Assembly (NCBI GenBank): GCA_050042945.1
Contig: JBHJJC010000064.1
Coordinates: 4,344 to 68,343, forward strand
DNA length: 64,000 nt
Direction: 5' to 3'
From: Croceivirga sp.
Lineage (GTDB): Bacteria; Bacteroidota; Bacteroidia; Flavobacteriales; Flavobacteriaceae
The notes under the pieces were generated by a model. It did not search any database. It was not told where the DNA came from and saw only the letters and a program-made list of their open reading frames with translations. Position 1 is the stretch's first letter. Each line of letters opens with the position of its first letter. Both the position numbers and the translations under genes were made by a program. Shown in pieces: positions 1 through 64,000 of the stretch.

Positions 1-2
1 AT

Positions 3-1007
3 GTTTTAATTGGGGAAGATCATTTCTTTAATGAAATTCCTGAATTCGTTGAACGCATTACGGATGAAGTTCGATTTGATAATTTCATTTGTGAAGTCGA
101 TCCTTTTTCGATTGAAATTCTTGAAGAAAAAATTGAAAATTTTTCAGAGGAAAGACTAAAGGCATTCAAATCAGATTTTGGTAATACCCTGTCTTTTTTC
201 GCTTTGTATCCTGAATTTCAATTGCTGGAGAAACTTATTAAAAAAAATACCAATATAATCGGCGTGGATCAAATTGTAATGACCACTGATAGGTTTCTTG
301 CCTCTGAACTAAAAAAGATTACGACCAATGGCATGGCGAGAAACATATATGCCGAAATAGAAGAAAATTCAGCAAAGTTTTATCCAGAATTCGTGTCAGG
401 TAATGGAAGTCCCTTCTTTTTCTCAGATTCCTTTAATCAGAAATTGGAAGTCTTGGGGGAAATGGATCTCTCAAAAAAAGAGACTTCAATTATTGAATCG
501 TTAAAACTATCAAAGAAAATTTATGATAACCAAAGTCATTCCCTTCGCATTCAATTGATAAAGCATAATTACCTTGATGCCTTTCAGCAGATTAAAGGGC
601 ACAAAAACTTATATAAATTAGGTGTAATTCATACGGGTAAGGGTGAGAGTTTATTAGGGGGGTTTGACATAGGTAATGTCGCTCACAATATAGCTGACTC
701 TGAGTTTGAAAACTCGCTGCACATTCTAGTTTTAGGGAAGAGCGGAATAAAGGGAAGCCCGATGAAAGGGATGCCAAATACACCATTGGATATATCAAAG
801 GGACCATTGACCTCTTTACGACCATTTTTTGATGTGGTCAAGGGTTCAGAAGATTGGTATGTTTTTGATGTTGGAAACATTTCGAAGGATTTAAATCAGT
901 CCAAGGCCAAAATCAAAATAAGTGATAGAGTGCTCAATAATCTATTGAATGGATATGATTACTTGGTAGTGATACCAGAGGTAACACCCTCAACATTCAT
1001 TTATTAA
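3..1007 (+). CDS. hypothetical protein, 5'-truncated by the window edge
   Basis: The ORF-track entry 204..1007 starts at a TTG, but the same frame stays open back to nt 3 (VLIGEDHFFNEIPEFVERITDEV...). The gene therefore begins upstream of the window. I could not assign any motif. Confidence 0.6.
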   Translation, partial: VLIGEDHFFNEIPEFVERITDEVRFDNFICEVDPFSIEILEEKIENFSEERLKAFKSDFGNTLSFFALYPEFQLLEKLIKKNTNIIGVDQIVMTTDRFLASELKKITTNGMARNIYAEIEENSAKFYPEFVSGNGSPFFFSDSFNQKLEVLGEMDLSKKETSIIESLKLSKKIYDNQSHSLRIQLIKHNYLDAFQQIKGHKNLYKLGVIHTGKGESLLGGFDIGNVAHNIADSEFENSLHILVLGKSGIKGSPMKGMPNTPLDISKGPLTSLRPFFDVVKGSEDWYVFDVGNISKDLNQSKAKIKISDRVLNNLLNGYDYLVVIPEVTPSTFIY

Positions 1008-1702
1008 TTTACCAACCTTTTTAGGTAAGAAATAGTAGGGTTGGTATTTATGGTACCTTAGGTATTCCAAATCCAGAACATGATAGCATTAAGTTGTTAA
1101 GGCTATTGTGGTACCTTCCCTTTTAGTCTTATAGTCTATAAATTTCACATAACACTATTTTTAGAATTCTATAGAACCTCATTATTTAGCTATTGTACAA
1201 GACTCCAAAAAGTCAAATAAGGGCTTTCTGTTCAAAAAGGTTTATAGAAAACCAAAACCTTTTAATCGATAGAATATTTAGATTCTTCAATAAATTCTGG
1301 ATTCAAAAAAAGTTTTCGGTACCGGGTGTTCGTCCATTTGTAGAACCAATACAGTGGTCCCTACTTAATATGTATTTCCGGTAAAAATCATGAATGGGAA
1401 AAAAGCTAAAAATACTTTACGAAGTTTAAGGGATTTTATCATTCAGAACCTAAAACAAATTATAATTGGTCCACTGCTTTGGTTTTGTTATTGTTTGTGT
1501 TTATTTGGGTAGCTTTATCAGTAAGAAGTAAAATTCATTAGTTACTATTTTTAAATAGGTAAGCAGTATAGGGCAGTGGGGAAAAAATTGTTTTCAAAAG
1601 GTAAATACTATGGTTCTAATCCTTGAGTTAATGCTATCTGCTTACCGTAGATTCTAATTATTAAACCAAATACTTTAAGGCTTTAAACAAAAGTATTTCC
1701 CT

Positions 1703-2590
1703 ATGGTGGAGAACGAATACATTTATCGAATCAATAGGGTTATTGATTATATAGAAAAGAGGTTGGAATTTGATTTCAACCTTGACGAGTTGGCTAGTGT
1801 ATCCAATTTTTCAAAGTTTCATTTTGCACGAATTTTTCGAGGGATAACAGGCGAAACACCATTTCAGTTTATTCTTCGTCAACGACTGGAAAAAGCAGCA
1901 TCCTTGTTGATACGGGGAAAAGAACCCATTTCGGCAATTGCTTATGATTGTGGATTTAAAAGTATTCCTGTGTTCTCCAAAAATTTTAAACTGTATTTCA
2001 ATGAATCTGCAAGTTTATTTAGAAGAAAGAATAGCAATTTGAATAAAGTCAATCTGAAAACCTCAGAATATTTTTACGCTCAGTTTGATGGTAAGATTGC
2101 TCCAGAAAACAATGAATTTGTAGAAATAAGGGATATTCAAAAAGAATCGGTGGTCTACATTCGGCATGTTGGTCCGTATGCAAATAATGCCGAGTTGTTC
2201 GGCCGTCTTTTTAACAGATTGTTTTCTTGGGCAAATGCTCTTGAGTCGAATCTTATTTTAGCGTTGAAATCCTTTATCGTCTATCATGATGATTTGGATA
2301 TTGCCGATGAGAACAAATTGAGAACCAGTGTTTGTATATCGGCACCCGAACCCATCAAGCTAGAGAGTGATATGGGAAAGATGATTATTGAAGGCGGTAA
2401 ATATGTAGTAGCGCGATTTAAGTGTAAACCCAATGAGATAAAACTATCATGGGATTGGTTGATGGGTGGTTGGTTCCCCACGAGTGGATATCAACCTGAT
2501 GACAAGGTCTGTTTTGAACAGTATCACGAAGTATCCGTCGACGGGGTAATGACCTTTGATATCTGTGTTCCAGTAAAGCGATTGGAGTGA
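1703..2590 (+). CDS. AraC-family transcriptional regulator with C-terminal GyrI-like effector-binding domain
   Basis: ATG start. The N-terminus is an AraC-type HTH (LDELASVSNFSKFHFARIFRGITGETPFQFILRQRLEKAASLL, ISAIAYDCGFKS). The C-terminal ~150 aa have the GyrI/SOUL-like layout (VVYIRHVGPY... FEQY). Confidence 0.8.
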   Translation: MVENEYIYRINRVIDYIEKRLEFDFNLDELASVSNFSKFHFARIFRGITGETPFQFILRQRLEKAASLLIRGKEPISAIAYDCGFKSIPVFSKNFKLYFNESASLFRRKNSNLNKVNLKTSEYFYAQFDGKIAPENNEFVEIRDIQKESVVYIRHVGPYANNAELFGRLFNRLFSWANALESNLILALKSFIVYHDDLDIADENKLRTSVCISAPEPIKLESDMGKMIIEGGKYVVARFKCKPNEIKLSWDWLMGGWFPTSGYQPDDKVCFEQYHEVSVDGVMTFDICVPVKRLE

Positions 2591-2636
2591 TTACTAAAGT
2601 TGAACAATATGAGTTTTAAATTGAAAAAATAGAAAA

Positions 2637-3155
2637 ATGAAGATTAAATTGATTTTATTGGTTATGGGCATAATTTTAGGTGTTTCGAAAGAGGTTGTAG
2701 AGGAAAAAGTTGACGATTTTATGATAATTGGTGTTTCTGTTGAGACTACAAATCAAGACGGACAGGCTGCACAGGATATGTCCGGATTATGGCAAAAATT
2801 TTTCACTGAAGGGGTGTCCAATAGAATAGCCAACAAAACGTCTGAGGATGTTTTTGTTTTATATACAGATTATGAAAAAGACTATAAGGGTAGATATACC
2901 GCCATAATTGGGCATAAAGTCCACTCAGTGGATGAGGTCCCTGAAGGGCTCATGGGGTGGACATTTCAGGGAGGAAATTATTTGAAGTTGACGGCAAAAG
3001 GAGAAGTACCTGGTTCGGTTGTGAACGTTTGGAATGAGGTTTGGTCGAAAGATGAAGCGTTACATCGTAGATATACCGTTGATTATGAAGTATATGGTCC
3101 GGATTCACAGAAAGGACCAAATTCAGAAGTCAATGTATTTATTGCTGTTGATTAG
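2637..3155 (+). CDS. GyrI-like small-molecule-binding domain protein
   Basis: 172 aa with a hydrophobic N-terminus. The body is typical of stand-alone AraC-effector-binding/GyrI-like proteins (FMIIGVSVETTN...GLWQKFF...VFVLYTDYEKDYKGRYTAIIG...DYEVYG). It lies 46 nt downstream of the AraC/GyrI gene. Confidence 0.65.
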   Translation: MKIKLILLVMGIILGVSKEVVEEKVDDFMIIGVSVETTNQDGQAAQDMSGLWQKFFTEGVSNRIANKTSEDVFVLYTDYEKDYKGRYTAIIGHKVHSVDEVPEGLMGWTFQGGNYLKLTAKGEVPGSVVNVWNEVWSKDEALHRRYTVDYEVYGPDSQKGPNSEVNVFIAVD

Positions 3156-3299
3156 GGTTTTCGCTGGTCGATTGGTTTGATTGTAAAAGAGTGGTGATCA
3201 GAGTTTGCTCCAGTATATTGATTCTTTGTGACGCCAATACCCAAAAGCATAGAAAATACTGTTTTTTATTATTTTGGTGTGGTGATACGCTAGACATCC

Positions 3300-4145
3300 A
3301 TGAATACAGCCTTACAAAACTATTTAAAATCCTATTTTGACTGGGTTCGGCTAAAGGAGGTATTTGGTAATTTTTCACCTGATTTCAAGTTTCTAGCATA
3401 TTTCATTGGTCTATCCTTTTTTTTACTCAGTGTATTTGGTTCTTTCGGACTTTTTAATGCGGGGTTTTGGACTCGAATAACACTTAGTTTTACCTATTCT
3501 TTAGTGTCTTTTTTGGTATTTGGGATTTCACTATCTGCTATCAAGATGCTCTCACATCAATGGAAACCCATATATTGGTTTCCATGGCTGTTGGTTGGGT
3601 TATCTATTACTTCACCCCTGAACCTTTATTTTCATGACCGGGTATTTGGGGAAGAAAAATGGACCATGTTACGTTTGTTCACCATTGGCTATTATCTCCT
3701 TCTTTTATTTGTGGTCTCACTGTGTTCTTACGTATTGATCTTTAAGAGATCTAAATCAAGATATGGTCATCATAAAGAAAATTTAAAACTCAAGATTCTG
3801 GCAGACAACCCTAAGAATAATTTTGTTTTGCCTGTAGATGATTTTTTATTTGCTAGGTCAGCTGGTAACTACGTTGAAGTTCATTATGTTCATAAAAATA
3901 CGCTTTGTACAAAGCTCATTCGTTCTACAATCAAACGTGTAGCGAAACAGTCTGAATCTTATGCGAATGTGATGCAGTGCCATCAGGCATTTGTAATAAA
4001 TTTGGATAAGGCGAGCAAACTGATTGGAAACGCGCAGAGCAGAAATCTTACCCTTAAAGGATATTCCGATTCCATACCGGTATCCAGGCGCTTTGCTCCA
4101 GAAATTAGGGAGGCATTGCACCAAATATCACTAAACCTTACCTAA
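3300..4145 (+). CDS. membrane-anchored LytTR-family DNA-binding protein
   Basis: The N-terminal ~150 aa form several hydrophobic helices. The C-terminal ~100 aa are a LytTR domain (LPVDDFLFARSAGNYVEVHYV...QCHQAFVINLDKA...IPVSRRF). There is no receiver domain. Confidence 0.75.
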   Translation: MNTALQNYLKSYFDWVRLKEVFGNFSPDFKFLAYFIGLSFFLLSVFGSFGLFNAGFWTRITLSFTYSLVSFLVFGISLSAIKMLSHQWKPIYWFPWLLVGLSITSPLNLYFHDRVFGEEKWTMLRLFTIGYYLLLLFVVSLCSYVLIFKRSKSRYGHHKENLKLKILADNPKNNFVLPVDDFLFARSAGNYVEVHYVHKNTLCTKLIRSTIKRVAKQSESYANVMQCHQAFVINLDKASKLIGNAQSRNLTLKGYSDSIPVSRRFAPEIREALHQISLNLT

Positions 4146-4204
4146 TATCCCAATTGCTTGATTTTGCGGTATCAAAACAATAATGTTGTTGGAAAATTCA
4201 AAGA

Positions 4205-5656
4205 ATGAAGCCTAAAATTGTTCTCCTTGTTTTGCTCTTAGTATTCTTCTTGACAAATGGGGAATCACAAACCAATAAAAACCAAGTTGAAACAAAACAG
4301 TTGACATTTGAGGAAATCAGCGACGACTTTTCAATATTAAAAGGAGCACTAACAACCGATTATCCTAGTGCGAACAGATATATATCAACAGACTCGGTAA
4401 ATAAGTTTTGGAACAAGTGGGAGCGAAGACTAAAGTCTATGAATGAAAGGGAATTTTTTAAACTGATAGGTGAGATTACACATAGCTTTCATGATGAGCA
4501 TCTCATTCCCAATATTTCTCAAGACTTTTTTAAAAACCCAAAGCGAAGGTTCCTTCCCTTCACTATCGAACGTCAAAACAATATATTGAGAGTGGCCCAC
4601 GTACACTCCAGTGCAAATAGTCTAAAGGCCGGCGATGAAATTTTATCCATTAATAGACATGACACAGATGAAATCATTGATGAAATTGGAAGAAGAATGC
4701 ACCATGACGGTCACATTAAAACTTTTATTGAAAGGCATTTTGAAGATTTTTCCCCTACCCAGTCGTTCAACTACTTTGATATGTGGTATGCTTTGTTGTA
4801 TGAAGACCGTGCGGATTATTTTGAATTAATGGTAAAGCACCAAGCAGATACAATAGCCATACAGGTCAACTCCTTGGCAAGAAAAGACTACTTGGATTTT
4901 TATTGGTCAAGAATGCCAAGAGACGCTCCGGCAAAATTTAGAATGATTCAAGATGGTGTAGGCTATTTAGAAATCAGTTCGTTTCATGAATGGTATCGAA
5001 ATCAACACAAACAAAATTTTAGACGTTTTTTTGAGCGAACGTTTAAAACTATTGATGAGAAGGGGATTGGAACGCTAATTCTTGATTTGAGAAGATGTGA
5101 AGGGGGTGATGATTCGAACAAATTGTTACTTCAATACCTTATCGATAGACCTTTTACCGTATACCGAGACATGTTTGTTACCTTTTCAGGCAAGCCTCTC
5201 TATACCGATTATTATGATTACCCATCTTTAGAGCTTGATTCCGGATTATTGACAAAGCTTAGTGAAAATTGGTACGCAACCAGTGAATTGGGACGCCAAA
5301 AAATAAATGGACTCACTGAAATGGAACCAAAGAAACAAGTCTTTCAAGGAAAACTTATCGTGTTAATTTCAGGCGCAACAGGTTCAGCTGCAGCGGTAGT
5401 AGCTGCAATGCTCAAAACGTACACTGATGCCATTTTTATCGGAGAAGAAACTGGCGGGACCATTAATGGACCAACAGCGCTCATTGTTCCGTATCTTACA
5501 TTGCCAAATAGTCAAATTCGAGTTGAAGTACCCCTCGTACAAATGCATTTGAATGTTGAAAATCCGAATGGGAGAGGGGTTGTTCCTGATGTTGGTCCGT
5601 TGAAAAAAGTTTTATCAAATGAAGATTTTTTGGAGCTCATTACATTGATTCCGTAG
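4205..5656 (+). CDS. S41-family (tail-specific protease-like) serine peptidase, secreted
   Basis: Signal peptide. The S41 catalytic region is present: LILDLRRCEGGDDS and LIVLISGATGSAAAVVAAML...IGEETGG. Confidence 0.7.
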   Translation: MKPKIVLLVLLLVFFLTNGESQTNKNQVETKQLTFEEISDDFSILKGALTTDYPSANRYISTDSVNKFWNKWERRLKSMNEREFFKLIGEITHSFHDEHLIPNISQDFFKNPKRRFLPFTIERQNNILRVAHVHSSANSLKAGDEILSINRHDTDEIIDEIGRRMHHDGHIKTFIERHFEDFSPTQSFNYFDMWYALLYEDRADYFELMVKHQADTIAIQVNSLARKDYLDFYWSRMPRDAPAKFRMIQDGVGYLEISSFHEWYRNQHKQNFRRFFERTFKTIDEKGIGTLILDLRRCEGGDDSNKLLLQYLIDRPFTVYRDMFVTFSGKPLYTDYYDYPSLELDSGLLTKLSENWYATSELGRQKINGLTEMEPKKQVFQGKLIVLISGATGSAAAVVAAMLKTYTDAIFIGEETGGTINGPTALIVPYLTLPNSQIRVEVPLVQMHLNVENPNGRGVVPDVGPLKKVLSNEDFLELITLIP

Positions 5657-5719
5657 TTTAAAGGTACTTGTGTTCCATACGGACTATTTGAACGATGTAC
5701 ATTATTACCTTTGTTAAGA

Positions 5720-6463
5720 TTATTCGGCTACAAAGTCGTCATAATCCTTATCTTCAATCCAATTGTACTCGATCTCTTTGGCCACTTTTCTGGCAAAGTT
5801 GATGCCATGGTTATCTGCCAAAAAGCCTAAAGCCATATCCATACCGGCACTTACTCCAGAAGAGGTATAGTATTTTCCATCTATGACCCAACGCGCTTTT
5901 TTGTCCCAATCAACATTGCTATTCTGTGAAGAAACCCAAGAAAATGCTCTTTTATTAGATGTAGCCTTTTTACCATCAAGAAGTCCAGTTTTTGCTAGTA
6001 GCGCACTACCTGTACAAACGGTCAGTACATAATCACTGGCCTGAGCCATTTCTTTAATGGTATCAATAAGTACCGTATTGTTCACTTCTTTTCGGGTTCC
6101 CAAGCCACCCGGTATCATAAGGATTTCTGCATCAATGTCCCCTAGCTTTTGTGTCATTACGGGCACTCCATGACGGTTTGAGATAATTCCTCCATTTAGG
6201 GAATAGAATGTGAGGTGGTAGTTGTCGACCAAACGACCAAATATTTCTGCCGGACCAAATACATCTAATGTTTCATAGTCATCAAATAGGATAATGGCGA
6301 TTTCGGTAGTGTTTTTCATTTTTTCCATGTTTTGTGCATTACCTCTATAGATATTCAAAACGATTAAAAATGAAACGAACAAAAAGAACCACTGCTGATT
6401 CGAATGACTTGATATATAGTTTTGATTGAGCATAGACTTATTTTTACTTTTTTGAAATGGCAT
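5720..6463 (-). CDS. DJ-1/PfpI-family protein with N-terminal signal/anchor
   Basis: IAIILFDDYETLDVFGPAEIF, LMIPGGLG, and the nucleophile-elbow Cys in LTVCTGSALLAKTG. An alternative ATG start at 6433 would remove the 20-nt overlap with the upstream gene. Confidence 0.8.
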   Translation of the reverse strand: MPFQKSKNKSMLNQNYISSHSNQQWFFLFVSFLIVLNIYRGNAQNMEKMKNTTEIAIILFDDYETLDVFGPAEIFGRLVDNYHLTFYSLNGGIISNRHGVPVMTQKLGDIDAEILMIPGGLGTRKEVNNTVLIDTIKEMAQASDYVLTVCTGSALLAKTGLLDGKKATSNKRAFSWVSSQNSNVDWDKKARWVIDGKYYTSSGVSAGMDMALGFLADNHGINFARKVAKEIEYNWIEDKDYDDFVAE

Positions 6464-7292
6464 TGTTTACTTCTACATAGTAATCTGTGGCATATCGATT
6501 TATTCCCAATTTGTTCCAATTATTAAATACTTGAAACCCTCGGGCTTTTGCCTTGTTATCAAGATTCCCAATTGTACCGAGAGTAACGGTCATACCATGA
6601 TTTCGAACGCTTTGATAGAATTCTTTCTTCTTGAGGGTTAAACCCGTAAAAACCGAAACTTTTGAGGTGTTGATTTTTGCATTCAATAATTTATTTAAAA
6701 CCTCTTCACTACCTGCCGAAACAGAAAGATTGATTTCCGGATCGTAATCATGTACATATTCAGCATCACTCAGGGAATACGTGATGACCTCGGTTTTTTC
6801 TCTGACCTCGAATTGATTGATAAGGTCCACAACCTGATGAAAAATGGTTTTATCCTTCATATCAAGACTTAAATAAACGTTCTCATTTTGTATCCAGTTA
6901 AAGATTTCCTTGAGTGTTGGAACCTTAAAATTGGTAAGCTCATTGTCTTCATTTAATAAAAAACCGTCTTTAATGGCTTCTAAAGAATAGTCTTTTAAAA
7001 AGCCGGTTAAGTTGGTCGTTCTGTCCAGTTTTTTGTCGTGCATTAGTACCAAAACGCCATCGAATGTTGGAGCTACGTCAATTTCCATCATAATGCCTTT
7101 GACGTTTTTTGAGGTGTTGATTAGGGTTTCCAATGCATTTTCAGGAAAACCCGCAACGGGGCCACCTCTATGCGCGCTGATTCTTACCGATTTTATATTA
7201 GGTTTGGCATCAGCGGTAATCTTAGAAGTACTTCCACATCCAAAAAATGAAATAGCCACTAAAATCAATACACCAATAGATACTTTTTTCAT
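6444..7292 (-). CDS. glycerophosphodiester phosphodiesterase family lipoprotein
   Basis: GDPD motifs are present: ISAHRGG..FPENALETL, MEIDV, LVLMHD. The ORF-track start at 7340 is a TTG. The ATG at 7292 gives MKKVSIGVLILVAISFFGC, which has a lipobox, so I prefer it. Confidence 0.8.
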   Translation of the reverse strand: MKKVSIGVLILVAISFFGCGSTSKITADAKPNIKSVRISAHRGGPVAGFPENALETLINTSKNVKGIMMEIDVAPTFDGVLVLMHDKKLDRTTNLTGFLKDYSLEAIKDGFLLNEDNELTNFKVPTLKEIFNWIQNENVYLSLDMKDKTIFHQVVDLINQFEVREKTEVITYSLSDAEYVHDYDPEINLSVSAGSEEVLNKLLNAKINTSKVSVFTGLTLKKKEFYQSVRNHGMTVTLGTIGNLDNKAKARGFQVFNNWNKLGINRYATDYYVEVNNAISKK

Positions 7293-7530
7293 GAGCTTTT
7301 GCAAATTAAAGATGACATTTTGGATATTTTCACTCCGCAACTAAAATAGACATATAAAAGAAAGAAAATAATACTTCACTTTCAATTTGATATGGTTGTG
7401 GGAAGATTGAATTTTGAACCGAACTTACCTTAAATGACTTTGGTTAATAGTGAAAGCTAGCGGTCTGATGTTGAAAAAAACTGTTACGGTCATTCTTTTT
7501 AGTGCTAGCTTTGATTAAACCATTTTGCTT

Positions 7531-8052
7531 ATGACGATTTTTGTGGATATGGATGAGGTTATCGCGGATACCTATCAAGCTCATATCGATTATTACAATA
7601 CGAAATACGGCACAACCTTCGATAAGAACGATTGTGCAGGTAATGATTTTTGGAAGATGGTACCGGAAGCCCATCAAAATGAAATATGGCAGAATGCCCA
7701 TAGAACGAATTTTTTCAGGGACTTAAAAGTGATGCCCGATAGTCAGGAAGTATTGGAGGCCATGAGTAAGGTCCATAAGGTATACATTGCAAGTGCCGCA
7801 ATGCAGTTTCCTAATTCCTTACGAGAGAAGTCTGATTGGTTGGATGAGTATTTTCCATTTATACCATGGCAAAGGCGCATACTCTGTGGTCATAAGCATA
7901 TTTTGCGGGGTGATGTCTTAATTGATGACAGAAGCTATCATTTAGAAAGATTCACCGGAAGGGGCATTTTGTTCACCTCACCCCATAATACTGAGGAATT
8001 AAATTTTGAGCGCGTATCCTCATGGAAAGAAGTAGCTTCCTTATTTTTATAA
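7531..8052 (+). CDS. 5'(3')-deoxyribonucleotidase (HAD superfamily, NT5C-like)
   Basis: The HAD motif I is FVDMDEV, followed by IDD...SPHN. The track start at 7525 is a TTG; the ATG at 7531 (MTIFVDMDEV) is more likely. The last 56 nt lie inside the left direct repeat. Confidence 0.8.
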   Translation: MTIFVDMDEVIADTYQAHIDYYNTKYGTTFDKNDCAGNDFWKMVPEAHQNEIWQNAHRTNFFRDLKVMPDSQEVLEAMSKVHKVYIASAAMQFPNSLREKSDWLDEYFPFIPWQRRILCGHKHILRGDVLIDDRSYHLERFTGRGILFTSPHNTEELNFERVSSWKEVASLFL

Positions 8053-8136
8053 TATGTCCAGGCCAATAGTCATTCTGTTTTTTTTGGTTTTAATGCAGTC
8101 TTGTGCATCACAGCATAATTTGGTGGAAGGAAGGCA
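7997..8136 (+). repeat. left copy of 140-bp direct repeat bracketing the NRPS island
   Basis: Hand alignment with 32083..32222 gives 136/140 identical bases with no gaps. Mismatches are at 8057/32143, 8062/32148, 8101/32187 and 8116/32202. The repeat covers the nucleotidase 3' end, the TAA stop, a 1-nt spacer and the first 83 nt of an esterase ORF. Confidence 0.95.
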
Positions 8137-8170
8137 GCACTATTACCCCGAATTAGATAAAAGAACATAG
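8054..8170 (+). pseudogene. dead 5' fragment of the esterase gene (duplicate of the 32140.. start)
   Basis: MSRPIVILFFLVLMQSCASQHNLVEGRQ matches MPRPIVILFFLVLMQSCASQHNLVEGRQ of the intact gene at 32140. It then diverges (HYYPELDKRT) and stops after 38 codons. Confidence 0.85.
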
Positions 8171-9056
8171 GAAATTGATGGTATGGAACACCTCGCTCAA
8201 CAATGACCAATAAGTGCCATAGCATTCAGTAAGCCTTTAATGAGTTGTATATAAGATGAATGCCCCTAACAAGACATCAAGCTCTAAAGGTTGGGCAATC
8301 TATAATAATTTCATCAAATGCCTTTAGAATAGTTTCAAAGATGATTATGTCATGGTGTCTTGCTGATCGCTGTTTGCCATATTGCTGTAGGAGCACCCGA
8401 TTTATTTGGTTTTGCAAAAAGAATGCCCGAATTAGAGAATTAATGGGCCAATGTTGTTTCAAGTTTATGAAAAGAAAAAGAAAAAATTAGCATAATTATA
8501 AAAAGGGAAAATAATTTTTCGATAAAATAGGGCTAGCAATCTCCTTCCAATCGGTTTTTTTTGATTGTGGTTATATTTATTTTAAAGAAAAATATTCTTG
8601 AGAAGTATGATTTACAATAGATTTTCACTCAAACAATCCTATTCTTTTTCACTTAATTTTCTTATTGGGCTCAATTCGGAACATCATTAACTTGTATCGA
8701 TTACAACATAAATCGAATATTTATAAGAGTTAAAACTTTTCTTCTGTGTTGGAAGCATTATTATTGCTACTTATATCGGGGGAATACAAAGTAAGGATTA
8801 GAGCGAAACGTAACTAGTAGGTAATTCCTTAAACAGATAAAACCTTGAGTGTTTTTTGGTTAAGAGACAATAATTATACTTAAATCGCATTTTATATTTT
8901 GTTCTATGTAGATCTTCTCATTTTTTCAGAGGGTCTTGGTTCTTAACCAAGCAGTACTAGACCAGTATTTAATTTTAGTAATTTTTAAGTAGATTATGGA
9001 ATCAAATGTTTGACCGATTCTTTGTAAGTATAGTTTAATAAATTGGAATAAAATTA

Positions 9057-10073
9057 ATGGTGTCGGAAATACAAAAGCGGCAGGAATGGAATGCTATTCT
9101 AGCTAGAATTGACAATTATGACTGCTATCATACTTACGAGTATAGCAGAATAAATAGAAAGCTCAATGAGACTCCCATTTTATTGGTTTATGAGGCCAAT
9201 AAAGTTTTAATAGCTTTGCCATTATTAATTCGTGAAATACCTGAAACTTCCTTTTTTGATTGCACTTCAGTATATGGGTATCCTGGACCAGTTTGTAGTA
9301 ATTATGCAGGGTATGAAGATTTTGAGAACTTTCAAGAAGAATTGAAACATTATTTTCATCAAAAGAAAATAATTAGTGTTTTTTCCAGGTTGAATCCATT
9401 TATTGAAAATCAGGAGCAAGCTATATGTAACTTAGGGACAATTAAAAAGTTAAGCTACGTGGTAAGTATAGATTTGACAAAAAAGACTTCACAGCAACGA
9501 CAACTTTTTTCTAGTACTACAAAGAGGTATCTAAATAGGGCTAGACGCTTATTATATGTAAAAAGGATGGAGACGGTAAGTTCAAATGACCTCGATATTT
9601 TTACTAGGATGTATTTTGAAAATATGAAGAGAGTCAATGCTAGGGAGAGTTATTTTTTCGAAAAACAGTACTTTGCTGAAATGGTAACTTCTCAAGAATT
9701 TGAAACGGAGCTCTATTATGCGATTTTAAAAGAGAATCATGAAATTGTTTCAGCTATGCTTATCATAAAATCCGATATGGGAGTTCATTATCACCTCTCA
9801 GGAACAAATGAGATGCATTTGTATCTTTCTCCGGCACGTTTGTTAATCGATGAAGTAAGGCTTGCGCATTCCAATTCAGGATTGAATTTCTTTAATCTGG
9901 GAGGAGGACTAGGTAGCAAAAAAGATAATCTTTTTTACTTTAAGAGTTCATTCTCTGATGATTACAAGAGATTTAAAATTTGGAAGTACATTGTAAATGA
10001 AAAGGTCTATCATGAACTATCTTCCCAAGTTCAAAATCAGAACGATGGTTATTTTCCTGCATATAGAAATTAA
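9057..10073 (+). CDS. FemAB-like / GNAT-fold (aminoacyl-tRNA-dependent-type) transferase
   Basis: 338 aa. The overall pattern matches the FemX/FemAB-related family: W..I......YHTYEY, TSVYGYPGP, FSRLNP, KRYLNRA, HYHLSGT, FNLGGGLG. The call is by family resemblance from memory, not from a catalytic motif. Confidence 0.55.
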   Translation: MVSEIQKRQEWNAILARIDNYDCYHTYEYSRINRKLNETPILLVYEANKVLIALPLLIREIPETSFFDCTSVYGYPGPVCSNYAGYEDFENFQEELKHYFHQKKIISVFSRLNPFIENQEQAICNLGTIKKLSYVVSIDLTKKTSQQRQLFSSTTKRYLNRARRLLYVKRMETVSSNDLDIFTRMYFENMKRVNARESYFFEKQYFAEMVTSQEFETELYYAILKENHEIVSAMLIIKSDMGVHYHLSGTNEMHLYLSPARLLIDEVRLAHSNSGLNFFNLGGGLGSKKDNLFYFKSSFSDDYKRFKIWKYIVNEKVYHELSSQVQNQNDGYFPAYRN

Positions 10074-10082
10074 ATTTACACA

Positions 10083-10838
10083 TTAAATTTTTTCAATGTG
10101 GTCCTTTAATAGGTATACGGTTTCACTGTTATAGAAAGTACGAAAAGCTTTTACCTTTTTATCGGCAGATAGTGCTGCTTTGTAATTTTGTGGAGCCTTT
10201 ATTGCGTATAATTTATGGTCGGTTGCCCATTTAGCCGTCCATTTAACCTCTTTAATATTCACCGGATTCATAGATTCCATACTTACAGAAAAAGAATTAA
10301 GGGGCAAGGATAATCCTTTTCCGATATGTTTGATTACAGCCTCCTTTCTGGTCCATAAACTAAAGAAACCTTCATATCTTTTTAATCTTGGTAATGACTT
10401 TAAGGCGGCTATCTCATCGCCGTAAAAATGGTTTTTGGCAATTTCAAGGATATCAAAATCCGTAGTTATTTTTTCAATATCTGTGCCTAAAGGATGATTT
10501 GCACAAAACCCTAACAATATTTGGTCACCTGAATGGGAAACATTGAAATGCGGAACAGAGGGTCCTTCCATTAAGGGTTTTCCGAATTCATCATATTTAA
10601 AAACAATATTTTGAGACCTCTGATTAGTATATTTTTCCAATAGTATCCTTAAAGCTCCCCTGGCACAAATAAAACTAATTTTGTCTTTTTCAAATCGATA
10701 TTTAGCGGCTCTGTCCCTTTCTTTCTGGCAAAGAATATTGGCAAATAAATCAATATCCTTATTTAAGAAATTATATGAAAAGGCCCATAGGTGAATTTCA
10801 CTGCTGTTAAGCTGAAAAAACTGGGGTTTAAAACTCAT
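10083..10838 (-). CDS. Sfp-type 4'-phosphopantetheinyl transferase
   Basis: FNVSHSGD, GTDIEKI and FSLWTRKEAVIKHIGKGL are present. The track start at 10892 overlaps the GT stop; the internal ATG at 10838 (MSFKPQFF) is plausible. Confidence 0.85.
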   Translation of the reverse strand: MSFKPQFFQLNSSEIHLWAFSYNFLNKDIDLFANILCQKERDRAAKYRFEKDKISFICARGALRILLEKYTNQRSQNIVFKYDEFGKPLMEGPSVPHFNVSHSGDQILLGFCANHPLGTDIEKITTDFDILEIAKNHFYGDEIAALKSLPRLKRYEGFFSLWTRKEAVIKHIGKGLSLPLNSFSVSMESMNPVNIKEVKWTAKWATDHKLYAIKAPQNYKAALSADKKVKAFRTFYNSETVYLLKDHIEKI

Positions 10839-10884
10839 ATTAATCCCTATAGGATTTTTTATTTTAGGATAAATTAACTTTATT

Positions 10885-12225
10885 TTAAGCAAGTAGGGGG
10901 GTCAATTTTCTTTGCCCATACTCTCGGTATTTCCTGTGAAAGAAATTCATTTTTTCTTTAAATGAAGGCTCTTCAAATATACGTTTGATATTTTTACGGA
11001 TTTGTAACGCATCGTCTTTATCCTTATCCCCTCTTATTCCCAGTCCATGATAATGGATTCTAGCGGCACAACCATTTTGGTCGAATTTTTTACCTGAATA
11101 TGCCAACATTGGTACGGAAAAATGGATACATTCATTGACACTGTTGTTGCCTGCATGTGTGATGCAACAATCCGTATGTTCCAACACCTTCATTTGTGGC
11201 ACCCAATAGATTATATGGACATTACTTGATTCTGTTTCCAACCGATTTGGAGGTAGTTTCCCTCCCAAACTAATAATGAGCATCCATTCATCCTTTTCTT
11301 CCACAGCGGAGATTACTTTTTTTAAAAAAGAAAGGTCAGGGTCTAAAAGGCTACTGGCAGCGCAATAAATGAGCTTTTTCCTACTATGTTCTTTAAGCCT
11401 TAAAATGTTATCTAGTAAATTGTTCTCCGTGATATTTAACATCATCTTTCTTTTTTCATGTACCATAGGACCAGCATAGTAAAAGTTTCGTTCGGGCTGA
11501 TGTGGAAAATCCATTTCAGCCATTGTGAATGAGATAAACGGAAGGTTAGTGTATGAAAAGAATATGGGTAAATTAGTAGCGATAAGCGTATCCGTAGGAA
11601 AACCGTTTTCTTTCGCATAGCGCAGTAAAGCAGCTCTTCTATAGCCTTTGAAAGTCAGATTGTTCAAAAATATTCGGAACTGTACTTTTATTTTGATATA
11701 AATCCAGTTAAACAAAATTCCCAGCGCACTTCCTTTTATTCCTTTGTTTGGAATAATGTCGGAACGTAGCGGTGGAAGTTTTGTGCCGTTTCCCATTTTA
11801 TTGGAAAACCATGTGCTCAAAATGGTTGTTGGTATTTTTAATGCGTAACAAACAAATATCAAGTCGTGTAATTCTTTATCGATCAGGACTTTATCGATAT
11901 GTAAATCAGATATGATTTTTTCGTAAACATCCAAGCCCAGCAATTTATTACCATCCTTTATGATTCTTTCCTTATTTTCTAGATGAAAAAGGAATTTCTT
12001 AATCCAGGAAAGGTTTTGTAAGCGACCGAGATTTTCTGTGGAAAGAGAGAGCTTTATCGGTGGTAGCTGAACATATGCCAAATCGTAACGTTCAATTTGT
12101 TCTTTTAAATCCAATACCGATAGACAGGTAATTTTATGTCCTTCGGATTTTAAACGATAAGCGACCTCTAAACTACTGTTCAAATTCCCTGTGAAACCGG
12201 TAAAAATTAGTCCTATGTGCGGCAT
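10885..12225 (-). CDS. GT1-family (MGT/UDP-glycosyltransferase-like) glycosyltransferase
   Basis: The C-terminal nucleotide-sugar signature is WVPQMKVLEHTDCCITHAGNNSVNECIHFSVPMLAYSGKKFDQNGCA. The N-terminus has a G-rich loop (GLIFTGFTGNLN). Confidence 0.8.
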   Translation of the reverse strand: MPHIGLIFTGFTGNLNSSLEVAYRLKSEGHKITCLSVLDLKEQIERYDLAYVQLPPIKLSLSTENLGRLQNLSWIKKFLFHLENKERIIKDGNKLLGLDVYEKIISDLHIDKVLIDKELHDLIFVCYALKIPTTILSTWFSNKMGNGTKLPPLRSDIIPNKGIKGSALGILFNWIYIKIKVQFRIFLNNLTFKGYRRAALLRYAKENGFPTDTLIATNLPIFFSYTNLPFISFTMAEMDFPHQPERNFYYAGPMVHEKRKMMLNITENNLLDNILRLKEHSRKKLIYCAASSLLDPDLSFLKKVISAVEEKDEWMLIISLGGKLPPNRLETESSNVHIIYWVPQMKVLEHTDCCITHAGNNSVNECIHFSVPMLAYSGKKFDQNGCAARIHYHGLGIRGDKDKDDALQIRKNIKRIFEEPSFKEKMNFFHRKYREYGQRKLTPLLA

Positions 12226-12363
12226 TACTGGTTAATTTGCGTTAGCTCTTGTTTGTATGTTTATTTTTGATTTTCTAAAATCCTTTTTCTTTGGGGTGAA
12301 ATCCAGTTTACCTAGTTTGGTAACCATTGACGGAGAACATTCTGGTGTTACATACTTCCCTAC

Positions 12364-14751
12364 TCATTTGTCAGCGATGTTTGCCTCAATTTTTTGAGCC
12401 ATTTCCAAAACATTTCCTTCATTGAAAATGGTATCGTGTCTCCCATTTAAATAAGAGAGGTGAACTTCTTTTTCTGAAATTGCCTGCCATCCCATACGGT
12501 ATTGATCGTTTATAAATTGGGTTTCTTTTTTTGTGAGCAATAAATACGTGTCCGCTATGTTTTTCTTGTTCCATGGATAAGTATTGTAGATGCGGATTAA
12601 ATTATTTTGAACTTTAGCCAAGCGTTTTTCATTTTCATTACCGATAATCATGGTTACGGTAGATTCGACAAAACGCGATAACTTGTTTCTAACAGCAAGT
12701 TTGATGGCTAATACCGGGTTTTGAGCAATTCTTTTAAAGAATCCTTGAATACGGGATTTTAATCGTGCTGTATCATTGAAATTTTCTTGATCGATGATGC
12801 TATCAACTATGAACAGCTTACATTCATGACCCTTCTGTTTGAGATAATGTGCTATTTCTATGCCTACCCCGGTACTAAAGCAATAGGTGATGATATGAAA
12901 TGGTCCGTTTGATTGAACTTTTAAGATTTCGTCCGCATAAGCAAATGCCATTTCTTCTATACTTGTATGCAATTCATTTTCTGAATCTATACCGGCAGGT
13001 TGTAGTGCATAAACAGGTCTATTTTTGTTCATAACACTAGCGAGTGGTTCAAAGAAAAATACATGTCCGCCACCTCCATGAATACAAAAAACAGGAGACT
13101 TGGTCCCACTACCTCTTAAAGGAATCAAATAGTTCCATTTCTTGTCGATATTTTCGTTGCTAATTGCAACGCCAAGCGAAGCGATAGTAGGATTTTCAAA
13201 AAGAACTTGCGGTGGTATTTTAATTCCCAATTTCTGGTCAAAAGCGGAAAATAGCTTTAGGGCATGGAGCGATTTCCCTCCAATGTCAAAGAAATTGTCA
13301 TATATGCTAATGGGTCTTATTTCAAATAGACTTTCCCAGATTTTAAGAAGTTCAAGTTCTGTATTGTTTCTGGCAGACCCAAAATTTTCGTTCCCTTTTT
13401 TTATCGTTGTTTTGTCTTTTTTGATGGAAAAATCCAATCGCTCTATTTGTGAAAGGTTTTCTTCAATGGTTTGGTGACTTTGATTGATAAAAATTTGTAA
13501 TAATTTTTTGAAGTTGCGCAAAAGCCAATCGGCAATTTCGGTCGATATAACTGCGGTATCTGAAATGAGTTGTACGGCAAACCCATCAATGGTCCTAATT
13601 ACCATGGTCACAGGATATGTGGAAGTGACCCCACTTCCAAAGTCTTTTACCAAGACTCCGGCACTTTCAATTTCATTCCAAGGGAAGTTTTCAAAAATGA
13701 ACAGATTATCAAATAAAGGGAGCTTGTTGGACCAGTTAATGAACTGTTCTATTTCGCCCGTGGTAATATGCTCAAATCTTCTGGATTTTATTTGCTGATC
13801 TTGGAGGTTTTTAAAGAAAGATGTAATATCAGTATCAATAGTCCATGAAGTGGTTACCGGAATGACGTTCATGAACATACCGGTCATGTGTTCTATGTTG
13901 ACCAATCCGCTAGACCTACCTGAAACGGTATTCCCAAAGACCATCTGGTTTTTATTGAAGTACTTTCCTAACAGTAAAGACCATATACCCTGTAAAATTG
14001 TATTTTGGGTAACTTTATAGGCCTTGGTCAGGGAAATTAACCCCTCTAAAAGAGCATCTGGGAATATTTCTTCCTGTATTTTATAATTAGAAGAAGTCTT
14101 TCTTGAATCACTATTGAAAATTGAAGGTGACCCAACCGATGCAAATACATTTTTCCAATGATGTTCAACGTCTCGGTGTTCAGTTTGATCGGCTAGTTGG
14201 TCTTGATATGCTTTCTGGGTTGGAATGGATTCTAGTGCAGTTTTTTTCCCTAGTTTGAAGTTTTCGTAAAAGGTGAAGACATCTTTGTAAATGATACTGG
14301 TGGACCATCCATCCAATAATAAATGATGACAGTTCCAGATAAGGAAATACTTGTTTTCCTTGGTTTTTATTAAATGTAAATTCCGTAACGGCCCTTTTTC
14401 AAAATCGATAGCTTGTCTCTTAGGGTTTGATTTGAAATGTTTTAATCTTACTTTGAACTCGTCTGGGTTCTCATTTGACCAATCAATAATTTCCCAATTG
14501 GCACTGATATGTTCATGTACTATTTGGACAGGATTTTTCACTTTTTCCCAATGTACCGTGGTTCTCAATACCTCATGCCTTTTGATAGCCGCATGCCAAG
14601 ATTTTTTGAGAACTTCAATGTCCAGTGGTCCTTCTAACAGGCATTGTACATGCAAAAAGCCTTGATCTGTTTTGTTCATCAAACGATGTAACAGCAGACT
14701 TTTCTGCATTTCCCCCAAAGGGTGTATTGTGACTACTTTTTTCCTTTCCAC
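12364..14751 (-). CDS. NRPS termination module lacking an adenylation domain: C-T-TE
   Basis: GTG start. The C core HHLLLDGWS is at 14302-14328. The carrier motif is FFDIGGKSLHAL, with Ser494 at 13270-13272. The TE region reads FCIHGGGGHVFFF, ITYCFSTGVG, NGRHD. At 795 aa there is no room for an A domain. Confidence 0.9.
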   Translation of the reverse strand: MERKKVVTIHPLGEMQKSLLLHRLMNKTDQGFLHVQCLLEGPLDIEVLKKSWHAAIKRHEVLRTTVHWEKVKNPVQIVHEHISANWEIIDWSNENPDEFKVRLKHFKSNPKRQAIDFEKGPLRNLHLIKTKENKYFLIWNCHHLLLDGWSTSIIYKDVFTFYENFKLGKKTALESIPTQKAYQDQLADQTEHRDVEHHWKNVFASVGSPSIFNSDSRKTSSNYKIQEEIFPDALLEGLISLTKAYKVTQNTILQGIWSLLLGKYFNKNQMVFGNTVSGRSSGLVNIEHMTGMFMNVIPVTTSWTIDTDITSFFKNLQDQQIKSRRFEHITTGEIEQFINWSNKLPLFDNLFIFENFPWNEIESAGVLVKDFGSGVTSTYPVTMVIRTIDGFAVQLISDTAVISTEIADWLLRNFKKLLQIFINQSHQTIEENLSQIERLDFSIKKDKTTIKKGNENFGSARNNTELELLKIWESLFEIRPISIYDNFFDIGGKSLHALKLFSAFDQKLGIKIPPQVLFENPTIASLGVAISNENIDKKWNYLIPLRGSGTKSPVFCIHGGGGHVFFFEPLASVMNKNRPVYALQPAGIDSENELHTSIEEMAFAYADEILKVQSNGPFHIITYCFSTGVGIEIAHYLKQKGHECKLFIVDSIIDQENFNDTARLKSRIQGFFKRIAQNPVLAIKLAVRNKLSRFVESTVTMIIGNENEKRLAKVQNNLIRIYNTYPWNKKNIADTYLLLTKKETQFINDQYRMGWQAISEKEVHLSYLNGRHDTIFNEGNVLEMAQKIEANIADK

Positions 14752-14856
14752 TTGCGGTTATACGGTTTTACTATTTCTAAAAACCCTCTAGGAATATGCC
14801 TGTGTTCCATATGGCCCAAAGAATATTTTCAGTTGCACTACAACATTTCTATTTCC

Positions 14857-17800
14857 TTATTCCAGTGAACCCAATAAATCATCCAGCTCCGTTTGACTCA
14901 GGCCTGCATCAGGGAAATCTGAAGGAGTATACGTCTTTTCCTGAGCATTTGTACAAAAGGACGAAATGCTGCTTAGATTTCCCAATAGATTATCCACTAA
15001 TTTTTTTATGGTATCATGTTTGTGCAATACCCGGCTGTAACTCCATCGCCCATTCAACTCTCCCTTTTCTGAAATCCAAGTATTCACTTCAAACATATAG
15101 GTACGCTCACTTAACGGGTGTCTTACATTGTCCAAAAGGAAATCCAATTCAACCCCTCTTGAAGAAACTTTCATCTGGGAACCGAGATAATTGAATGTAA
15201 CCTGAGGATAATCAACAGTTTCCAATTGATTTTTGATGTACCTTAATATACCATAACCTATCCCTCCGCGAGGAATATTTCTCATGGTTTCTTTTATATT
15301 AATGATATTACTTTTTCTATTCCCTCTATTTTGACCGTTGAACCTTACAGGAAAAAAGGATGTGAACCACCCAGCAGTTCCAGATAAGTCTATATCGGTT
15401 CCCTTGGTTTCGCGTCCGTGTCCTTCAATACCTATGCTTATTTCAGGGATTTTGCTCCATTTGGATAGTGTTTCTAACATGCCTGTAATCAAAAGTTCTA
15501 CTATTTTGGTGCCAAATGCCTCATTGGCACTGTTGAGCAAAATATCTGTTTGTTCCGCATCCATTCGAAAATCAATACTATCGATATCACTTTCATGAAT
15601 CGTATCGCTCTTTTTAATGAAATCAGTAGGCAACGATTTCACCTCCTTGATATGTTCTTTCCAAAAAGGGAGCTCATCCTCTAAATCCAAGTTTACCATA
15701 TAATTACTCCATGTTTGTATTGAAGAAGTTTTTTTAGGCAAGCTTAAAATTTTAGAATGATTGATTTGCTCTGACAGATAGATGAAATCATCGATGATAA
15801 TCTGCCAAGATACAGCGTCTATGACCAAGTGATGCCCCAAAAGTAAACATATCGGTGCGGTACTTTGCCCAGTGTATAGGTAAATACACTTGAACAATGT
15901 ATCTTTTGAAAGGTCTAAATTTTCTTGGGTATCTTTAATTATTTTAGTCAAGTATTTCGTTTGCTCTTGCTTATCGAGGTCGGAGATATTTTTATAGACT
16001 AGGAAGTTGATGCCTTTAGATTGCCCAATCGTAGCCTTCCATTTTTTTTGCTCTTTATAAAAATTAGAGCGCAGGGCATCATGTTGCTTCACTAGAACAC
16101 TCATAATATCCAAAAGCTCTTTTTCTTTCAAGGACGAAAGCCCAATAATCCGGTAACCTTGGTTCCAAAAATGGGGAGCATTTTTATGGGTCTCAAAAAA
16201 CCAATGTTGGATGGGTGTCATAGCGACACTACCCAAGATTATTCCAGTTTCTACTTCACCAATATTTGGGTTTTTTTTGATGGACACACATAGTTCTGCA
16301 ATAGTTTGATTTTCAAAGAGGTGGTTCGCCGTCAATTCGATGCCCTGTTTTCTTGCTTTTGAGATAATTTGTATGCTCAATATGGAATCCCCGCCAATTT
16401 CAAAGAAATTATCATTGAGACCAATTGGGCCCGTTTGTAGGACTTCTTCCCAAATTTGGATGAGCGTTGTTTCTATTGCATCGCGTTTTCCCATATTAGG
16501 CGTAATGACTCTGGAAAGTTCTGAAATGGTCTGGTGTTCGAATAACTGGTCTGCCGATAGTTCAAGGCCTAGTTTTCTTGCTTTTGAGATAATTTGTATG
16601 CTCAATATCGAATCACCACCCATTTCAAAGAAATTATCATCTATCCCAATAGGCGATATGTCGAGAACCTGCTCCCACAAATGGACCAATTGTTGTTCCG
16701 CACTGTCAAAAGTACTTTGATTTTCTTCCCTTGTTTTCACTTGGCCCATGGGAGTTGGCGCCATGGCCCTTAGCGTATTTTTATCCACTTTCCCATTTGG
16801 CAATACCGGGATATTCCCAACAATTTGAATGCTTGAGGGAACCATATAGTTTGGTAGTTGCTCTTTTAAAATGGAAGAGATTTTTAGGACGCTAGCTTCA
16901 TCTGTTTGTAATTTCACATAAGCCACCAATTTTTTTGAGACTTTGGATACTATCATATATATATCAGCATCCCTATTAGTGGCTTCCTCCTCCACCACTA
17001 GAACAACGGCTTGCTCGACCTCTTTTATGGCATGTAAAACATTTTCAATTTCATCAAGTTCGATGCGATGTCCCCGTATTTTCACTTGATCATCCGACCT
17101 TCCTAAAAACTCAAAACTACCATCTTTACGTTGTCTTGCGAAATCACCTGTCCTATATAGTTTTGCATCCCCTGTTTTTTCAAATGGATGGTCGATAAAA
17201 GCAGCTTTGGTCAGCTTTGGTCTGTTGATGTAGGCTTTGGACAAACCAGGACCTCCAATAAACAATTCCCCCGTTTCCCCTTCTGGTACTTGATTCAGGG
17301 CTTCATCCAGAAGTAAGATTTGGGCGTTTGCTACCGCTTTTCCAATAGGGATGGAACGCTCCAAGTCCTGTGGTTCAACTCGATGTGCCATACACCAAAC
17401 AGTTGCTTCAGTAGGGCCATATTCGTTGTATAAAGCTGTCTTAGGCAGAACTTTGAAATGCTTTTCTGCGGTATGTTTAGTGCAAGCCTCTCCTGCAACA
17501 ATAATCGTATTTAAAGACGCAAGGCACGCGACCTGGGCATGGTCCAAAATCACATCATAGAGCGTGGGCAGCATTAAGGTATGGCTTACTTGATGTGTGC
17601 GTATCGTTTCCGTCAATAACTGCATATCCTGTTCTAGCCGTTTTTCGGAAACCACCAAATTACCACCGCTGCACAAAGTCCAGAACAATCCAGCCTTGGA
17701 ACTATCAAATGCAATGGACGATAACAAAAGAAAGGCAGTCGGTTGGTTGGGGTAGAAATCCAAACGACCTCTAGTGGAATTCACGATATTCCCATGGGTA

Positions 17801-19752
17801 ATGGGCACACCCTTGGGTTTTCCAGAACTCCCTGAGGTATAGATGACGTAAGCCAAATGATCTGGCGTAGTTTCGGGGAAAACAACATTGGAATCCGTAC
17901 TGGATGGGGGTATCATGGAAATGTACGCTACCGTATTCGTATTAAAGCGCGATTCATACCCTTCTTCCGTAAGCACAAAATTCACTTCAGCATCTTTTAG
18001 CATATAAGCAATACGGTGCTTGGGGTATTCTGGATCTAAAGGCAAATAAGCGGCTCCAGCTTTTAGTATTGCCAATAATCCAATAACCAAGTCTACCGAA
18101 CGGTCCAAACATAGACCAACGATCTGATTTTCACCCTTGGTTTTTTGAACGATTTTAGTTGCAATAGCTGTTGATCTGTCCAGTAAATCTTGGTAGGTAA
18201 TGGAGGTAGGGCCACAGCTGACCGCCACCTTACTTGGAAACTGAACCGCTATATTATTGATGATCTCATGGATAGCAAAATTTCCTTCATATGCCCAGTT
18301 ATTAGCAGTAACAATTTCTTTTTTGCTAACATCATCGATTTTAAACAATGACGGCGGTCGCACTTCAATTTGGGAAATGTCAACCTGCTGGTCTATAATT
18401 ACCCTTTCAAGTACGGCTTTCAACTGCTCTTGAAATGAAAGGATGGAGTGTTCTTCAAATAAATCTGACATGTACTCTATGGTAGAGGAAATCTGTCCAT
18501 CTTCTTCCGCTATATAAAGGGTTAGGTCAAATTTGGCCACACCGACTTCCGAAGGATGATGCATGACCTTAAGATCTTCTGAAAAGAAAGGTTTTTCAGG
18601 AACTTTGTGATAAATGAACATTACTTGGAAAAATGGATTAATGTTCAGTTTTCGCTTTGGCATTAGTTCTTTGACCAAGATGTTAAAAGGTACATCCTTA
18701 TTTGCAAAAGCCTCTAGCACGACTTCTTTTACTCGGGTTACCAATCGGTCAAAGTTCATTGCCTCTTCAAGTTCGGTCTGAAGTACAATGGTGTCATTAA
18801 AAAACCCCATCAACCCCTCCAATTCCTTTGCATTTCTATTGGCTACAGGGGAACCTACGGCAATAGTCGTTTGTTTGCTTAACTTATGTAAGAGGATGTA
18901 ATATGCTGTCAACATAATTACGTAGGGTGTGGCCTGCATCTTTTTCGCGAGGGCAAGAATATCTTGGGAGAAATCCCATGAATATTTCTGGGTTTGCAGA
19001 CTTCCCCTATACGAAAGGGTAGTGGGTCTTAAGAAATCATGGGGTAATAGCAGGGATTGAACATTTCCTGCTAACCTCTTTTTCCAAAAATCGAGCTGCG
19101 CAATGGGAACTCCGATTTTTTTTTGATGGTAGGCATAATCCACATATTGTATTGATGGCCTCAACTTACTAAGCGGTTTATTGGAACTTAGTTCACTATA
19201 ATATTTGGCCAGATGTTTACGGAAGACCATCATGGACCATTTATCGGTTATGATGTGATTGAGCGTCAAGAAAAGGCGATGTTCATTATGAGAACATTTT
19301 ACTAAAGAGAATTTATACAAAGGGCCTTTTTCCAAAGAAAACGATGTGGATGCATCCTTTAACCCGATGCTTTCAATTTGATGCTCTAAATCTTTTCCTC
19401 TGAGGTTGCTAATATCATGAATAGTCAAATTCAGGGTAAGTGATTCATTAAGTGTCTGTATGATTTCCCCATCTTTTCCAGGGATATAGATGCTTCTAAG
19501 AACATCAAAATCCTTTAGAACATACTCTAATGCCTTTTCAAAAGAGGCGCTGTCCAGTTTCCCTTCAAAATTATAGCATTCACAATAATTGTAAAATGGG
19601 TTGTCAGGATGTAGTTTTTGCAAAAACCATAGCTGCTCTTGCCCATAGGATAGGGGAGCCAATAGCGCTTTGGGCATTTTTCGAATAGCAGCGAAACCAC
19701 TATTGCCGCCAACCTTGTCCCTTCTTTTCCATTGCTCTAGTAAAGATGCCAT
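14857..19752 (-). CDS. NRPS module C-A-T-T-E (tandem carrier domains followed by epimerase)
   Basis: The C domain has the variant core TLNHIITDKWS (19234-19260). The A cores are LAYVIYTSGSSGKPKG, NEYGPTE, YRTGD, GRSDDQVKIRGHRIE, PNGKVDK. T1 is FFEMGGDSILSIQ (Ser1048) and T2 is FFEIGGDSILSIQ (Ser1123). The E cores are PIQHWFF, HHLVIDAVSW, EGHGRE, GWFTSFFP, GIGYG, FNYLG. Confidence 0.92.
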   Translation of the reverse strand: MASLLEQWKRRDKVGGNSGFAAIRKMPKALLAPLSYGQEQLWFLQKLHPDNPFYNYCECYNFEGKLDSASFEKALEYVLKDFDVLRSIYIPGKDGEIIQTLNESLTLNLTIHDISNLRGKDLEHQIESIGLKDASTSFSLEKGPLYKFSLVKCSHNEHRLFLTLNHIITDKWSMMVFRKHLAKYYSELSSNKPLSKLRPSIQYVDYAYHQKKIGVPIAQLDFWKKRLAGNVQSLLLPHDFLRPTTLSYRGSLQTQKYSWDFSQDILALAKKMQATPYVIMLTAYYILLHKLSKQTTIAVGSPVANRNAKELEGLMGFFNDTIVLQTELEEAMNFDRLVTRVKEVVLEAFANKDVPFNILVKELMPKRKLNINPFFQVMFIYHKVPEKPFFSEDLKVMHHPSEVGVAKFDLTLYIAEEDGQISSTIEYMSDLFEEHSILSFQEQLKAVLERVIIDQQVDISQIEVRPPSLFKIDDVSKKEIVTANNWAYEGNFAIHEIINNIAVQFPSKVAVSCGPTSITYQDLLDRSTAIATKIVQKTKGENQIVGLCLDRSVDLVIGLLAILKAGAAYLPLDPEYPKHRIAYMLKDAEVNFVLTEEGYESRFNTNTVAYISMIPPSSTDSNVVFPETTPDHLAYVIYTSGSSGKPKGVPITHGNIVNSTRGRLDFYPNQPTAFLLLSSIAFDSSKAGLFWTLCSGGNLVVSEKRLEQDMQLLTETIRTHQVSHTLMLPTLYDVILDHAQVACLASLNTIIVAGEACTKHTAEKHFKVLPKTALYNEYGPTEATVWCMAHRVEPQDLERSIPIGKAVANAQILLLDEALNQVPEGETGELFIGGPGLSKAYINRPKLTKAAFIDHPFEKTGDAKLYRTGDFARQRKDGSFEFLGRSDDQVKIRGHRIELDEIENVLHAIKEVEQAVVLVVEEEATNRDADIYMIVSKVSKKLVAYVKLQTDEASVLKISSILKEQLPNYMVPSSIQIVGNIPVLPNGKVDKNTLRAMAPTPMGQVKTREENQSTFDSAEQQLVHLWEQVLDISPIGIDDNFFEMGGDSILSIQIISKARKLGLELSADQLFEHQTISELSRVITPNMGKRDAIETTLIQIWEEVLQTGPIGLNDNFFEIGGDSILSIQIISKARKQGIELTANHLFENQTIAELCVSIKKNPNIGEVETGIILGSVAMTPIQHWFFETHKNAPHFWNQGYRIIGLSSLKEKELLDIMSVLVKQHDALRSNFYKEQKKWKATIGQSKGINFLVYKNISDLDKQEQTKYLTKIIKDTQENLDLSKDTLFKCIYLYTGQSTAPICLLLGHHLVIDAVSWQIIIDDFIYLSEQINHSKILSLPKKTSSIQTWSNYMVNLDLEDELPFWKEHIKEVKSLPTDFIKKSDTIHESDIDSIDFRMDAEQTDILLNSANEAFGTKIVELLITGMLETLSKWSKIPEISIGIEGHGRETKGTDIDLSGTAGWFTSFFPVRFNGQNRGNRKSNIINIKETMRNIPRGGIGYGILRYIKNQLETVDYPQVTFNYLGSQMKVSSRGVELDFLLDNVRHPLSERTYMFEVNTWISEKGELNGRWSYSRVLHKHDTIKKLVDNLLGNLSSISSFCTNAQEKTYTPSDFPDAGLSQTELDDLLGSLE
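16273..16701 (-). repeat. tandem duplication encoding two consecutive carrier (T/PCP) domains
   Basis: The phosphopantetheine Ser codons are at 16609-16611 and 16384-16386, exactly 225 nt (75 codons) apart. The surrounding nucleotide strings are near-identical (ttttcttgcttttgagataatttgtatgctcaatat at 16348 and 16573). Confidence 0.9.
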
Positions 19753-19794
19753 TTATATCAATCTTTTTTTATCAAATTCTGCTTAGAAACCTAT

Positions 19795-21033
19795 TTACTT
19801 TAATCCTATAGCAACGGCTAATTTATACAGCCATCTTCTAATCTGATCTTCTACCCCAAGATTAACATCAAAAATTCGTTCAACCATCCAATACGCAGAA
19901 ATTATAATGAGTAGAATACAACCGTAAAAGAAGATTCCCTTGTAAATTTTCTTTTTTCTTAAAAAGAATAAAATAGGGAAAATTCCAGCTATAATAAGAA
20001 CTTGGCCAATTTCAACGCCAATGTTAAAACCAAAAAGAGAATACGTTAGAAAGGTATTCGTTAACCCCAAATCTCCCAAAACACTTGCAAAACCAAAACC
20101 GTGGAATAGTCCAAAGATAAAGGCAATGATCCAGTCCCTTCCTTTGAAAATCGGAATGATATTGTGAAATGCTGCTAGGCCTATGGAAAAAGCTATAATA
20201 GATTCTACCACCCTACTTGGTAAGGTAACGATTTCCAAAGCGGCCAATGACAACGTAATGGTGTGGGCAATAGTGAAGAAGGTAACAATCTTCAAAATAT
20301 ACATAAACGCAGGTTTGAACTTTAGGACCGGATACCATCCAAAAAAGTTACTATTGGTCAATTTAACAGTCGCTTCCTCTTTTCTATACAGTACGGAAGG
20401 TAATATCAAGGCGATTAGAAATAAAATGTGATCAAGTCCAATCCAAATATGCCACACACCTTGTTTTACCATTCCTAAAAAACCTTTCCAAATGGACATA
20501 TCATCTAGAAAAAGGGTGTCTTTAGTTTCTTCTGGAGAAAAATAAAGGGAAATAATGGCTTCGTTATTGACCACACCATCTCTCCAATTTTGCTCTACAA
20601 CCAGAAAACCACGGTGCGTGTCATCAGCCTCAAAAGCTGGATTAAAGAATACATCAATCGATTCTGGGATATCTTTGGAATTCTCCAAATAAAAATAAAG
20701 CTTCACATAGTTTCCATAGTCGATTTCGCGCATTTCAACTTCCTTATAAACAAGTTCATATTGTTGTCCATTGGAAGACAGCGAGGAATGCTCGAGCAGG
20801 TATTTTTTTATTGCAGCAATATGGGGTTGTACTTCATCATATGTTGCATCTTTGGGTAGGTTGAGATTAAAGACTTTGTTAATTTCATTGATATTGAATT
20901 CAAAGCGTCCATGAATGCCATCTTCTTCATAAATATTCAGAAAAATGTAACTACTGTTAATTGCATGGGCGGAAGCAAAAAAAGGTGCCATCAAGGCAAT
21001 TAAAAAAAGTATTTTGAAAAAAGTTTTTTTCAT
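19795..21033 (-). CDS. HupE/UreJ-family membrane protein with large N-terminal extracytoplasmic domain
   Basis: The ATG at 21033 gives the signal peptide MKKTFFKILFLIALMAPFFASA. The C-terminal half is polytopic and carries the family motif GLDHILFLIAL. The gene is first in the minus-strand operon, 42 nt upstream of the C-A-T-T-E gene. Confidence 0.65.
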   Translation of the reverse strand: MKKTFFKILFLIALMAPFFASAHAINSSYIFLNIYEEDGIHGRFEFNINEINKVFNLNLPKDATYDEVQPHIAAIKKYLLEHSSLSSNGQQYELVYKEVEMREIDYGNYVKLYFYLENSKDIPESIDVFFNPAFEADDTHRGFLVVEQNWRDGVVNNEAIISLYFSPEETKDTLFLDDMSIWKGFLGMVKQGVWHIWIGLDHILFLIALILPSVLYRKEEATVKLTNSNFFGWYPVLKFKPAFMYILKIVTFFTIAHTITLSLAALEIVTLPSRVVESIIAFSIGLAAFHNIIPIFKGRDWIIAFIFGLFHGFGFASVLGDLGLTNTFLTYSLFGFNIGVEIGQVLIIAGIFPILFFLRKKKIYKGIFFYGCILLIIISAYWMVERIFDVNLGVEDQIRRWLYKLAVAIGLK

Positions 21034-21462
21034 TTTAATCTCGATTTTCTTGTCTGTTAGACAACAAAAGAACATAACCAGGGGCATTAGTCAAAACGAA
21101 ACTCGTTAAGACCAAACATTAAACGCTAAAGTGGAATATTTGCATTTTAATGGGAACTTTAAAAGTAGTATGCTCTGGTTGGTTATTTTTGAAGTAACAA
21201 TATTCACTACTAAAAAAATTGTTTTATCAATATTAACCCCAATTAATTGTTATTTTTCGATGAATTTCACTTAATCAAGATAACTTTCGCAAGGGTAGAC
21301 GATAAAATTTCTGAAATTATGGAATTCAAGGTGCCTAAACAACCTGAATTTTTCTGCTTTAACTTTAAAATTCCCACTTCAACGAACTTTTTAAAACATC
21401 TACAGGAATATGCGGTTCTTTTGTAATATCCATTCTACCGTTTCATTAAATTTAAAGTGCAT

Positions 21463-22614
21463 ATGGATTTTTCTATTCCACGAGAACTTTTAGACTACAA
21501 AAAGAGCGTTGTAGAGTTTGCCCAATCCAATTTGAATTCCTCTTTTGTGGAAGATGACAAAGCATGCAGGTTCAATCGGAAGGATTGGAACAAATGTGCT
21601 TTTTTCGGCATTCAAGGATTGGCCGCTCCCAAGAACTTCAATAAAGACAACGCGGACATAGATATGGTCAGGGCCACATTAGCTATGGAAGGCTTAGGAT
21701 ATGGCTACAAGGACAACGGCTTACCCCTTGCACTCAGTGCACAAATGTGGACGGTTCAATTACCACTTGTGGATTTTGGTACGGAAGCACAGAAGAACGC
21801 CTATTTGCCCAATTTGGTATCAGGAAATTGGATAGCCTCACACGCCCTTACGGAACCGCATGCGGGTTCGGATGTATTCAGCATGCAAACTATGGCCGAG
21901 AAGGTAACGGGAGGATACGTGCTCAATGGAAAAAAATGCTTGATAAGTCTAGCCCCAATATCCGATGTTTTTCTTGTTTTTGCCAATACCAATCCAAAAT
22001 TGGGCAAATGGGGAATTACGGCATTTTTAGTGGAAAGGGGAACCAAAGGATTTACCACATCACCAAATAAAGAAAAAATGGGCCTGCGCACCGTCCCCAT
22101 TGGGGATATGGTATTCAAAGACTGTTTTGTGCCTGCATCCAGCGTTCTGGGTAAAGAAGGAGCAGGGATGTCCATTGCCAATCACTCCCTGGAATATGAC
22201 AGATGTAGTATCCTTGCTTGCCAACTTGGGGCCATGGAAAGACAGCTGGAAGAAACGATACAATTTGCGAAAACTAGAAAACAATTTGGAAAAAGCATTG
22301 GGAATTTTCAGGCGGTGTCCCATAGAATTGCCGATATGAAATTGCGATTGGAAACCTCTAGGTTACTCTTGTATAAAGTAGCGTGGTTAAAGAGTAAGGG
22401 CAAATCCGCAATGATGGAAGCTGCGCTCCTAAAACTACAATTAAGCGAATGTTTTGTGGCATCAAGTTTGGATGCGGTTCGTACCCATGGAGGGGCTGGA
22501 TATTTAACAGAAAATGAAGTGGAACGTAATTTGCGCGATGCCGTAGGCGGTCTTATTTACGCGGGAACCTCTGATATCCAACGGAATATTATTGCAAGTC
22601 TGTTGGGCGTTTAA
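21463..22614 (+). CDS. acyl-CoA dehydrogenase-fold flavoprotein (probable acyl/aminoacyl-carrier-protein dehydrogenase)
   Basis: The ACAD fold is visible throughout (ASHALTEPHAGSD, GWGITAF, FGKSIGNFQAV, GGAGY). The MCAD-type catalytic Glu is replaced (LIYAGTSDIQ). I prefer the ATG at 21463 over the GTG at 21457. Confidence 0.8.
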   Translation: MDFSIPRELLDYKKSVVEFAQSNLNSSFVEDDKACRFNRKDWNKCAFFGIQGLAAPKNFNKDNADIDMVRATLAMEGLGYGYKDNGLPLALSAQMWTVQLPLVDFGTEAQKNAYLPNLVSGNWIASHALTEPHAGSDVFSMQTMAEKVTGGYVLNGKKCLISLAPISDVFLVFANTNPKLGKWGITAFLVERGTKGFTTSPNKEKMGLRTVPIGDMVFKDCFVPASSVLGKEGAGMSIANHSLEYDRCSILACQLGAMERQLEETIQFAKTRKQFGKSIGNFQAVSHRIADMKLRLETSRLLLYKVAWLKSKGKSAMMEAALLKLQLSECFVASSLDAVRTHGGAGYLTENEVERNLRDAVGGLIYAGTSDIQRNIIASLLGV

Positions 22615-22627
22615 ACCAAGTGTTGCT

Positions 22628-24202
22628 ATGATCTTTTCCTTAGTAGATATCGTATCCCTTAATTCCCGAAAATTCCCCGGGAAGGATGCTTTTCGATTCC
22701 TATCTAGTGCCCTAACCCATTCAGAACTGGAAGAGAAGTCCAATAAACTGGCCAAACATTTAAAAGATAAGGGGGTAAAACGCGGTTTCAGGGTTGGCAT
22801 CTATATGAATCGTTGTTTGGAATCTGCCATTGCGGTTTATGGTATTCTAAAAGCTGGAGGATGCTATGTGCCTTTAGATCCCGCTGCTCCAATAGAAAGG
22901 TCACGTTTTGTTTTGAAAGATTGCAACATTAAGCATCTTGTCACCACCAAAAACCAAAGCAGGAAAATAAAAAAACTCCTAGCCACAACTACCGAAGTTG
23001 ATTGTCTTATCGGCTGTGAACTAGAGGATATGCCCTGGAGTTTTTCATGGGAGGATATTTTCAAACTATCCTTAAAAGACTATCTTGCTTTGCAAATCAT
23101 GGAACAGGATTTAGCCTATATTTTGTACACTTCGGGAAGCACAGGAACGCCAAAGGGTATCATGCATACCCATTATAGTGCATTAAATTATGCCAAATTG
23201 GTAGTAGATCAATACCAATTTGATACGAGTGACGTTTTGGGGTCCACCGCCCCCCTTCATTTTGACATGTCGACTTTTGGTTACTTTGCGGCTCCTTTGG
23301 CCGGAGCAACCTGCACCCTTATTTCAGATATGCACCTAAAAATGCCGACTAGTTTGGTTGATTTCTTGAAAAAATCCAAAATAACGGCATGGTATTCTGT
23401 TCCGTTGATTTTGATACAACTCCTACAAACGGGATTGTTGAAAAATGAGGATTTTGATACCTTGAAATGGGTGTTGTTTGCCGGGGAGGTCTTTCCAACA
23501 AAACATCTTCGAAGCCTAATGGGTATTTGGAAAGGAAAAACCTTCGGCAATGTTTATGGCCCTACGGAAGTAAATCAATGTACTTTTTATAATTTAAGGA
23601 CAGCTCCAAAATCAGATGCGCCCATACCCATCGGAAGAGTTTGGAAAAATACGGAATACAAAATATTGGATGAAAATGACAAAGAAGTGAGCGAGGGTCA
23701 GCCCGGGCTTTTGGTTATAAGGTCTGGCACCATGATGAAGGGCTATTGGAACAATCCCGAACTGACCAAGGCTTTGTTATATCAAGAGACTATTGTTCCC
23801 GGTGCGAATGCCGTGTATTACAGAACTGGAGATTTGGTACAATTAAACACACAAGGTGAGCTCTTGTTTTTAGGCAGGAAAGATCGCCAAATTAAGATTC
23901 GGGGATTTCGGATTGAAATCGACGAGGTTGAAAACACCTTGTTAAGAATAGCAGATGTGGCCGAAGTAGCTGTAGTTGTTAACCAAAATAATGATGAAAA
24001 AGTATTGATGGCCACGGTCTTGCCAAGAGACAATAGGGCCCTAGACGTTGGAGAAATATATTTGTTTTGCAAACTACACTTGCCTCCCTATGCCGTTCCA
24101 GAGCAGATTGAAATCTGGAAGGAGTTTCCAAGAACAGGAACTGGGAAAATTGATCGAAAAGCCATTGCGCATAAATTAACCTTTAGTAAGTATGAACGAT
24201 AA
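22628..24202 (+). CDS. free-standing adenylation enzyme (NRPS A-domain / DltA-like)
   Basis: LAYILYTSGSTGTPKG, FAGEVFP, VYGPTE, YRTGD, GRKDRQIKIRGFRIE and GTGKIDRK are present. The ATG at 22628 (MIFSLVDIV) lies 13 nt after the ACAD stop. Confidence 0.88.
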   Translation: MIFSLVDIVSLNSRKFPGKDAFRFLSSALTHSELEEKSNKLAKHLKDKGVKRGFRVGIYMNRCLESAIAVYGILKAGGCYVPLDPAAPIERSRFVLKDCNIKHLVTTKNQSRKIKKLLATTTEVDCLIGCELEDMPWSFSWEDIFKLSLKDYLALQIMEQDLAYILYTSGSTGTPKGIMHTHYSALNYAKLVVDQYQFDTSDVLGSTAPLHFDMSTFGYFAAPLAGATCTLISDMHLKMPTSLVDFLKKSKITAWYSVPLILIQLLQTGLLKNEDFDTLKWVLFAGEVFPTKHLRSLMGIWKGKTFGNVYGPTEVNQCTFYNLRTAPKSDAPIPIGRVWKNTEYKILDENDKEVSEGQPGLLVIRSGTMMKGYWNNPELTKALLYQETIVPGANAVYYRTGDLVQLNTQGELLFLGRKDRQIKIRGFRIEIDEVENTLLRIADVAEVAVVVNQNNDEKVLMATVLPRDNRALDVGEIYLFCKLHLPPYAVPEQIEIWKEFPRTGTGKIDRKAIAHKLTFSKYER

Positions 24203-24428
24203 AATAATAGCGTATATAACGGATAACCTGCTGTATGAGCAATTGGACGACCCATTAACGGCAGATGAAAACCTACTGGAGAGTGGTTTGATAGACTCTT
24301 TGGGAATCATGAAATTAGTGGTATTTATTGAAAGTGAATTTGAAGTAGCCATACCTCCTGAAGATATGACTATTGAGAATTTTATGACAGTCAATCATAT
24401 CAAAGAATATCTGATGTTAGGGAAGTAG
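24192..24428 (+). CDS. stand-alone carrier protein (ACP/PCP)
   Basis: 78 aa with LLESGLIDSLGIMKLV; Ser36 is at 24297-24299. The start overlaps the A-gene stop by 11 nt. Confidence 0.85.
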   Translation: MNDKIIAYITDNLLYEQLDDPLTADENLLESGLIDSLGIMKLVVFIESEFEVAIPPEDMTIENFMTVNHIKEYLMLGK

Positions 24429-24489
24429 AATTTCTTTGTTAACTATCAAAAAACAACTTCAATTTTTTAGCCAAATATTTCTTCTATCA

Positions 24490-25566
24490 ATGAGGTTTAT
24501 AAAATTAGACGGTTTGCGCGGTATTTTTAGTTTAATGATAGTATTATATCATTACCTCCAGGAGTTTTTACCTATATATTTTTATCGTTTTTTTATTATC
24601 CGAGAATCATATGCATTTGTGGATTTCTTTTTTGTTTTGAGTGGTTTTGTAATTTCACATAATTACAATCAGATAGGGTCAAGGGAACAGTTTTTTACAT
24701 ATGTTAAAAAAAGATTCATTAGGCTGTACCCTTTGCTTTTTTATACTGTAATGATTTATTTTTTGTTTAGATTACTGGCATTAAACCTATTTCCTGATGT
24801 AATAGATTCGAGTGTGTCCTTTGATGCAATGCTAATCAAAACTTTGGACGCTCTACTTTTCACTAACTCAACGGTTATTTTAGGGGGAGAAAACGGTGGT
24901 ATGAATTCTCCTTCTTGGTCAATATCTGCCGAAATGATTACCTATATTCTATTTGGTTTGGTTGTTGGACTAACAGGAGAAAAAAAAATAGTTAAGTCAG
25001 TAATTTTTGGTTTGGTAATAGGTTTTGCCAGTATTATTTTGATTTATGAAGGTAGTTTATTTAAAATGTCAGACTATGGATATTTAAGAAGCTTTATCTC
25101 TTTTTTAATGGGTTACTTTGTATGGAAATTAAATCCTAAAAAAATAAAAATCAAGAAGAATCTTGAGCTTTTGTTCCCTTTAATTATTATACTCATGCTT
25201 TATTTTTTGCATAACTATAAGAATACAGATTTAAAATTCTATTTTGAATTTTTGGTTCCCCCTGTATTTGCTATGTTTATCTATTTTTTATTGGTGTCCA
25301 AAGGGTTGTTGACCTCTATGTTGGAAAGTAAACCAATTCAATACTTAGGAAAGATATCGTATTCTATTTATTTGAATCATTTTCTCATATTGATGATTCT
25401 ACCCAAAGCGTCTTTTATATTGTTAAAATTGGAAAATAGTAATGCAAACCAACTTTTAATACTAATTTTCACAATGATTCTGATAATAATATATTCTCAT
25501 GTAACGCATCAAATTATTGAGCTGAGAGGAGGCCGGTTTTTAAAAAGAATATTATTGAAATCATAA
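24490..25566 (+). CDS. acyltransferase family 3 (integral-membrane O-acyltransferase)
   Basis: MRFIKLDGLRGIFSLMIVLYH is followed by about 10 hydrophobic helices, and SWSISAEM is present. I prefer the ATG at 24490 over the TTG at 24436. Confidence 0.8.
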   Translation: MRFIKLDGLRGIFSLMIVLYHYLQEFLPIYFYRFFIIRESYAFVDFFFVLSGFVISHNYNQIGSREQFFTYVKKRFIRLYPLLFYTVMIYFLFRLLALNLFPDVIDSSVSFDAMLIKTLDALLFTNSTVILGGENGGMNSPSWSISAEMITYILFGLVVGLTGEKKIVKSVIFGLVIGFASIILIYEGSLFKMSDYGYLRSFISFLMGYFVWKLNPKKIKIKKNLELLFPLIIILMLYFLHNYKNTDLKFYFEFLVPPVFAMFIYFLLVSKGLLTSMLESKPIQYLGKISYSIYLNHFLILMILPKASFILLKLENSNANQLLILIFTMILIIIYSHVTHQIIELRGGRFLKRILLKS

Positions 25567-25586
25567 AGAGGAGGAACGATTCTATA

Positions 25587-28500
25587 CTAACCTTCTTCCA
25601 TCAAACGAATTAATATACTTTCCACATATTTCCCATATGTCTTGGCTGTAGGATACTTAAAAATATCTGCAAGTGTTAAAACATTTAATTCAAAAGATTC
25701 CTTTAACCTTGATGTAATAACCATGGCATTCAGGGAGTTACCTCCAATTTGAATGAAGTCATCGTCAATGCTTATTTGAGCTACTTTAAGGACCTCTTTC
25801 CAAACTTCTACAATGATTTCCTCAAATTCGTTGCTGGGTCCCATATAGGTTCTTTTATCTTCTAGGGCCTGGAGAGTAATATTTGGAAGCTTTTTTCTAT
25901 TGATTTTTCCACTTGAAAGAAATTCAAAAGTATCTAAATGAACATAATAGGAGGGCACCATATATTTGGGTAAATATATTTCAAGAGCAATTCTTAAATC
26001 ACGTTCCTCAATTGTGTTTCCACTATAATAGGAAGCTAAATATTCTTGTTCGTTTTGATGAATGACCTTAACCACTGCTTGATTAACGCCCGGATAGCTT
26101 TCTAACGACTTTTCAATTTCGCCAAGCTCTATGCGTAACCCTCTTAATTTGATTTGGGTATCAGTCCTTCCCATGTATTCAATAGCACCATCCATTCGAT
26201 ATCTAGCCAAATCACCAGTTTTGTACAATTTCGAATCAGAATTATTAGAAAATGAATCTTCTAAAAAACGCTTTCTGGTCAACTGATCTTTGTTCAGATA
26301 CCCATGGGCCACTTGAACTCCGGCAATATAAAGTTCACCCACAACTCCAATAGGAACAGGATTTAGGTCGTGGTCCAGAATATATATTTTGGTATTAGCA
26401 ACGGGATGACCAATGGGTACGCCATTTAAATAATCCCCTTTTTTACAATGCCAGCTCGTTACATCAACTGATGCTTCTGTGGGGCCGTAAAGATTGTACA
26501 ATTCAGCATAAAGTTTCTCATGGGTATTTTTAACTGTGCTCATTGCCAAGGCTTCTCCACTACAGAATATTCTTTTCAAACTTGCACCTCGGTATTCTAC
26601 ATCCCTTGTACTAATAAATATATTTAGCATAGATGGCACGAAATGTATAATGTTAACATTATGGGTAGCTATAGCACTAAGAAGGCTATCTTGATCCAAG
26701 TGTTCACCAGGTTGCGCAATGACCAATTTGGCCCCGACTTGCAAAGGCCAAAAAAGCTCCCATACCGAAACATCAAAAGTAAACGGTGTTTTCTGCAGAA
26801 AAACGGTTTTTTCAGTAACTGGATAATCGTTGTTCATCCAATTCAATCGGTTACAGATTCCCTTGTGATGGCATATAACCCCTTTTGGTTCCCCAGTGCT
26901 TCCTGAGGTGTAAATAACATATGCCATATCATCCGGCTGAACATTTACTCTAGGTTGTGTTTCAGGGAAGGTTTCTAAAGTATCCGTCAGAGAACGAATG
27001 TTATAGGAGCTTGTAATTCCCGTATCCATATTATTCCAATCTGTATTGTGATGGAAAAAGACTTTGGCTTGGGAATTTTTTAAGATGTATTCTGCCCTTT
27101 TCTTAGGTGTTGCAGTGTCCAAGGGCAAATAGGCCGCTCCTGCTTTCAAGATACCGTATAAAAAAAACATCATCTCAAAAGATCTGTCCAAGCAGAGCGC
27201 AACAATGTGGTTTTGCCCAACACCTTGCTGTTTTAGAAAATGGGCTACCTGATTTGTTTTCTTGCTAAATGAAAGATAACTCATGGACATCTCACCAAAA
27301 ACAAGGGCTGTATTTTTAGGATTCTCAAGAACCTGCGCTTCAAATTTATCAAGCAAGGTTTCACCAGATTCATAAACTACGGTTGTATTGTTCCAAGTTG
27401 CTATTTTTTTAATTTCTTGAGGCGTTATTATCGATACATCTTGTATTTTTTGATTTTTATTGGCTACGAATGCATCCAGTATTGCCATAAAATGTTGGCC
27501 AATGGAATCATACTGCTCTTTAGAAAAAATGGCATTGTTCAGATCAAATTGAAGTTGGTAATCTCCTTCGTTATTGAAATCATGTACTTGAAGTCGAATA
27601 TGGTGGTTGGAATCAATATGATCGGCCAACAACCAATTACATTTGGTGGGGATTCCTGCAAAATCATGGTAGATCGCAGGAATAAAATTGAAGAGCACAT
27701 TATACGTTTTCATCAATTCTATTGGCGCTCGGGAAATCATGGCATTCTTTAGAACGTCCAAGGACTCCCGTTGTATTTTTTTAAAGATGTCTATAAAACT
27801 ATCTTCGGTATTTATAGCTATATTCAAGGGCAGCAACTCCATAAAAAGCCCGATTGTCTTTTTATCTTTTGGACTACTTCTATTATGATTAGCCATCCCA
27901 ATGGAAAACTTCTCTAGATTACCAATCTTATAAATCAACGTGCAGATGACCGTTAAAAAAATGTTGGATAGCGCTAATTCCATCGTGAGTCCTTTGATAT
28001 CCTTTTCGTAAGAAAATGCTTTTAATTTTTCAGTTCTATCCTTTCCTAATTTAAAATTAACCCTTGTCGAGTCTGTTTTTACTTGATTCCGCTTTACCCC
28101 ATATAGCTGGGGTTTTTCAAGCGTATTTCTAAGTTTTGCTTTCCAATATGGAGAATTCTCCAATTCATGTTGGAATGGATTCTTATTGGCATATGCTTCA
28201 AATGTCAAAAATTCATTTTCATCGGTAGTCACCTCGCCAATGGCATTTATATAATATCTCTCCAGTTGATCATAAAGCAGCTTTACGCTCCAACCGTCTG
28301 TAATCAAATGATGCTGATTCAAATAGAAAACGAATTGATTTTCGCCTAATTTGAAGAGGACTGCACGATATAAAAGGGTACTTAAATCAAAAGGTATTTT
28401 TTTATCCCCATTTAACCATTCTCTACAAGCGAGTTTTGGTTTTTTTTTATCTACAAAATCCAAGAACTGTAATGGACTTTCTACTTTTTCCTTAAATACT

Positions 28501-28715
28501 TGAATGGGTATATCCTCCTCAATTGCTATATACAGTCTTAGCGAATCGTTAGAATCAACAAGCCTTTGAAAAGCCAATTTAAAACAGCCAACATCAATTT
28601 TCCCCTTAATTTCAAAAGTGAGGGGCATATTGTACATCGGGTTATTGGAATCTATTTCCTGCCCCATCCAAATCATCATTTGGCTGTGGGTCATTGGAGC
28701 TGTCTTCATGGTCAT
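25587..28715 (-). CDS. NRPS module C-A-T (A-domain code reads as serine)
   Basis: The C core QHHLITDGWS is at 28287-28313. The A cores are MAYVIYTSGSTGEPKG, NLYGPTE, YKTGD, GRTDTQIKLRGLRIE, SSGKINRK. The T motif is FIQIGGNSLNAM, with Ser995 at 25734-25736. My hand-extracted specificity residues are D-V-W-H-F-S-L-V-D-K. The track start at 28718 is a TTG; there is an ATG at 28715. Confidence 0.92.
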   Translation of the reverse strand: MTMKTAPMTHSQMMIWMGQEIDSNNPMYNMPLTFEIKGKIDVGCFKLAFQRLVDSNDSLRLYIAIEEDIPIQVFKEKVESPLQFLDFVDKKKPKLACREWLNGDKKIPFDLSTLLYRAVLFKLGENQFVFYLNQHHLITDGWSVKLLYDQLERYYINAIGEVTTDENEFLTFEAYANKNPFQHELENSPYWKAKLRNTLEKPQLYGVKRNQVKTDSTRVNFKLGKDRTEKLKAFSYEKDIKGLTMELALSNIFLTVICTLIYKIGNLEKFSIGMANHNRSSPKDKKTIGLFMELLPLNIAINTEDSFIDIFKKIQRESLDVLKNAMISRAPIELMKTYNVLFNFIPAIYHDFAGIPTKCNWLLADHIDSNHHIRLQVHDFNNEGDYQLQFDLNNAIFSKEQYDSIGQHFMAILDAFVANKNQKIQDVSIITPQEIKKIATWNNTTVVYESGETLLDKFEAQVLENPKNTALVFGEMSMSYLSFSKKTNQVAHFLKQQGVGQNHIVALCLDRSFEMMFFLYGILKAGAAYLPLDTATPKKRAEYILKNSQAKVFFHHNTDWNNMDTGITSSYNIRSLTDTLETFPETQPRVNVQPDDMAYVIYTSGSTGEPKGVICHHKGICNRLNWMNNDYPVTEKTVFLQKTPFTFDVSVWELFWPLQVGAKLVIAQPGEHLDQDSLLSAIATHNVNIIHFVPSMLNIFISTRDVEYRGASLKRIFCSGEALAMSTVKNTHEKLYAELYNLYGPTEASVDVTSWHCKKGDYLNGVPIGHPVANTKIYILDHDLNPVPIGVVGELYIAGVQVAHGYLNKDQLTRKRFLEDSFSNNSDSKLYKTGDLARYRMDGAIEYMGRTDTQIKLRGLRIELGEIEKSLESYPGVNQAVVKVIHQNEQEYLASYYSGNTIEERDLRIALEIYLPKYMVPSYYVHLDTFEFLSSGKINRKKLPNITLQALEDKRTYMGPSNEFEEIIVEVWKEVLKVAQISIDDDFIQIGGNSLNAMVITSRLKESFELNVLTLADIFKYPTAKTYGKYVESILIRLMEEG

Positions 28716-29007
28716 CAAAAAAATTAATACTATCGTAACACCCGAAGACCTTATGCCTTTGCAATGTGTTCTTCTGTGTTTTTAAATGTAGCGCTAATTT
28801 CCATAATCTTTACTGATAAGAACCAACGCCAATTAAAATTTCATTAAAACAATGGCTTCTAACTATAGAATGTCCCTCTCAACCCCCATATTTCCCACTT
28901 AACAGGTTTTTTTTGGGTTGGCACCTTAAAAACTTTTGATTTAACCTTTGTTTATGTAATAAACCATAAGCAATATAGGATTGTTGGGTTCCATGCATTA
29001 GAGTTAA

Positions 29008-29481
29008 GTGAAACGTAAAAAGAATAATAAAAATAAGTCTTTTATCCTTGTCTTTATGACTGTGGGAGTGAGCACCCTTTATGTTCTTGCCCCCCTACAC
29101 GAAGAAATTCGGGAGGTTGGCCATAACATCGCACATTATATTGAAGCACCCATTTCTTTTTTGGAGCACACTACCTATAGGAGTACGGAATTTCACACAG
29201 CACACGAACATATAGAAGCTGATCATGGGCATGAACACCTTTTCATTGACTTTTTAGGCGCCTTTTTGGAAAAGTCTTCATCGGAAAAAAGTCCAATGAA
29301 AAATTCTTCTTTAAAGTTGAAAGTAGATAAACACATTATTTCTGAACAAAAGTTTAAAAGGTATGTTGACGTTACTTGTGCTCCTGCCGTAACGATATGG
29401 AAATATATAATAGAGGTGTTACTAGGCTATCGCACCATAATTTATGTGCCTCCCCAAAACATTGATACCTGTAATGTGTAA
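29008..29481 (+). CDS. small membrane-anchored histidine-rich protein
   Basis: GTG start, then a Lys-rich N-terminus and one hydrophobic helix. There are 10 His in residues 31-77 (...HNIAHYIEAPISFLEHTTYRSTEFHTAHEHIEADHGHEH). An alternative ATG lies at 29056. I recognised no family. Confidence 0.5.
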   Translation: MKRKKNNKNKSFILVFMTVGVSTLYVLAPLHEEIREVGHNIAHYIEAPISFLEHTTYRSTEFHTAHEHIEADHGHEHLFIDFLGAFLEKSSSEKSPMKNSSLKLKVDKHIISEQKFKRYVDVTCAPAVTIWKYIIEVLLGYRTIIYVPPQNIDTCNV

Positions 29482-29628
29482 TGCTTAATCCAAATAGGAT
29501 TAGGTACGAAAAGTTGGGCAAGTTCATGCCCAACCATAATTCCATAAACAATACAAAAGCAGCACTTCTTATTGGAAGGGCATCACTTTTATTTGCTTGA
29601 CCAGAAGGTTGCCATTAAATAACAAATA

Positions 29629-31866
29629 ATGAAAAATTATATTTATATTCTCTACTTATTTTTTGTAATTGGAACAATACATGCGCACGATTTAAAAGGA
29701 ACTATTGTGGATGAATCAGGAGTTCCTGTTGAAGGAGTATCCATTGTTAACCAAACCACTAGGGGTTACACCTTCTCAAACGTCTCTGGTTATTTTGAAC
29801 TCGACGACATTTCTATTGGGGATGAAGTCGTTATAAATAGTCTAGGCTTTAGAACCCAACGGTTAACAATCGTTGAAAGTCAATTGGACGCGACCATCAA
29901 AATTATTTTGTTGGGGGAAGCAGTATCGTTAAATCAAGTTACGCTCCTTTCCAAAACAAATCCATTGACAGAATTAGCTAATGTCGATGTTCAAATAAAT
30001 CCGGTAAAATCTTCACAAGAGATTATGCGCAAAGTACCAGGACTTATTATTGGTCAACATGCCGGTGGTGGAAAAGCAGAACAGATTTTTTTAAGGGGTT
30101 TTGATATTGACCATGGTACCGATATTGCGATCAATGTAGACGGATTACCAGTAAATTTACCTTCACACGCACATGGTCAAGGTTATTCTGACCTACATTT
30201 TCTAATACCGGAAATCATTGATAACATCGATTTTGGAAAAGGGCTATATTACGCCGATAAAGGAAATTTTAATACAGCTGGTTATCTTGATTTGAACATT
30301 AAGGATAAGATTGACAACAGTTCCATTGTTGTTGAAGCAGGTCAGTTCAACACGTTGAGGGCAGTTGGTCTTTTAAAAGTGTCTGAAGGGGAATACAGCA
30401 ATGCCTATATTGCCTCTGAAGCTGTTCTGACCGATGGGGTCTTTGATGCTTCACAAAATTTTAACCGGTTGAACATTCTTGGCCGTTATAACTACAATAA
30501 CTATGAAGATGAGCAACTGACCCTTTCTATTTCACATTTTCAAAGTCGTTGGGATGCTTCGGGGCAAATTCCTCAGCGAGCGGTGGACCAAGGTTTGATT
30601 TCGCGATTTGGTGCTATTGATAGCACAGAAGGGGGTAATACAAGCCGTTCTAACATCTGGTTAAAACATATGAAACAGCTGGACGAACATCAACGTATTC
30701 GTACGAACGCTTATTTATCAAAATACGATTTTGAATTGTTTTCAAACTTTACCTTTTTCCTGAACAACCCGGTTGACGGAGATCAAATACAACAGGTAGA
30801 GAGTCGGACCATTATAGGTGCCGAAACCGCTTATGATGTGAATTTCCACACCGATAACCATAATGAGCAATTAAGTTTGACCTCTGGATTGGGCTTTCGA
30901 TATGACGATGTTGACAACAATCAACTATCCCGAACCAGAAACCGAACAGAAATTTTAGAACGGTTGGCCTTTGGTGATGTAGACGAACTGAACGGTTACG
31001 CCTACTCTAGTTTGACCTACAAAACCAAGAATTGGACATTTATTCCTGGTGTTCGTTTAGACTATTTTAGCTTTGGATATAATGATTTCCTTCAACCGAC
31101 CTTCTCTAGTTTACGGGAAAATGATGTTATTGTAAGTCCAAAATTCAATGCCATTTATAGCCCAGGTGAGAACTTCCAAATATATGGCAAAGCCGGATTT
31201 GGTTTCCACTCTAATGATAGCAGGGTTGTCAACGCCCAGAATGCTACCGAAGAAACGTTACCTTCTGCCTTTGGTGCTGATATCGGTACGGTGTTCAAAC
31301 CTTTATCAAACTTAATTATCAATGCTGCTCTATGGGGGCTGAGTCTAGAGCAGGAATTTGTATATGTTGGTGATGAGGCTGTGGTGGAACCCAGTGGAAG
31401 GTCAAGGAGATATGGTGTTGATTTCGGTCTGAGATATCAATTGACCGATTGGTTGTTTGCAAATGCCGATGTTAATTACACCTTAGCCAGAAGTATTGAC
31501 GAAGCCGATGGGGAAGATTTTATCCCATTAGCTCCTGATTTTACATCTGCCGGTGGTCTTACAGTGCGTAACTTGGGTAAATTTTTAGGGAGTCTAAATT
31601 ACCGCTATGTAGATGACAGGCCCGCAAATGAGAATAATTCAATTGTTGCAATTGGCTATTTTGTTACGGATATGAACATTAACTACAACTTCAATAAAAA
31701 TTGGTCGTTTGGTCTTATTGTTGAAAACCTGTTTGATACCGAATGGAATGAAACCCAATTTGCTACAGAGACAAGACTCTTTAATGAAGTGAATCCAATA
31801 GAAGAAATAACATTTACTCCAGGGACGCCCTTTTTCCTTAGGGGGCGTTTAACGGTAAGCTTTTAA
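29629..31866 (+). CDS. TonB-dependent outer-membrane receptor with CarboxypepD_reg-like N-domain
   Basis: Signal peptide, then GTIVDESGVPVEGVSIVN...SNVSGYFEL (Bacteroidota-type N-domain). The plug region reads IFLRGFD, followed by a long beta-barrel that ends in a terminal Phe (RLTVSF). Confidence 0.88.
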   Translation: MKNYIYILYLFFVIGTIHAHDLKGTIVDESGVPVEGVSIVNQTTRGYTFSNVSGYFELDDISIGDEVVINSLGFRTQRLTIVESQLDATIKIILLGEAVSLNQVTLLSKTNPLTELANVDVQINPVKSSQEIMRKVPGLIIGQHAGGGKAEQIFLRGFDIDHGTDIAINVDGLPVNLPSHAHGQGYSDLHFLIPEIIDNIDFGKGLYYADKGNFNTAGYLDLNIKDKIDNSSIVVEAGQFNTLRAVGLLKVSEGEYSNAYIASEAVLTDGVFDASQNFNRLNILGRYNYNNYEDEQLTLSISHFQSRWDASGQIPQRAVDQGLISRFGAIDSTEGGNTSRSNIWLKHMKQLDEHQRIRTNAYLSKYDFELFSNFTFFLNNPVDGDQIQQVESRTIIGAETAYDVNFHTDNHNEQLSLTSGLGFRYDDVDNNQLSRTRNRTEILERLAFGDVDELNGYAYSSLTYKTKNWTFIPGVRLDYFSFGYNDFLQPTFSSLRENDVIVSPKFNAIYSPGENFQIYGKAGFGFHSNDSRVVNAQNATEETLPSAFGADIGTVFKPLSNLIINAALWGLSLEQEFVYVGDEAVVEPSGRSRRYGVDFGLRYQLTDWLFANADVNYTLARSIDEADGEDFIPLAPDFTSAGGLTVRNLGKFLGSLNYRYVDDRPANENNSIVAIGYFVTDMNINYNFNKNWSFGLIVENLFDTEWNETQFATETRLFNEVNPIEEITFTPGTPFFLRGRLTVSF

Positions 31867-31923
31867 ATGAATTAGTGCATTACATTCTACCTAAGAAAAG
31901 ATAGGTGGTATTTTAGATTACTG

Positions 31924-31961
31924 GTAAACCCTATAACCCTAAACTGGATTATAGGGTTTAC
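31924..31961 (+). terminator. rho-independent terminator candidate after the receptor gene
   Basis: A perfect 13-bp stem, gtaaaccctataa / ttatagggtttac, encloses a 12-nt loop and is followed by tttgtt. Confidence 0.6.
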
Positions 31962-32082
31962 TTTGTTAATTATAAACCAATTTCAAAAGTTGTTTCTTAT
32001 TGAAAAGAATGGTAAGATTTTCCAATTTGGAAAGAATATTCGAGTGGTGTGGAAGTTATTCTATTTGAAAAAGAATTTTTTC

Positions 32083-32222
32083 AATTAAATTTTGAGCGCG
32101 TATCCTCATGGAAAGAAGTAGCTTCCTTATTTTTATAATATGCCCAGACCAATAGTCATTCTGTTTTTTTTGGTTTTAATGCAGTCGTGTGCATCACAGC
32201 ACAATTTGGTGGAAGGAAGGCA
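32083..32222 (+). repeat. right copy of 140-bp direct repeat bracketing the NRPS island
   Basis: See 7997..8136. This copy contains a start-less stub ending ...QLNFERVSSWKEVASLFL* (identical to the nucleotidase C-terminus) plus the genuine 5' end of the esterase gene. Confidence 0.95.
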
Positions 32223-32853
32223 ACAGGTCGAACTTTCGGAAAATTTGCAGTACTACCTATATCTGCCCGATAACTACTTTTCAGAAGAGAATAAAGATTT
32301 TGGATTACTGCTCTTTTTACATGGTGGAGGGGAATCGGGCCGTCAGCTCAATGAATTGACCAAGAACGGACCGCCTAAAATGATGGCAGATGGATATCCT
32401 TTTCCCTTCTTGGTATTGGCCCCCCAAAATCCGTATGAGAAACAATGGTGGGATGTAAGGGCGGTCAATCAGCTGTTGGATTACATCATAGACGATTACC
32501 GTGTGGATAAAAAACGAATTTACCTAACAGGATTGAGTAGGGGAGGAAGCGCTGCATGGGAAATGGCAGTTCAATATCCTGATAAATTTGCAGCATTGGC
32601 GGTTGTCTGCGGCATGGCACCATTACCGTACGCGCATTGGATGAACAAAGAAATGCCCATATGGGTATTTCATGGGGCAGAGGATAAGGTCATTCCCGTT
32701 TCAGAATCTGACCAAATGGTTTCGAAACTTACGGAAATTGGGTTTGATGTCCGTTATGACCGTTATGAAGGGGTAGGGCACAATTCTTGGGGTCGCGCTT
32801 ACGCCCTTGATAGCTTATATGCATGGTTTAACAAACAAAAATTGATAGAATAA
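32140..32853 (+). CDS. alpha/beta-hydrolase esterase (phospholipase/carboxylesterase-like) lipoprotein
   Basis: Lipobox LMQSC. The catalytic signatures are LLFLHGGGESG, the nucleophile elbow GLSRGGSAAW, VFHGAEDKVIP and GVGHNSW. Confidence 0.8.
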   Translation: MPRPIVILFFLVLMQSCASQHNLVEGRQQVELSENLQYYLYLPDNYFSEENKDFGLLLFLHGGGESGRQLNELTKNGPPKMMADGYPFPFLVLAPQNPYEKQWWDVRAVNQLLDYIIDDYRVDKKRIYLTGLSRGGSAAWEMAVQYPDKFAALAVVCGMAPLPYAHWMNKEMPIWVFHGAEDKVIPVSESDQMVSKLTEIGFDVRYDRYEGVGHNSWGRAYALDSLYAWFNKQKLIE

Positions 32854-33722
32854 TGAATAGGCTTTTGAAAAAAGGAGTATGCATAGGCGTTTTGTTTTTG
32901 GTCGCTATAGCGAACGGACAAAATGAAGCATCACTTAAAGTCACTTACCCAAATAATGGAAGTCTCATCATAGCAGGAGGGGGTGCTTTACCAGAGGAAA
33001 TCATTAAGACTTTCATTGATCTGGCAGGAGGTGCTGATGCCCCCATTGTAGTGGTGCCTACAGCAGCGGGCCTTAAGGAATATGATGATAATTGGGGGAA
33101 AATCATATCAGACCAAGGGGCCTCAAATGTGGTTGTACTCCATACGGACAGTAAAAAAGAGGCCAACTCCAAAAAGTTTGTTCAACCCCTTAAAAATGCT
33201 ACCGGCGTCTGGTTTGTCGGTGGAAGACAATGGCGACTGGCAGATTCTTATTTAGACACAGCGACAGAAAAAGCGTTTTGGGATGTATTGGATAGAGGGG
33301 GTGTCATAGGGGGAACTTCGGCAGGGGCCACTATACAAGGCTCTTATTTGGTAAGGGGCGATACCAAAACCAATCAAATAATGATGGGTGACCATGAAAA
33401 AGGTTTTGCTTTTTTGGACAATGTGGCCATCGACCAACATGTATTGGCTAGAAACAGACAGTTCGATATTCTTTCCATTCTGGAGAAGAAACCCCATCTT
33501 TTGGGAATCGGGATTGATGAAAGTACCGCAATTGTTGTTCAAGAGGGAACTTTTAAAGTATTGGGAAAAAGCTATGTGCTCATGTATGATGGTACTTTTT
33601 GGTCTAGGGAAGGTACTGAATACAAAACCCCAATGGAAACCAATGGAAAAACATTTTATTTTCTTGAAGCGGGGGATCGCTATGACTTGAAGACCAAAAA
33701 AGTTATTGATGAAAAAAAATAA
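32853..33722 (+). CDS. cyanophycinase-like S51 peptidase
   Basis: IAGGGALPEEI...PIVVVPTAA and GGTSAGATIQG are present. The ATG overlaps the upstream TAA (taATG). Confidence 0.75.
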   Translation: MNRLLKKGVCIGVLFLVAIANGQNEASLKVTYPNNGSLIIAGGGALPEEIIKTFIDLAGGADAPIVVVPTAAGLKEYDDNWGKIISDQGASNVVVLHTDSKKEANSKKFVQPLKNATGVWFVGGRQWRLADSYLDTATEKAFWDVLDRGGVIGGTSAGATIQGSYLVRGDTKTNQIMMGDHEKGFAFLDNVAIDQHVLARNRQFDILSILEKKPHLLGIGIDESTAIVVQEGTFKVLGKSYVLMYDGTFWSREGTEYKTPMETNGKTFYFLEAGDRYDLKTKKVIDEKK

Positions 33723-34488
33723 CCTAAATATACGTTTTTGGCAAATTCGGTTACTCACCAAAATGGTGTATGGCTTTTTATTGGGGTTAGTAGGTTGCTT
33801 CCTTATTGGGTGCAGGCACCAAAAGCAACATGAGATTACCCCGCGTGCTAATAATACTGACACGATTTCAGTAGTGCAGAAGATAATGCCTCCAGATAGC
33901 ACCCAAAAAGAAATTCCCATGAAGTCTTTTGAAGGTATTGCCGACACCACTTTTGTTCGATTGGCCGATTTCAGTGAAGATTTCGTTTACGATTTACGTT
34001 ATGCCACCAAAAACAACTTTTTAAAGGAAAAGGTCTACGATTGCGCAGAGTGTTACGTAAGGGCAAAGACGGCCAAGGCACTGATTGCCGTAAATAAAGT
34101 TTTTATGGATGAAGGCCATAGGATAAAGTTTTTTGATTGTTACCGACCTAATTCCGTGCAACACAAGATGTGGAAGATTCTTCCCAATCCGCAATATGTT
34201 GCAAATCCGGTGAAAGGGTCGATTCACAATAAAGGAGGTGCGGTCGATGTCACTTTAGTGGATAGTGAAGGAAATGAATTGGATATGGGTACTGAATTTG
34301 ATTTTTTTGGTAAACGTGCCTATCACGACTACACCGATTTGCCCCAAGAGATTCTAGACAATCGAAGATTACTTAAAGAGACCTTGGAGGCCAATGGTTT
34401 TTGGGGAATTCGAACCGAATGGTGGCATTATAATCTTTCAGGTGGGAGTAGGTTCACAGTGGAAGATTTTGTCTGGGAGTGCAATTAA
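33709..34488 (+). CDS. M15 D-Ala-D-Ala dipeptidase (VanX/DdpX-like) lipoprotein
   Basis: DLRYATKNNF, CYRP, GSIHNKGGAVDVTLVD and EWWHY are present, with the lipoprotein-like signal LVGCFLIGC. The ATG at 33709 immediately follows the TTG at 33706. Confidence 0.82.
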   Translation: MKKNNLNIRFWQIRLLTKMVYGFLLGLVGCFLIGCRHQKQHEITPRANNTDTISVVQKIMPPDSTQKEIPMKSFEGIADTTFVRLADFSEDFVYDLRYATKNNFLKEKVYDCAECYVRAKTAKALIAVNKVFMDEGHRIKFFDCYRPNSVQHKMWKILPNPQYVANPVKGSIHNKGGAVDVTLVDSEGNELDMGTEFDFFGKRAYHDYTDLPQEILDNRRLLKETLEANGFWGIRTEWWHYNLSGGSRFTVEDFVWECN

Positions 34489-34501
34489 AAAAGATATAAA
34501 A

Positions 34502-34527
34502 ACGGTCCAAGCTTCAGCTTGGACCGT
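34502..34527. terminator. bidirectional terminator hairpin between convergent genes
   Basis: The stem acggtccaagc / gcttggaccgt (11 bp) has a 4-nt loop. It is flanked by an A-run upstream and tttttattt downstream. Confidence 0.8.
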
Positions 34528-34559
34528 TTTTATTTGAAATAGGATGATTGCCTTCTTTT

Positions 34560-36140
34560 TTACTTGTAATATATGTTTAAACTGGCATTGCCAGGAAATT
34601 CATTCGAAACGATTAATAAGGTTCTTCCGTTAGGACTGTCTTCTGGACTGACCACCAATAACCCTTCAGGAGAAGTATTCCGTAATCTTTGAACAAATCG
34701 AGGATTAAAAATGTCGTTGATATTGTACACCAATACATCCCCACTTCTTTCCAATCCGATAATAGCAAAGGTGTCAGTTCCATCGGAATATGTAGTTACG
34801 GCCTCGGGCTCTGTTCCTTTGTCATCCGATCTGTTTTCAGGATAATTTCCATAATCAAAGAGTCCCATCAATGTGAATTCGTTACCTGAATCGAAAAGCA
34901 ATTCTCCCGAAGTTGACCAAATGGAGAAGGACCGTGCACCATAACCGTAAATCTGATCAATATCACCGTCACCGTCAGTATCGCCATTGGCCGTAGTAAC
35001 CTTTAAACGTCCTAGGTTTTCTGGCAATTGCAAGCTTGTGGCATCCGGATACGCGGTTGGATCTAGGGTTAAATCGTCACCTCGCTCTTCTTCTGAATAC
35101 CCATCGTAATCGCGTGCATCGCCTTCGTTGGCAGTGATGATATAGCCAGTTCCGCCTATTTCAAAATAATCAATCGCATCTGGCTGATAGAAACTTAAGA
35201 CAGGCCAAGTCTGCAAATTACCGATTATTCCATCTTCATCACTTAAATCAAAAGCTATCTCCGAATAGTCTTTTGTTCCCAAAGGGTAGATATCGGTAAT
35301 GGTTTTAGAAGCGATATCCAACTTAGCGATACCATTGTTTTCTTGTAGTGCAATAAAAGCAGTTTGAGAATCGGATGAAACCGTTATGTATTCGGGCTCC
35401 ACATCGGTACTTAAATCTGCCCCAGGTCCAAATACACGAAAACCTTCTGCCTCGAGTGCCTCTTCATTTGTATTAAAACTGTCGAAGAAAACTTGCGTAG
35501 GTGTCATGGTTTCTACTTCAATAACGGTAATTGAGCCTATGGGATCTATAGTATATTCATCATTTGGTTCTCCTTCATTGGCTGCCAATATGTAGGTGCC
35601 ATCTGGAGTAAATGTTACCATGTCCGGTAGGGCACCGGCAGTAATTTGTGCCATGGGTGTAGTAAGATTTGTTGTTTCAAAGACAACAATAGAGCCATTG
35701 TCAGTAGCCGTAGCCGCCTCAACTGCAATGGCCAGCATACCATTTTTACAAGCAACACTGTTTACATTACCTCCAAAAGCAGTAATATCGATGGCCATCA
35801 TAAGTTCTGGGTTGCCGGGATCTGAAATATCGATAACATCAACCTCTGCCGCATCTGAATTTGTAGAGAAAACTTGTTGTGTATTGGCATCATAAGCCGA
35901 AATTTCTGGTACACCATCACCTAAACTTATTTGGGATAAGGTGGAAAAGAACGTTAACCCTTCACCATCAATTCCGTCCGTTCCATCTGCACCTTCTATA
36001 CCGTCTATTCCGTTAGCACCATCCGCGCCATCAACTCCGTTCATGCCATCCATGCCGTCTTCGCCATCGCAGGATACCATTATTATCAAAGCTCCCAAAA
36101 AGAGCGCTCTAAAAACATTTATTTTTTTCGTGATTTTCAT
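34560..36140 (-). CDS. secreted lipoprotein, choice-of-anchor-I / phytase-like beta-propeller family, with N-terminal collagen-like G-x-D repeats
   Basis: The ATG at 36140 gives MKITKK...LIIMVSC, which has a lipobox. The body has repeated blade-like segments, YQPDAIDYF, and ITANEGDARDY. The family call is from memory of similar proteins. The track start at 36149 is a TTG. Confidence 0.55.
   Translation of the reverse strand: MKITKKINVFRALFLGALIIMVSCDGEDGMDGMNGVDGADGANGIDGIEGADGTDGIDGEGLTFFSTLSQISLGDGVPEISAYDANTQQVFSTNSDAAEVDVIDISDPGNPELMMAIDITAFGGNVNSVACKNGMLAIAVEAATATDNGSIVVFETTNLTTPMAQITAGALPDMVTFTPDGTYILAANEGEPNDEYTIDPIGSITVIEVETMTPTQVFFDSFNTNEEALEAEGFRVFGPGADLSTDVEPEYITVSSDSQTAFIALQENNGIAKLDIASKTITDIYPLGTKDYSEIAFDLSDEDGIIGNLQTWPVLSFYQPDAIDYFEIGGTGYIITANEGDARDYDGYSEEERGDDLTLDPTAYPDATSLQLPENLGRLKVTTANGDTDGDGDIDQIYGYGARSFSIWSTSGELLFDSGNEFTLMGLFDYGNYPENRSDDKGTEPEAVTTYSDGTDTFAIIGLERSGDVLVYNINDIFNPRFVQRLRNTSPEGLLVVSPEDSPNGRTLLIVSNEFPGNASLNIYYK
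35958..36065 (-). repeat. 12 consecutive Gly-X-(Asp/Asn/Glu) triplets
   Basis: The stretch GEDGMDGMNGVDGADGANGIDGIEGADGTDGIDGEG follows directly after the lipobox Cys. Confidence 0.9.
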
Positions 36141-36267
36141 TGTGTTCAATTTAGATTAAGCAGTAAAGGTCAAACTCGAAATCAAAGTGGGGATTAAGGG
36201 AATAGGATTGTTATGTTAACAAACAACGGCTATTGGTGGTCAAGTTTAATTTGACGTAAGTTTTATG

Positions 36268-37449
36268 TTATAAAACTTTGATACAGCGCAATATTATGCG
36301 CTTGCCATCTGCTACAGTAGTAAAAAATAGATAGGTTTCACCGCCTTCTTTAAGTCTGTATTTTTTACGAAGGTCTGCAACGGATTCAGGAAAGTTGCGA
36401 ACGGTAATGTTGGCCTTATTAATGCCTAGGGCCCTTATTGCTTTTTTGTTGTAAGGCACTGCATCTTGAACTTTTAAAATACGGCCAGGAAAGCCTTTTA
36501 AAACCTTTGAGGTATATAAGTGGGTGTTGGGGTGTAGTTTTTTGAGTTGATAGGTCTTGCCAACAAATCTAAATGCGCCGGCCTTTAAAATAGCAGCGTT
36601 TGGTTCATATAAGTATTGTTCAACGGCTCCAATAGCAGATAATGCAGAGCTTTCTTCTTCTCGAAAGAATTCAAACGTTTCTTTTTTATCACCCTTTAGG
36701 TTGATGGTTTTTATGAGGACATCCCCGATAAAATCCTTTTCTAAAAAAAACAAGAGTTCTTTTACCTCATTTTTTACCGCGACGACATGAACTTCTTTTA
36801 CAAACGTTAATTCAGAAATACCTTGGGTGATGTCCAAAAGGGGAGACGCTTTTAAAAGCAGGTTATTGGTTTTTAAAAAAATCGTATCCAGAAGTTGGGG
36901 TGTATTGGGTTCACATTCGGCTAATTTAAAGACACGTGATTGGGATGAATCACGACGTGAAGGGTCGATATAAACCCAATCAAAATGTCGTGGGGTCTCT
37001 TTTAGGAATTCGATACCATCTTGAGCACTTGACAAGATATTGGTCACTTCTAAGACCTTAAAATTATGGGCTGCGATTTCGGATAGGTCCTTATTCTTTT
37101 CACAATGCCAAACACGGTCAACTTTTTTTGAAAAAAAATAGCTATCTACTCCAAAACCTCCTGTCATGTCCAGAAGGTTTTCACCTGATACCAATTGGCT
37201 TTTATACGCTGCTGATCGTTCCGAACTGGCCTGCTCAATATTGAGCTTGTTGGGGTAGTATATATTTTGTGTGCCAAACCAGGTTGGAAGCTTTTGACTA
37301 CTCTTTTTTTTACCTTCTAGCTGCTGAGCTAGTTCTTTTTGGGTAATGCCTTGAAATTGTGGTTTTTGTAGTAAAACTGACATGATGTCAGTATCCCATT
37401 TTTTTTCTATAAAACTTTGAGGACCAATATTTAAAATATTTTTATTCAA
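36268..37449 (-). CDS. class I SAM-dependent methyltransferase (THUMP-like C-terminal region)
   Basis: The SAM motif I region is LLDMTGGFGVDSYFF, followed by VYIDPSRR. The first in-frame start is a TTG. Confidence 0.6.
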   Translation of the reverse strand: MNKNILNIGPQSFIEKKWDTDIMSVLLQKPQFQGITQKELAQQLEGKKKSSQKLPTWFGTQNIYYPNKLNIEQASSERSAAYKSQLVSGENLLDMTGGFGVDSYFFSKKVDRVWHCEKNKDLSEIAAHNFKVLEVTNILSSAQDGIEFLKETPRHFDWVYIDPSRRDSSQSRVFKLAECEPNTPQLLDTIFLKTNNLLLKASPLLDITQGISELTFVKEVHVVAVKNEVKELLFFLEKDFIGDVLIKTINLKGDKKETFEFFREEESSALSAIGAVEQYLYEPNAAILKAGAFRFVGKTYQLKKLHPNTHLYTSKVLKGFPGRILKVQDAVPYNKKAIRALGINKANITVRNFPESVADLRKKYRLKEGGETYLFFTTVADGKRIILRCIKVL

Positions 37450-37456
37450 AGTGACA

Positions 37457-38563
37457 CTATAGATTTTTGGTCAACTTTTTTACAATGCTGTTTTCACTTA
37501 AAAATTCCTTTAGAATAACTTTAATGGCGGTATAGCCTGGTACTGCAATGACCATTCCGACCACACCGAAAAGTAATCCGGCAATGATAATAATCAAGAA
37601 GATTTCCAACGGATGCGATTTGACTGAATTCGAAAATATGAAGGGTTGGGAAAAGAAATTATCCACTAATTGACCAATGCATAATCCGATAAAAACGTAA
37701 AGTGCTTTCGGTAAAATAACAGCACTAAAATCTGCACCTAAATAACTTGTCATCGTAAGTGTAATCATAATGACCCCTCCTATGATTGGCCCGACATAAG
37801 GTATGATGTTGAACAAGGCACAGAGAAAAGCGATAACGATGGCATTTTCAACCCCAACGATTAATAAGGTTACGGTGTAAATAACGAAGAGGATAAAGAG
37901 TTGCAATAGTATTCCGCCAAAATATCTTGAAAGCAAATTATTTATCGTATCAATAGACTTTACCATATTACCTTCTTTTGCATCCGGGATAAACGTCAAT
38001 AATCCGTTTTGCATTAATTTACTATCCTTCAAAAAGAAAAACGAGATAAAAAGAACAGAAAATAAACCGATACTAAAGTTGCTAAGAATATTAAGGAAAG
38101 AATTCAAAAAGTTTGGAATGAAATTTAGATTGAGTCCGTCAAGAACATTTTTCTCCAAATCGGAGTCTCTAATCATTTCATTCACATTACTGGTAGTCAA
38201 TCCGAAGTATTCAACAATCTCCAAATAGAGCGTATTAAGGTTCTCTTTCAGGTCTTGTATGTTCAATAGCGAAAGATTTCTGCTTTGCTCATTGATTAAT
38301 GGAATGAACAATGCCAATATGCCTATGAAGATGCCCAAGAGCAATAGCATCGTAAAGACTACCGCCAATGTATTGGGAAATTTCACCTTTCTTCTCAGAA
38401 AAAGAACAATTGGCCTACCCAATAATGCGATTACGGCCGCCATCGCTAGATAGGCCAAAACCGAACGAATGAGATATAAAAAGTAGCAGGCGAAGACGAT
38501 GGCCACGATGATACCTACAGCCCTTAAAATACCACCAGCAATGGTCTTTGCATCTGATTTCAT
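37457..38563 (-). CDS. AI-2E (PerM/UPF0118) family transporter
   Basis: 368 aa and polytopic, with the family-typical ending ...IPYVGPIIGG...LLFGVVGMVIAVP. The start overlaps the upstream stop (ATGA). Confidence 0.75.
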   Translation of the reverse strand: MKSDAKTIAGGILRAVGIIVAIVFACYFLYLIRSVLAYLAMAAVIALLGRPIVLFLRRKVKFPNTLAVVFTMLLLLGIFIGILALFIPLINEQSRNLSLLNIQDLKENLNTLYLEIVEYFGLTTSNVNEMIRDSDLEKNVLDGLNLNFIPNFLNSFLNILSNFSIGLFSVLFISFFFLKDSKLMQNGLLTFIPDAKEGNMVKSIDTINNLLSRYFGGILLQLFILFVIYTVTLLIVGVENAIVIAFLCALFNIIPYVGPIIGGVIMITLTMTSYLGADFSAVILPKALYVFIGLCIGQLVDNFFSQPFIFSNSVKSHPLEIFLIIIIAGLLFGVVGMVIAVPGYTAIKVILKEFLSENSIVKKLTKNL

Positions 38564-39210
38564 GAAGAAAATGCGTATTGAATGATGTTTGCGCCCATCT
38601 GAAGCGCTTGAATTCGTATGGCTTCCGGGTCATTGTGTACTGAGGGGTCTTCCCAACCATCACCCAAATCACTTTCAAAGGTAAAAAGCAATAACAGCCT
38701 ACCTTCATGGAATATTCCCAAAGCTTGCGGGCGTTCTCCGTCGTGCTCATGTATTTTGGGCAACCCATTTTCGAAACGGTACTTTTGGTTGAATATGGGA
38801 TGATCTTTTCCCAATTCCTCCAACTCCTTTTCTGGAAAGACTTTTTTTAATTCCCTTCGTAAATAAGGTTCCATACCATAATTGTCGTCAACATGTAGAA
38901 ATCCTCCGCTCATCAAATACAATCTTAAAATATCGGCTTCGTCATTAGTAAAGAAGACATTGCCATGCCCCGTCATGTGAATGTATGGATAGGAGAAAAG
39001 GTCTTCACTTCCTGTTTCCACCGTTTCGGGTTTTGGAGCAATTCGTGTATTGATGTTCTGATTGCAAAAAGCAATAAGATTCGGTAAAGCTGTTGGATTG
39101 GAATACCAATCACCTGCACCACCATATTTTAAAACGGCTATTTCTTGCGAAAACCCATAAGGAATCACAAAAAAAGTTAAAAAGCCCATCAGCACTGTAA
39201 GCTGTTTCAT
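38560..39210 (-). CDS. DUF4159-domain protein (secreted)
   Basis: LKYGGAGDWYSNPTALPNL, PYIHMTGHGNVFF and GGFLHVDDNYG are present. The ATG at 39210 gives the signal peptide MKQLTVLMGFLTFFVIPYGFSQ. The track start is at 39246. Confidence 0.6.
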   Translation of the reverse strand: MKQLTVLMGFLTFFVIPYGFSQEIAVLKYGGAGDWYSNPTALPNLIAFCNQNINTRIAPKPETVETGSEDLFSYPYIHMTGHGNVFFTNDEADILRLYLMSGGFLHVDDNYGMEPYLRRELKKVFPEKELEELGKDHPIFNQKYRFENGLPKIHEHDGERPQALGIFHEGRLLLLFTFESDLGDGWEDPSVHNDPEAIRIQALQMGANIIQYAFSS

Positions 39211-39251
39211 GTATCTACGAATAAACGATAGAATCAAAGTTAGCATAAATC

Positions 39252-40016
39252 ATGATTAAGAAAATTTTAATCTTAAGTGGACTTTTTTTAGCGTTGGGCT
39301 CTTTGGCCATTTTTCAAGCTTCGCGATTGAAAAATACAGCCACCTTAAAAGGAAGTTATGATCCTATTGTGGTTTTGGAGCTTTTTACTTCCCAAGGTTG
39401 TTCAAGCTGCCCACCGGCCGATGTTTTGCTTGATAAGGCCAAGCGACAACATCCAGATGAGGTTTTTGCCCTATCGTACCATGTTGACTATTGGAATTAT
39501 ATTGGTTGGGAAGACCCATTTAGTAAATCGCAATTCACTAAGAAACAAAGGGAGTACAACACTAAGTTTCAATATTCGAGCAATTATACCCCTGAGTTGG
39601 TCATCAACGGAAAGGAACATTTGGTTGGTTCAAATGCAACAAAATTGAATGCGAAAATAAAAGAATATGGTACAATTAAGGCCTCGAATCATATTACATT
39701 GAGAGCAATTGACAGAGAAAAACAGACTGTCTCTTTTGAATATAAAATTCAAGGCACCCTTGAAAATAAGGTATTGCGAGCCGTTTTGGTTCTGAACGAA
39801 AAAATAACGGTGGTAAAGCGAGGCGAAAACAGAAATCGAACACTAAAGAATTCAAATATTGTTATAGCAGAAAAGTATATTCCTGTCGATACGTTTGAGG
39901 GAAGTACAAGTATCGCGCTTTCATCTAAGTTTCAATTAGAAAAAGATTTGAAACTGATTGTGCTATTAGAAAATTCTAATCTTGATATTACTGCGGCTGC
40001 TAAAGCTTCTTTGTAA
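39252..40016 (+). CDS. DUF1223-domain protein
   Basis: ELFTSQGCSSCPPAD and SYHVDYWNYIGWEDPF are present. Confidence 0.75.
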   Translation: MIKKILILSGLFLALGSLAIFQASRLKNTATLKGSYDPIVVLELFTSQGCSSCPPADVLLDKAKRQHPDEVFALSYHVDYWNYIGWEDPFSKSQFTKKQREYNTKFQYSSNYTPELVINGKEHLVGSNATKLNAKIKEYGTIKASNHITLRAIDREKQTVSFEYKIQGTLENKVLRAVLVLNEKITVVKRGENRNRTLKNSNIVIAEKYIPVDTFEGSTSIALSSKFQLEKDLKLIVLLENSNLDITAAAKASL

Positions 40017-40017
40017 C

Positions 40018-40722
40018 TTAAGAATTCATCATGGCAACCGTACTACAGGCTACTATTCCAGCCGTTTCAGTACGCAAACGGTTTCTACCCAGTGAAATGG
40101 GGCGATAACCATTATCGATAGCTAGGGTTACTTCACTTTTTGAAAAATCGCCTTCAGGGCCTATTAAAACAAGAACATCTTTATCGGCTTGGGTGCGGCG
40201 TTTCAAGTCTAGTTTTTCACCTTCGTGGCAATGTGCAATAAATTGCAGTTCTCCCTTGGCCGACGAAATGAATTGTTCAAAAGACGTAAGGGGATTTAAC
40301 TTTGGTAGATAGGTTTGTAGCGACTGTTTCATGGCAGATTGCAATACCCGTTCAAGGCGTTCGGGTTTTATGGTTTTTCGCTCTGAATGCTTACAAAGTA
40401 TCGGGGTAATTTCATTGATGCCTATTTCAGTAGCTTTCTCTAAAAACCATTCAAAACGGTCGTTCATTTTTGTTGGGGCGATGGCAATATGAAGTGAGTG
40501 TAATCTGTTAATGGTTCGTTCTTCAGCAATGATTTGGGCCTTACACTTTTTTGGGTTCGCTTCCAGTAGTTGAGCCTCGAACAAAGATCCCCGGCCATTG
40601 GTAATATGCAATAGGTCTCCTTCAGCTTTTCGAAGCACCTTTATGATATGTTTGCTTTCTTCAGGGGTAAAAAAGAACTGTTTGAAGCTATTGTCTAACG
40701 AAGGATTGTAAAAAAGTTGCAT
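40018..40722 (-). CDS. rsmE: 16S rRNA (uracil1498-N3)-methyltransferase
   Basis: MQLFY...EESKHIIKVLR and LIGPEGDFSKSE are present, and the size is typical of the family. Confidence 0.85.
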   Translation of the reverse strand: MQLFYNPSLDNSFKQFFFTPEESKHIIKVLRKAEGDLLHITNGRGSLFEAQLLEANPKKCKAQIIAEERTINRLHSLHIAIAPTKMNDRFEWFLEKATEIGINEITPILCKHSERKTIKPERLERVLQSAMKQSLQTYLPKLNPLTSFEQFISSAKGELQFIAHCHEGEKLDLKRRTQADKDVLVLIGPEGDFSKSEVTLAIDNGYRPISLGRNRLRTETAGIVACSTVAMMNS

Positions 40723-41054
40723 TATTCTCCGAGTTTTAATTTTGCGTGTTCAAGTCCTAGCTCAACCCAAGCGAGCAGTTGTTCTTCACTGTGATACCCT
40801 TCTTCTGACACAAAAATGAACTCCTTCATGGGTGTTCCGGTAAAATCCATGGGGCGTACTGATTTCTTCTCCAGTTGTGTCTGCATCTTTTCACTTATCA
40901 CCCGAACCATAAGGTCTTGGTTTATTGCGCCAATGGCCATCTTACCCTTGTATAGAAATGCAATGCCACCGAACATTTTCTTTTGGGTAAACTGTTCTTG
41001 AAATAAGTCCAAGCATATCCCAATACGCTTTGCCAAATCAATATTATAAGCCAT
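40722..41054 (-). CDS. TfoX/Sxy N-terminal-domain protein
   Basis: KKMFGGIAFLYKGKMAIG...LMVRV. Confidence 0.7.
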   Translation of the reverse strand: MAYNIDLAKRIGICLDLFQEQFTQKKMFGGIAFLYKGKMAIGAINQDLMVRVISEKMQTQLEKKSVRPMDFTGTPMKEFIFVSEEGYHSEEQLLAWVELGLEHAKLKLGE

Positions 41055-41055
41055 T

Positions 41056-42078
41056 TTACAGAAGGTATCGTGCTTTCGCAGCTATATCAGCCTGCACAAA
41101 ATCTTTTTTAAGATATTTAAAATATCCAACAATACCTATCATTGCTGCGTTGTCAGTACAATACTCGAATTTGGGAATAAACGTTTTCCAGTCCAACTCG
41201 TTTTCACATGCTTTAATGCGCTGACGAATTTCTGAGTTTGCAGAAACTCCACCACCAATGGCAACTTGTTTGATTTTTGTTTCCATTGAGGCAGTTTGTA
41301 ATTTGTCCATTAAAATTTCAACGATGGTATGCTGAATAGAAGCACAAATATCTTCAAGATGAGTTTTGACAAAATCTGGATTTGACTTCTTATTTCTTTC
41401 AATAAAATAGCGGATACTGGTCTTTAGACCACTAAAGCTGAAATTAAGACCCTCAACTTTTGGCTTTGGAAACTTAAACGCCGTTGGATTTCCCTTTTTG
41501 GCATATTTATCTATCAATGGACCGCCAGGATAAGGTAATCCTAAAAGCTTCGCGCTCTTATCAAAGGCTTCACCCACGGCATCGTCTAAACTTTCGCCTA
41601 GAATATCCATATCAAATGGGCTATTGACTTTTACGATTTGGGTATGCCCGCCACTAATCGTCATCGCTAAAAAAGGAAATGTAGGTGGGTTTTCGTGCTC
41701 ATGATTAATAAAATGGGCAAGAATATGCGCTTGCATGTGGTTGACCTCGATGAGTGGAATACCTAACCCCATAGCCAATGATTTGGCAAATGACGTGCCC
41801 ACCAATAGCGAACCCAGTAGCCCTGGACCTCTCGTAAAGGCTATGGCGGAGAGTTGTTTTTTATCGATATTTGCGCTGGCTAGTGCCTGGTGCACCACAG
41901 GTACTATATTTTGTTGATGTGCCCTTGACGCAAGTTCTGGAACCACGCCGCCATATTGCTCATGAATTTCTTGTGTGGCCACAATATTGCTGAGTACATT
42001 GTTGTTACAAAGTACGGCCGCCGCGGTATCATCACAAGACGATTCAATGGCCAAAATATATTTTTTGGAAGAATTCAA
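41056..42078 (-). CDS. tsaD: tRNA N6-adenosine threonylcarbamoyltransferase
   Basis: ILAIESSCDDTAAAV, VNHMQAHIL, ISGGHT and GGVSAN are present. The only start codon upstream of the conserved N-terminus is the TTG at 42078. Confidence 0.95.
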   Translation of the reverse strand: MNSSKKYILAIESSCDDTAAAVLCNNNVLSNIVATQEIHEQYGGVVPELASRAHQQNIVPVVHQALASANIDKKQLSAIAFTRGPGLLGSLLVGTSFAKSLAMGLGIPLIEVNHMQAHILAHFINHEHENPPTFPFLAMTISGGHTQIVKVNSPFDMDILGESLDDAVGEAFDKSAKLLGLPYPGGPLIDKYAKKGNPTAFKFPKPKVEGLNFSFSGLKTSIRYFIERNKKSNPDFVKTHLEDICASIQHTIVEILMDKLQTASMETKIKQVAIGGGVSANSEIRQRIKACENELDWKTFIPKFEYCTDNAAMIGIVGYFKYLKKDFVQADIAAKARYLL

Positions 42079-42170
42079 TTGCTTTGGAACAAAATTTGTC
42101 CTGCAAAGATAAAAGGTAACGCGCTATCGGAAAACTAAGGAAAATAGGACTCAGGATCTTACTTCTTCTA

Positions 42171-43691
42171 TTGTTGGTAGGAGTGCTGGCGACCTTGGTT
42201 TTTTCGCTTCCTGTTGTGCAGACCAAATTGGCCCTCTATGCCACAGAGACATTGAATGAGGAGTTTGGAACCAATATTACCATCGAACGTCTTCATTTTT
42301 CTCCTTTCACCCTAGGGGCCACTATTAAAGATATTTACGTAGAGGATTATCGTCAAGACACCCTGATTCATATCGAAAAATTATCAACATCTATTCTTGA
42401 TTTAGGAAATATGGTCAATGGAGATTTGGAATTTAGCGAGATGGATGTTGATGGTCTTTTCTTCAACATGAAGACATATAAGGGTGAAACTGAGACCAAT
42501 CTTGATGTTTTTGTAGATAAGTTGGATGATGGCAAACCTAGGGACCCGGGCACCCCTCCTTTCCTTATGTCATCTAGCGAGATTACTATAGAAAATAGTA
42601 GATATCGACTGAGTGACGATAACGTCGAAAAACCGAGAATTCTTGACTTTAAGAATTTAGAGATTGCTTCAACCGATTTTGAAATACTTGGGCCAGAAGT
42701 ATCGGTTCAGATTGATGCATTGTCGCTTACCAGTGAAAGGGGGATCGATGTCAAAAACTTATCGACACGGTTCAAGTACACCAAACAGCAAATGCGGTTT
42801 GATTCCTTAGCAATTCAAACACCAGAATCAAAAATTAGTGGGTTACTTGTCTTTGATTACAATCGTAAGGATTTTGCCGATTTTTTGAACAAGGTTCGAA
42901 TTTCAGCATCGTTTAAAGACGCCGAGGTCGCTTTTAACGAAGTTAATACATATTTTAATGAGTTTGGAAAAAATAGAACAGCATTATTTTCAACATCAGT
43001 GAGTGGTGTTTTGAACGATTTACAGTTTAATGAATTGTTTTTGGTGTCTGATAATACGGGGATTCGAGGTGACTTTGGTTTAAGAAACATGTTCAATGAT
43101 GCGGAACCCTTTAAAATCGATGCACAGATGGAAAATGTTACGTCAAACTACTACCAATTACGTGCAATTTTACCTAATATACTGAGTCAGAATATTTTAC
43201 CAACATCCTTTAAAAAGTTCGGGCAATTTACCATTCGAGGGGATGCACAGATCACGGAATCTTCCATAGATGCAAAAATCAATTTGAACACGGCCATCGG
43301 CAGTAGTTACTCCGATCTTCAAATGACCAATATCAATGATATTGATGACGCCTCTTATCTTGGTTTTATTTCATTGATAGATTTTGATTTAGGCGATTTT
43401 ATTGAAGACCCAAAATTTGGTAAAACCACGTTGGATGTAAATGTCGAAGGCCGTGGTTTTATCGCGGAATACCTGAATACCGAAGCCATAGGCGACATTT
43501 ATTCCATAACGTTCAATGGTTATGAATATAAAGATGTCAAGGTTTCAGGTATCATTAAAGAAGAACTTTTTGACGGGTCATTGATAAGCAACGATGAGAA
43601 TTTAAAACTAAACTTTACGGGTCTTGCCGATTTTAGTCAAGAAGAAAATAATTTCAACTTTATCGCTTCAGTTGATTATGCCGACCTATAA
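42171..43691 (+). CDS. tamB: TamB-like translocation/assembly module protein, N-terminal fragment (ends at an in-frame TAA)
   Basis: TTG start inside an N-terminal hydrophobic anchor. The long beta-rich repetitive sequence continues in the same frame after the TAA at 43689-43691. Confidence 0.75.
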   Translation: MLVGVLATLVFSLPVVQTKLALYATETLNEEFGTNITIERLHFSPFTLGATIKDIYVEDYRQDTLIHIEKLSTSILDLGNMVNGDLEFSEMDVDGLFFNMKTYKGETETNLDVFVDKLDDGKPRDPGTPPFLMSSSEITIENSRYRLSDDNVEKPRILDFKNLEIASTDFEILGPEVSVQIDALSLTSERGIDVKNLSTRFKYTKQQMRFDSLAIQTPESKISGLLVFDYNRKDFADFLNKVRISASFKDAEVAFNEVNTYFNEFGKNRTALFSTSVSGVLNDLQFNELFLVSDNTGIRGDFGLRNMFNDAEPFKIDAQMENVTSNYYQLRAILPNILSQNILPTSFKKFGQFTIRGDAQITESSIDAKINLNTAIGSSYSDLQMTNINDIDDASYLGFISLIDFDLGDFIEDPKFGKTTLDVNVEGRGFIAEYLNTEAIGDIYSITFNGYEYKDVKVSGIIKEELFDGSLISNDENLKLNFTGLADFSQEENNFNFIASVDYADL

Positions 43692-43742
43692 ACCCTGATT
43701 TTTATTCGTGATGAGGTCTCCATTTTTAAAGGGGATGTTCGT

Positions 43743-46583
43743 ATGGATATTGTCGGAAATACTTTGGATAATATCGTGGGTGCTATTCGATTTTCGAATA
43801 CCCAGTTTCAAAATCAAAACGATAGTTATCGTTTTGATGATTTTGCAATTTCTTCCACTTTTGAAAAAGATAGTTTGCGCAATATTCAAATCATTTCCCC
43901 TGATATTATTACTGGATACATGAAGGGAAATTTTAAGGTAAGGGAGTTGGGTAAACTATTGCAGAATTCCGTAGGAAGCATCTATACCAATTACCGACCT
44001 TATGAGATTTCAAAAGGCCAAAACCTCGATTTCAATTTTCGCATCTACAACAAAATAGTGGATGTCTTTTTTCCGGAAGTTAATTTCGGGCCCGACACGT
44101 TCATTCGCGGAAAAATAAAGTCGGATGGAGGTGATTTTAAACTCACATTTAAATCCCCCAATATTGAAGCGTTCAAAAACAAATTTAACACGGTAGAATT
44201 GGTCATTGACAATAAGAACCCGCTGTTCAATACCTTCTTGACAGTTGAGGATATGTCAACGGTTTATTATGATGTAAAAGATTTTAATCTTATCAATACC
44301 ACATTAAAAGATACCTTGTTTTTTAGAACAGAGTTTAAAGGAGGCAGCCAATTGAACGATAGTTATAATTTGAACTTCTACCATACTTTCAATGAAGAGA
44401 ATAAATCAGTTATTGGGTTAAAGACTTCTGATGTCAATTTCAAGGGCAATAAATGGGTATTGAATAAGGCAGGTGATAAAAAGAACAAGGTCATCATAAA
44501 TCGTACGCTTGATAGTATTAAAATTGATGAGGTCGTTATGGATAACAACAATCGAGAACAGATACAGCTGAGAGGTGAGTTGGCCGATTCTACCTATAAA
44601 GACCTAGAGCTTCGATTTAAAATTGTTTCCCTAGATAAAATCACACCATCTATCGATAGCTTGCAGCTTGATGGACAGGTGAACGGATTCTTAAATATTC
44701 TTCAAAAAGATGGTAAATATTTACCTTCTTCCAGTATGCTGATCAATGACTTTTCCATTAACGAGATGGTGATGGGCGATATGGAGTTGGTCATCTTTGG
44801 CAATAATAATCTTACGCAATTCGGTGTAAATTCTTGGATAAATCAAGGAGGGGCTGAAAAGTTTAGCCTTAATGGTAACATTAATAATGGCGCGAATGCT
44901 ACCACATTAGACCTTATGGCTTCTTTCGATGATTTTGATCTCGCGCCATTTGCGCCTTTGGGAGAAGATGTCATTTCAAATATTCGTGGCTACATTGATG
45001 GCAATGCCAGAATTACAGGCAACGCTAGGAATCCTGATATTGATGGTATACTAAGCTTGAACAATGCTGGGCTGGGCATCCCGTATTTAAATGTCGACTA
45101 CGATTTCGCTCCACTTTCTCGTGTTCGACTTTTTGATCAATCCTTTTATTTTGAAACCATTCAATTGACCGATGTGACGGAAGGTACAACCGCGTCTCTC
45201 GATGGTACCATATCGCATACTGGTTTTGATGATTGGACATTGGATCTCGAAGTGGATACCAAGGCCGATCGTTTTTTGATTTTAAATACAGGGTATGACG
45301 AAGAAGCACTGTATTACGGAGCTGGCTTCGTCAATGGAAAAGGCTCCATTTTTGGTCCCACTACTGCCTTAAACATTGAGTTCGAAGGTGCCACGGCCAG
45401 AGGTACTTCCTTAAAGATTCCTCTAAGTGATGTGACCAGCGTTGGCGATTATTCATTTATCAACTTTATTGAAAAGAACGATGGTGAAACCGTTAGCGTG
45501 GAGAGGGTTTTAGATGATTATGAAGGTCTTGAAATGACTTTTGATTTAGAAGTCACTCCAGAGGCAGAAGTTGAGATTGTTGTCGACCAAGAAAATCAAA
45601 GTTCATTGAAAGGTACGGGTGAGGGGTTGTTGTTAATGGAAATCAATACCAACGGAAAGTTTAATATGTTTGGTGAGTTTGTTGCCGTAACGGGAGAATA
45701 TCGCTTTAGAAGGGCAGGACTTATAGACAAAACATTTACTGTAAGGCCTGGGGGTACCATTCGTTGGGAAGGTGATCCTTTAGCTGCTGTTTTGGGAATG
45801 GAAGCCATCTATTCCCTCACGGCAAATCCCGCACCATTGTTGGACAATCCAGGGAATACGAGGCGAATACCTACCGATGTAGTCGTTCGACTCGAGGGTG
45901 AAGTGGAAAGTCCGACCATTGATTTTGATATTGAATTTCCGGGTACGAACTCGGTGGTGAAGTCAGAGCTTGAGTATCGACTTCAAGATCCGACAACGGA
46001 AAGTGATAATGCATTCTTTCTGCTGGCCCAAGGTACTTTTTACAACAATCAAACTGGGCTAACAGAACAGGCCGTCACGGGTAACTTAATCCAAACGGCT
46101 TCGGGACTTTTGAATTCTGTACTGGCCGGTGATAATGATAAATTGAATTTTGGACTCTCTTACGAACAAGGTTTTCAAGATGCGACGACAAGTACTGAAG
46201 ACCGAATTGGGGTAACAGTTTCGACGCAGATTTCTGACCGAGTTTTGGTCAATGGTAGGGTAGGAGTGCCTGTTGGGGGCGTATCAGAAACGGTAGTAGC
46301 CGGTGATGTTGAAGTACAGGTGCTGTTGAATGAAGAAGGTACCTTAAGTGCGAAAATTTTTAATAGAGAGAATGTCATCGAGCAATTGTTGGCTGAGCAG
46401 GGGTATACCCAGGGTATTGGACTTTCATATCAAGTCGATTTCAACAACTTCAAAGAGCTACTGGCCAAAATCTTTAGGCCCAATAAGAAAAAGAAGACGG
46501 TCGATGTTCGTGCATCGCCAACGACAATGGGTACCGATAGTTTGATTCGATTTCAATCAAAAGCAGCATCTTACCGTAATTAA
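43743..46583 (+). CDS. tamB: TamB-like protein, C-terminal fragment (DUF490 region)
   Basis: This is in the same reading frame as 42171..43691, and the 17 codons between them are open. The combined length of about 1470 aa is typical for Bacteroidota TamB. The C-terminus reads ...GIGLSYQVDF. Confidence 0.75.
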   Translation: MDIVGNTLDNIVGAIRFSNTQFQNQNDSYRFDDFAISSTFEKDSLRNIQIISPDIITGYMKGNFKVRELGKLLQNSVGSIYTNYRPYEISKGQNLDFNFRIYNKIVDVFFPEVNFGPDTFIRGKIKSDGGDFKLTFKSPNIEAFKNKFNTVELVIDNKNPLFNTFLTVEDMSTVYYDVKDFNLINTTLKDTLFFRTEFKGGSQLNDSYNLNFYHTFNEENKSVIGLKTSDVNFKGNKWVLNKAGDKKNKVIINRTLDSIKIDEVVMDNNNREQIQLRGELADSTYKDLELRFKIVSLDKITPSIDSLQLDGQVNGFLNILQKDGKYLPSSSMLINDFSINEMVMGDMELVIFGNNNLTQFGVNSWINQGGAEKFSLNGNINNGANATTLDLMASFDDFDLAPFAPLGEDVISNIRGYIDGNARITGNARNPDIDGILSLNNAGLGIPYLNVDYDFAPLSRVRLFDQSFYFETIQLTDVTEGTTASLDGTISHTGFDDWTLDLEVDTKADRFLILNTGYDEEALYYGAGFVNGKGSIFGPTTALNIEFEGATARGTSLKIPLSDVTSVGDYSFINFIEKNDGETVSVERVLDDYEGLEMTFDLEVTPEAEVEIVVDQENQSSLKGTGEGLLLMEINTNGKFNMFGEFVAVTGEYRFRRAGLIDKTFTVRPGGTIRWEGDPLAAVLGMEAIYSLTANPAPLLDNPGNTRRIPTDVVVRLEGEVESPTIDFDIEFPGTNSVVKSELEYRLQDPTTESDNAFFLLAQGTFYNNQTGLTEQAVTGNLIQTASGLLNSVLAGDNDKLNFGLSYEQGFQDATTSTEDRIGVTVSTQISDRVLVNGRVGVPVGGVSETVVAGDVEVQVLLNEEGTLSAKIFNRENVIEQLLAEQGYTQGIGLSYQVDFNNFKELLAKIFRPNKKKKTVDVRASPTTMGTDSLIRFQSKAASYRN

Positions 46584-46715
46584 AGGTGATATTTTGACAT
46601 TTTTTTCTTGATTTCTTTTACGAAAACGTTTGAAAATTTATTCTTCAAGCGAAGTATGATAATGCTCGTTTTTTTATTGAAGGAAGTTTGCTAGTTTTGA
46701 CGCTCAATATAGAAA

Positions 46716-48723
<2,008 letters not shown>

Positions 48724-48740
48724 GATCTAAAGCACATAAC

Positions 48741-48785
48741 ATATTCCTGAAGATACGGTGTAAAAAACCCTATTTTCAGGAATAT
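48741..48785 (+). terminator. terminator candidate after gap
   Basis: An 11-bp stem, atattcctgaa / ttcaggaatat, encloses a 23-nt loop and is followed by ttatttt. Confidence 0.45.
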
Positions 48786-48799
48786 TTATTTTAGTGAAA

Positions 48800-49651
48800 A
48801 TGATATTGATTGTAGATAGTGGGGCGACAAAATCGGATTGGATTGCCTTAGATTCCAAGGGAGAACAGCTTTTCGTAACCCAAACATTGGGTTTGAGTCC
48901 TGAAGTGTTGACCAGAGAGGTGATAGAAGACCGATAGGCAAACAACTTTGAACTTTCAAAGAACAAAGCAAGTGTGCATCAACTCTATTTTTATGGGGCA
49001 GGGTGCGGCACAGATCGAATGAAGAAATTCTTGAAAGAAATTTTCAGTGAGTTTTTCCCGAATGCAAAGGCAGAAGTTCGTGAAGATACTTACGCGGCGA
49101 TTTACTCAACTACTAAAATAGGTCACCAAGGTATAGTCTGTATTTTGGGTACTGGCTCAAATTGCAGTTATTACGATGGCCATCAGCTCTTTCAAAAGGT
49201 AACGTCATTGGGTTATATTTTGATGGATGATGGCAGTGGTAATTTTTTCGGAAGAAAGCTGCTTCGAGATTATTATTTTCACAAAATGCCACAAGATTTG
49301 GGGATAAAGTTTGCTAAAGAATATGAACTGGAAGCTGATGTCATCAAGCATTACCTCTACAAGCAACCCAACCCGAACACCTATCTAGCTACCTTTGCCC
49401 GGTTTATCATAGAAAACAAGAATGATCCTTACTGCCGAGGCGTAATTGACAAAGGCTTTCAACAGTTTGTAAATAATTATATCATGCAATTTGAACTGGC
49501 TACGAAAGTACCTATTCATTTCGTTGGTAGTATTGCCCATTTTCTTAAGGAAGAATTGGCAACCGTAATCGAACGAAATGACTTAATTCTCGGTGTTGTT
49601 CGAAGAAGGCCTATCGATGGCTTGGTTGAATTTCACCAGAATACGATTTAA
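48800..49651 (+). pseudogene. BadF/BadG/BcrA/BcrD-type ATPase (N-acetylglucosamine-kinase-like) interrupted by an in-frame TAG
   Basis: The ATG at 48800 gives MILIVDSGATKSDWIALD... (sugar-kinase phosphate-1 motif) for 45 codons, then TAG at 48935-48937. The same frame continues ANNFELSKNKASVHQLYFYGAGCGT... into ORF 48974..49651. Confidence 0.8.
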
Positions 49652-49699
49652 TTGAGCTAAGTCATTCCAAAGAGCTGTAATTCGTTACGATAAACCTTT

Positions 49700-50083
49700 T
49701 CAGCCTTTAACGGCAATCATAGAAATTTCTACATTTACAAACATCGGTAAATTGGCTACTTCGATAGTTTCTCTGGCTGGGGCCGTATCGGCATTGAAAT
49801 GACTACCATAAACTTCATTCACTTGTGAAAATTGGTGCATATCCTTAAGAAATATGGATGTTTTGACCACATTTTCAAAAGTCATATCAGCTGCTTCTAA
49901 AATTGCTTTAAGGTTTTGCATACATTGTTCCGCTTCTGCTTTCACATCACCTTCAACCAATTTTCCTGTATTTGGTACAATAGGGGTTTGACCTGAAATA
50001 TAAAGCGTATCCTTAATAAGAATGGCTTGGTTATATGGGCCTATAGGTGCCGGGGCATTGGTAGTAGTAATAATTTTTTTCAT
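49700..50083 (-). CDS. RidA/YjgF-family reactive-intermediate deaminase
   Basis: APAPIGPYNQA, YISGQ and PARETIEVANLP are present. Confidence 0.9.
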   Translation of the reverse strand: MKKIITTTNAPAPIGPYNQAILIKDTLYISGQTPIVPNTGKLVEGDVKAEAEQCMQNLKAILEAADMTFENVVKTSIFLKDMHQFSQVNEVYGSHFNADTAPARETIEVANLPMFVNVEISMIAVKG

Positions 50084-50193
50084 CTCTATTTTAGTTTAAT
50101 CCGCATTAAAAGTAGGTATTTTTCAACCTAAGTAGGGTCTGTACAAGAGGTTAACATTTTAAAATATTTGGTATCTAAATTGCAAAGAACACC

Positions 50194-52998
50194 CTATCTA
50201 GGTCTAATGTTTTGACTGCGTTGCTCCCATTTCAAATCGCTTAGAATGGAACTGCTAATTCCTATAAAAAAGTCCCAACGTTCATTACGGCCGAAAGGCA
50301 CCCAATTGAAACGTAGGTCAAAGCTTTTCAGGTTTCGACGAAAGCGCAACTGTGTTTGGGCAAAGCCCTTTTGCACAAAGTCATAGCCCGACGAGAGTCC
50401 AACGTCCCACCGTGGCGAGAGTTGCACATCTCCACCGAACATTAATGAGGCATTATTGACTTCGTTTTGCCGATTTGAGTTCAAATAGCCTAAAGCAAGT
50501 TGAATATTAAGGCTCCATGGTATAGTAGTACCATAAATAGGGTTTTCAATATCGGCGTCATCTTTACCCTCATAACTAGCACGTTCATCAAAACCTGCAC
50601 CGAATAGATTATCGGTACGCCCTCCACTTTGAGCGCGGTATTGATCGCTCGCTTCTCGCGCATCATCTTCTGGCTCCCCTGTTTTTTTAAAGGTCTCATT
50701 GCTCAATGAATACCTTAAGTTCAATGTGGCCCTGGTGAGTCGCAGCAGACCGCCTCCATTTTCGATGTTAAAGGTGTTGATTCGTCTACCGTTATTATCA
50801 ATCGTGTAGGGGTCTAGGCTTCCATTAAAGTTGACGCTCATCTTGTTATCAAGTAAAGAGGTCCCTCCATTGAAACCAATGGGTGCCAGTTTTAGCGAGT
50901 CAGCCTCAAAATTATAGGCTGTTGAAAAGTTGAGATTGCTTAGAATAGGTATTTTTTTTGGTTCTATTACCGTTGAATCTTTGTCCCTGACCTTGGCCTC
51001 AATGGTATTTTGAAGGGAAAAAGAAATCGAATTTGAGCGATTTAAAGTGGGAGCACCATTCAATGTACCTTCAAATCTACTGTACTGAACTTCCTCACCA
51101 TCATTGTCTAAGTAGGTATCGTAGAATTGCTCGAAAGATGGGGTGATGCCCCAACCAATTTGTGGTCGCATTACATGACGAATGGCCTGTATTTTTTTGT
51201 CTTCCCCAAAATTAAAGGTTCCATAGAGTGTTGTACCAATACTGGCACTGAATCCATAGCGATTGAATCGGTCAAATCCACTAATCGTATCTAAAACAAC
51301 TTCCCTATTACTTTCGGGGTCTTCCGGGTCAAGTCCTCGTTGAAATGTTTCAAAGGCCCACACATCTTCATAATTTCCTCCGACCGAAATACTGAAATAT
51401 TTTGCCACTTTAAAGTTGGTGTTGAAAGGCAAAGTGTGCCTCGCTCCCATTCGCGCATTCTCGAACATACGGCCGGTCAGAAAATCTTCGTCATTGGTGG
51501 TGATGCGATTCTCCGCCCGCATTTGGTATTGAAAGTTAAAGTTCTTTATAAGACCGCGCTTGATACCATCGCGGGGCGCAAAAGGAAAGATACGCTCCAT
51601 ACTGGCCTGTAAGGTTGGTAATGTCAATGAAATATTATCAGCATCGGGATCTCGGTTTGAACTGGTATTTTGATTGTGCGATGCGGTTAGGTTTAAATTT
51701 ACGGAAGGGTACTCAGGAAATGTTTTTGAATAGGTAATTGAAGAGGATAAATTATTGTTCTGTGTATTCTGAACATTGACTTGATTAAAAGAATTTGTAA
51801 AAAATTCGCTACTCCCTAGGTTCACACTGGCCGAAAATCTAGAATTTGGATTGGCTTTTGCATCTTGTGAATGGGAAATTTGGATATTGTACACTGTGGT
51901 GCGACTAAAATCATCGAAACCCTTTTGACTAAAAATCTGATTTTCAAATCGAAAATTTATATTTCCTCGAAAGCGATATCGCTTAGAATAAATCGATTGT
52001 GTACGAAAAGCGTAGCTACCATTGGTAAAAAAGTCGCCCATAATACTAAAGTCGACATAGTCGCTAATCGGTAGATAATACCCCCCATTCTGGATAGCGA
52101 AACCCCTTCTGGGGTCTTGGGTGAATGTTGGAAATATTAGGCCTGCAGTTCTTCCCTTGCTTAACGGAAAATAAGCAAAAGGCAACGCAATCGGTGTGGG
52201 CACATCCACCAGGTACATATTGCTATAGCCAGCAATTATCTTTTTCCCAGGAACAAACTTTGCCTTTCTGATTCTAATGTAGTAATCTGGATCTAAAGTG
52301 TCTTTGGAAGTGGTCAGTTTACCATCCTTCATGAAGTAAACCGAATCGTTTTCTTTTTTGGTGACCTCGGCCAGCACCTTCATTGAATCCGAGCCTAACG
52401 AACCGGCACCTGCATTTTGTTCGGTTCTCGAATTCCATATCAATGCTTTTTGGGTATCAAAATTGAATCGGATCGAATCGGGGATTACAATTTGATCACC
52501 TTGTTTGAAATAGGGTAATTGTGTATATGTTCCCGTAGAGTCTTTTATTCTACCTGCATATACCTCGTTTTTGACATAATCCATGACAATGACACCGGCC
52601 TTTAATTCCGTGTCTTGGTAATAGATTTCAGCTTCATCATACAGATAGATTTTCTGGTCTTTTTGGCTCAACTTTACATAATCTTTGGCTTTGTATTTTA
52701 TCGTCCCCAATAACAGTTTTTTCTTCGGAGCGGTAGAATCGATTGCCATAGAATCGACCAAAATGGAATCTCCCGTAATGGTTGCAGGTGGCAAAGGAGC
52801 CACAATGGAGTCTTGAATACGCTTTACGGGTAGAGGCACAATACGGTCTTCTTGGGCCAAAACCATTTGGCCCATCAGTACCAAAAACAATAGGATAAGG
52901 AAATGGGGTTTGTTTGTTTGCAAAGCGATAAATCCTATTTTTGTAAAGGTTTGGCGTACTTTTTGGTGGTCAAACTTACATATATTTTTCGTTCCCAT
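50194..52998 (-). CDS. large outer-membrane protein, LptD/OstA-like (putative LPS-assembly protein)
   Basis: 934 aa with a signal-like LILLFLVLMGQMVLAQ. The long beta-strand-rich body resembles the Bacteroidota 'putative LptD' family. It is divergent from the amidase gene. The call is by resemblance only. Confidence 0.5.
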   Translation of the reverse strand: MGTKNICKFDHQKVRQTFTKIGFIALQTNKPHFLILLFLVLMGQMVLAQEDRIVPLPVKRIQDSIVAPLPPATITGDSILVDSMAIDSTAPKKKLLLGTIKYKAKDYVKLSQKDQKIYLYDEAEIYYQDTELKAGVIVMDYVKNEVYAGRIKDSTGTYTQLPYFKQGDQIVIPDSIRFNFDTQKALIWNSRTEQNAGAGSLGSDSMKVLAEVTKKENDSVYFMKDGKLTTSKDTLDPDYYIRIRKAKFVPGKKIIAGYSNMYLVDVPTPIALPFAYFPLSKGRTAGLIFPTFTQDPRRGFAIQNGGYYLPISDYVDFSIMGDFFTNGSYAFRTQSIYSKRYRFRGNINFRFENQIFSQKGFDDFSRTTVYNIQISHSQDAKANPNSRFSASVNLGSSEFFTNSFNQVNVQNTQNNNLSSSITYSKTFPEYPSVNLNLTASHNQNTSSNRDPDADNISLTLPTLQASMERIFPFAPRDGIKRGLIKNFNFQYQMRAENRITTNDEDFLTGRMFENARMGARHTLPFNTNFKVAKYFSISVGGNYEDVWAFETFQRGLDPEDPESNREVVLDTISGFDRFNRYGFSASIGTTLYGTFNFGEDKKIQAIRHVMRPQIGWGITPSFEQFYDTYLDNDGEEVQYSRFEGTLNGAPTLNRSNSISFSLQNTIEAKVRDKDSTVIEPKKIPILSNLNFSTAYNFEADSLKLAPIGFNGGTSLLDNKMSVNFNGSLDPYTIDNNGRRINTFNIENGGGLLRLTRATLNLRYSLSNETFKKTGEPEDDAREASDQYRAQSGGRTDNLFGAGFDERASYEGKDDADIENPIYGTTIPWSLNIQLALGYLNSNRQNEVNNASLMFGGDVQLSPRWDVGLSSGYDFVQKGFAQTQLRFRRNLKSFDLRFNWVPFGRNERWDFFIGISSSILSDLKWEQRSQNIRPR

Positions 52999-53055
52999 GG
53001 TGTGGCCTTACCATAAATTTAACCCATTGGGAAAGCCCAAAAATGACTCGTTTTC

Positions 53056-54318
53056 ATGATTAAAAGCCGAACATATTTTTCCGTTTTACTTGGTCTGGTT
53101 TGTGTTCTTTTTTCCTTCCGCAAGAATGAGACCAAACCTTCGCCAAAAGAAAAATTCATTGTGGTATTGGATGCCGGTCATGGGGGGCACGATCCGGGGA
53201 ATCTTGGGAATGGCTATTTAGAGAAAAACATTGCTCTTAATGTAGTCTTAAAGGTGGGCAAACTACTAGGGGGTAAAAACAATATTGAGGTCATTTACAC
53301 GCGTGATAATGATACTTTCGTCGACCTTTTTGAAAGAGGTAAAATTGCCAATCAGGCCAACGCTGACCTTTTTGTTTCTGTGCATTGCAATGCCCATAAA
53401 TCAGAGGCCAATGGGGCCGAGACCTTTGTTTTGGGTCTCAATGGAAATACAAAAAACATGGAGGTGGCCAAAAAAGAGAATTCGGTGATTTACCTTGAAG
53501 ATAACTATGAAGAAAAATATAGCGACTACGATATAAATGCCCCAGAGTTTGTCATTGGTTCGACTATTCTGCAAGAAGAGTTTCTAGATCAAAGCATTTC
53601 ACTGGCCAAAATGGTGCAAGAAAATTTTGTCAAGAAGCTGGGTAGAAAAGATAGAAAGGTGAAACAGGCGGCCTTTATCGTATTACATCAAACTTTTATG
53701 CCCAGTGTTCTGGTGGAGCTAGGTTTCTTGACCAATAAGAGTGAAGGCTCTTATCTCAACTCAGAGAAGGGCCAGAAAGAAATGAGCACGGCAATAGCCA
53801 ATGCCATTTTAACCTATAAAGATGGGGTAGATGCCAATCTTATAGCGGTGGAAGCCATTCAAGACGCTCCCCTGTTAAGCAAAGAAGAAGTAATAGTAGG
53901 TCAAGCTAACGTGGACCAGAAAACAGAACCTAAAAAGGAACCTACTAAAACCTTCTCCAAAGAACAACCCAAGGAAGAATTGCGGTCCATAACCCAAACC
54001 CAAAAGGCCGAAAAAGAAACTAGTACTCAAGGGTCTTCAGATAAGCCGTCTAACATAACTTTTAAAGTACAGCTATTGGCCAGTTCAAGAGTTATTCCAC
54101 TACAACCTGAGAATTTTAATGGACTGAGGCAACTTACCTCTGAGCCCTACAGTAATATGTATCGCTATTTATACGGAGAGGCAACAAGTTATAAAGTGGC
54201 CAAGCAACTAAAAGCCGAAGCGGATACGAAAGGGTATACGACCTCTTACATTGTTGCGTATAAGAATGGCACACGGATTGACCTCAAAGAAGCTTTAAAA
54301 TCCCAATCGACGCAGTAA
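53056..54318 (+). CDS. N-acetylmuramoyl-L-alanine amidase (Amidase_3) with C-terminal SPOR-like domain
   Basis: VVLDAGHGGHDPGN, SVHCNA and GFLTN are present. A low-complexity linker is followed by a SPOR-like region (FKVQLLAS...YRYLYGE...). Confidence 0.88.
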   Translation: MIKSRTYFSVLLGLVCVLFSFRKNETKPSPKEKFIVVLDAGHGGHDPGNLGNGYLEKNIALNVVLKVGKLLGGKNNIEVIYTRDNDTFVDLFERGKIANQANADLFVSVHCNAHKSEANGAETFVLGLNGNTKNMEVAKKENSVIYLEDNYEEKYSDYDINAPEFVIGSTILQEEFLDQSISLAKMVQENFVKKLGRKDRKVKQAAFIVLHQTFMPSVLVELGFLTNKSEGSYLNSEKGQKEMSTAIANAILTYKDGVDANLIAVEAIQDAPLLSKEEVIVGQANVDQKTEPKKEPTKTFSKEQPKEELRSITQTQKAEKETSTQGSSDKPSNITFKVQLLASSRVIPLQPENFNGLRQLTSEPYSNMYRYLYGEATSYKVAKQLKAEADTKGYTTSYIVAYKNGTRIDLKEALKSQSTQ

Positions 54319-54367
54319 GTCTCTAAAAAATATTCCTAATTTTGTTAGAAACTGAAAATCACGTCAA

Positions 54368-55327
54368 TTGAAGTTATCTAGGGAAGTTAAGACCGGAATT
54401 TTAGTCTTATTGGGCATTCTTGCTGTCATCATGGGCTTTAGTTATTTGAAGTCTTCCTCAATTTTTGACAACTCCCGAACATTCTATGCGATTTACGACC
54501 ATGTTGGCGGGTTGCAAACGGGTACCCAAGTATCGTTGAACGGATTGGTAGTGGGTAATGTCAGTAGTATTCGCTTTAAAGATGGTTCGGGCAAACTTCT
54601 GGTCACGTTTGTGGTAAATAATGATTTTGAGTTCTCAAAGAACAGTAAGGTTGAACTCTTTGATACCGGAATCATCGGTGGTAAAGGACTACAATTGATT
54701 CCTGCTTTCGATCGTGGGCCAAACGCCCAATCGGGTGACACTTTACAAACTAGCACAAAACCGGGTCTCACTGAATTGGTACAACAGAATCTGACACCAC
54801 TACAGCAAAGTCTTGAAAGTACGTTTTCTGATGCAGACACCTTATTGACCAATATAAATTCAGTTCTTGATAGTAGAACAAAGATGGAATTGCAACGGAG
54901 TATTGCAGGGTTAAATGAGTTAATCAGCACTTTTCAAGGTACAGCCACCAAAATGAATCGTCTTCTCGCTGACAATGGCGGCCAATTGGATAGTACATTG
55001 AAAAGCGTAAATACCATTACTCAAAATTTTTCTCAAATATCCGATTCGTTGGCAAAGGCTGGTTTGGGCAAAACAGTTGCCGATTTTCAAAATACCGTTA
55101 CCAGTCTTAACAAAGTGTTGGCAAAAATAGAACGGGGAGAAGGTACTTTGGGCAAAATGGCGAATGACAACGACCTCTACAATAATTTGGCCGAGGTTTC
55201 AAGGGAATTGGATTTATTACTTCAAGATTTCCGTTTAAATCCTAAGCGCTACGTCAATGTTTCCGTCTTTGGGAAAAAACAAAAGGATTATGAACTACCA
55301 GAAGAAGATCCTGCCAGTAACAATTAA
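54368..55327 (+). CDS. MlaD/MCE-family protein
   Basis: KLSREVKTGILVLLGILAVIMGF is an N-terminal anchor, followed by the MCE domain (GLQTGTQVSLNGLVVGNVSSI). The only start before the anchor is the TTG at 54368. A TAatTTTG box lies at 54337-54344. Confidence 0.85.
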   Translation: MKLSREVKTGILVLLGILAVIMGFSYLKSSSIFDNSRTFYAIYDHVGGLQTGTQVSLNGLVVGNVSSIRFKDGSGKLLVTFVVNNDFEFSKNSKVELFDTGIIGGKGLQLIPAFDRGPNAQSGDTLQTSTKPGLTELVQQNLTPLQQSLESTFSDADTLLTNINSVLDSRTKMELQRSIAGLNELISTFQGTATKMNRLLADNGGQLDSTLKSVNTITQNFSQISDSLAKAGLGKTVADFQNTVTSLNKVLAKIERGEGTLGKMANDNDLYNNLAEVSRELDLLLQDFRLNPKRYVNVSVFGKKQKDYELPEEDPASNN

Positions 55328-55340
55328 ATCACTATAGTTC

Positions 55341-55374
55341 ACAAAATTTATTATGCATGCATAATAAATTTTGT
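55341..55374. terminator. perfect 34-nt AT-rich palindrome (terminator or operator)
   Basis: The sequence acaaaatttattatgcatgcataataaattttgt is fully self-complementary. It sits 14 nt after the mlaD-like stop and 23 nt before the next ATG. Confidence 0.5.
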
Positions 55375-55397
55375 AATTTTGAAGTTTAATTGAAGCC

Positions 55398-56726
55398 ATG
55401 ACGACATATATCCCCAATATTCTTTTTGCCTGTGCTTTAGCTCTAGGGACTGGATACTTCTCCCTGAATATAAAAAAGCTGATCAGAAACATAAAGCTAG
55501 GTCGTGATGTTGAAGTAAATGACCAAAAAGGGCAACGTTGGAAAAACATGGCCAGGATTGCTTTAGGGCAATCCAAAATGGTCGTTCGCCCAATCGCAGG
55601 ACTCATGCATATTATTGTCTATGTTGGTTTTGTAATCATCAATATTGAAGTGCTTGAAATCATAATTGACGGCCTTATCGGTACCCATAGAATTTTTTCG
55701 TTAATGGGCGGGTTCTACGATTTTTTGATTGGCTCTTTTGAGGTATTGGCTTTTTTGGTCATCGCGGCGGTAATCGTTTTTTGGTTACGCAGAAATGTTG
55801 CTCGATTACAGCGTTTTATAAAACCAGAGATGGAAGGATGGCCTAAAAAAGACGGTAATCTTATACTTTATATCGAATTGGTATTAATGTTTTTGTTCTT
55901 GACCATGAATGCTACTGATTTTCAGCTACAGCAAATGGGGTCAGAGCATTATTCCAAAGCGGGAGCTTTCCCAATAAGTCAATTTATGGCGCCCTTGTTC
56001 GAAGGGATGTCTGAAAGCACATTGATATTTGTTGAGAGAACTGCCTGGTGGCTGCATATTTTAGGGATACTGTTCTTTTTGAATTACCTCTATTTCTCTA
56101 AGCATTTGCATATTCTTTTGGCTTTTCCCAACACGTACTATGGTAAACTAAGCCCTCAAGGACAATTTTCCAATTTAGAATCCGTCACGAATGAGGTAAA
56201 GCTCATGATGGATCCCTCAGCTGACCCCTTTGCAGCTGCTCCGGAAAGCGATACCGAAGAACCGGAAAAATTTGGGGCTTCCGATGTTATGGACTTAAAT
56301 TGGGTGCAATTGATGAACGCCTATACCTGCACCGAATGTGGCCGCTGCACTTCAGAATGTCCGGCAAATCAAACGGGTAAAAAACTGTCTCCACGAAAAA
56401 TATTGATGAATACCCGTGATAGACTTGAAGAAGTAGGGAAAAATATTGATGATAATAAAGGAGATTTTGTTCCTGACGGAAAACAATTGTTGGACTATTA
56501 TTATTCAAAGGAGGAACTTTGGGCCTGTACTACCTGTAATGCCTGTGTCGAGGCTTGTCCGGTAAGTATTGACCCGTTGTCGATTATTATGGAGATGCGA
56601 CGTTTTCTGGTGATGGAACAGTCTGCCGCGCCTACCGAGTTGAACAGTATGATGTCGAACATAGAAAATAACGGTGCACCTTGGCCTTATAACCAAATGG
56701 ACCGTTTAAACTGGGTGAACGAGTAA
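55398..56726 (+). CDS. membrane-bound 4Fe-4S dicluster protein (heterodisulfide-reductase-related)
   Basis: The N-terminal half has hydrophobic helices. The C-terminal half has CTECGRCTSECP and CTTCNACVEACP. Confidence 0.8.
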   Translation: MTTYIPNILFACALALGTGYFSLNIKKLIRNIKLGRDVEVNDQKGQRWKNMARIALGQSKMVVRPIAGLMHIIVYVGFVIINIEVLEIIIDGLIGTHRIFSLMGGFYDFLIGSFEVLAFLVIAAVIVFWLRRNVARLQRFIKPEMEGWPKKDGNLILYIELVLMFLFLTMNATDFQLQQMGSEHYSKAGAFPISQFMAPLFEGMSESTLIFVERTAWWLHILGILFFLNYLYFSKHLHILLAFPNTYYGKLSPQGQFSNLESVTNEVKLMMDPSADPFAAAPESDTEEPEKFGASDVMDLNWVQLMNAYTCTECGRCTSECPANQTGKKLSPRKILMNTRDRLEEVGKNIDDNKGDFVPDGKQLLDYYYSKEELWACTTCNACVEACPVSIDPLSIIMEMRRFLVMEQSAAPTELNSMMSNIENNGAPWPYNQMDRLNWVNE

Positions 56727-56737
56727 AGCAAGCAAAA

Positions 56738-57523
56738 ATGAGTGAAGTACTTGTAGTAAAAACCATGGAGGAATTTACGGCAGAAGGGAAACAACCTGAA
56801 GTGTTGTTTTGGGTAGGTTCTGCCGGTAGCTATGATGATCGGGCCAAAAAAATTTCAAGGGCTTTTGCTAAAATCTTGAACAAGGCCAATGTTGATTTTG
56901 CGGTTTTAGGGCCTGAAGAAAGCTGTACAGGTGATGTGGCCAAACGCGCAGGGAATGAATTTTTATTCCAGATGCAAGCCATGATGAACATAGAAGTATT
57001 GAATGGTTATGAAATTAAACGTATCGTTACCTGTGACCCCCACTCCTTTAATACGCTAAAAAATGAATACCCTAATTTAGGAGGTCATTATGAGGTGGTT
57101 CACCATACCCAGTTTATACAAGAGCTAATAGAAAATGGTCGATTGTCCGTCACCGGTGAAACGTACAAAGATAAACGTATCACATTTCACGATCCATGTT
57201 ACCTTGGTAGGGCCAACTCAGTCTTCGATGCTCCAAGGGAAGTCTTGCAGCGCACAAACGCCTCTCTGGTAGAGATGAAACGGCATAAAAAAAATGCCCT
57301 ATGTTGTGGTGCAGGAGGTGCTCAAATGTTCAAGGAGCCCGAAAAAGGGGATATTGATATCAATGTAATGCGAACGAAAGACGCTTTGGAAACCAATCCG
57401 AATATTATTGCGACCGGTTGCCCGTATTGCAATACCATGATGACCGATGGGGTAAAGGCCCATGAGAAAGAAGATAGTGTTACCGTTTTGGATGTAGCCG
57501 AACTTATAGCCAATTCTCTTTAA
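56738..57523 (+). CDS. (Fe-S)-binding protein with CCG cysteine-rich domains (HdrB/GlpC-like)
   Basis: VTCDPH, DPCYLGR, LCCGAGG and TGCPYC are present. Confidence 0.8.
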   Translation: MSEVLVVKTMEEFTAEGKQPEVLFWVGSAGSYDDRAKKISRAFAKILNKANVDFAVLGPEESCTGDVAKRAGNEFLFQMQAMMNIEVLNGYEIKRIVTCDPHSFNTLKNEYPNLGGHYEVVHHTQFIQELIENGRLSVTGETYKDKRITFHDPCYLGRANSVFDAPREVLQRTNASLVEMKRHKKNALCCGAGGAQMFKEPEKGDIDINVMRTKDALETNPNIIATGCPYCNTMMTDGVKAHEKEDSVTVLDVAELIANSL

Positions 57524-57524
57524 A

Positions 57525-58007
57525 ATGTTAGTTGATTTTAATGTATTGCCGGATATCGCACGACTTTGGATTTACCAATGTAATCGTTCTTTTTCAGCGG
57601 ATGAGTTATCGCAAATACAAGCATCGATTAAAACTTTTTTGGTACAATGGACCGCACATGGAGCGCAACTGAAGGCAGGGTATGAAATACCATATAACCG
57701 TTTTATAGTGATTGGACTGGACCAAACCCATAATGGCGCTTCAGGTTGCTCCATTGATGCTTCAGTCCGTTTTATTCAAAATCTTGAACGACAATTTGAA
57801 GTGGATTTATTGGATAAAATGAACGTCTCCTACAAACAAGGCGAGTTCGTGGCTTATAAACCATTGAAAGACTTCAAGAAAATGGCTAAAGCGCGAGCAG
57901 TTTCCAAAAAAACCATAGTCTTCAATAATTTGGTCGCTACGAAGCAAGAGTATTTGGAACATTGGGAGGTGCCCGCTTCAGAGAGCTGGCATGCACGTTT
58001 TATGTAA
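57525..58007 (+). CDS. conserved hypothetical protein
   Basis: 160 aa, with its start 1 nt after the upstream stop. I can assign no catalytic motif. I recall similar sequences in Bacteroidota beside this Fe-S gene pair. Confidence 0.6.
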   Translation: MLVDFNVLPDIARLWIYQCNRSFSADELSQIQASIKTFLVQWTAHGAQLKAGYEIPYNRFIVIGLDQTHNGASGCSIDASVRFIQNLERQFEVDLLDKMNVSYKQGEFVAYKPLKDFKKMAKARAVSKKTIVFNNLVATKQEYLEHWEVPASESWHARFM

Positions 58008-58099
58008 TTTCATTAGTTAAAAATACGCTTACACCACATTTTTAGGGCAGTTCTCGACCAAATGCATATTTTTGGTACTTACCTTGAGCTCATTTTTTT

Positions 58100-61015
58100 A
58101 TGATTCAAAAATTCGCTTGCTTTTTCCTTCTGTATTTTATAATGTGTTTTTCATTCGGTCAAAATAGCCCATTGGTGACCAGTGATACTTTGGCACAGAC
58201 AAAATGGGTAGATGCAGTTTATGACAGTATGAGTGATGACGAGAGGGTTGGTCAACTTTTTATGGTAAGCTTGTCTTCCAACCAAAGTCAAAATGCCATT
58301 GTAGGTATTCAAAAACTGGTATCACAAGAACATTTAGGGGGAATTATATTCTCAAAGGGAGGCCCTGTCCGTCAGGCGAAATTGACCAATAGGTTACAAG
58401 CAGCTTCCAAGTTTCCCTTGTTGATAGGAATGGATGCGGAATGGGGCCTGGCCATGCGCTTGGATTCAACCTATGCCTTTCCATGGAATATGACCTTAGG
58501 GGCTATACAAAACGATTCCATTGTAGAAGAAGTGGGTTACCGAATAGGAATGCATGCAAAAAGGTTGGGTGTCCATATCAATTTTGCCCCAGATATAGAT
58601 GTCAATATTAATCCGAAGAACCCTATCATCGGGAACCGCTCCTTTGGGGAAGATGTGGATAATGTTGTCAATAAGGGCGTTGCCTTTATGAACGGAATGC
58701 ATAGGGCAGAAGTACTCTCGTCTGCAAAACATTTTCCAGGCCACGGTGATACGGCTACTGATTCGCACCATGCGCTTCCATATTTGGATTTTACCAAAGA
58801 GCGCTTGGATAGTGTGGAGCTGAAACCCTATCGAAAATTGATTTCTGAAGGCGTTTCAAGCATAATGGTCGGTCATTTGGATATTCCCAGTTTGGAACCC
58901 AAACCAGGACATCCCTCCTCCCTATCAAAAAGTATCATAACCGATGTATTGAAAAAGGAATTTGATTTTAAGGGATTGGTTTTTACGGATGCATTAAACA
59001 TGAAAGCTGTTTCTGAATTTGCCTCTGAAGGTGAGGTAGAGCTTTCCGCTTTCAAGGCAGGAAACGATATGTTATTGATGCCTACAAACGTAGCCAATGC
59101 TAAAAGGAAAATATTGGAAGCATTGGAGATGGGCACAATATCTGCAGCCCGGTTGGAAACTTCGGTGAAGAAAATATTACAAGCAAAATACAAGTTAGGG
59201 TTACATACCTATGAACCGGTCAAAGTTGATGCCCTAATTGACGATTTGAATACTGTCGAAGATGATTTGATTTATGAAAGAGCCATTGAGAGTGCAATTA
59301 CGGTGGTCAAGAATCGATTTTCATTGATTCCGATTCGAAAATTAGATAATAAGAAGATTGCATACGTCAAGTTTGGTGAAGATAGTGGAGAACACTTTGT
59401 AAAAACCTTGAAAAGGTTTGGCGATGTTACTGAGATTAACGCAAAAGAAATGGCCGAGTATCGCGATAAAATCAGGCAATACAATTTGGTCATCATTGGC
59501 TTACATAAAAGTAATGACAGCCCTTGGAAAGGGCATCGCTTCTCTGAAAACGAACGGTTTTGGTTACAGGAAATCGCTCGGATGCGCACCCACAATACCT
59601 TGCTTACTGTTTTTACCAAGCCATATGCGCTTCTTGATATTGTTAACTTTGATGCTATTGATGGTGTAGTTGTTTCGTACCAAAATAGTAAGATGGCCCA
59701 AGAGAAAACGGCGGAATTACTTTTCGGTGCCATAGGGGCAACTGGTAAACTGCCCGTTACTGCAAATTCAATATTTCCAGTGAATATGGGAATCACTACT
59801 AAGGCGATTTCACGATTAGGTTACAGTATCCCTGAACGGGTTGGGCTAGATTCCCGTAAGTTGGCCCAAGTTGATACTTTGGTAAGGCATGGATTGGATT
59901 CGTTGATGTTTCCTGGGGCTCAGGTATTGGTCGCGAAAAAAGGAAGAGTGGTATATCATAAGAGTTTCGGCAAACCAACTTATGATTCCAACGATAGCAT
60001 ATCAGAGAACCATATATATGATTTGGCCTCGGTAACCAAAATTTTGGGAACACTGCCATTGGTCATGAAAATGGAAGAAGAAGGTAAATTGAAATTAAAT
60101 GATACATTTCAAGATTTAGTGCCTGAATATCAAAAGTCTGAATTGAAGGACGTAACCGTGTTAAAGGCATTGTCGCATTATGGTCGTTTGCCCGCTTGGA
60201 TTGCATTTTACATCGATACGTTAAACGAAAGTCGAAAACCCTCTGAATTGTTTTACAAGCGTTTTCCCACAGATGACTATTCCGTTAAAGTCATCGACGG
60301 CATGTATTTAGCCAATTTTTATAAAGATTCCATATATAATCGGATTGGCCGTCAAGAATTGAAATCAAACCGTTACCGCTACAGTGATGTTTCGTATTAC
60401 GTAATGAAAAAATATATCGAAGATTATTACGGTAAAACATTAGACATATTACTGAACGATTTCTTGTTGAAACCTATGGGAACTGTACGTTTGTTGTATA
60501 ATCCAACCGATAAATTCGACAAAAAAGAGATAGTGCCTTCCGAAGAAGATAATTATTATCGTTATCAAACGGTTCAAGGCTATGTTCATGATATGGGTGC
60601 CGCTATGCAAGGCGGTGTAGGGGGGCATGCTGGCCTGTTTGGTACGGCAAACGATGTCGCAAAGATCATGCAGATGTACTTGCAAGGGGGTTATTATGGA
60701 GGCAAGAGATATCTGGACTCCCGAACGGTGAAAAAATTTAACACCTGCTATTTTTGTGATAAGAAAGTTCGAAGGGGAGTTGGTTTCGATAAGCCTCAAT
60801 TAGAGGAACAAGGCCCGACTTGTGGGTGTGTTTCGAGGGAGAGTTTTGGCCATAGTGGATTTACGGGAACGTATACTTGGGCCGATCCGGAAGAAGAACT
60901 GGTTTATGTATTTCTTTCCAACAGAACCTATCCAACGATGAACAATACGCTTTTGGTAAAATCGGGTTTGCGCACCCGGATTCAACAAGCTATTTATGAT
61001 TCCATTATCAATTAG
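58100..61015 (+). CDS. fusion protein: GH3 beta-N-acetylhexosaminidase-like domain + class-C beta-lactamase/serine hydrolase domain
   Basis: The N-terminal part has KHFPGHGDTATDSH and FTDAL. The C-terminal part has the SxxK motif (LASVTKILG), YSD and HSGFTG. Confidence 0.85.
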   Translation: MIQKFACFFLLYFIMCFSFGQNSPLVTSDTLAQTKWVDAVYDSMSDDERVGQLFMVSLSSNQSQNAIVGIQKLVSQEHLGGIIFSKGGPVRQAKLTNRLQAASKFPLLIGMDAEWGLAMRLDSTYAFPWNMTLGAIQNDSIVEEVGYRIGMHAKRLGVHINFAPDIDVNINPKNPIIGNRSFGEDVDNVVNKGVAFMNGMHRAEVLSSAKHFPGHGDTATDSHHALPYLDFTKERLDSVELKPYRKLISEGVSSIMVGHLDIPSLEPKPGHPSSLSKSIITDVLKKEFDFKGLVFTDALNMKAVSEFASEGEVELSAFKAGNDMLLMPTNVANAKRKILEALEMGTISAARLETSVKKILQAKYKLGLHTYEPVKVDALIDDLNTVEDDLIYERAIESAITVVKNRFSLIPIRKLDNKKIAYVKFGEDSGEHFVKTLKRFGDVTEINAKEMAEYRDKIRQYNLVIIGLHKSNDSPWKGHRFSENERFWLQEIARMRTHNTLLTVFTKPYALLDIVNFDAIDGVVVSYQNSKMAQEKTAELLFGAIGATGKLPVTANSIFPVNMGITTKAISRLGYSIPERVGLDSRKLAQVDTLVRHGLDSLMFPGAQVLVAKKGRVVYHKSFGKPTYDSNDSISENHIYDLASVTKILGTLPLVMKMEEEGKLKLNDTFQDLVPEYQKSELKDVTVLKALSHYGRLPAWIAFYIDTLNESRKPSELFYKRFPTDDYSVKVIDGMYLANFYKDSIYNRIGRQELKSNRYRYSDVSYYVMKKYIEDYYGKTLDILLNDFLLKPMGTVRLLYNPTDKFDKKEIVPSEEDNYYRYQTVQGYVHDMGAAMQGGVGGHAGLFGTANDVAKIMQMYLQGGYYGGKRYLDSRTVKKFNTCYFCDKKVRRGVGFDKPQLEEQGPTCGCVSRESFGHSGFTGTYTWADPEEELVYVFLSNRTYPTMNNTLLVKSGLRTRIQQAIYDSIIN

Positions 61016-61043
61016 CTTTGAAATATTGCGCTACATTTAGACC

Positions 61044-62186
61044 ATGAAGATTGCAATTGTATGTTACCCTACCTTTGGGGGTAGTGGGGTGGTGGCCACT
61101 GAACTTGGTATTGCTTTGGCCGAAAGAGGGCATGAAGTCCATTTTGTTACGTATCAACAACCTGTGCGATTAGGGCTTTTGAACAATAACATTCACTTTC
61201 ACGAGGTTCATGTGCCCGAATACCCTTTGTTTCGATATCAACCTTATGAATTGGCACTATCCAGTAAATTGGTGGATACTATTAAACATTTTGGCATTGA
61301 ACTTTTACATGTGCACTATGCGATTCCGCATGCTTATGCAGGGTATATGGCCAAAAAAATGCTTCTCGAAGAGGATATCTATATTCCTATGATTACAACC
61401 CTTCATGGCACTGATATCACCCTTGTCGGTAATCATCCATTTTACAAATCAGCGGTTACTTTTAGCATAAATAAGTCAGATGTTGTGACCTCGGTTTCGA
61501 GTGATCTTAAACAGAAAACACTTGAAATTTTTGATGTTCATAAAGAGATAGAGGTGATACCCAACTTTATCGAGCCAAAAAAGTATAGCAATGCTTTTAC
61601 AGATTGTCAACGATCCTTAATGGCCTCTGATGATGAAAAGATCATTACGCATATCAGTAATTTCAGAAAAGTAAAGCGTATTGCTGATGTGGTTGCCATT
61701 TTCCATGAGGTTCAAAAAGAGATTCCCTCTAAGTTGATAATGGTGGGAGAAGGTCCTGAGAAAGAAAAAGCAGAGCTACAGTGCGAGCGGCTGGGAATTG
61801 AAGACAAAGTTCTTTTTCTAGGAAACAGTAATGAAATCGATAGGATTCTCTGTTTCTCCGATTTGTTTCTACTACCATCTGAGACAGAAAGCTTTGGATT
61901 GGCCGCCCTTGAGGCAATGGCCAACAAGGTAGCGGTGATATCAAGTAATGCAGGAGGTATTCCTGAAGTAAACAAACATGGTGAGAGCGGACTTCTAAGT
62001 GATGTTGGAGATATTGATGACATGGCCAAAAACGCCATATATCTTCTCTCTGACGAGAATAGATTGGAAACTTTTAAGGCCAATGCGAAAAAACTATCCA
62101 AAGAATTTGAGATGAAAAACATCTTGCCTTTGTATGAAGAGGTTTATGCAAAAGCTTATAGTTCAAGGTTCAAAAACTCGTATTGA
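61044..62186 (+). CDS. bshA: N-acetyl-alpha-D-glucosaminyl L-malate synthase (bacillithiol biosynthesis)
   Basis: MKIAIVCYPTFGGSGVVATELG, TLHGTDI and ESFGLAALEAMA are present, and the size is typical. Confidence 0.85.
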   Translation: MKIAIVCYPTFGGSGVVATELGIALAERGHEVHFVTYQQPVRLGLLNNNIHFHEVHVPEYPLFRYQPYELALSSKLVDTIKHFGIELLHVHYAIPHAYAGYMAKKMLLEEDIYIPMITTLHGTDITLVGNHPFYKSAVTFSINKSDVVTSVSSDLKQKTLEIFDVHKEIEVIPNFIEPKKYSNAFTDCQRSLMASDDEKIITHISNFRKVKRIADVVAIFHEVQKEIPSKLIMVGEGPEKEKAELQCERLGIEDKVLFLGNSNEIDRILCFSDLFLLPSETESFGLAALEAMANKVAVISSNAGGIPEVNKHGESGLLSDVGDIDDMAKNAIYLLSDENRLETFKANAKKLSKEFEMKNILPLYEEVYAKAYSSRFKNSY

Positions 62187-62690
62187 TGAGGTACTTCCTC
62201 TTTTGTTTAGTCCGCAATTGCATTGGTCTTGCAAAAGTAAAAAACAAGGAATGTTAAGTGATAATCAACTTGAATTATAGATACAAGAGAGATGTTTCTA
62301 ACTGAAAACCCACAATTGTTGAATGTATTCCGAGAAGGAACTCGGGACCTTATATTCGAAAACCAATCCCACAAGAAAACCCGGTTAGTCCAACCCCATT
62401 TGTGCTACACTAAAACTTTTGGTGTACTTTCACAACCTCCAGCCTAATATATTTATACTTGATTAAAAAGGAACTCGAGGTAGTCAAAGCCTCCAATTTA
62501 GGAACTCCAGTCAGTAAAATTTTTTATTTGGTATATAATAGGACAACTATTTAGTAAGGGGTTGGAGCTATTTAACGATCAACCACTGAAGACTAAAATA
62601 AGGGCTTTGCTCTTATTATCGTTAGCTACATTTTATCTTGAAAAGAGGGAACCGTATTGGGTAAACACTGAAATTTCTAAAAAAAGTCGT

Positions 62691-63473
62691 TTACTTGATT
62701 GAGGTAAAAATCTTTTGCATTTTTTCCAATTCTTCGTCGGCGAGTGTTGGGTCTACCAAAATCCTTCCACTGTGCTCGTCAGTAATAATTTTTTTTCGGG
62801 AAGCAATTTCAACTTGAACCTGAGGGGGAATAGTGAAGAATGATCCCCCTGAAGCACCACGCTCAATCGGCACAACGGCCAGCCCATTTTTTACACTACC
62901 TCTGATTCTTTTGTATGCTTTGACCAAACGCACTTCTATCTTCTCTTCATACTCCTCTGATTTCTTTAGAAGTGTAGATTCCTCTTTTTCAGTCTCTGCC
63001 ATGATGGCATCAAGTTCTCCTTTTTTGTGCTTTAGATGTGTCTCACGTTCCGAAAGGTTTTCCTTGGTCTGAGAAATAACCTCTTTCTTTTGTTCGATTT
63101 GCCCTTTGAATTCTTTGATGTGCTTTTCAGCGAGTTGAATTTCCAATTCTTGGAACTCTACCTCTTTGCTCAATGAATTGAACTCTCTACTGTTTCGAAC
63201 ATTTTTTTGCTGCTCAGCGTATTTTTTGATTAAAACCTTAGACTCTTCAATAAGATTTTTCTTGGCGGTAATTTCAAAATTTATGGTCTCTACATCAGAC
63301 TTTAACTTGTCGATTCGGGTCTTCAGTCCAAGAACCTCATCTTCTAAGTCTTCCACTTCCAAAGGAAGTTCACCTCTTACATTGCGTATTTCATCAACTC
63401 TGGAATCAATTAACTGAAGGTCATATATCGCCCTAAACTTTTCTTCGACAGTTCTTTCTTTCTTTTTGGCCAT
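62691..63473 (-). CDS. COG1579-type coiled-coil protein (normally 'zinc-ribbon domain' protein), cysteine-free variant
   Basis: A long heptad-rich coiled coil ends in AVVPIERGASGGSFFTIPPQ...IITDEHSGRILV. It is co-oriented with, and 3 nt from, the Nif3 gene. Confidence 0.7.
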   Translation of the reverse strand: MAKKKERTVEEKFRAIYDLQLIDSRVDEIRNVRGELPLEVEDLEDEVLGLKTRIDKLKSDVETINFEITAKKNLIEESKVLIKKYAEQQKNVRNSREFNSLSKEVEFQELEIQLAEKHIKEFKGQIEQKKEVISQTKENLSERETHLKHKKGELDAIMAETEKEESTLLKKSEEYEEKIEVRLVKAYKRIRGSVKNGLAVVPIERGASGGSFFTIPPQVQVEIASRKKIITDEHSGRILVDPTLADEELEKMQKIFTSIK

Positions 63474-63476
63474 AAA

Positions 63477-64000
63477 TTAAAAATACTTGATTGGATTAGT
63501 AATACTTTCCGATAAAGTGACGGCAAAATTAGGAATTTTTTCCTTAAGAAAATCAACCAAAAGGTTTTTTGTAAACTGCTCTGTTTCAAAGTGTCCGATA
63601 TCTGCAATGACCATGCTGTTTTCAGCTTCATAAAATTGGTGATATTTGATATCAGCAGTTACAAATATATCAGCACCAGCGTTTCTGGCCGTTGCAATGG
63701 CGAAAGCGCCGCTACCCCCTAAAACGGCTACTTTTTCAATATTTTTTCCCAATAGAGGGCTATGCCTTACAATTTCGGCGTTCATTCTTTGTTTGAGCAT
63801 TGCTAAAAAGTCCATTTCACTTTTCGGATGGGCTAACTTACCTATCATACCCATACCAATTTGCTGATTTACATTGTCAAGGGTGGTAACTTCATAGGCG
63901 ACTTCTTCATAAGGATGTATCTCGAACAATACTTTTAAAATGCGTTTCTCTATTGAAGCTGAAAAAGTAATAGTGAGCTGTATTTCATCCTCAAAATGGG
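63477..64000 (-). CDS. Nif3-like dinuclear-metal-centre protein (GTP cyclohydrolase I type 2 homologue), N-terminus beyond the window
   Basis: VAVLGGSGAF, ADIFVTADIKYHQF and IADIGHFETE are present. The track start at 63929 is a TTG, but the frame stays open to nt 64000 (...HFEDEIQLTITFSASIEKRILKV-). Confidence 0.85.
   Translation of the reverse strand, partial: HFEDEIQLTITFSASIEKRILKVLFEIHPYEEVAYEVTTLDNVNQQIGMGMIGKLAHPKSEMDFLAMLKQRMNAEIVRHSPLLGKNIEKVAVLGGSGAFAIATARNAGADIFVTADIKYHQFYEAENSMVIADIGHFETEQFTKNLLVDFLKEKIPNFAVTLSESITNPIKYF

Follow-up and report, generated by a model that had tools for sequence, protein, structure and literature searches.

Where does the starter unit of a peptide assembly line come from when every one of its synthetases begins with a C domain? 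The question is raised by the window (the whole 64-kb stretch of DNA analysed), in which, as a preliminary description had stated and Pfam bears out, each of the three neighbouring NRPS proteins starts in this way. The candidate source is a forward-strand trio of genes encoding an ACAD-fold flavoprotein (21463-22614), predicted to be an aminoacyl(prolyl)-S-carrier-protein dehydrogenase/oxidase; a free-standing adenylating (A) enzyme, or type II NRPS A protein (22628-24202); and a stand-alone carrier protein of 78 aa (24192-24428). The ACAD gene runs from an ATG at 21463 to a TAA at 22612-22614 and is separated by 13 nt from the ATG of the A gene at 22628, whose stop codon (24200-24202) lies downstream of the carrier-protein ATG at 24192, such that the two genes overlap by 11 nt. 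The close packing reported earlier was reproduced in this check of open reading frames and of start and stop codons. The arrangement is not due to chance, because matches to the ACAD, the A enzyme and the carrier protein co-occur, mostly in the same order, in about 60 of the 83 related loci compared, which represent at least eight phyla.

Cassettes that convert carrier-bound proline to pyrrole on thiotemplates include PltF/PltL/PltE (pyoluteorin), RedM/RedO/RedW, PigI/PigG/PigA, Bmp4/Bmp1/Bmp3 and CloN4/CloN5/CloN3. Like these systems, the window combines a free-standing A enzyme, a small carrier and an ACAD-fold flavoprotein of the same clade; the flavoprotein has likewise lost the MCAD-type Glu while possessing an acid in helix G, and a starter role for an assembly line is common to both. 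As judged from the sequence, the trio is probably a type II NRPS initiation cassette like that of PltF/PltL/PltE, which would oxidise prolyl-S-carrier to supply the starter unit. Although the cassette type is already known, the gene-cluster family in which it resides here is uncharacterised and widespread.

The flavoprotein groups with prolyl-carrier dehydrogenases

The product of 21463-22614 contains all three ACAD domains (Pfam). Its best NCBIfam models are PigA (388.8 bits) and RedW (369.2 bits), with the third-ranked model, a CoA enzyme, scoring ∼100 bits lower, although both leading scores lie under the respective equivalog cut-offs of 500 and 650. A related protein from locus L040, where the A enzyme has the canonical proline code and PltA-like halogenases adjoin the cassette, also falls short of the PigA and RedW cut-offs (457.5 and 423.6 bits, respectively), indicating that these thresholds are narrow. 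The top four PDB matches, which range from 391 to 284 bits, are AnaB (391 bits, 45.6% identity), Bmp3 (297 bits) and PigA twice (286 bits for the better), compared with 236 bits for the best CoA-dependent or generic ACAD. In a neighbour-joining tree, constructed with one outgroup and displayed without branch supports, the whole family forms one clade with AnaB as its sister, followed by PigA/Bmp3. The phylogeny that the preliminary description had called for thus agrees with the PDB and NCBIfam scores in placing the enzyme among the prolyl-carrier dehydrogenases, apart from CoA-dependent ACADs.

The earlier reading that the catalytic Glu of MCAD-type enzymes is replaced by Ala is correct (IYAGTSDIQ against IYEGTNEIQ in 5lnx): at the Glu376 position, where 5lnx keeps Glu, the window flavoprotein has Ala and the AnaB, Bmp3 and PigA enzymes have Ser. 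The base had instead been sought among acidic residues of SLEYDR in helix G. Acidic residues are indeed found there, but the one at the IVD/AnaB position is Asp, not Glu. In an alignment of SLEYDR with the SMEWER, SMDWER and SMIWEK motifs of characterised enzymes, Asp246 aligns exactly with the catalytic Glu244 of AnaB/PigA; AnaB thus has a WER motif with Glu where the window has YDR with Asp, and Glu is the catalytic residue in every characterised member. Asp occupies the position in 115 of 120 close homologues, while some close relatives sharing the A code of the window (L014, L030 and L033) have Glu. This exchange between close relatives indicates that an acid is retained at the base position, even though it is not Glu.

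The closest characterised homologue, AnaB, acts with AnaC and AnaD in anatoxin-a biosynthesis, where prolyl-ACP is converted to pyrroline-5-carboxyl-ACP. AnaB performs only a two-electron oxidation, which ends at the pyrroline, and its product feeds polyketide synthases. By contrast, the window cassette is flanked only by NRPS C, A, T, E and TE domains, with no polyketide synthase.

The adenylating enzyme has a PltF-like pocket

The product of 22628-24202 contains AMP-binding and AMP-binding_C domains (Pfam) and passes the amino-acid adenylation model TIGR01733 with 352.5 bits (cut-off 317.4). For the pocket region the best PDB match is PltF (6o6e, 158.8 bits), the next reaching 77 per domain. 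The specificity code read by hand in the preliminary description, DMFYLAVQCK, was reproduced; D, Y, L, A, C and K of this code, including Ala301, are common to PltF, and its Phe is a variant found in the proline consensus. That consensus, derived for stand-alone proline A enzymes, is L(L/F)YLALVC (PMC3874040), and the window code matches five of its eight inner residues, the exceptions being Met236, Val322 and Gln330. Position 330 is one of three residues modelled as touching proline in CcbC (PMC3874040), and Gln330 is present in none of the characterised proline enzymes of the consensus. These three residues, the Asp base and the sub-cut-off PigA and RedW scores distinguish the window from the PltF/PltL/PltE-type systems, as do its Bacteroidota-type host and a downstream partner that is a serine-type NRPS module rather than a PKS or a halogenase. 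Asp235, which binds the α-amino group, and Lys517 are both retained. The substrate that the A enzyme is predicted to load onto its carrier is most likely L-proline, or else a closely related cyclic imino acid.

The carrier protein contains a PP-binding domain (Pfam), the phosphopantetheine site being Ser36 in LIDSLG. Its PDB matches include DltC (35 bits), PltL (31 bits), the Bmp1 carrier domain (31 bits), CcbZ (30 bits) and PigG (20.5 bits).

Pocket residues, halogenases and cyclodeaminase-like genes in related loci

Ten Chloroflexota members that also have the flavoprotein display the exact code DLFYLALVCK or DLLYLALVCK. In at least seven loci, including L040, this proline code is accompanied by a homologue of the L040 halogenase, which scores 428 bits to Mpy16 and 403 bits to PltA, both pyrrolyl-carrier halogenases. 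The co-occurrence of such halogenases with an exact proline code suggests that the Chloroflexota members probably make pyrrolyl-S-carrier, and the flavoproteins adjoining the halogenases nest inside the same tree clade.

In 33 of the 83 loci a lysine-cyclodeaminase-like gene lies immediately upstream of the flavoprotein gene, an association that suggests substrates of the cyclic imino acid class. The encoded protein scores 290 bits to SpLCD compared with 122 to ornithine cyclodeaminase, and these relatives thereby resemble the RapL/FkbL/SpLCD systems of pipecolate supply, unlike the window itself, which has no such gene. SpLCD also takes ornithine (PMC5935100), however, so the substrate is uncertain even in the cyclodeaminase-linked relatives. 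When all 524 columns of the A-enzyme alignment were scanned without bias, pocket positions 301 and 322 best separated loci with the cyclodeaminase from those without. Position 301 is Gly in 33 of 33 cyclodeaminase loci and Ala in 27 of the 40 loci that lack the gene. On three or more separate branches, replacement of Gly301 with Ala or Ser goes together with loss of the cyclodeaminase, and L018, which has Ala301, retains a deleted cyclodeaminase remnant. Neither a cyclodeaminase gene nor a remnant was found anywhere in the 64-kb window, which, together with Ala301, fits proline over pipecolate.

Proposed mechanism and hand-off to the synthetases

In the proposed mechanism the A enzyme would adenylate a cyclic imino acid (L-proline being the likeliest), and the activated imino acid would pass to phosphopantetheine on Ser36 of the 78-aa carrier, itself primed by a clustered Sfp-type phosphopantetheinyl transferase (10083-10892, reverse strand; Pfam ACPS and AASDHPPT_N). 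Asp246 of the flavoprotein would then act as the base that takes the C2 proton, with transfer of a hydride to FAD, oxidising the tethered ring to pyrrole-2-carboxyl-S-carrier in two rounds (four electrons) or to a pyrroline-carboxyl thioester in one (two electrons). We infer that the thioester is accepted by the C domain of a C-A-T protein (25587-28718, reverse strand; Pfam), whose hand-read and subsequently checked A code, DVWHFSLVDK, is of the serine type. The tethered unit would thereby start off a short peptide, probably glycosylated, whose completion would fall to two further reverse-strand proteins identified with Pfam. One is a C-A-T-T-E protein (14857-19752) with tandem carrier domains and an epimerase-like C-terminal domain, in whose translation HHLVIDA (at 1307), two GGDSI motifs and a first C motif, NHIITDK, were read. 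The other is a C-T-TE termination protein (12364-14751) with no A domain.

The gene order of relatives is consistent with this hand-off. In L003, whose trio is 80-91% identical to that of the window, and in most Bacteroidota relatives a same-strand C-A-T synthetase gene directly follows the carrier gene, and the equivalent module is likewise downstream and on the same strand in relatives without the acyltransferase gene described below. The window itself departs from this order, which counts against the proposal: its first synthetase gene runs in the opposite direction, with the acyltransferase gene between it and the trio. In all the Bacteroidota loci inspected, the trio is bordered by genes for synthetases that start with C domains. 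The earlier proposal that the trio is the source of the starter unit is supported by this synteny and by the C domains at the start of all three synthetases. As to the prolyl-to-pyrrolyl route then put forward, the cassette resemblance and the starter role stand, based on the flavoprotein matches, the PltF-like pocket and the halogenase-linked relatives, whereas the product may be a two-electron pyrroline instead of pyrrole, and proline itself is the likeliest substrate, so that the earlier interpretation is supported in part.

Alternative substrates, products and outlets

It is quite possible, if not the probable outcome, that the same cassette stops after two electrons, as in AnaB, yielding a dehydroprolyl product (a 1-pyrroline-2- or -5-carboxyl thioester) rather than an aromatic pyrrole; the peptide would then have at its N-terminus a cyclic imine or enamine, which might serve as a metal ligand. 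In addition to its sister position in the tree, AnaB shares with the window a Glu two residues before the base (SLE-Y-D and SME-W-E), which PigA lacks, and the annotated cluster genes include no recognised halogenase or other gene specific to the tailoring of pyrrole. Close relatives also seem to act on a six-membered ring, for which the step in common with proline is the first α,β-dehydrogenation. We know of no residue that distinguishes the two-electron from the four-electron outcome. Against a two-electron product, the Chloroflexota members of the same clade adjoin pyrrolyl-carrier halogenases and so probably make pyrrole, and most characterised members (PltE, RedW, PigA and Bmp3) catalyse the four-electron reaction (PMC10849742). 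A different ring is unlikely: the A enzyme would load L-pipecolate, or a polar substituted proline accommodated through Gln330, prior to its oxidation. The window lineage is nested among the cyclodeaminase-like loci and keeps their Gln330 and Val322, the former being foreign to the characterised proline enzymes. Its Ala301, however, is that of PltF and the proline consensus rather than the invariant Gly of the cyclodeaminase loci, a change that coincides with loss of the cyclodeaminase, which is missing from the window; furthermore, the uncertainty caused by the ornithine activity of SpLCD extends to the substrate of the relatives themselves.

Two further readings dispense with proline oxidation, and the A enzyme, by model scores, Asp235/Lys517 and pocket, is neither DltA-like nor a fatty-acyl ligase, the alternatives that the preliminary description had kept in view. 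In a DltA/DltC-like system the carrier-bound acyl group would pass to the acyltransferase-3 and on to a glycan or lipid, with no involvement of the synthetases. Despite the mere 8 nt between the carrier-protein stop and the start of the acyltransferase-3 gene, the rank of DltC as top PDB match of the carrier, and Chloroflexota relatives in which the cassette has independently come together with glycosyltransferases and unrelated acyltransferase-3 genes, and whose annotated ORFs include no recognised synthetase, this outlet is very unlikely. The acyltransferase is rare among the 83 loci, whereas synthetases flank every Bacteroidota trio examined, and its relatives are ordinary polysaccharide-locus enzymes. 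Moreover, the A enzyme scores 235 and 230 bits with DltA models whose cut-offs are 476 and 560. The membrane protein next to the trio belongs to Acyl_transf_3, there is no MBOAT (DltB) and no DltD, and a Dlt system has no role for a dehydrogenase. Scarcely credible is lipo-initiation of the MbtM/MbtL/MbtN type, in which the ACAD would desaturate a fatty acid delivered to the carrier by a fatty acyl-AMP ligase. The outline of the trio is similar and there are sub-threshold matches to long-chain fatty-acid ligase models, but the enzyme passes the amino-acid adenylation model, retains Asp235 and Lys517 and conserves PltF-type pocket motifs. In addition, the MbtN model scores 71 bits (cut-off 700) compared with 389 for PigA, and relatives possess cyclodeaminase or pyrrole halogenase genes.

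Neighbouring genes and the predicted role of the product

The acyltransferase-3 membrane protein (24436-25566, forward strand; PF01757) is encoded, apart from the window, only in L004 and L008 among the 83 loci, occurs also in L086 and, where present, is always followed by an inverted C-A-T gene. Homologues with 44-47% identity to it are encoded in polysaccharide loci. The gene is a rare accessory, and its product is probably a tailoring O-acyltransferase rather than the outlet of the cassette.

On the other side of the trio, 19795-21087 (reverse strand) encodes a two-domain HupE/UreJ-2 protein with a predicted metal-capture domain and a permease, PF13795 spanning residues 207-379. The 'anglerase'-HupE/UreJ-2 architecture comprises a signal peptide, a mature N-terminal His, a periplasmic domain and a C-terminal PF13795 permease (PMC12537917). 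The window protein fits this description, His being its first mature residue when the cleavage site is read by eye (FFASA/HAINSS). This post-signal-peptide His is retained in homologues from related loci, and the location of the gene beside the trio is conserved across phyla in the set of 83. The cluster edge is formed by a TonB-dependent outer-membrane receptor (29629-31866, forward strand; Pfam), syntenic and 51-84% identical in Bacteroidota relatives.

The cluster family probably makes a metallophore. A precedent is chalkophomycin, a copper-binding NRPS-PKS product in which ChmJ/ChmI/ChmH, with ChmG, provide a proline-derived N-hydroxypyrrole (PMC10849742). The window resembles this system in its proline-loading and -oxidising cassette and, from the flanking metal-uptake genes, we infer a metal-binding role for its product. 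It lacks, however, the second ACAD-like N-oxygenase, the hydrolase/re-activation step and the diazeniumdiolate genes of the chalkophomycin system. A broader model, which as a whole we regard as doubtful, would extend to the uncharacterised family in at least eight phyla. An AnaB-like flavoprotein would oxidise a carrier-tethered imino acid, namely proline where residue 301 is Ala, or pipecolate from the clustered lysine cyclodeaminase where it is Gly. The resulting N-heterocyclic carboxamide head group (pyrrole or pyrroline, or tetrahydropyridine or picolinoyl in the pipecolate lineages) would cap a short, transition-metal-carrying peptide, glycosylated in many lineages; its import would use the 'anglerase'-HupE/UreJ-2 permease, co-conserved and with His1, joined in Bacteroidota by the TonB-dependent receptor. 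A literature search returned no paper in which an ACAD-type enzyme oxidises carrier-bound pipecolate and, to our knowledge, no characterised pipecolate pathway includes such a step; if the model is correct, the relatives would carry out a new reaction, the ACAD-type oxidation of pipecolyl-S-carrier.

Two other genes complete the neighbourhood. An EryCIII/UDPGT-like glycosyltransferase (10885-12225, reverse strand; Pfam) has homologues in 19 of the 83 loci, which in Bacteroidota are full-length and of higher identity and in cyanobacteria weak or partial. Finally, 29008-29481 (forward strand) encodes a 157-aa protein with no known domain or Pfam hit, whose syntenic homologues in Bacteroidota relatives are weakly conserved (24-56% identity).

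Architecture of the trio and identity of the flavoprotein

The three genes at 21463-24428 encode an ACAD-fold flavoprotein (21463-22614), a free-standing adenylating (A) enzyme (22628-24202) that starts after a 13-nt gap, and a 78-residue carrier protein (24192-24428) that overlaps the A stop codon by 11 nt. Positions, gap and overlap are those of the preliminary description, and the domain identities it proposed were confirmed by Pfam and NCBIfam, with the serine of the carrier motif LIDSLG being Ser36. With 352.5 bits against TIGR01733, the NCBIfam model of amino-acid adenylation, the A enzyme exceeds the cut-off of 317.4, and Pfam places a condensation domain first in all three neighbouring synthetases, again as had been read. 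The same description proposed that the trio converts a prolyl-carrier starter to the pyrrolyl form. That interpretation finds partial support: the evidence is good for the kind of cassette and for its role as starter source, while pyrrole must share its place as the end product with pyrroline (see below).

Among solved structures the flavoprotein is closest to prolyl dehydrogenases that depend on a carrier protein: a PDB search ranked AnaB (4irn; 45.6% identity, 391 bits), Bmp3 (6cxt; 297 bits) and PigA (5zw0; 286 bits) ahead of the top CoA-dependent ACAD at 236 bits. The NCBIfam models gave the same picture, with PigA (389 bits) and RedW (369 bits) preceding a CoA enzyme (277 bits). Both scores fall under the strict equivalog cut-offs, as do those of the flavoprotein of L040, a Chloroflexota relative in which the adjacent A enzyme carries the canonical proline code. 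In a neighbour-joining tree, which was drawn with a single CoA-ACAD outgroup and without bootstrap values and so weighs less than the score ranking, the window flavoprotein and all its relatives form one clade, sister to AnaB and, one step further out, to PigA/Bmp3.

The observation that Ala occupies the MCAD-type catalytic Glu position holds. The catalytic Glu244 of PigA and AnaB, to which removal of the C2 proton has been assigned (PMC10849742), is pinpointed by PDB 6af6, a PigA entry in which this site holds Ala. Its equivalent in the window protein is Asp246 (SLEYDR, compared with SMEWER in AnaB). Asp is found here in 115 of 120 close homologues, and several near relatives sharing the A-enzyme code of the window have Glu instead (SLEYER), indicating that an acid is kept and that Asp and Glu replace one another among relatives.

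The cassette probably works like PltF/PltL/PltE and their equivalents and displays most of the features of that type. It differs in having Asp for the catalytic Glu, in three changes to the A-enzyme pocket and, with respect to PigA/RedW, in scoring under the equivalog cut-offs. As the cassette is of a recognizable kind, its presence in an NRPS cluster is unsurprising. The cassette itself is ordinary; what merits following is the cluster family, its co-variation of pocket and neighbouring gene, and its link to metal uptake.

The A-enzyme pocket and proline

Full-length comparison with the PDB is not discriminating, as LgrA, ApnA and PltF are all near the A enzyme. Restricting the query to the pocket region puts PltF well ahead (158.8 bits; next 77 per domain). 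The ten-residue code DMFYLAVQCK, originally read by hand, was reproduced, and the pocket alignment gives DLLYLALVCK for PltF. Stand-alone proline A domains have the inner code L(L/F)YLALVC, in which positions 236, 301 and 330 were modelled to touch proline (PMC3874040). The window enzyme agrees at five of the eight inner positions, including Ala301, which it shares with PltF and the proline consensus, and has Met236, Val322 and Gln330 at the other three. A full-text literature search with literal code strings, DLLYLALVCK among them, returned no match. Proline is the probable substrate.

Related loci and the extent of ring oxidation

Homologues of the A enzyme and flavoprotein number in the hundreds in marine Flavobacteriaceae. 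A comparison set of 83 loci (L-numbers), of which 80 came from scanning a single genome for each species and three were added to these, spans Bacteroidota, Cyanobacteria, Chloroflexota, Acidobacteriota, Gammaproteobacteria, Actinomycetota, Planctomycetota, Calditrichota and others. ACAD, A-enzyme and carrier-protein matches occur together in about 60 of these, usually with a HupE_UreJ_2 gene. The findings place thiotemplated proline oxidation in genomes of the marine Flavobacteriaceae type, within a cluster family common to Flavobacteriaceae, Cyanobacteria, Chloroflexota, Acidobacteriota, Gammaproteobacteria, Actinomycetota and others. No product or description of this family was found in the literature.

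Ten Chloroflexota loci with a flavoprotein have exactly the code DLFYLALVCK or DLLYLALVCK, and their flavoproteins carry the AnaB motif SMEWER. Among solved structures the halogenase of L040 is closest to Mpy16 (428 bits) and PltA (403 bits), both pyrrolyl-carrier halogenases, and homologues of it are present in at least seven loci with these codes. The combination of proline code and Mpy16/PltA-like halogenase indicates that the A enzyme/flavoprotein family probably includes true pyrrole makers. The flavoprotein of the window could catalyse either a two-electron oxidation to pyrroline or a four-electron oxidation to pyrrole. AnaB, the nearest characterized enzyme, stops at pyrroline, while the halogenase-linked Chloroflexota members, which are nested in the neighbour-joining tree within the clade holding the window protein, argue for pyrrole. 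We know of no sequence marker that tells two- from four-electron enzymes apart.

In L040 (a Chloroflexota MAG; 4466-20691) the gene order is flavoprotein, A enzyme, Mpy16/PltA-like halogenase, Acyl_transf_3, carrier protein, second halogenase and second Acyl_transf_3, in surroundings that include glycosyltransferases and a sugar epimerase; L043, L046, L050 and L039 are similarly arranged. No condensation domain was present among the annotated ORFs across 21 kb of L040. In such loci the acyltransferase-3 may place a halogenated pyrrole-carboxyl group on a glycan.

A further group of clusters (L001, L002, L007, L015, L016, L020 and L027, from Zobellia, Kriegella, Poritiphilus, Pricia and others) has no flavoprotein but is otherwise alike in A enzyme, carrier, synthetases, HupE/UreJ-2 protein and TonB receptor. 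With DPFYLALLCK or DPFYLILACK as A code, these clusters have Pro at 236 and are without Gln330, and their products presumably begin with an unoxidized residue.

A lysine-cyclodeaminase-like gene co-varies with pocket position 301

In 33 of the 83 loci an OCD/mu-crystallin gene lies directly upstream of the flavoprotein gene (7649-8704 in L008, a Maribacter locus, 7688-8812 in L053, and 31 further loci). Its product scores 290 bits to lysine cyclodeaminase and 122 to ornithine cyclodeaminase. SpLCD prefers lysine and also converts ornithine (PMC5935100); with either amino acid the substrate class is a cyclic imino acid. Neither gene nor remnant was found in the 64-kb window, including the 375 nt upstream of the flavoprotein gene.

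When all 524 A-enzyme alignment columns were scanned, residue 285 (code position 301) best separated loci with and without the cyclodeaminase, followed by code position 322. Position 301 is Gly in all 33 cyclodeaminase loci; of the 40 loci lacking the gene, 27 have Ala. L018 retains an internally deleted cyclodeaminase upstream of its flavoprotein gene (8405-8733; about 80 N-terminal and 29 C-terminal residues remain) and its A enzyme has Ala301, which has the appearance of a change in specificity still under way. On the simplest reading of these sequences, Gly301 enzymes would use the larger pipecolate made by the adjacent gene, and Ala301 enzymes, that of the window included, would draw proline from the cell pool. 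As a natural experiment on what the A domain accepts, the co-variation is clean, and it predicts a proline/pipecolate switch. If the cyclodeaminase product is pipecolate, ACAD-type oxidation of a pipecolyl-S-carrier would be undescribed chemistry; literature searches returned no characterized match for a cyclodeaminase-ACAD-carrier system or for picolinate starters made in this way. No flavoprotein column, sought as an adaptation to ring size, separated the two groups well (top score 0.49), and position 239 (Phe in the references; Ser, Thr or Ala in many family members) did not track the cyclodeaminase.

Outlet of the cassette

An Acyl_transf_3 ORF starts 8 nt past the carrier-protein stop, and a DltA/DltC-like system feeding this acyltransferase-3, rather than the synthetases, had been offered as an alternative. 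Such an outlet is unlikely: very few related loci have the gene, the A enzyme scores far below the DltA-model cut-offs, MBOAT is absent, and relatives of the acyltransferase (44-47% identity) sit in polysaccharide loci of the usual kind, alongside Wzy, flippase and glycosyltransferases. The protein looks like a recruited tailoring enzyme, and the clustered glycosyltransferase suggests that its target is a sugar. A second alternative, in which the flavoprotein desaturates a fatty-acyl starter on the carrier, is countered by the weak MbtN score (71 bits) and by the amino-acid adenylation signature, Asp235 and PltF-type pocket of the A enzyme. A prolyl-type starter handed to the synthetases remains the better supported reading. 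In L003 (trio 80-91% identical to that of the window) and most Bacteroidota relatives, the carrier gene is succeeded by a C-A-T synthetase gene of the same orientation. The window, L004, L008 and L086 instead have an acyltransferase-3 gene together with a C-A-T that is inverted.

The window cluster is a mosaic: the trio is nearest L003, and the acyltransferase-3 and inverted C-A-T are nearest L004, L008 and L086 (47-52%), the L003 C-A-T being only 32% identical to its window counterpart (comparison of 21463-28718). The hand-read code of the window C-A-T, DVWHFSLVDK, is taken to be serine-type by reference to the EntF code; only this call is given, as MAFFT-based codes of the two in-line A domains differ from the hand reading at one or two positions. 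The large synthetase (within 12364-19752, minus strand) is C-A-T-T-E, with tandem carrier domains and NHIITDK, not HHxxxDG, as its first C-domain motif. The terminal C-T-TE protein lacks an A domain of its own, which means that its carrier has to be charged in trans; L003, the closest relative, has one C-A-T-TE protein instead. A QueC/ThiI-like PP-loop ATP-pyrophosphatase segment lies between A and T of the first synthetase in L001/L002 (11832-15971) and L053 (11987-17464), and probably in L018 and L024; the window C-A-T is without it.

Predicted metal-uptake neighbours

The divergently transcribed neighbour (19795-21087, minus strand) encodes a two-domain HupE/UreJ-2 protein whose mature N-terminus after the signal peptide is His (FFASA|HAINSS). 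This His is conserved in homologues from many phyla, and homologues occur in most of the 83 loci. The same architecture is found in the metal-capturing 'anglerase'-permease proteins reported in 2025 (PMC12537917). The gene is co-conserved with the NRPS genes even where the flavoprotein is missing (Zobellia). Together with a TonB-dependent receptor at the opposite cluster edge, this neighbourhood suggests that the cluster makes a metallophore. Literature searches gave no characterized match for HupE-linked NRPS clusters. The conserved pairing of the cassette with a His1 metal-capture permease points to a metallophore with an N-heterocyclic head group which, if confirmed, would be of interest for marine trace-metal acquisition. 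After the TonB receptor, genes at 32140-34488 (plus strand) encode an alpha/beta-hydrolase esterase, an S51 peptidase and a VanX-like M15 D-Ala-D-Ala dipeptidase, which could process an imported peptide or be unrelated.
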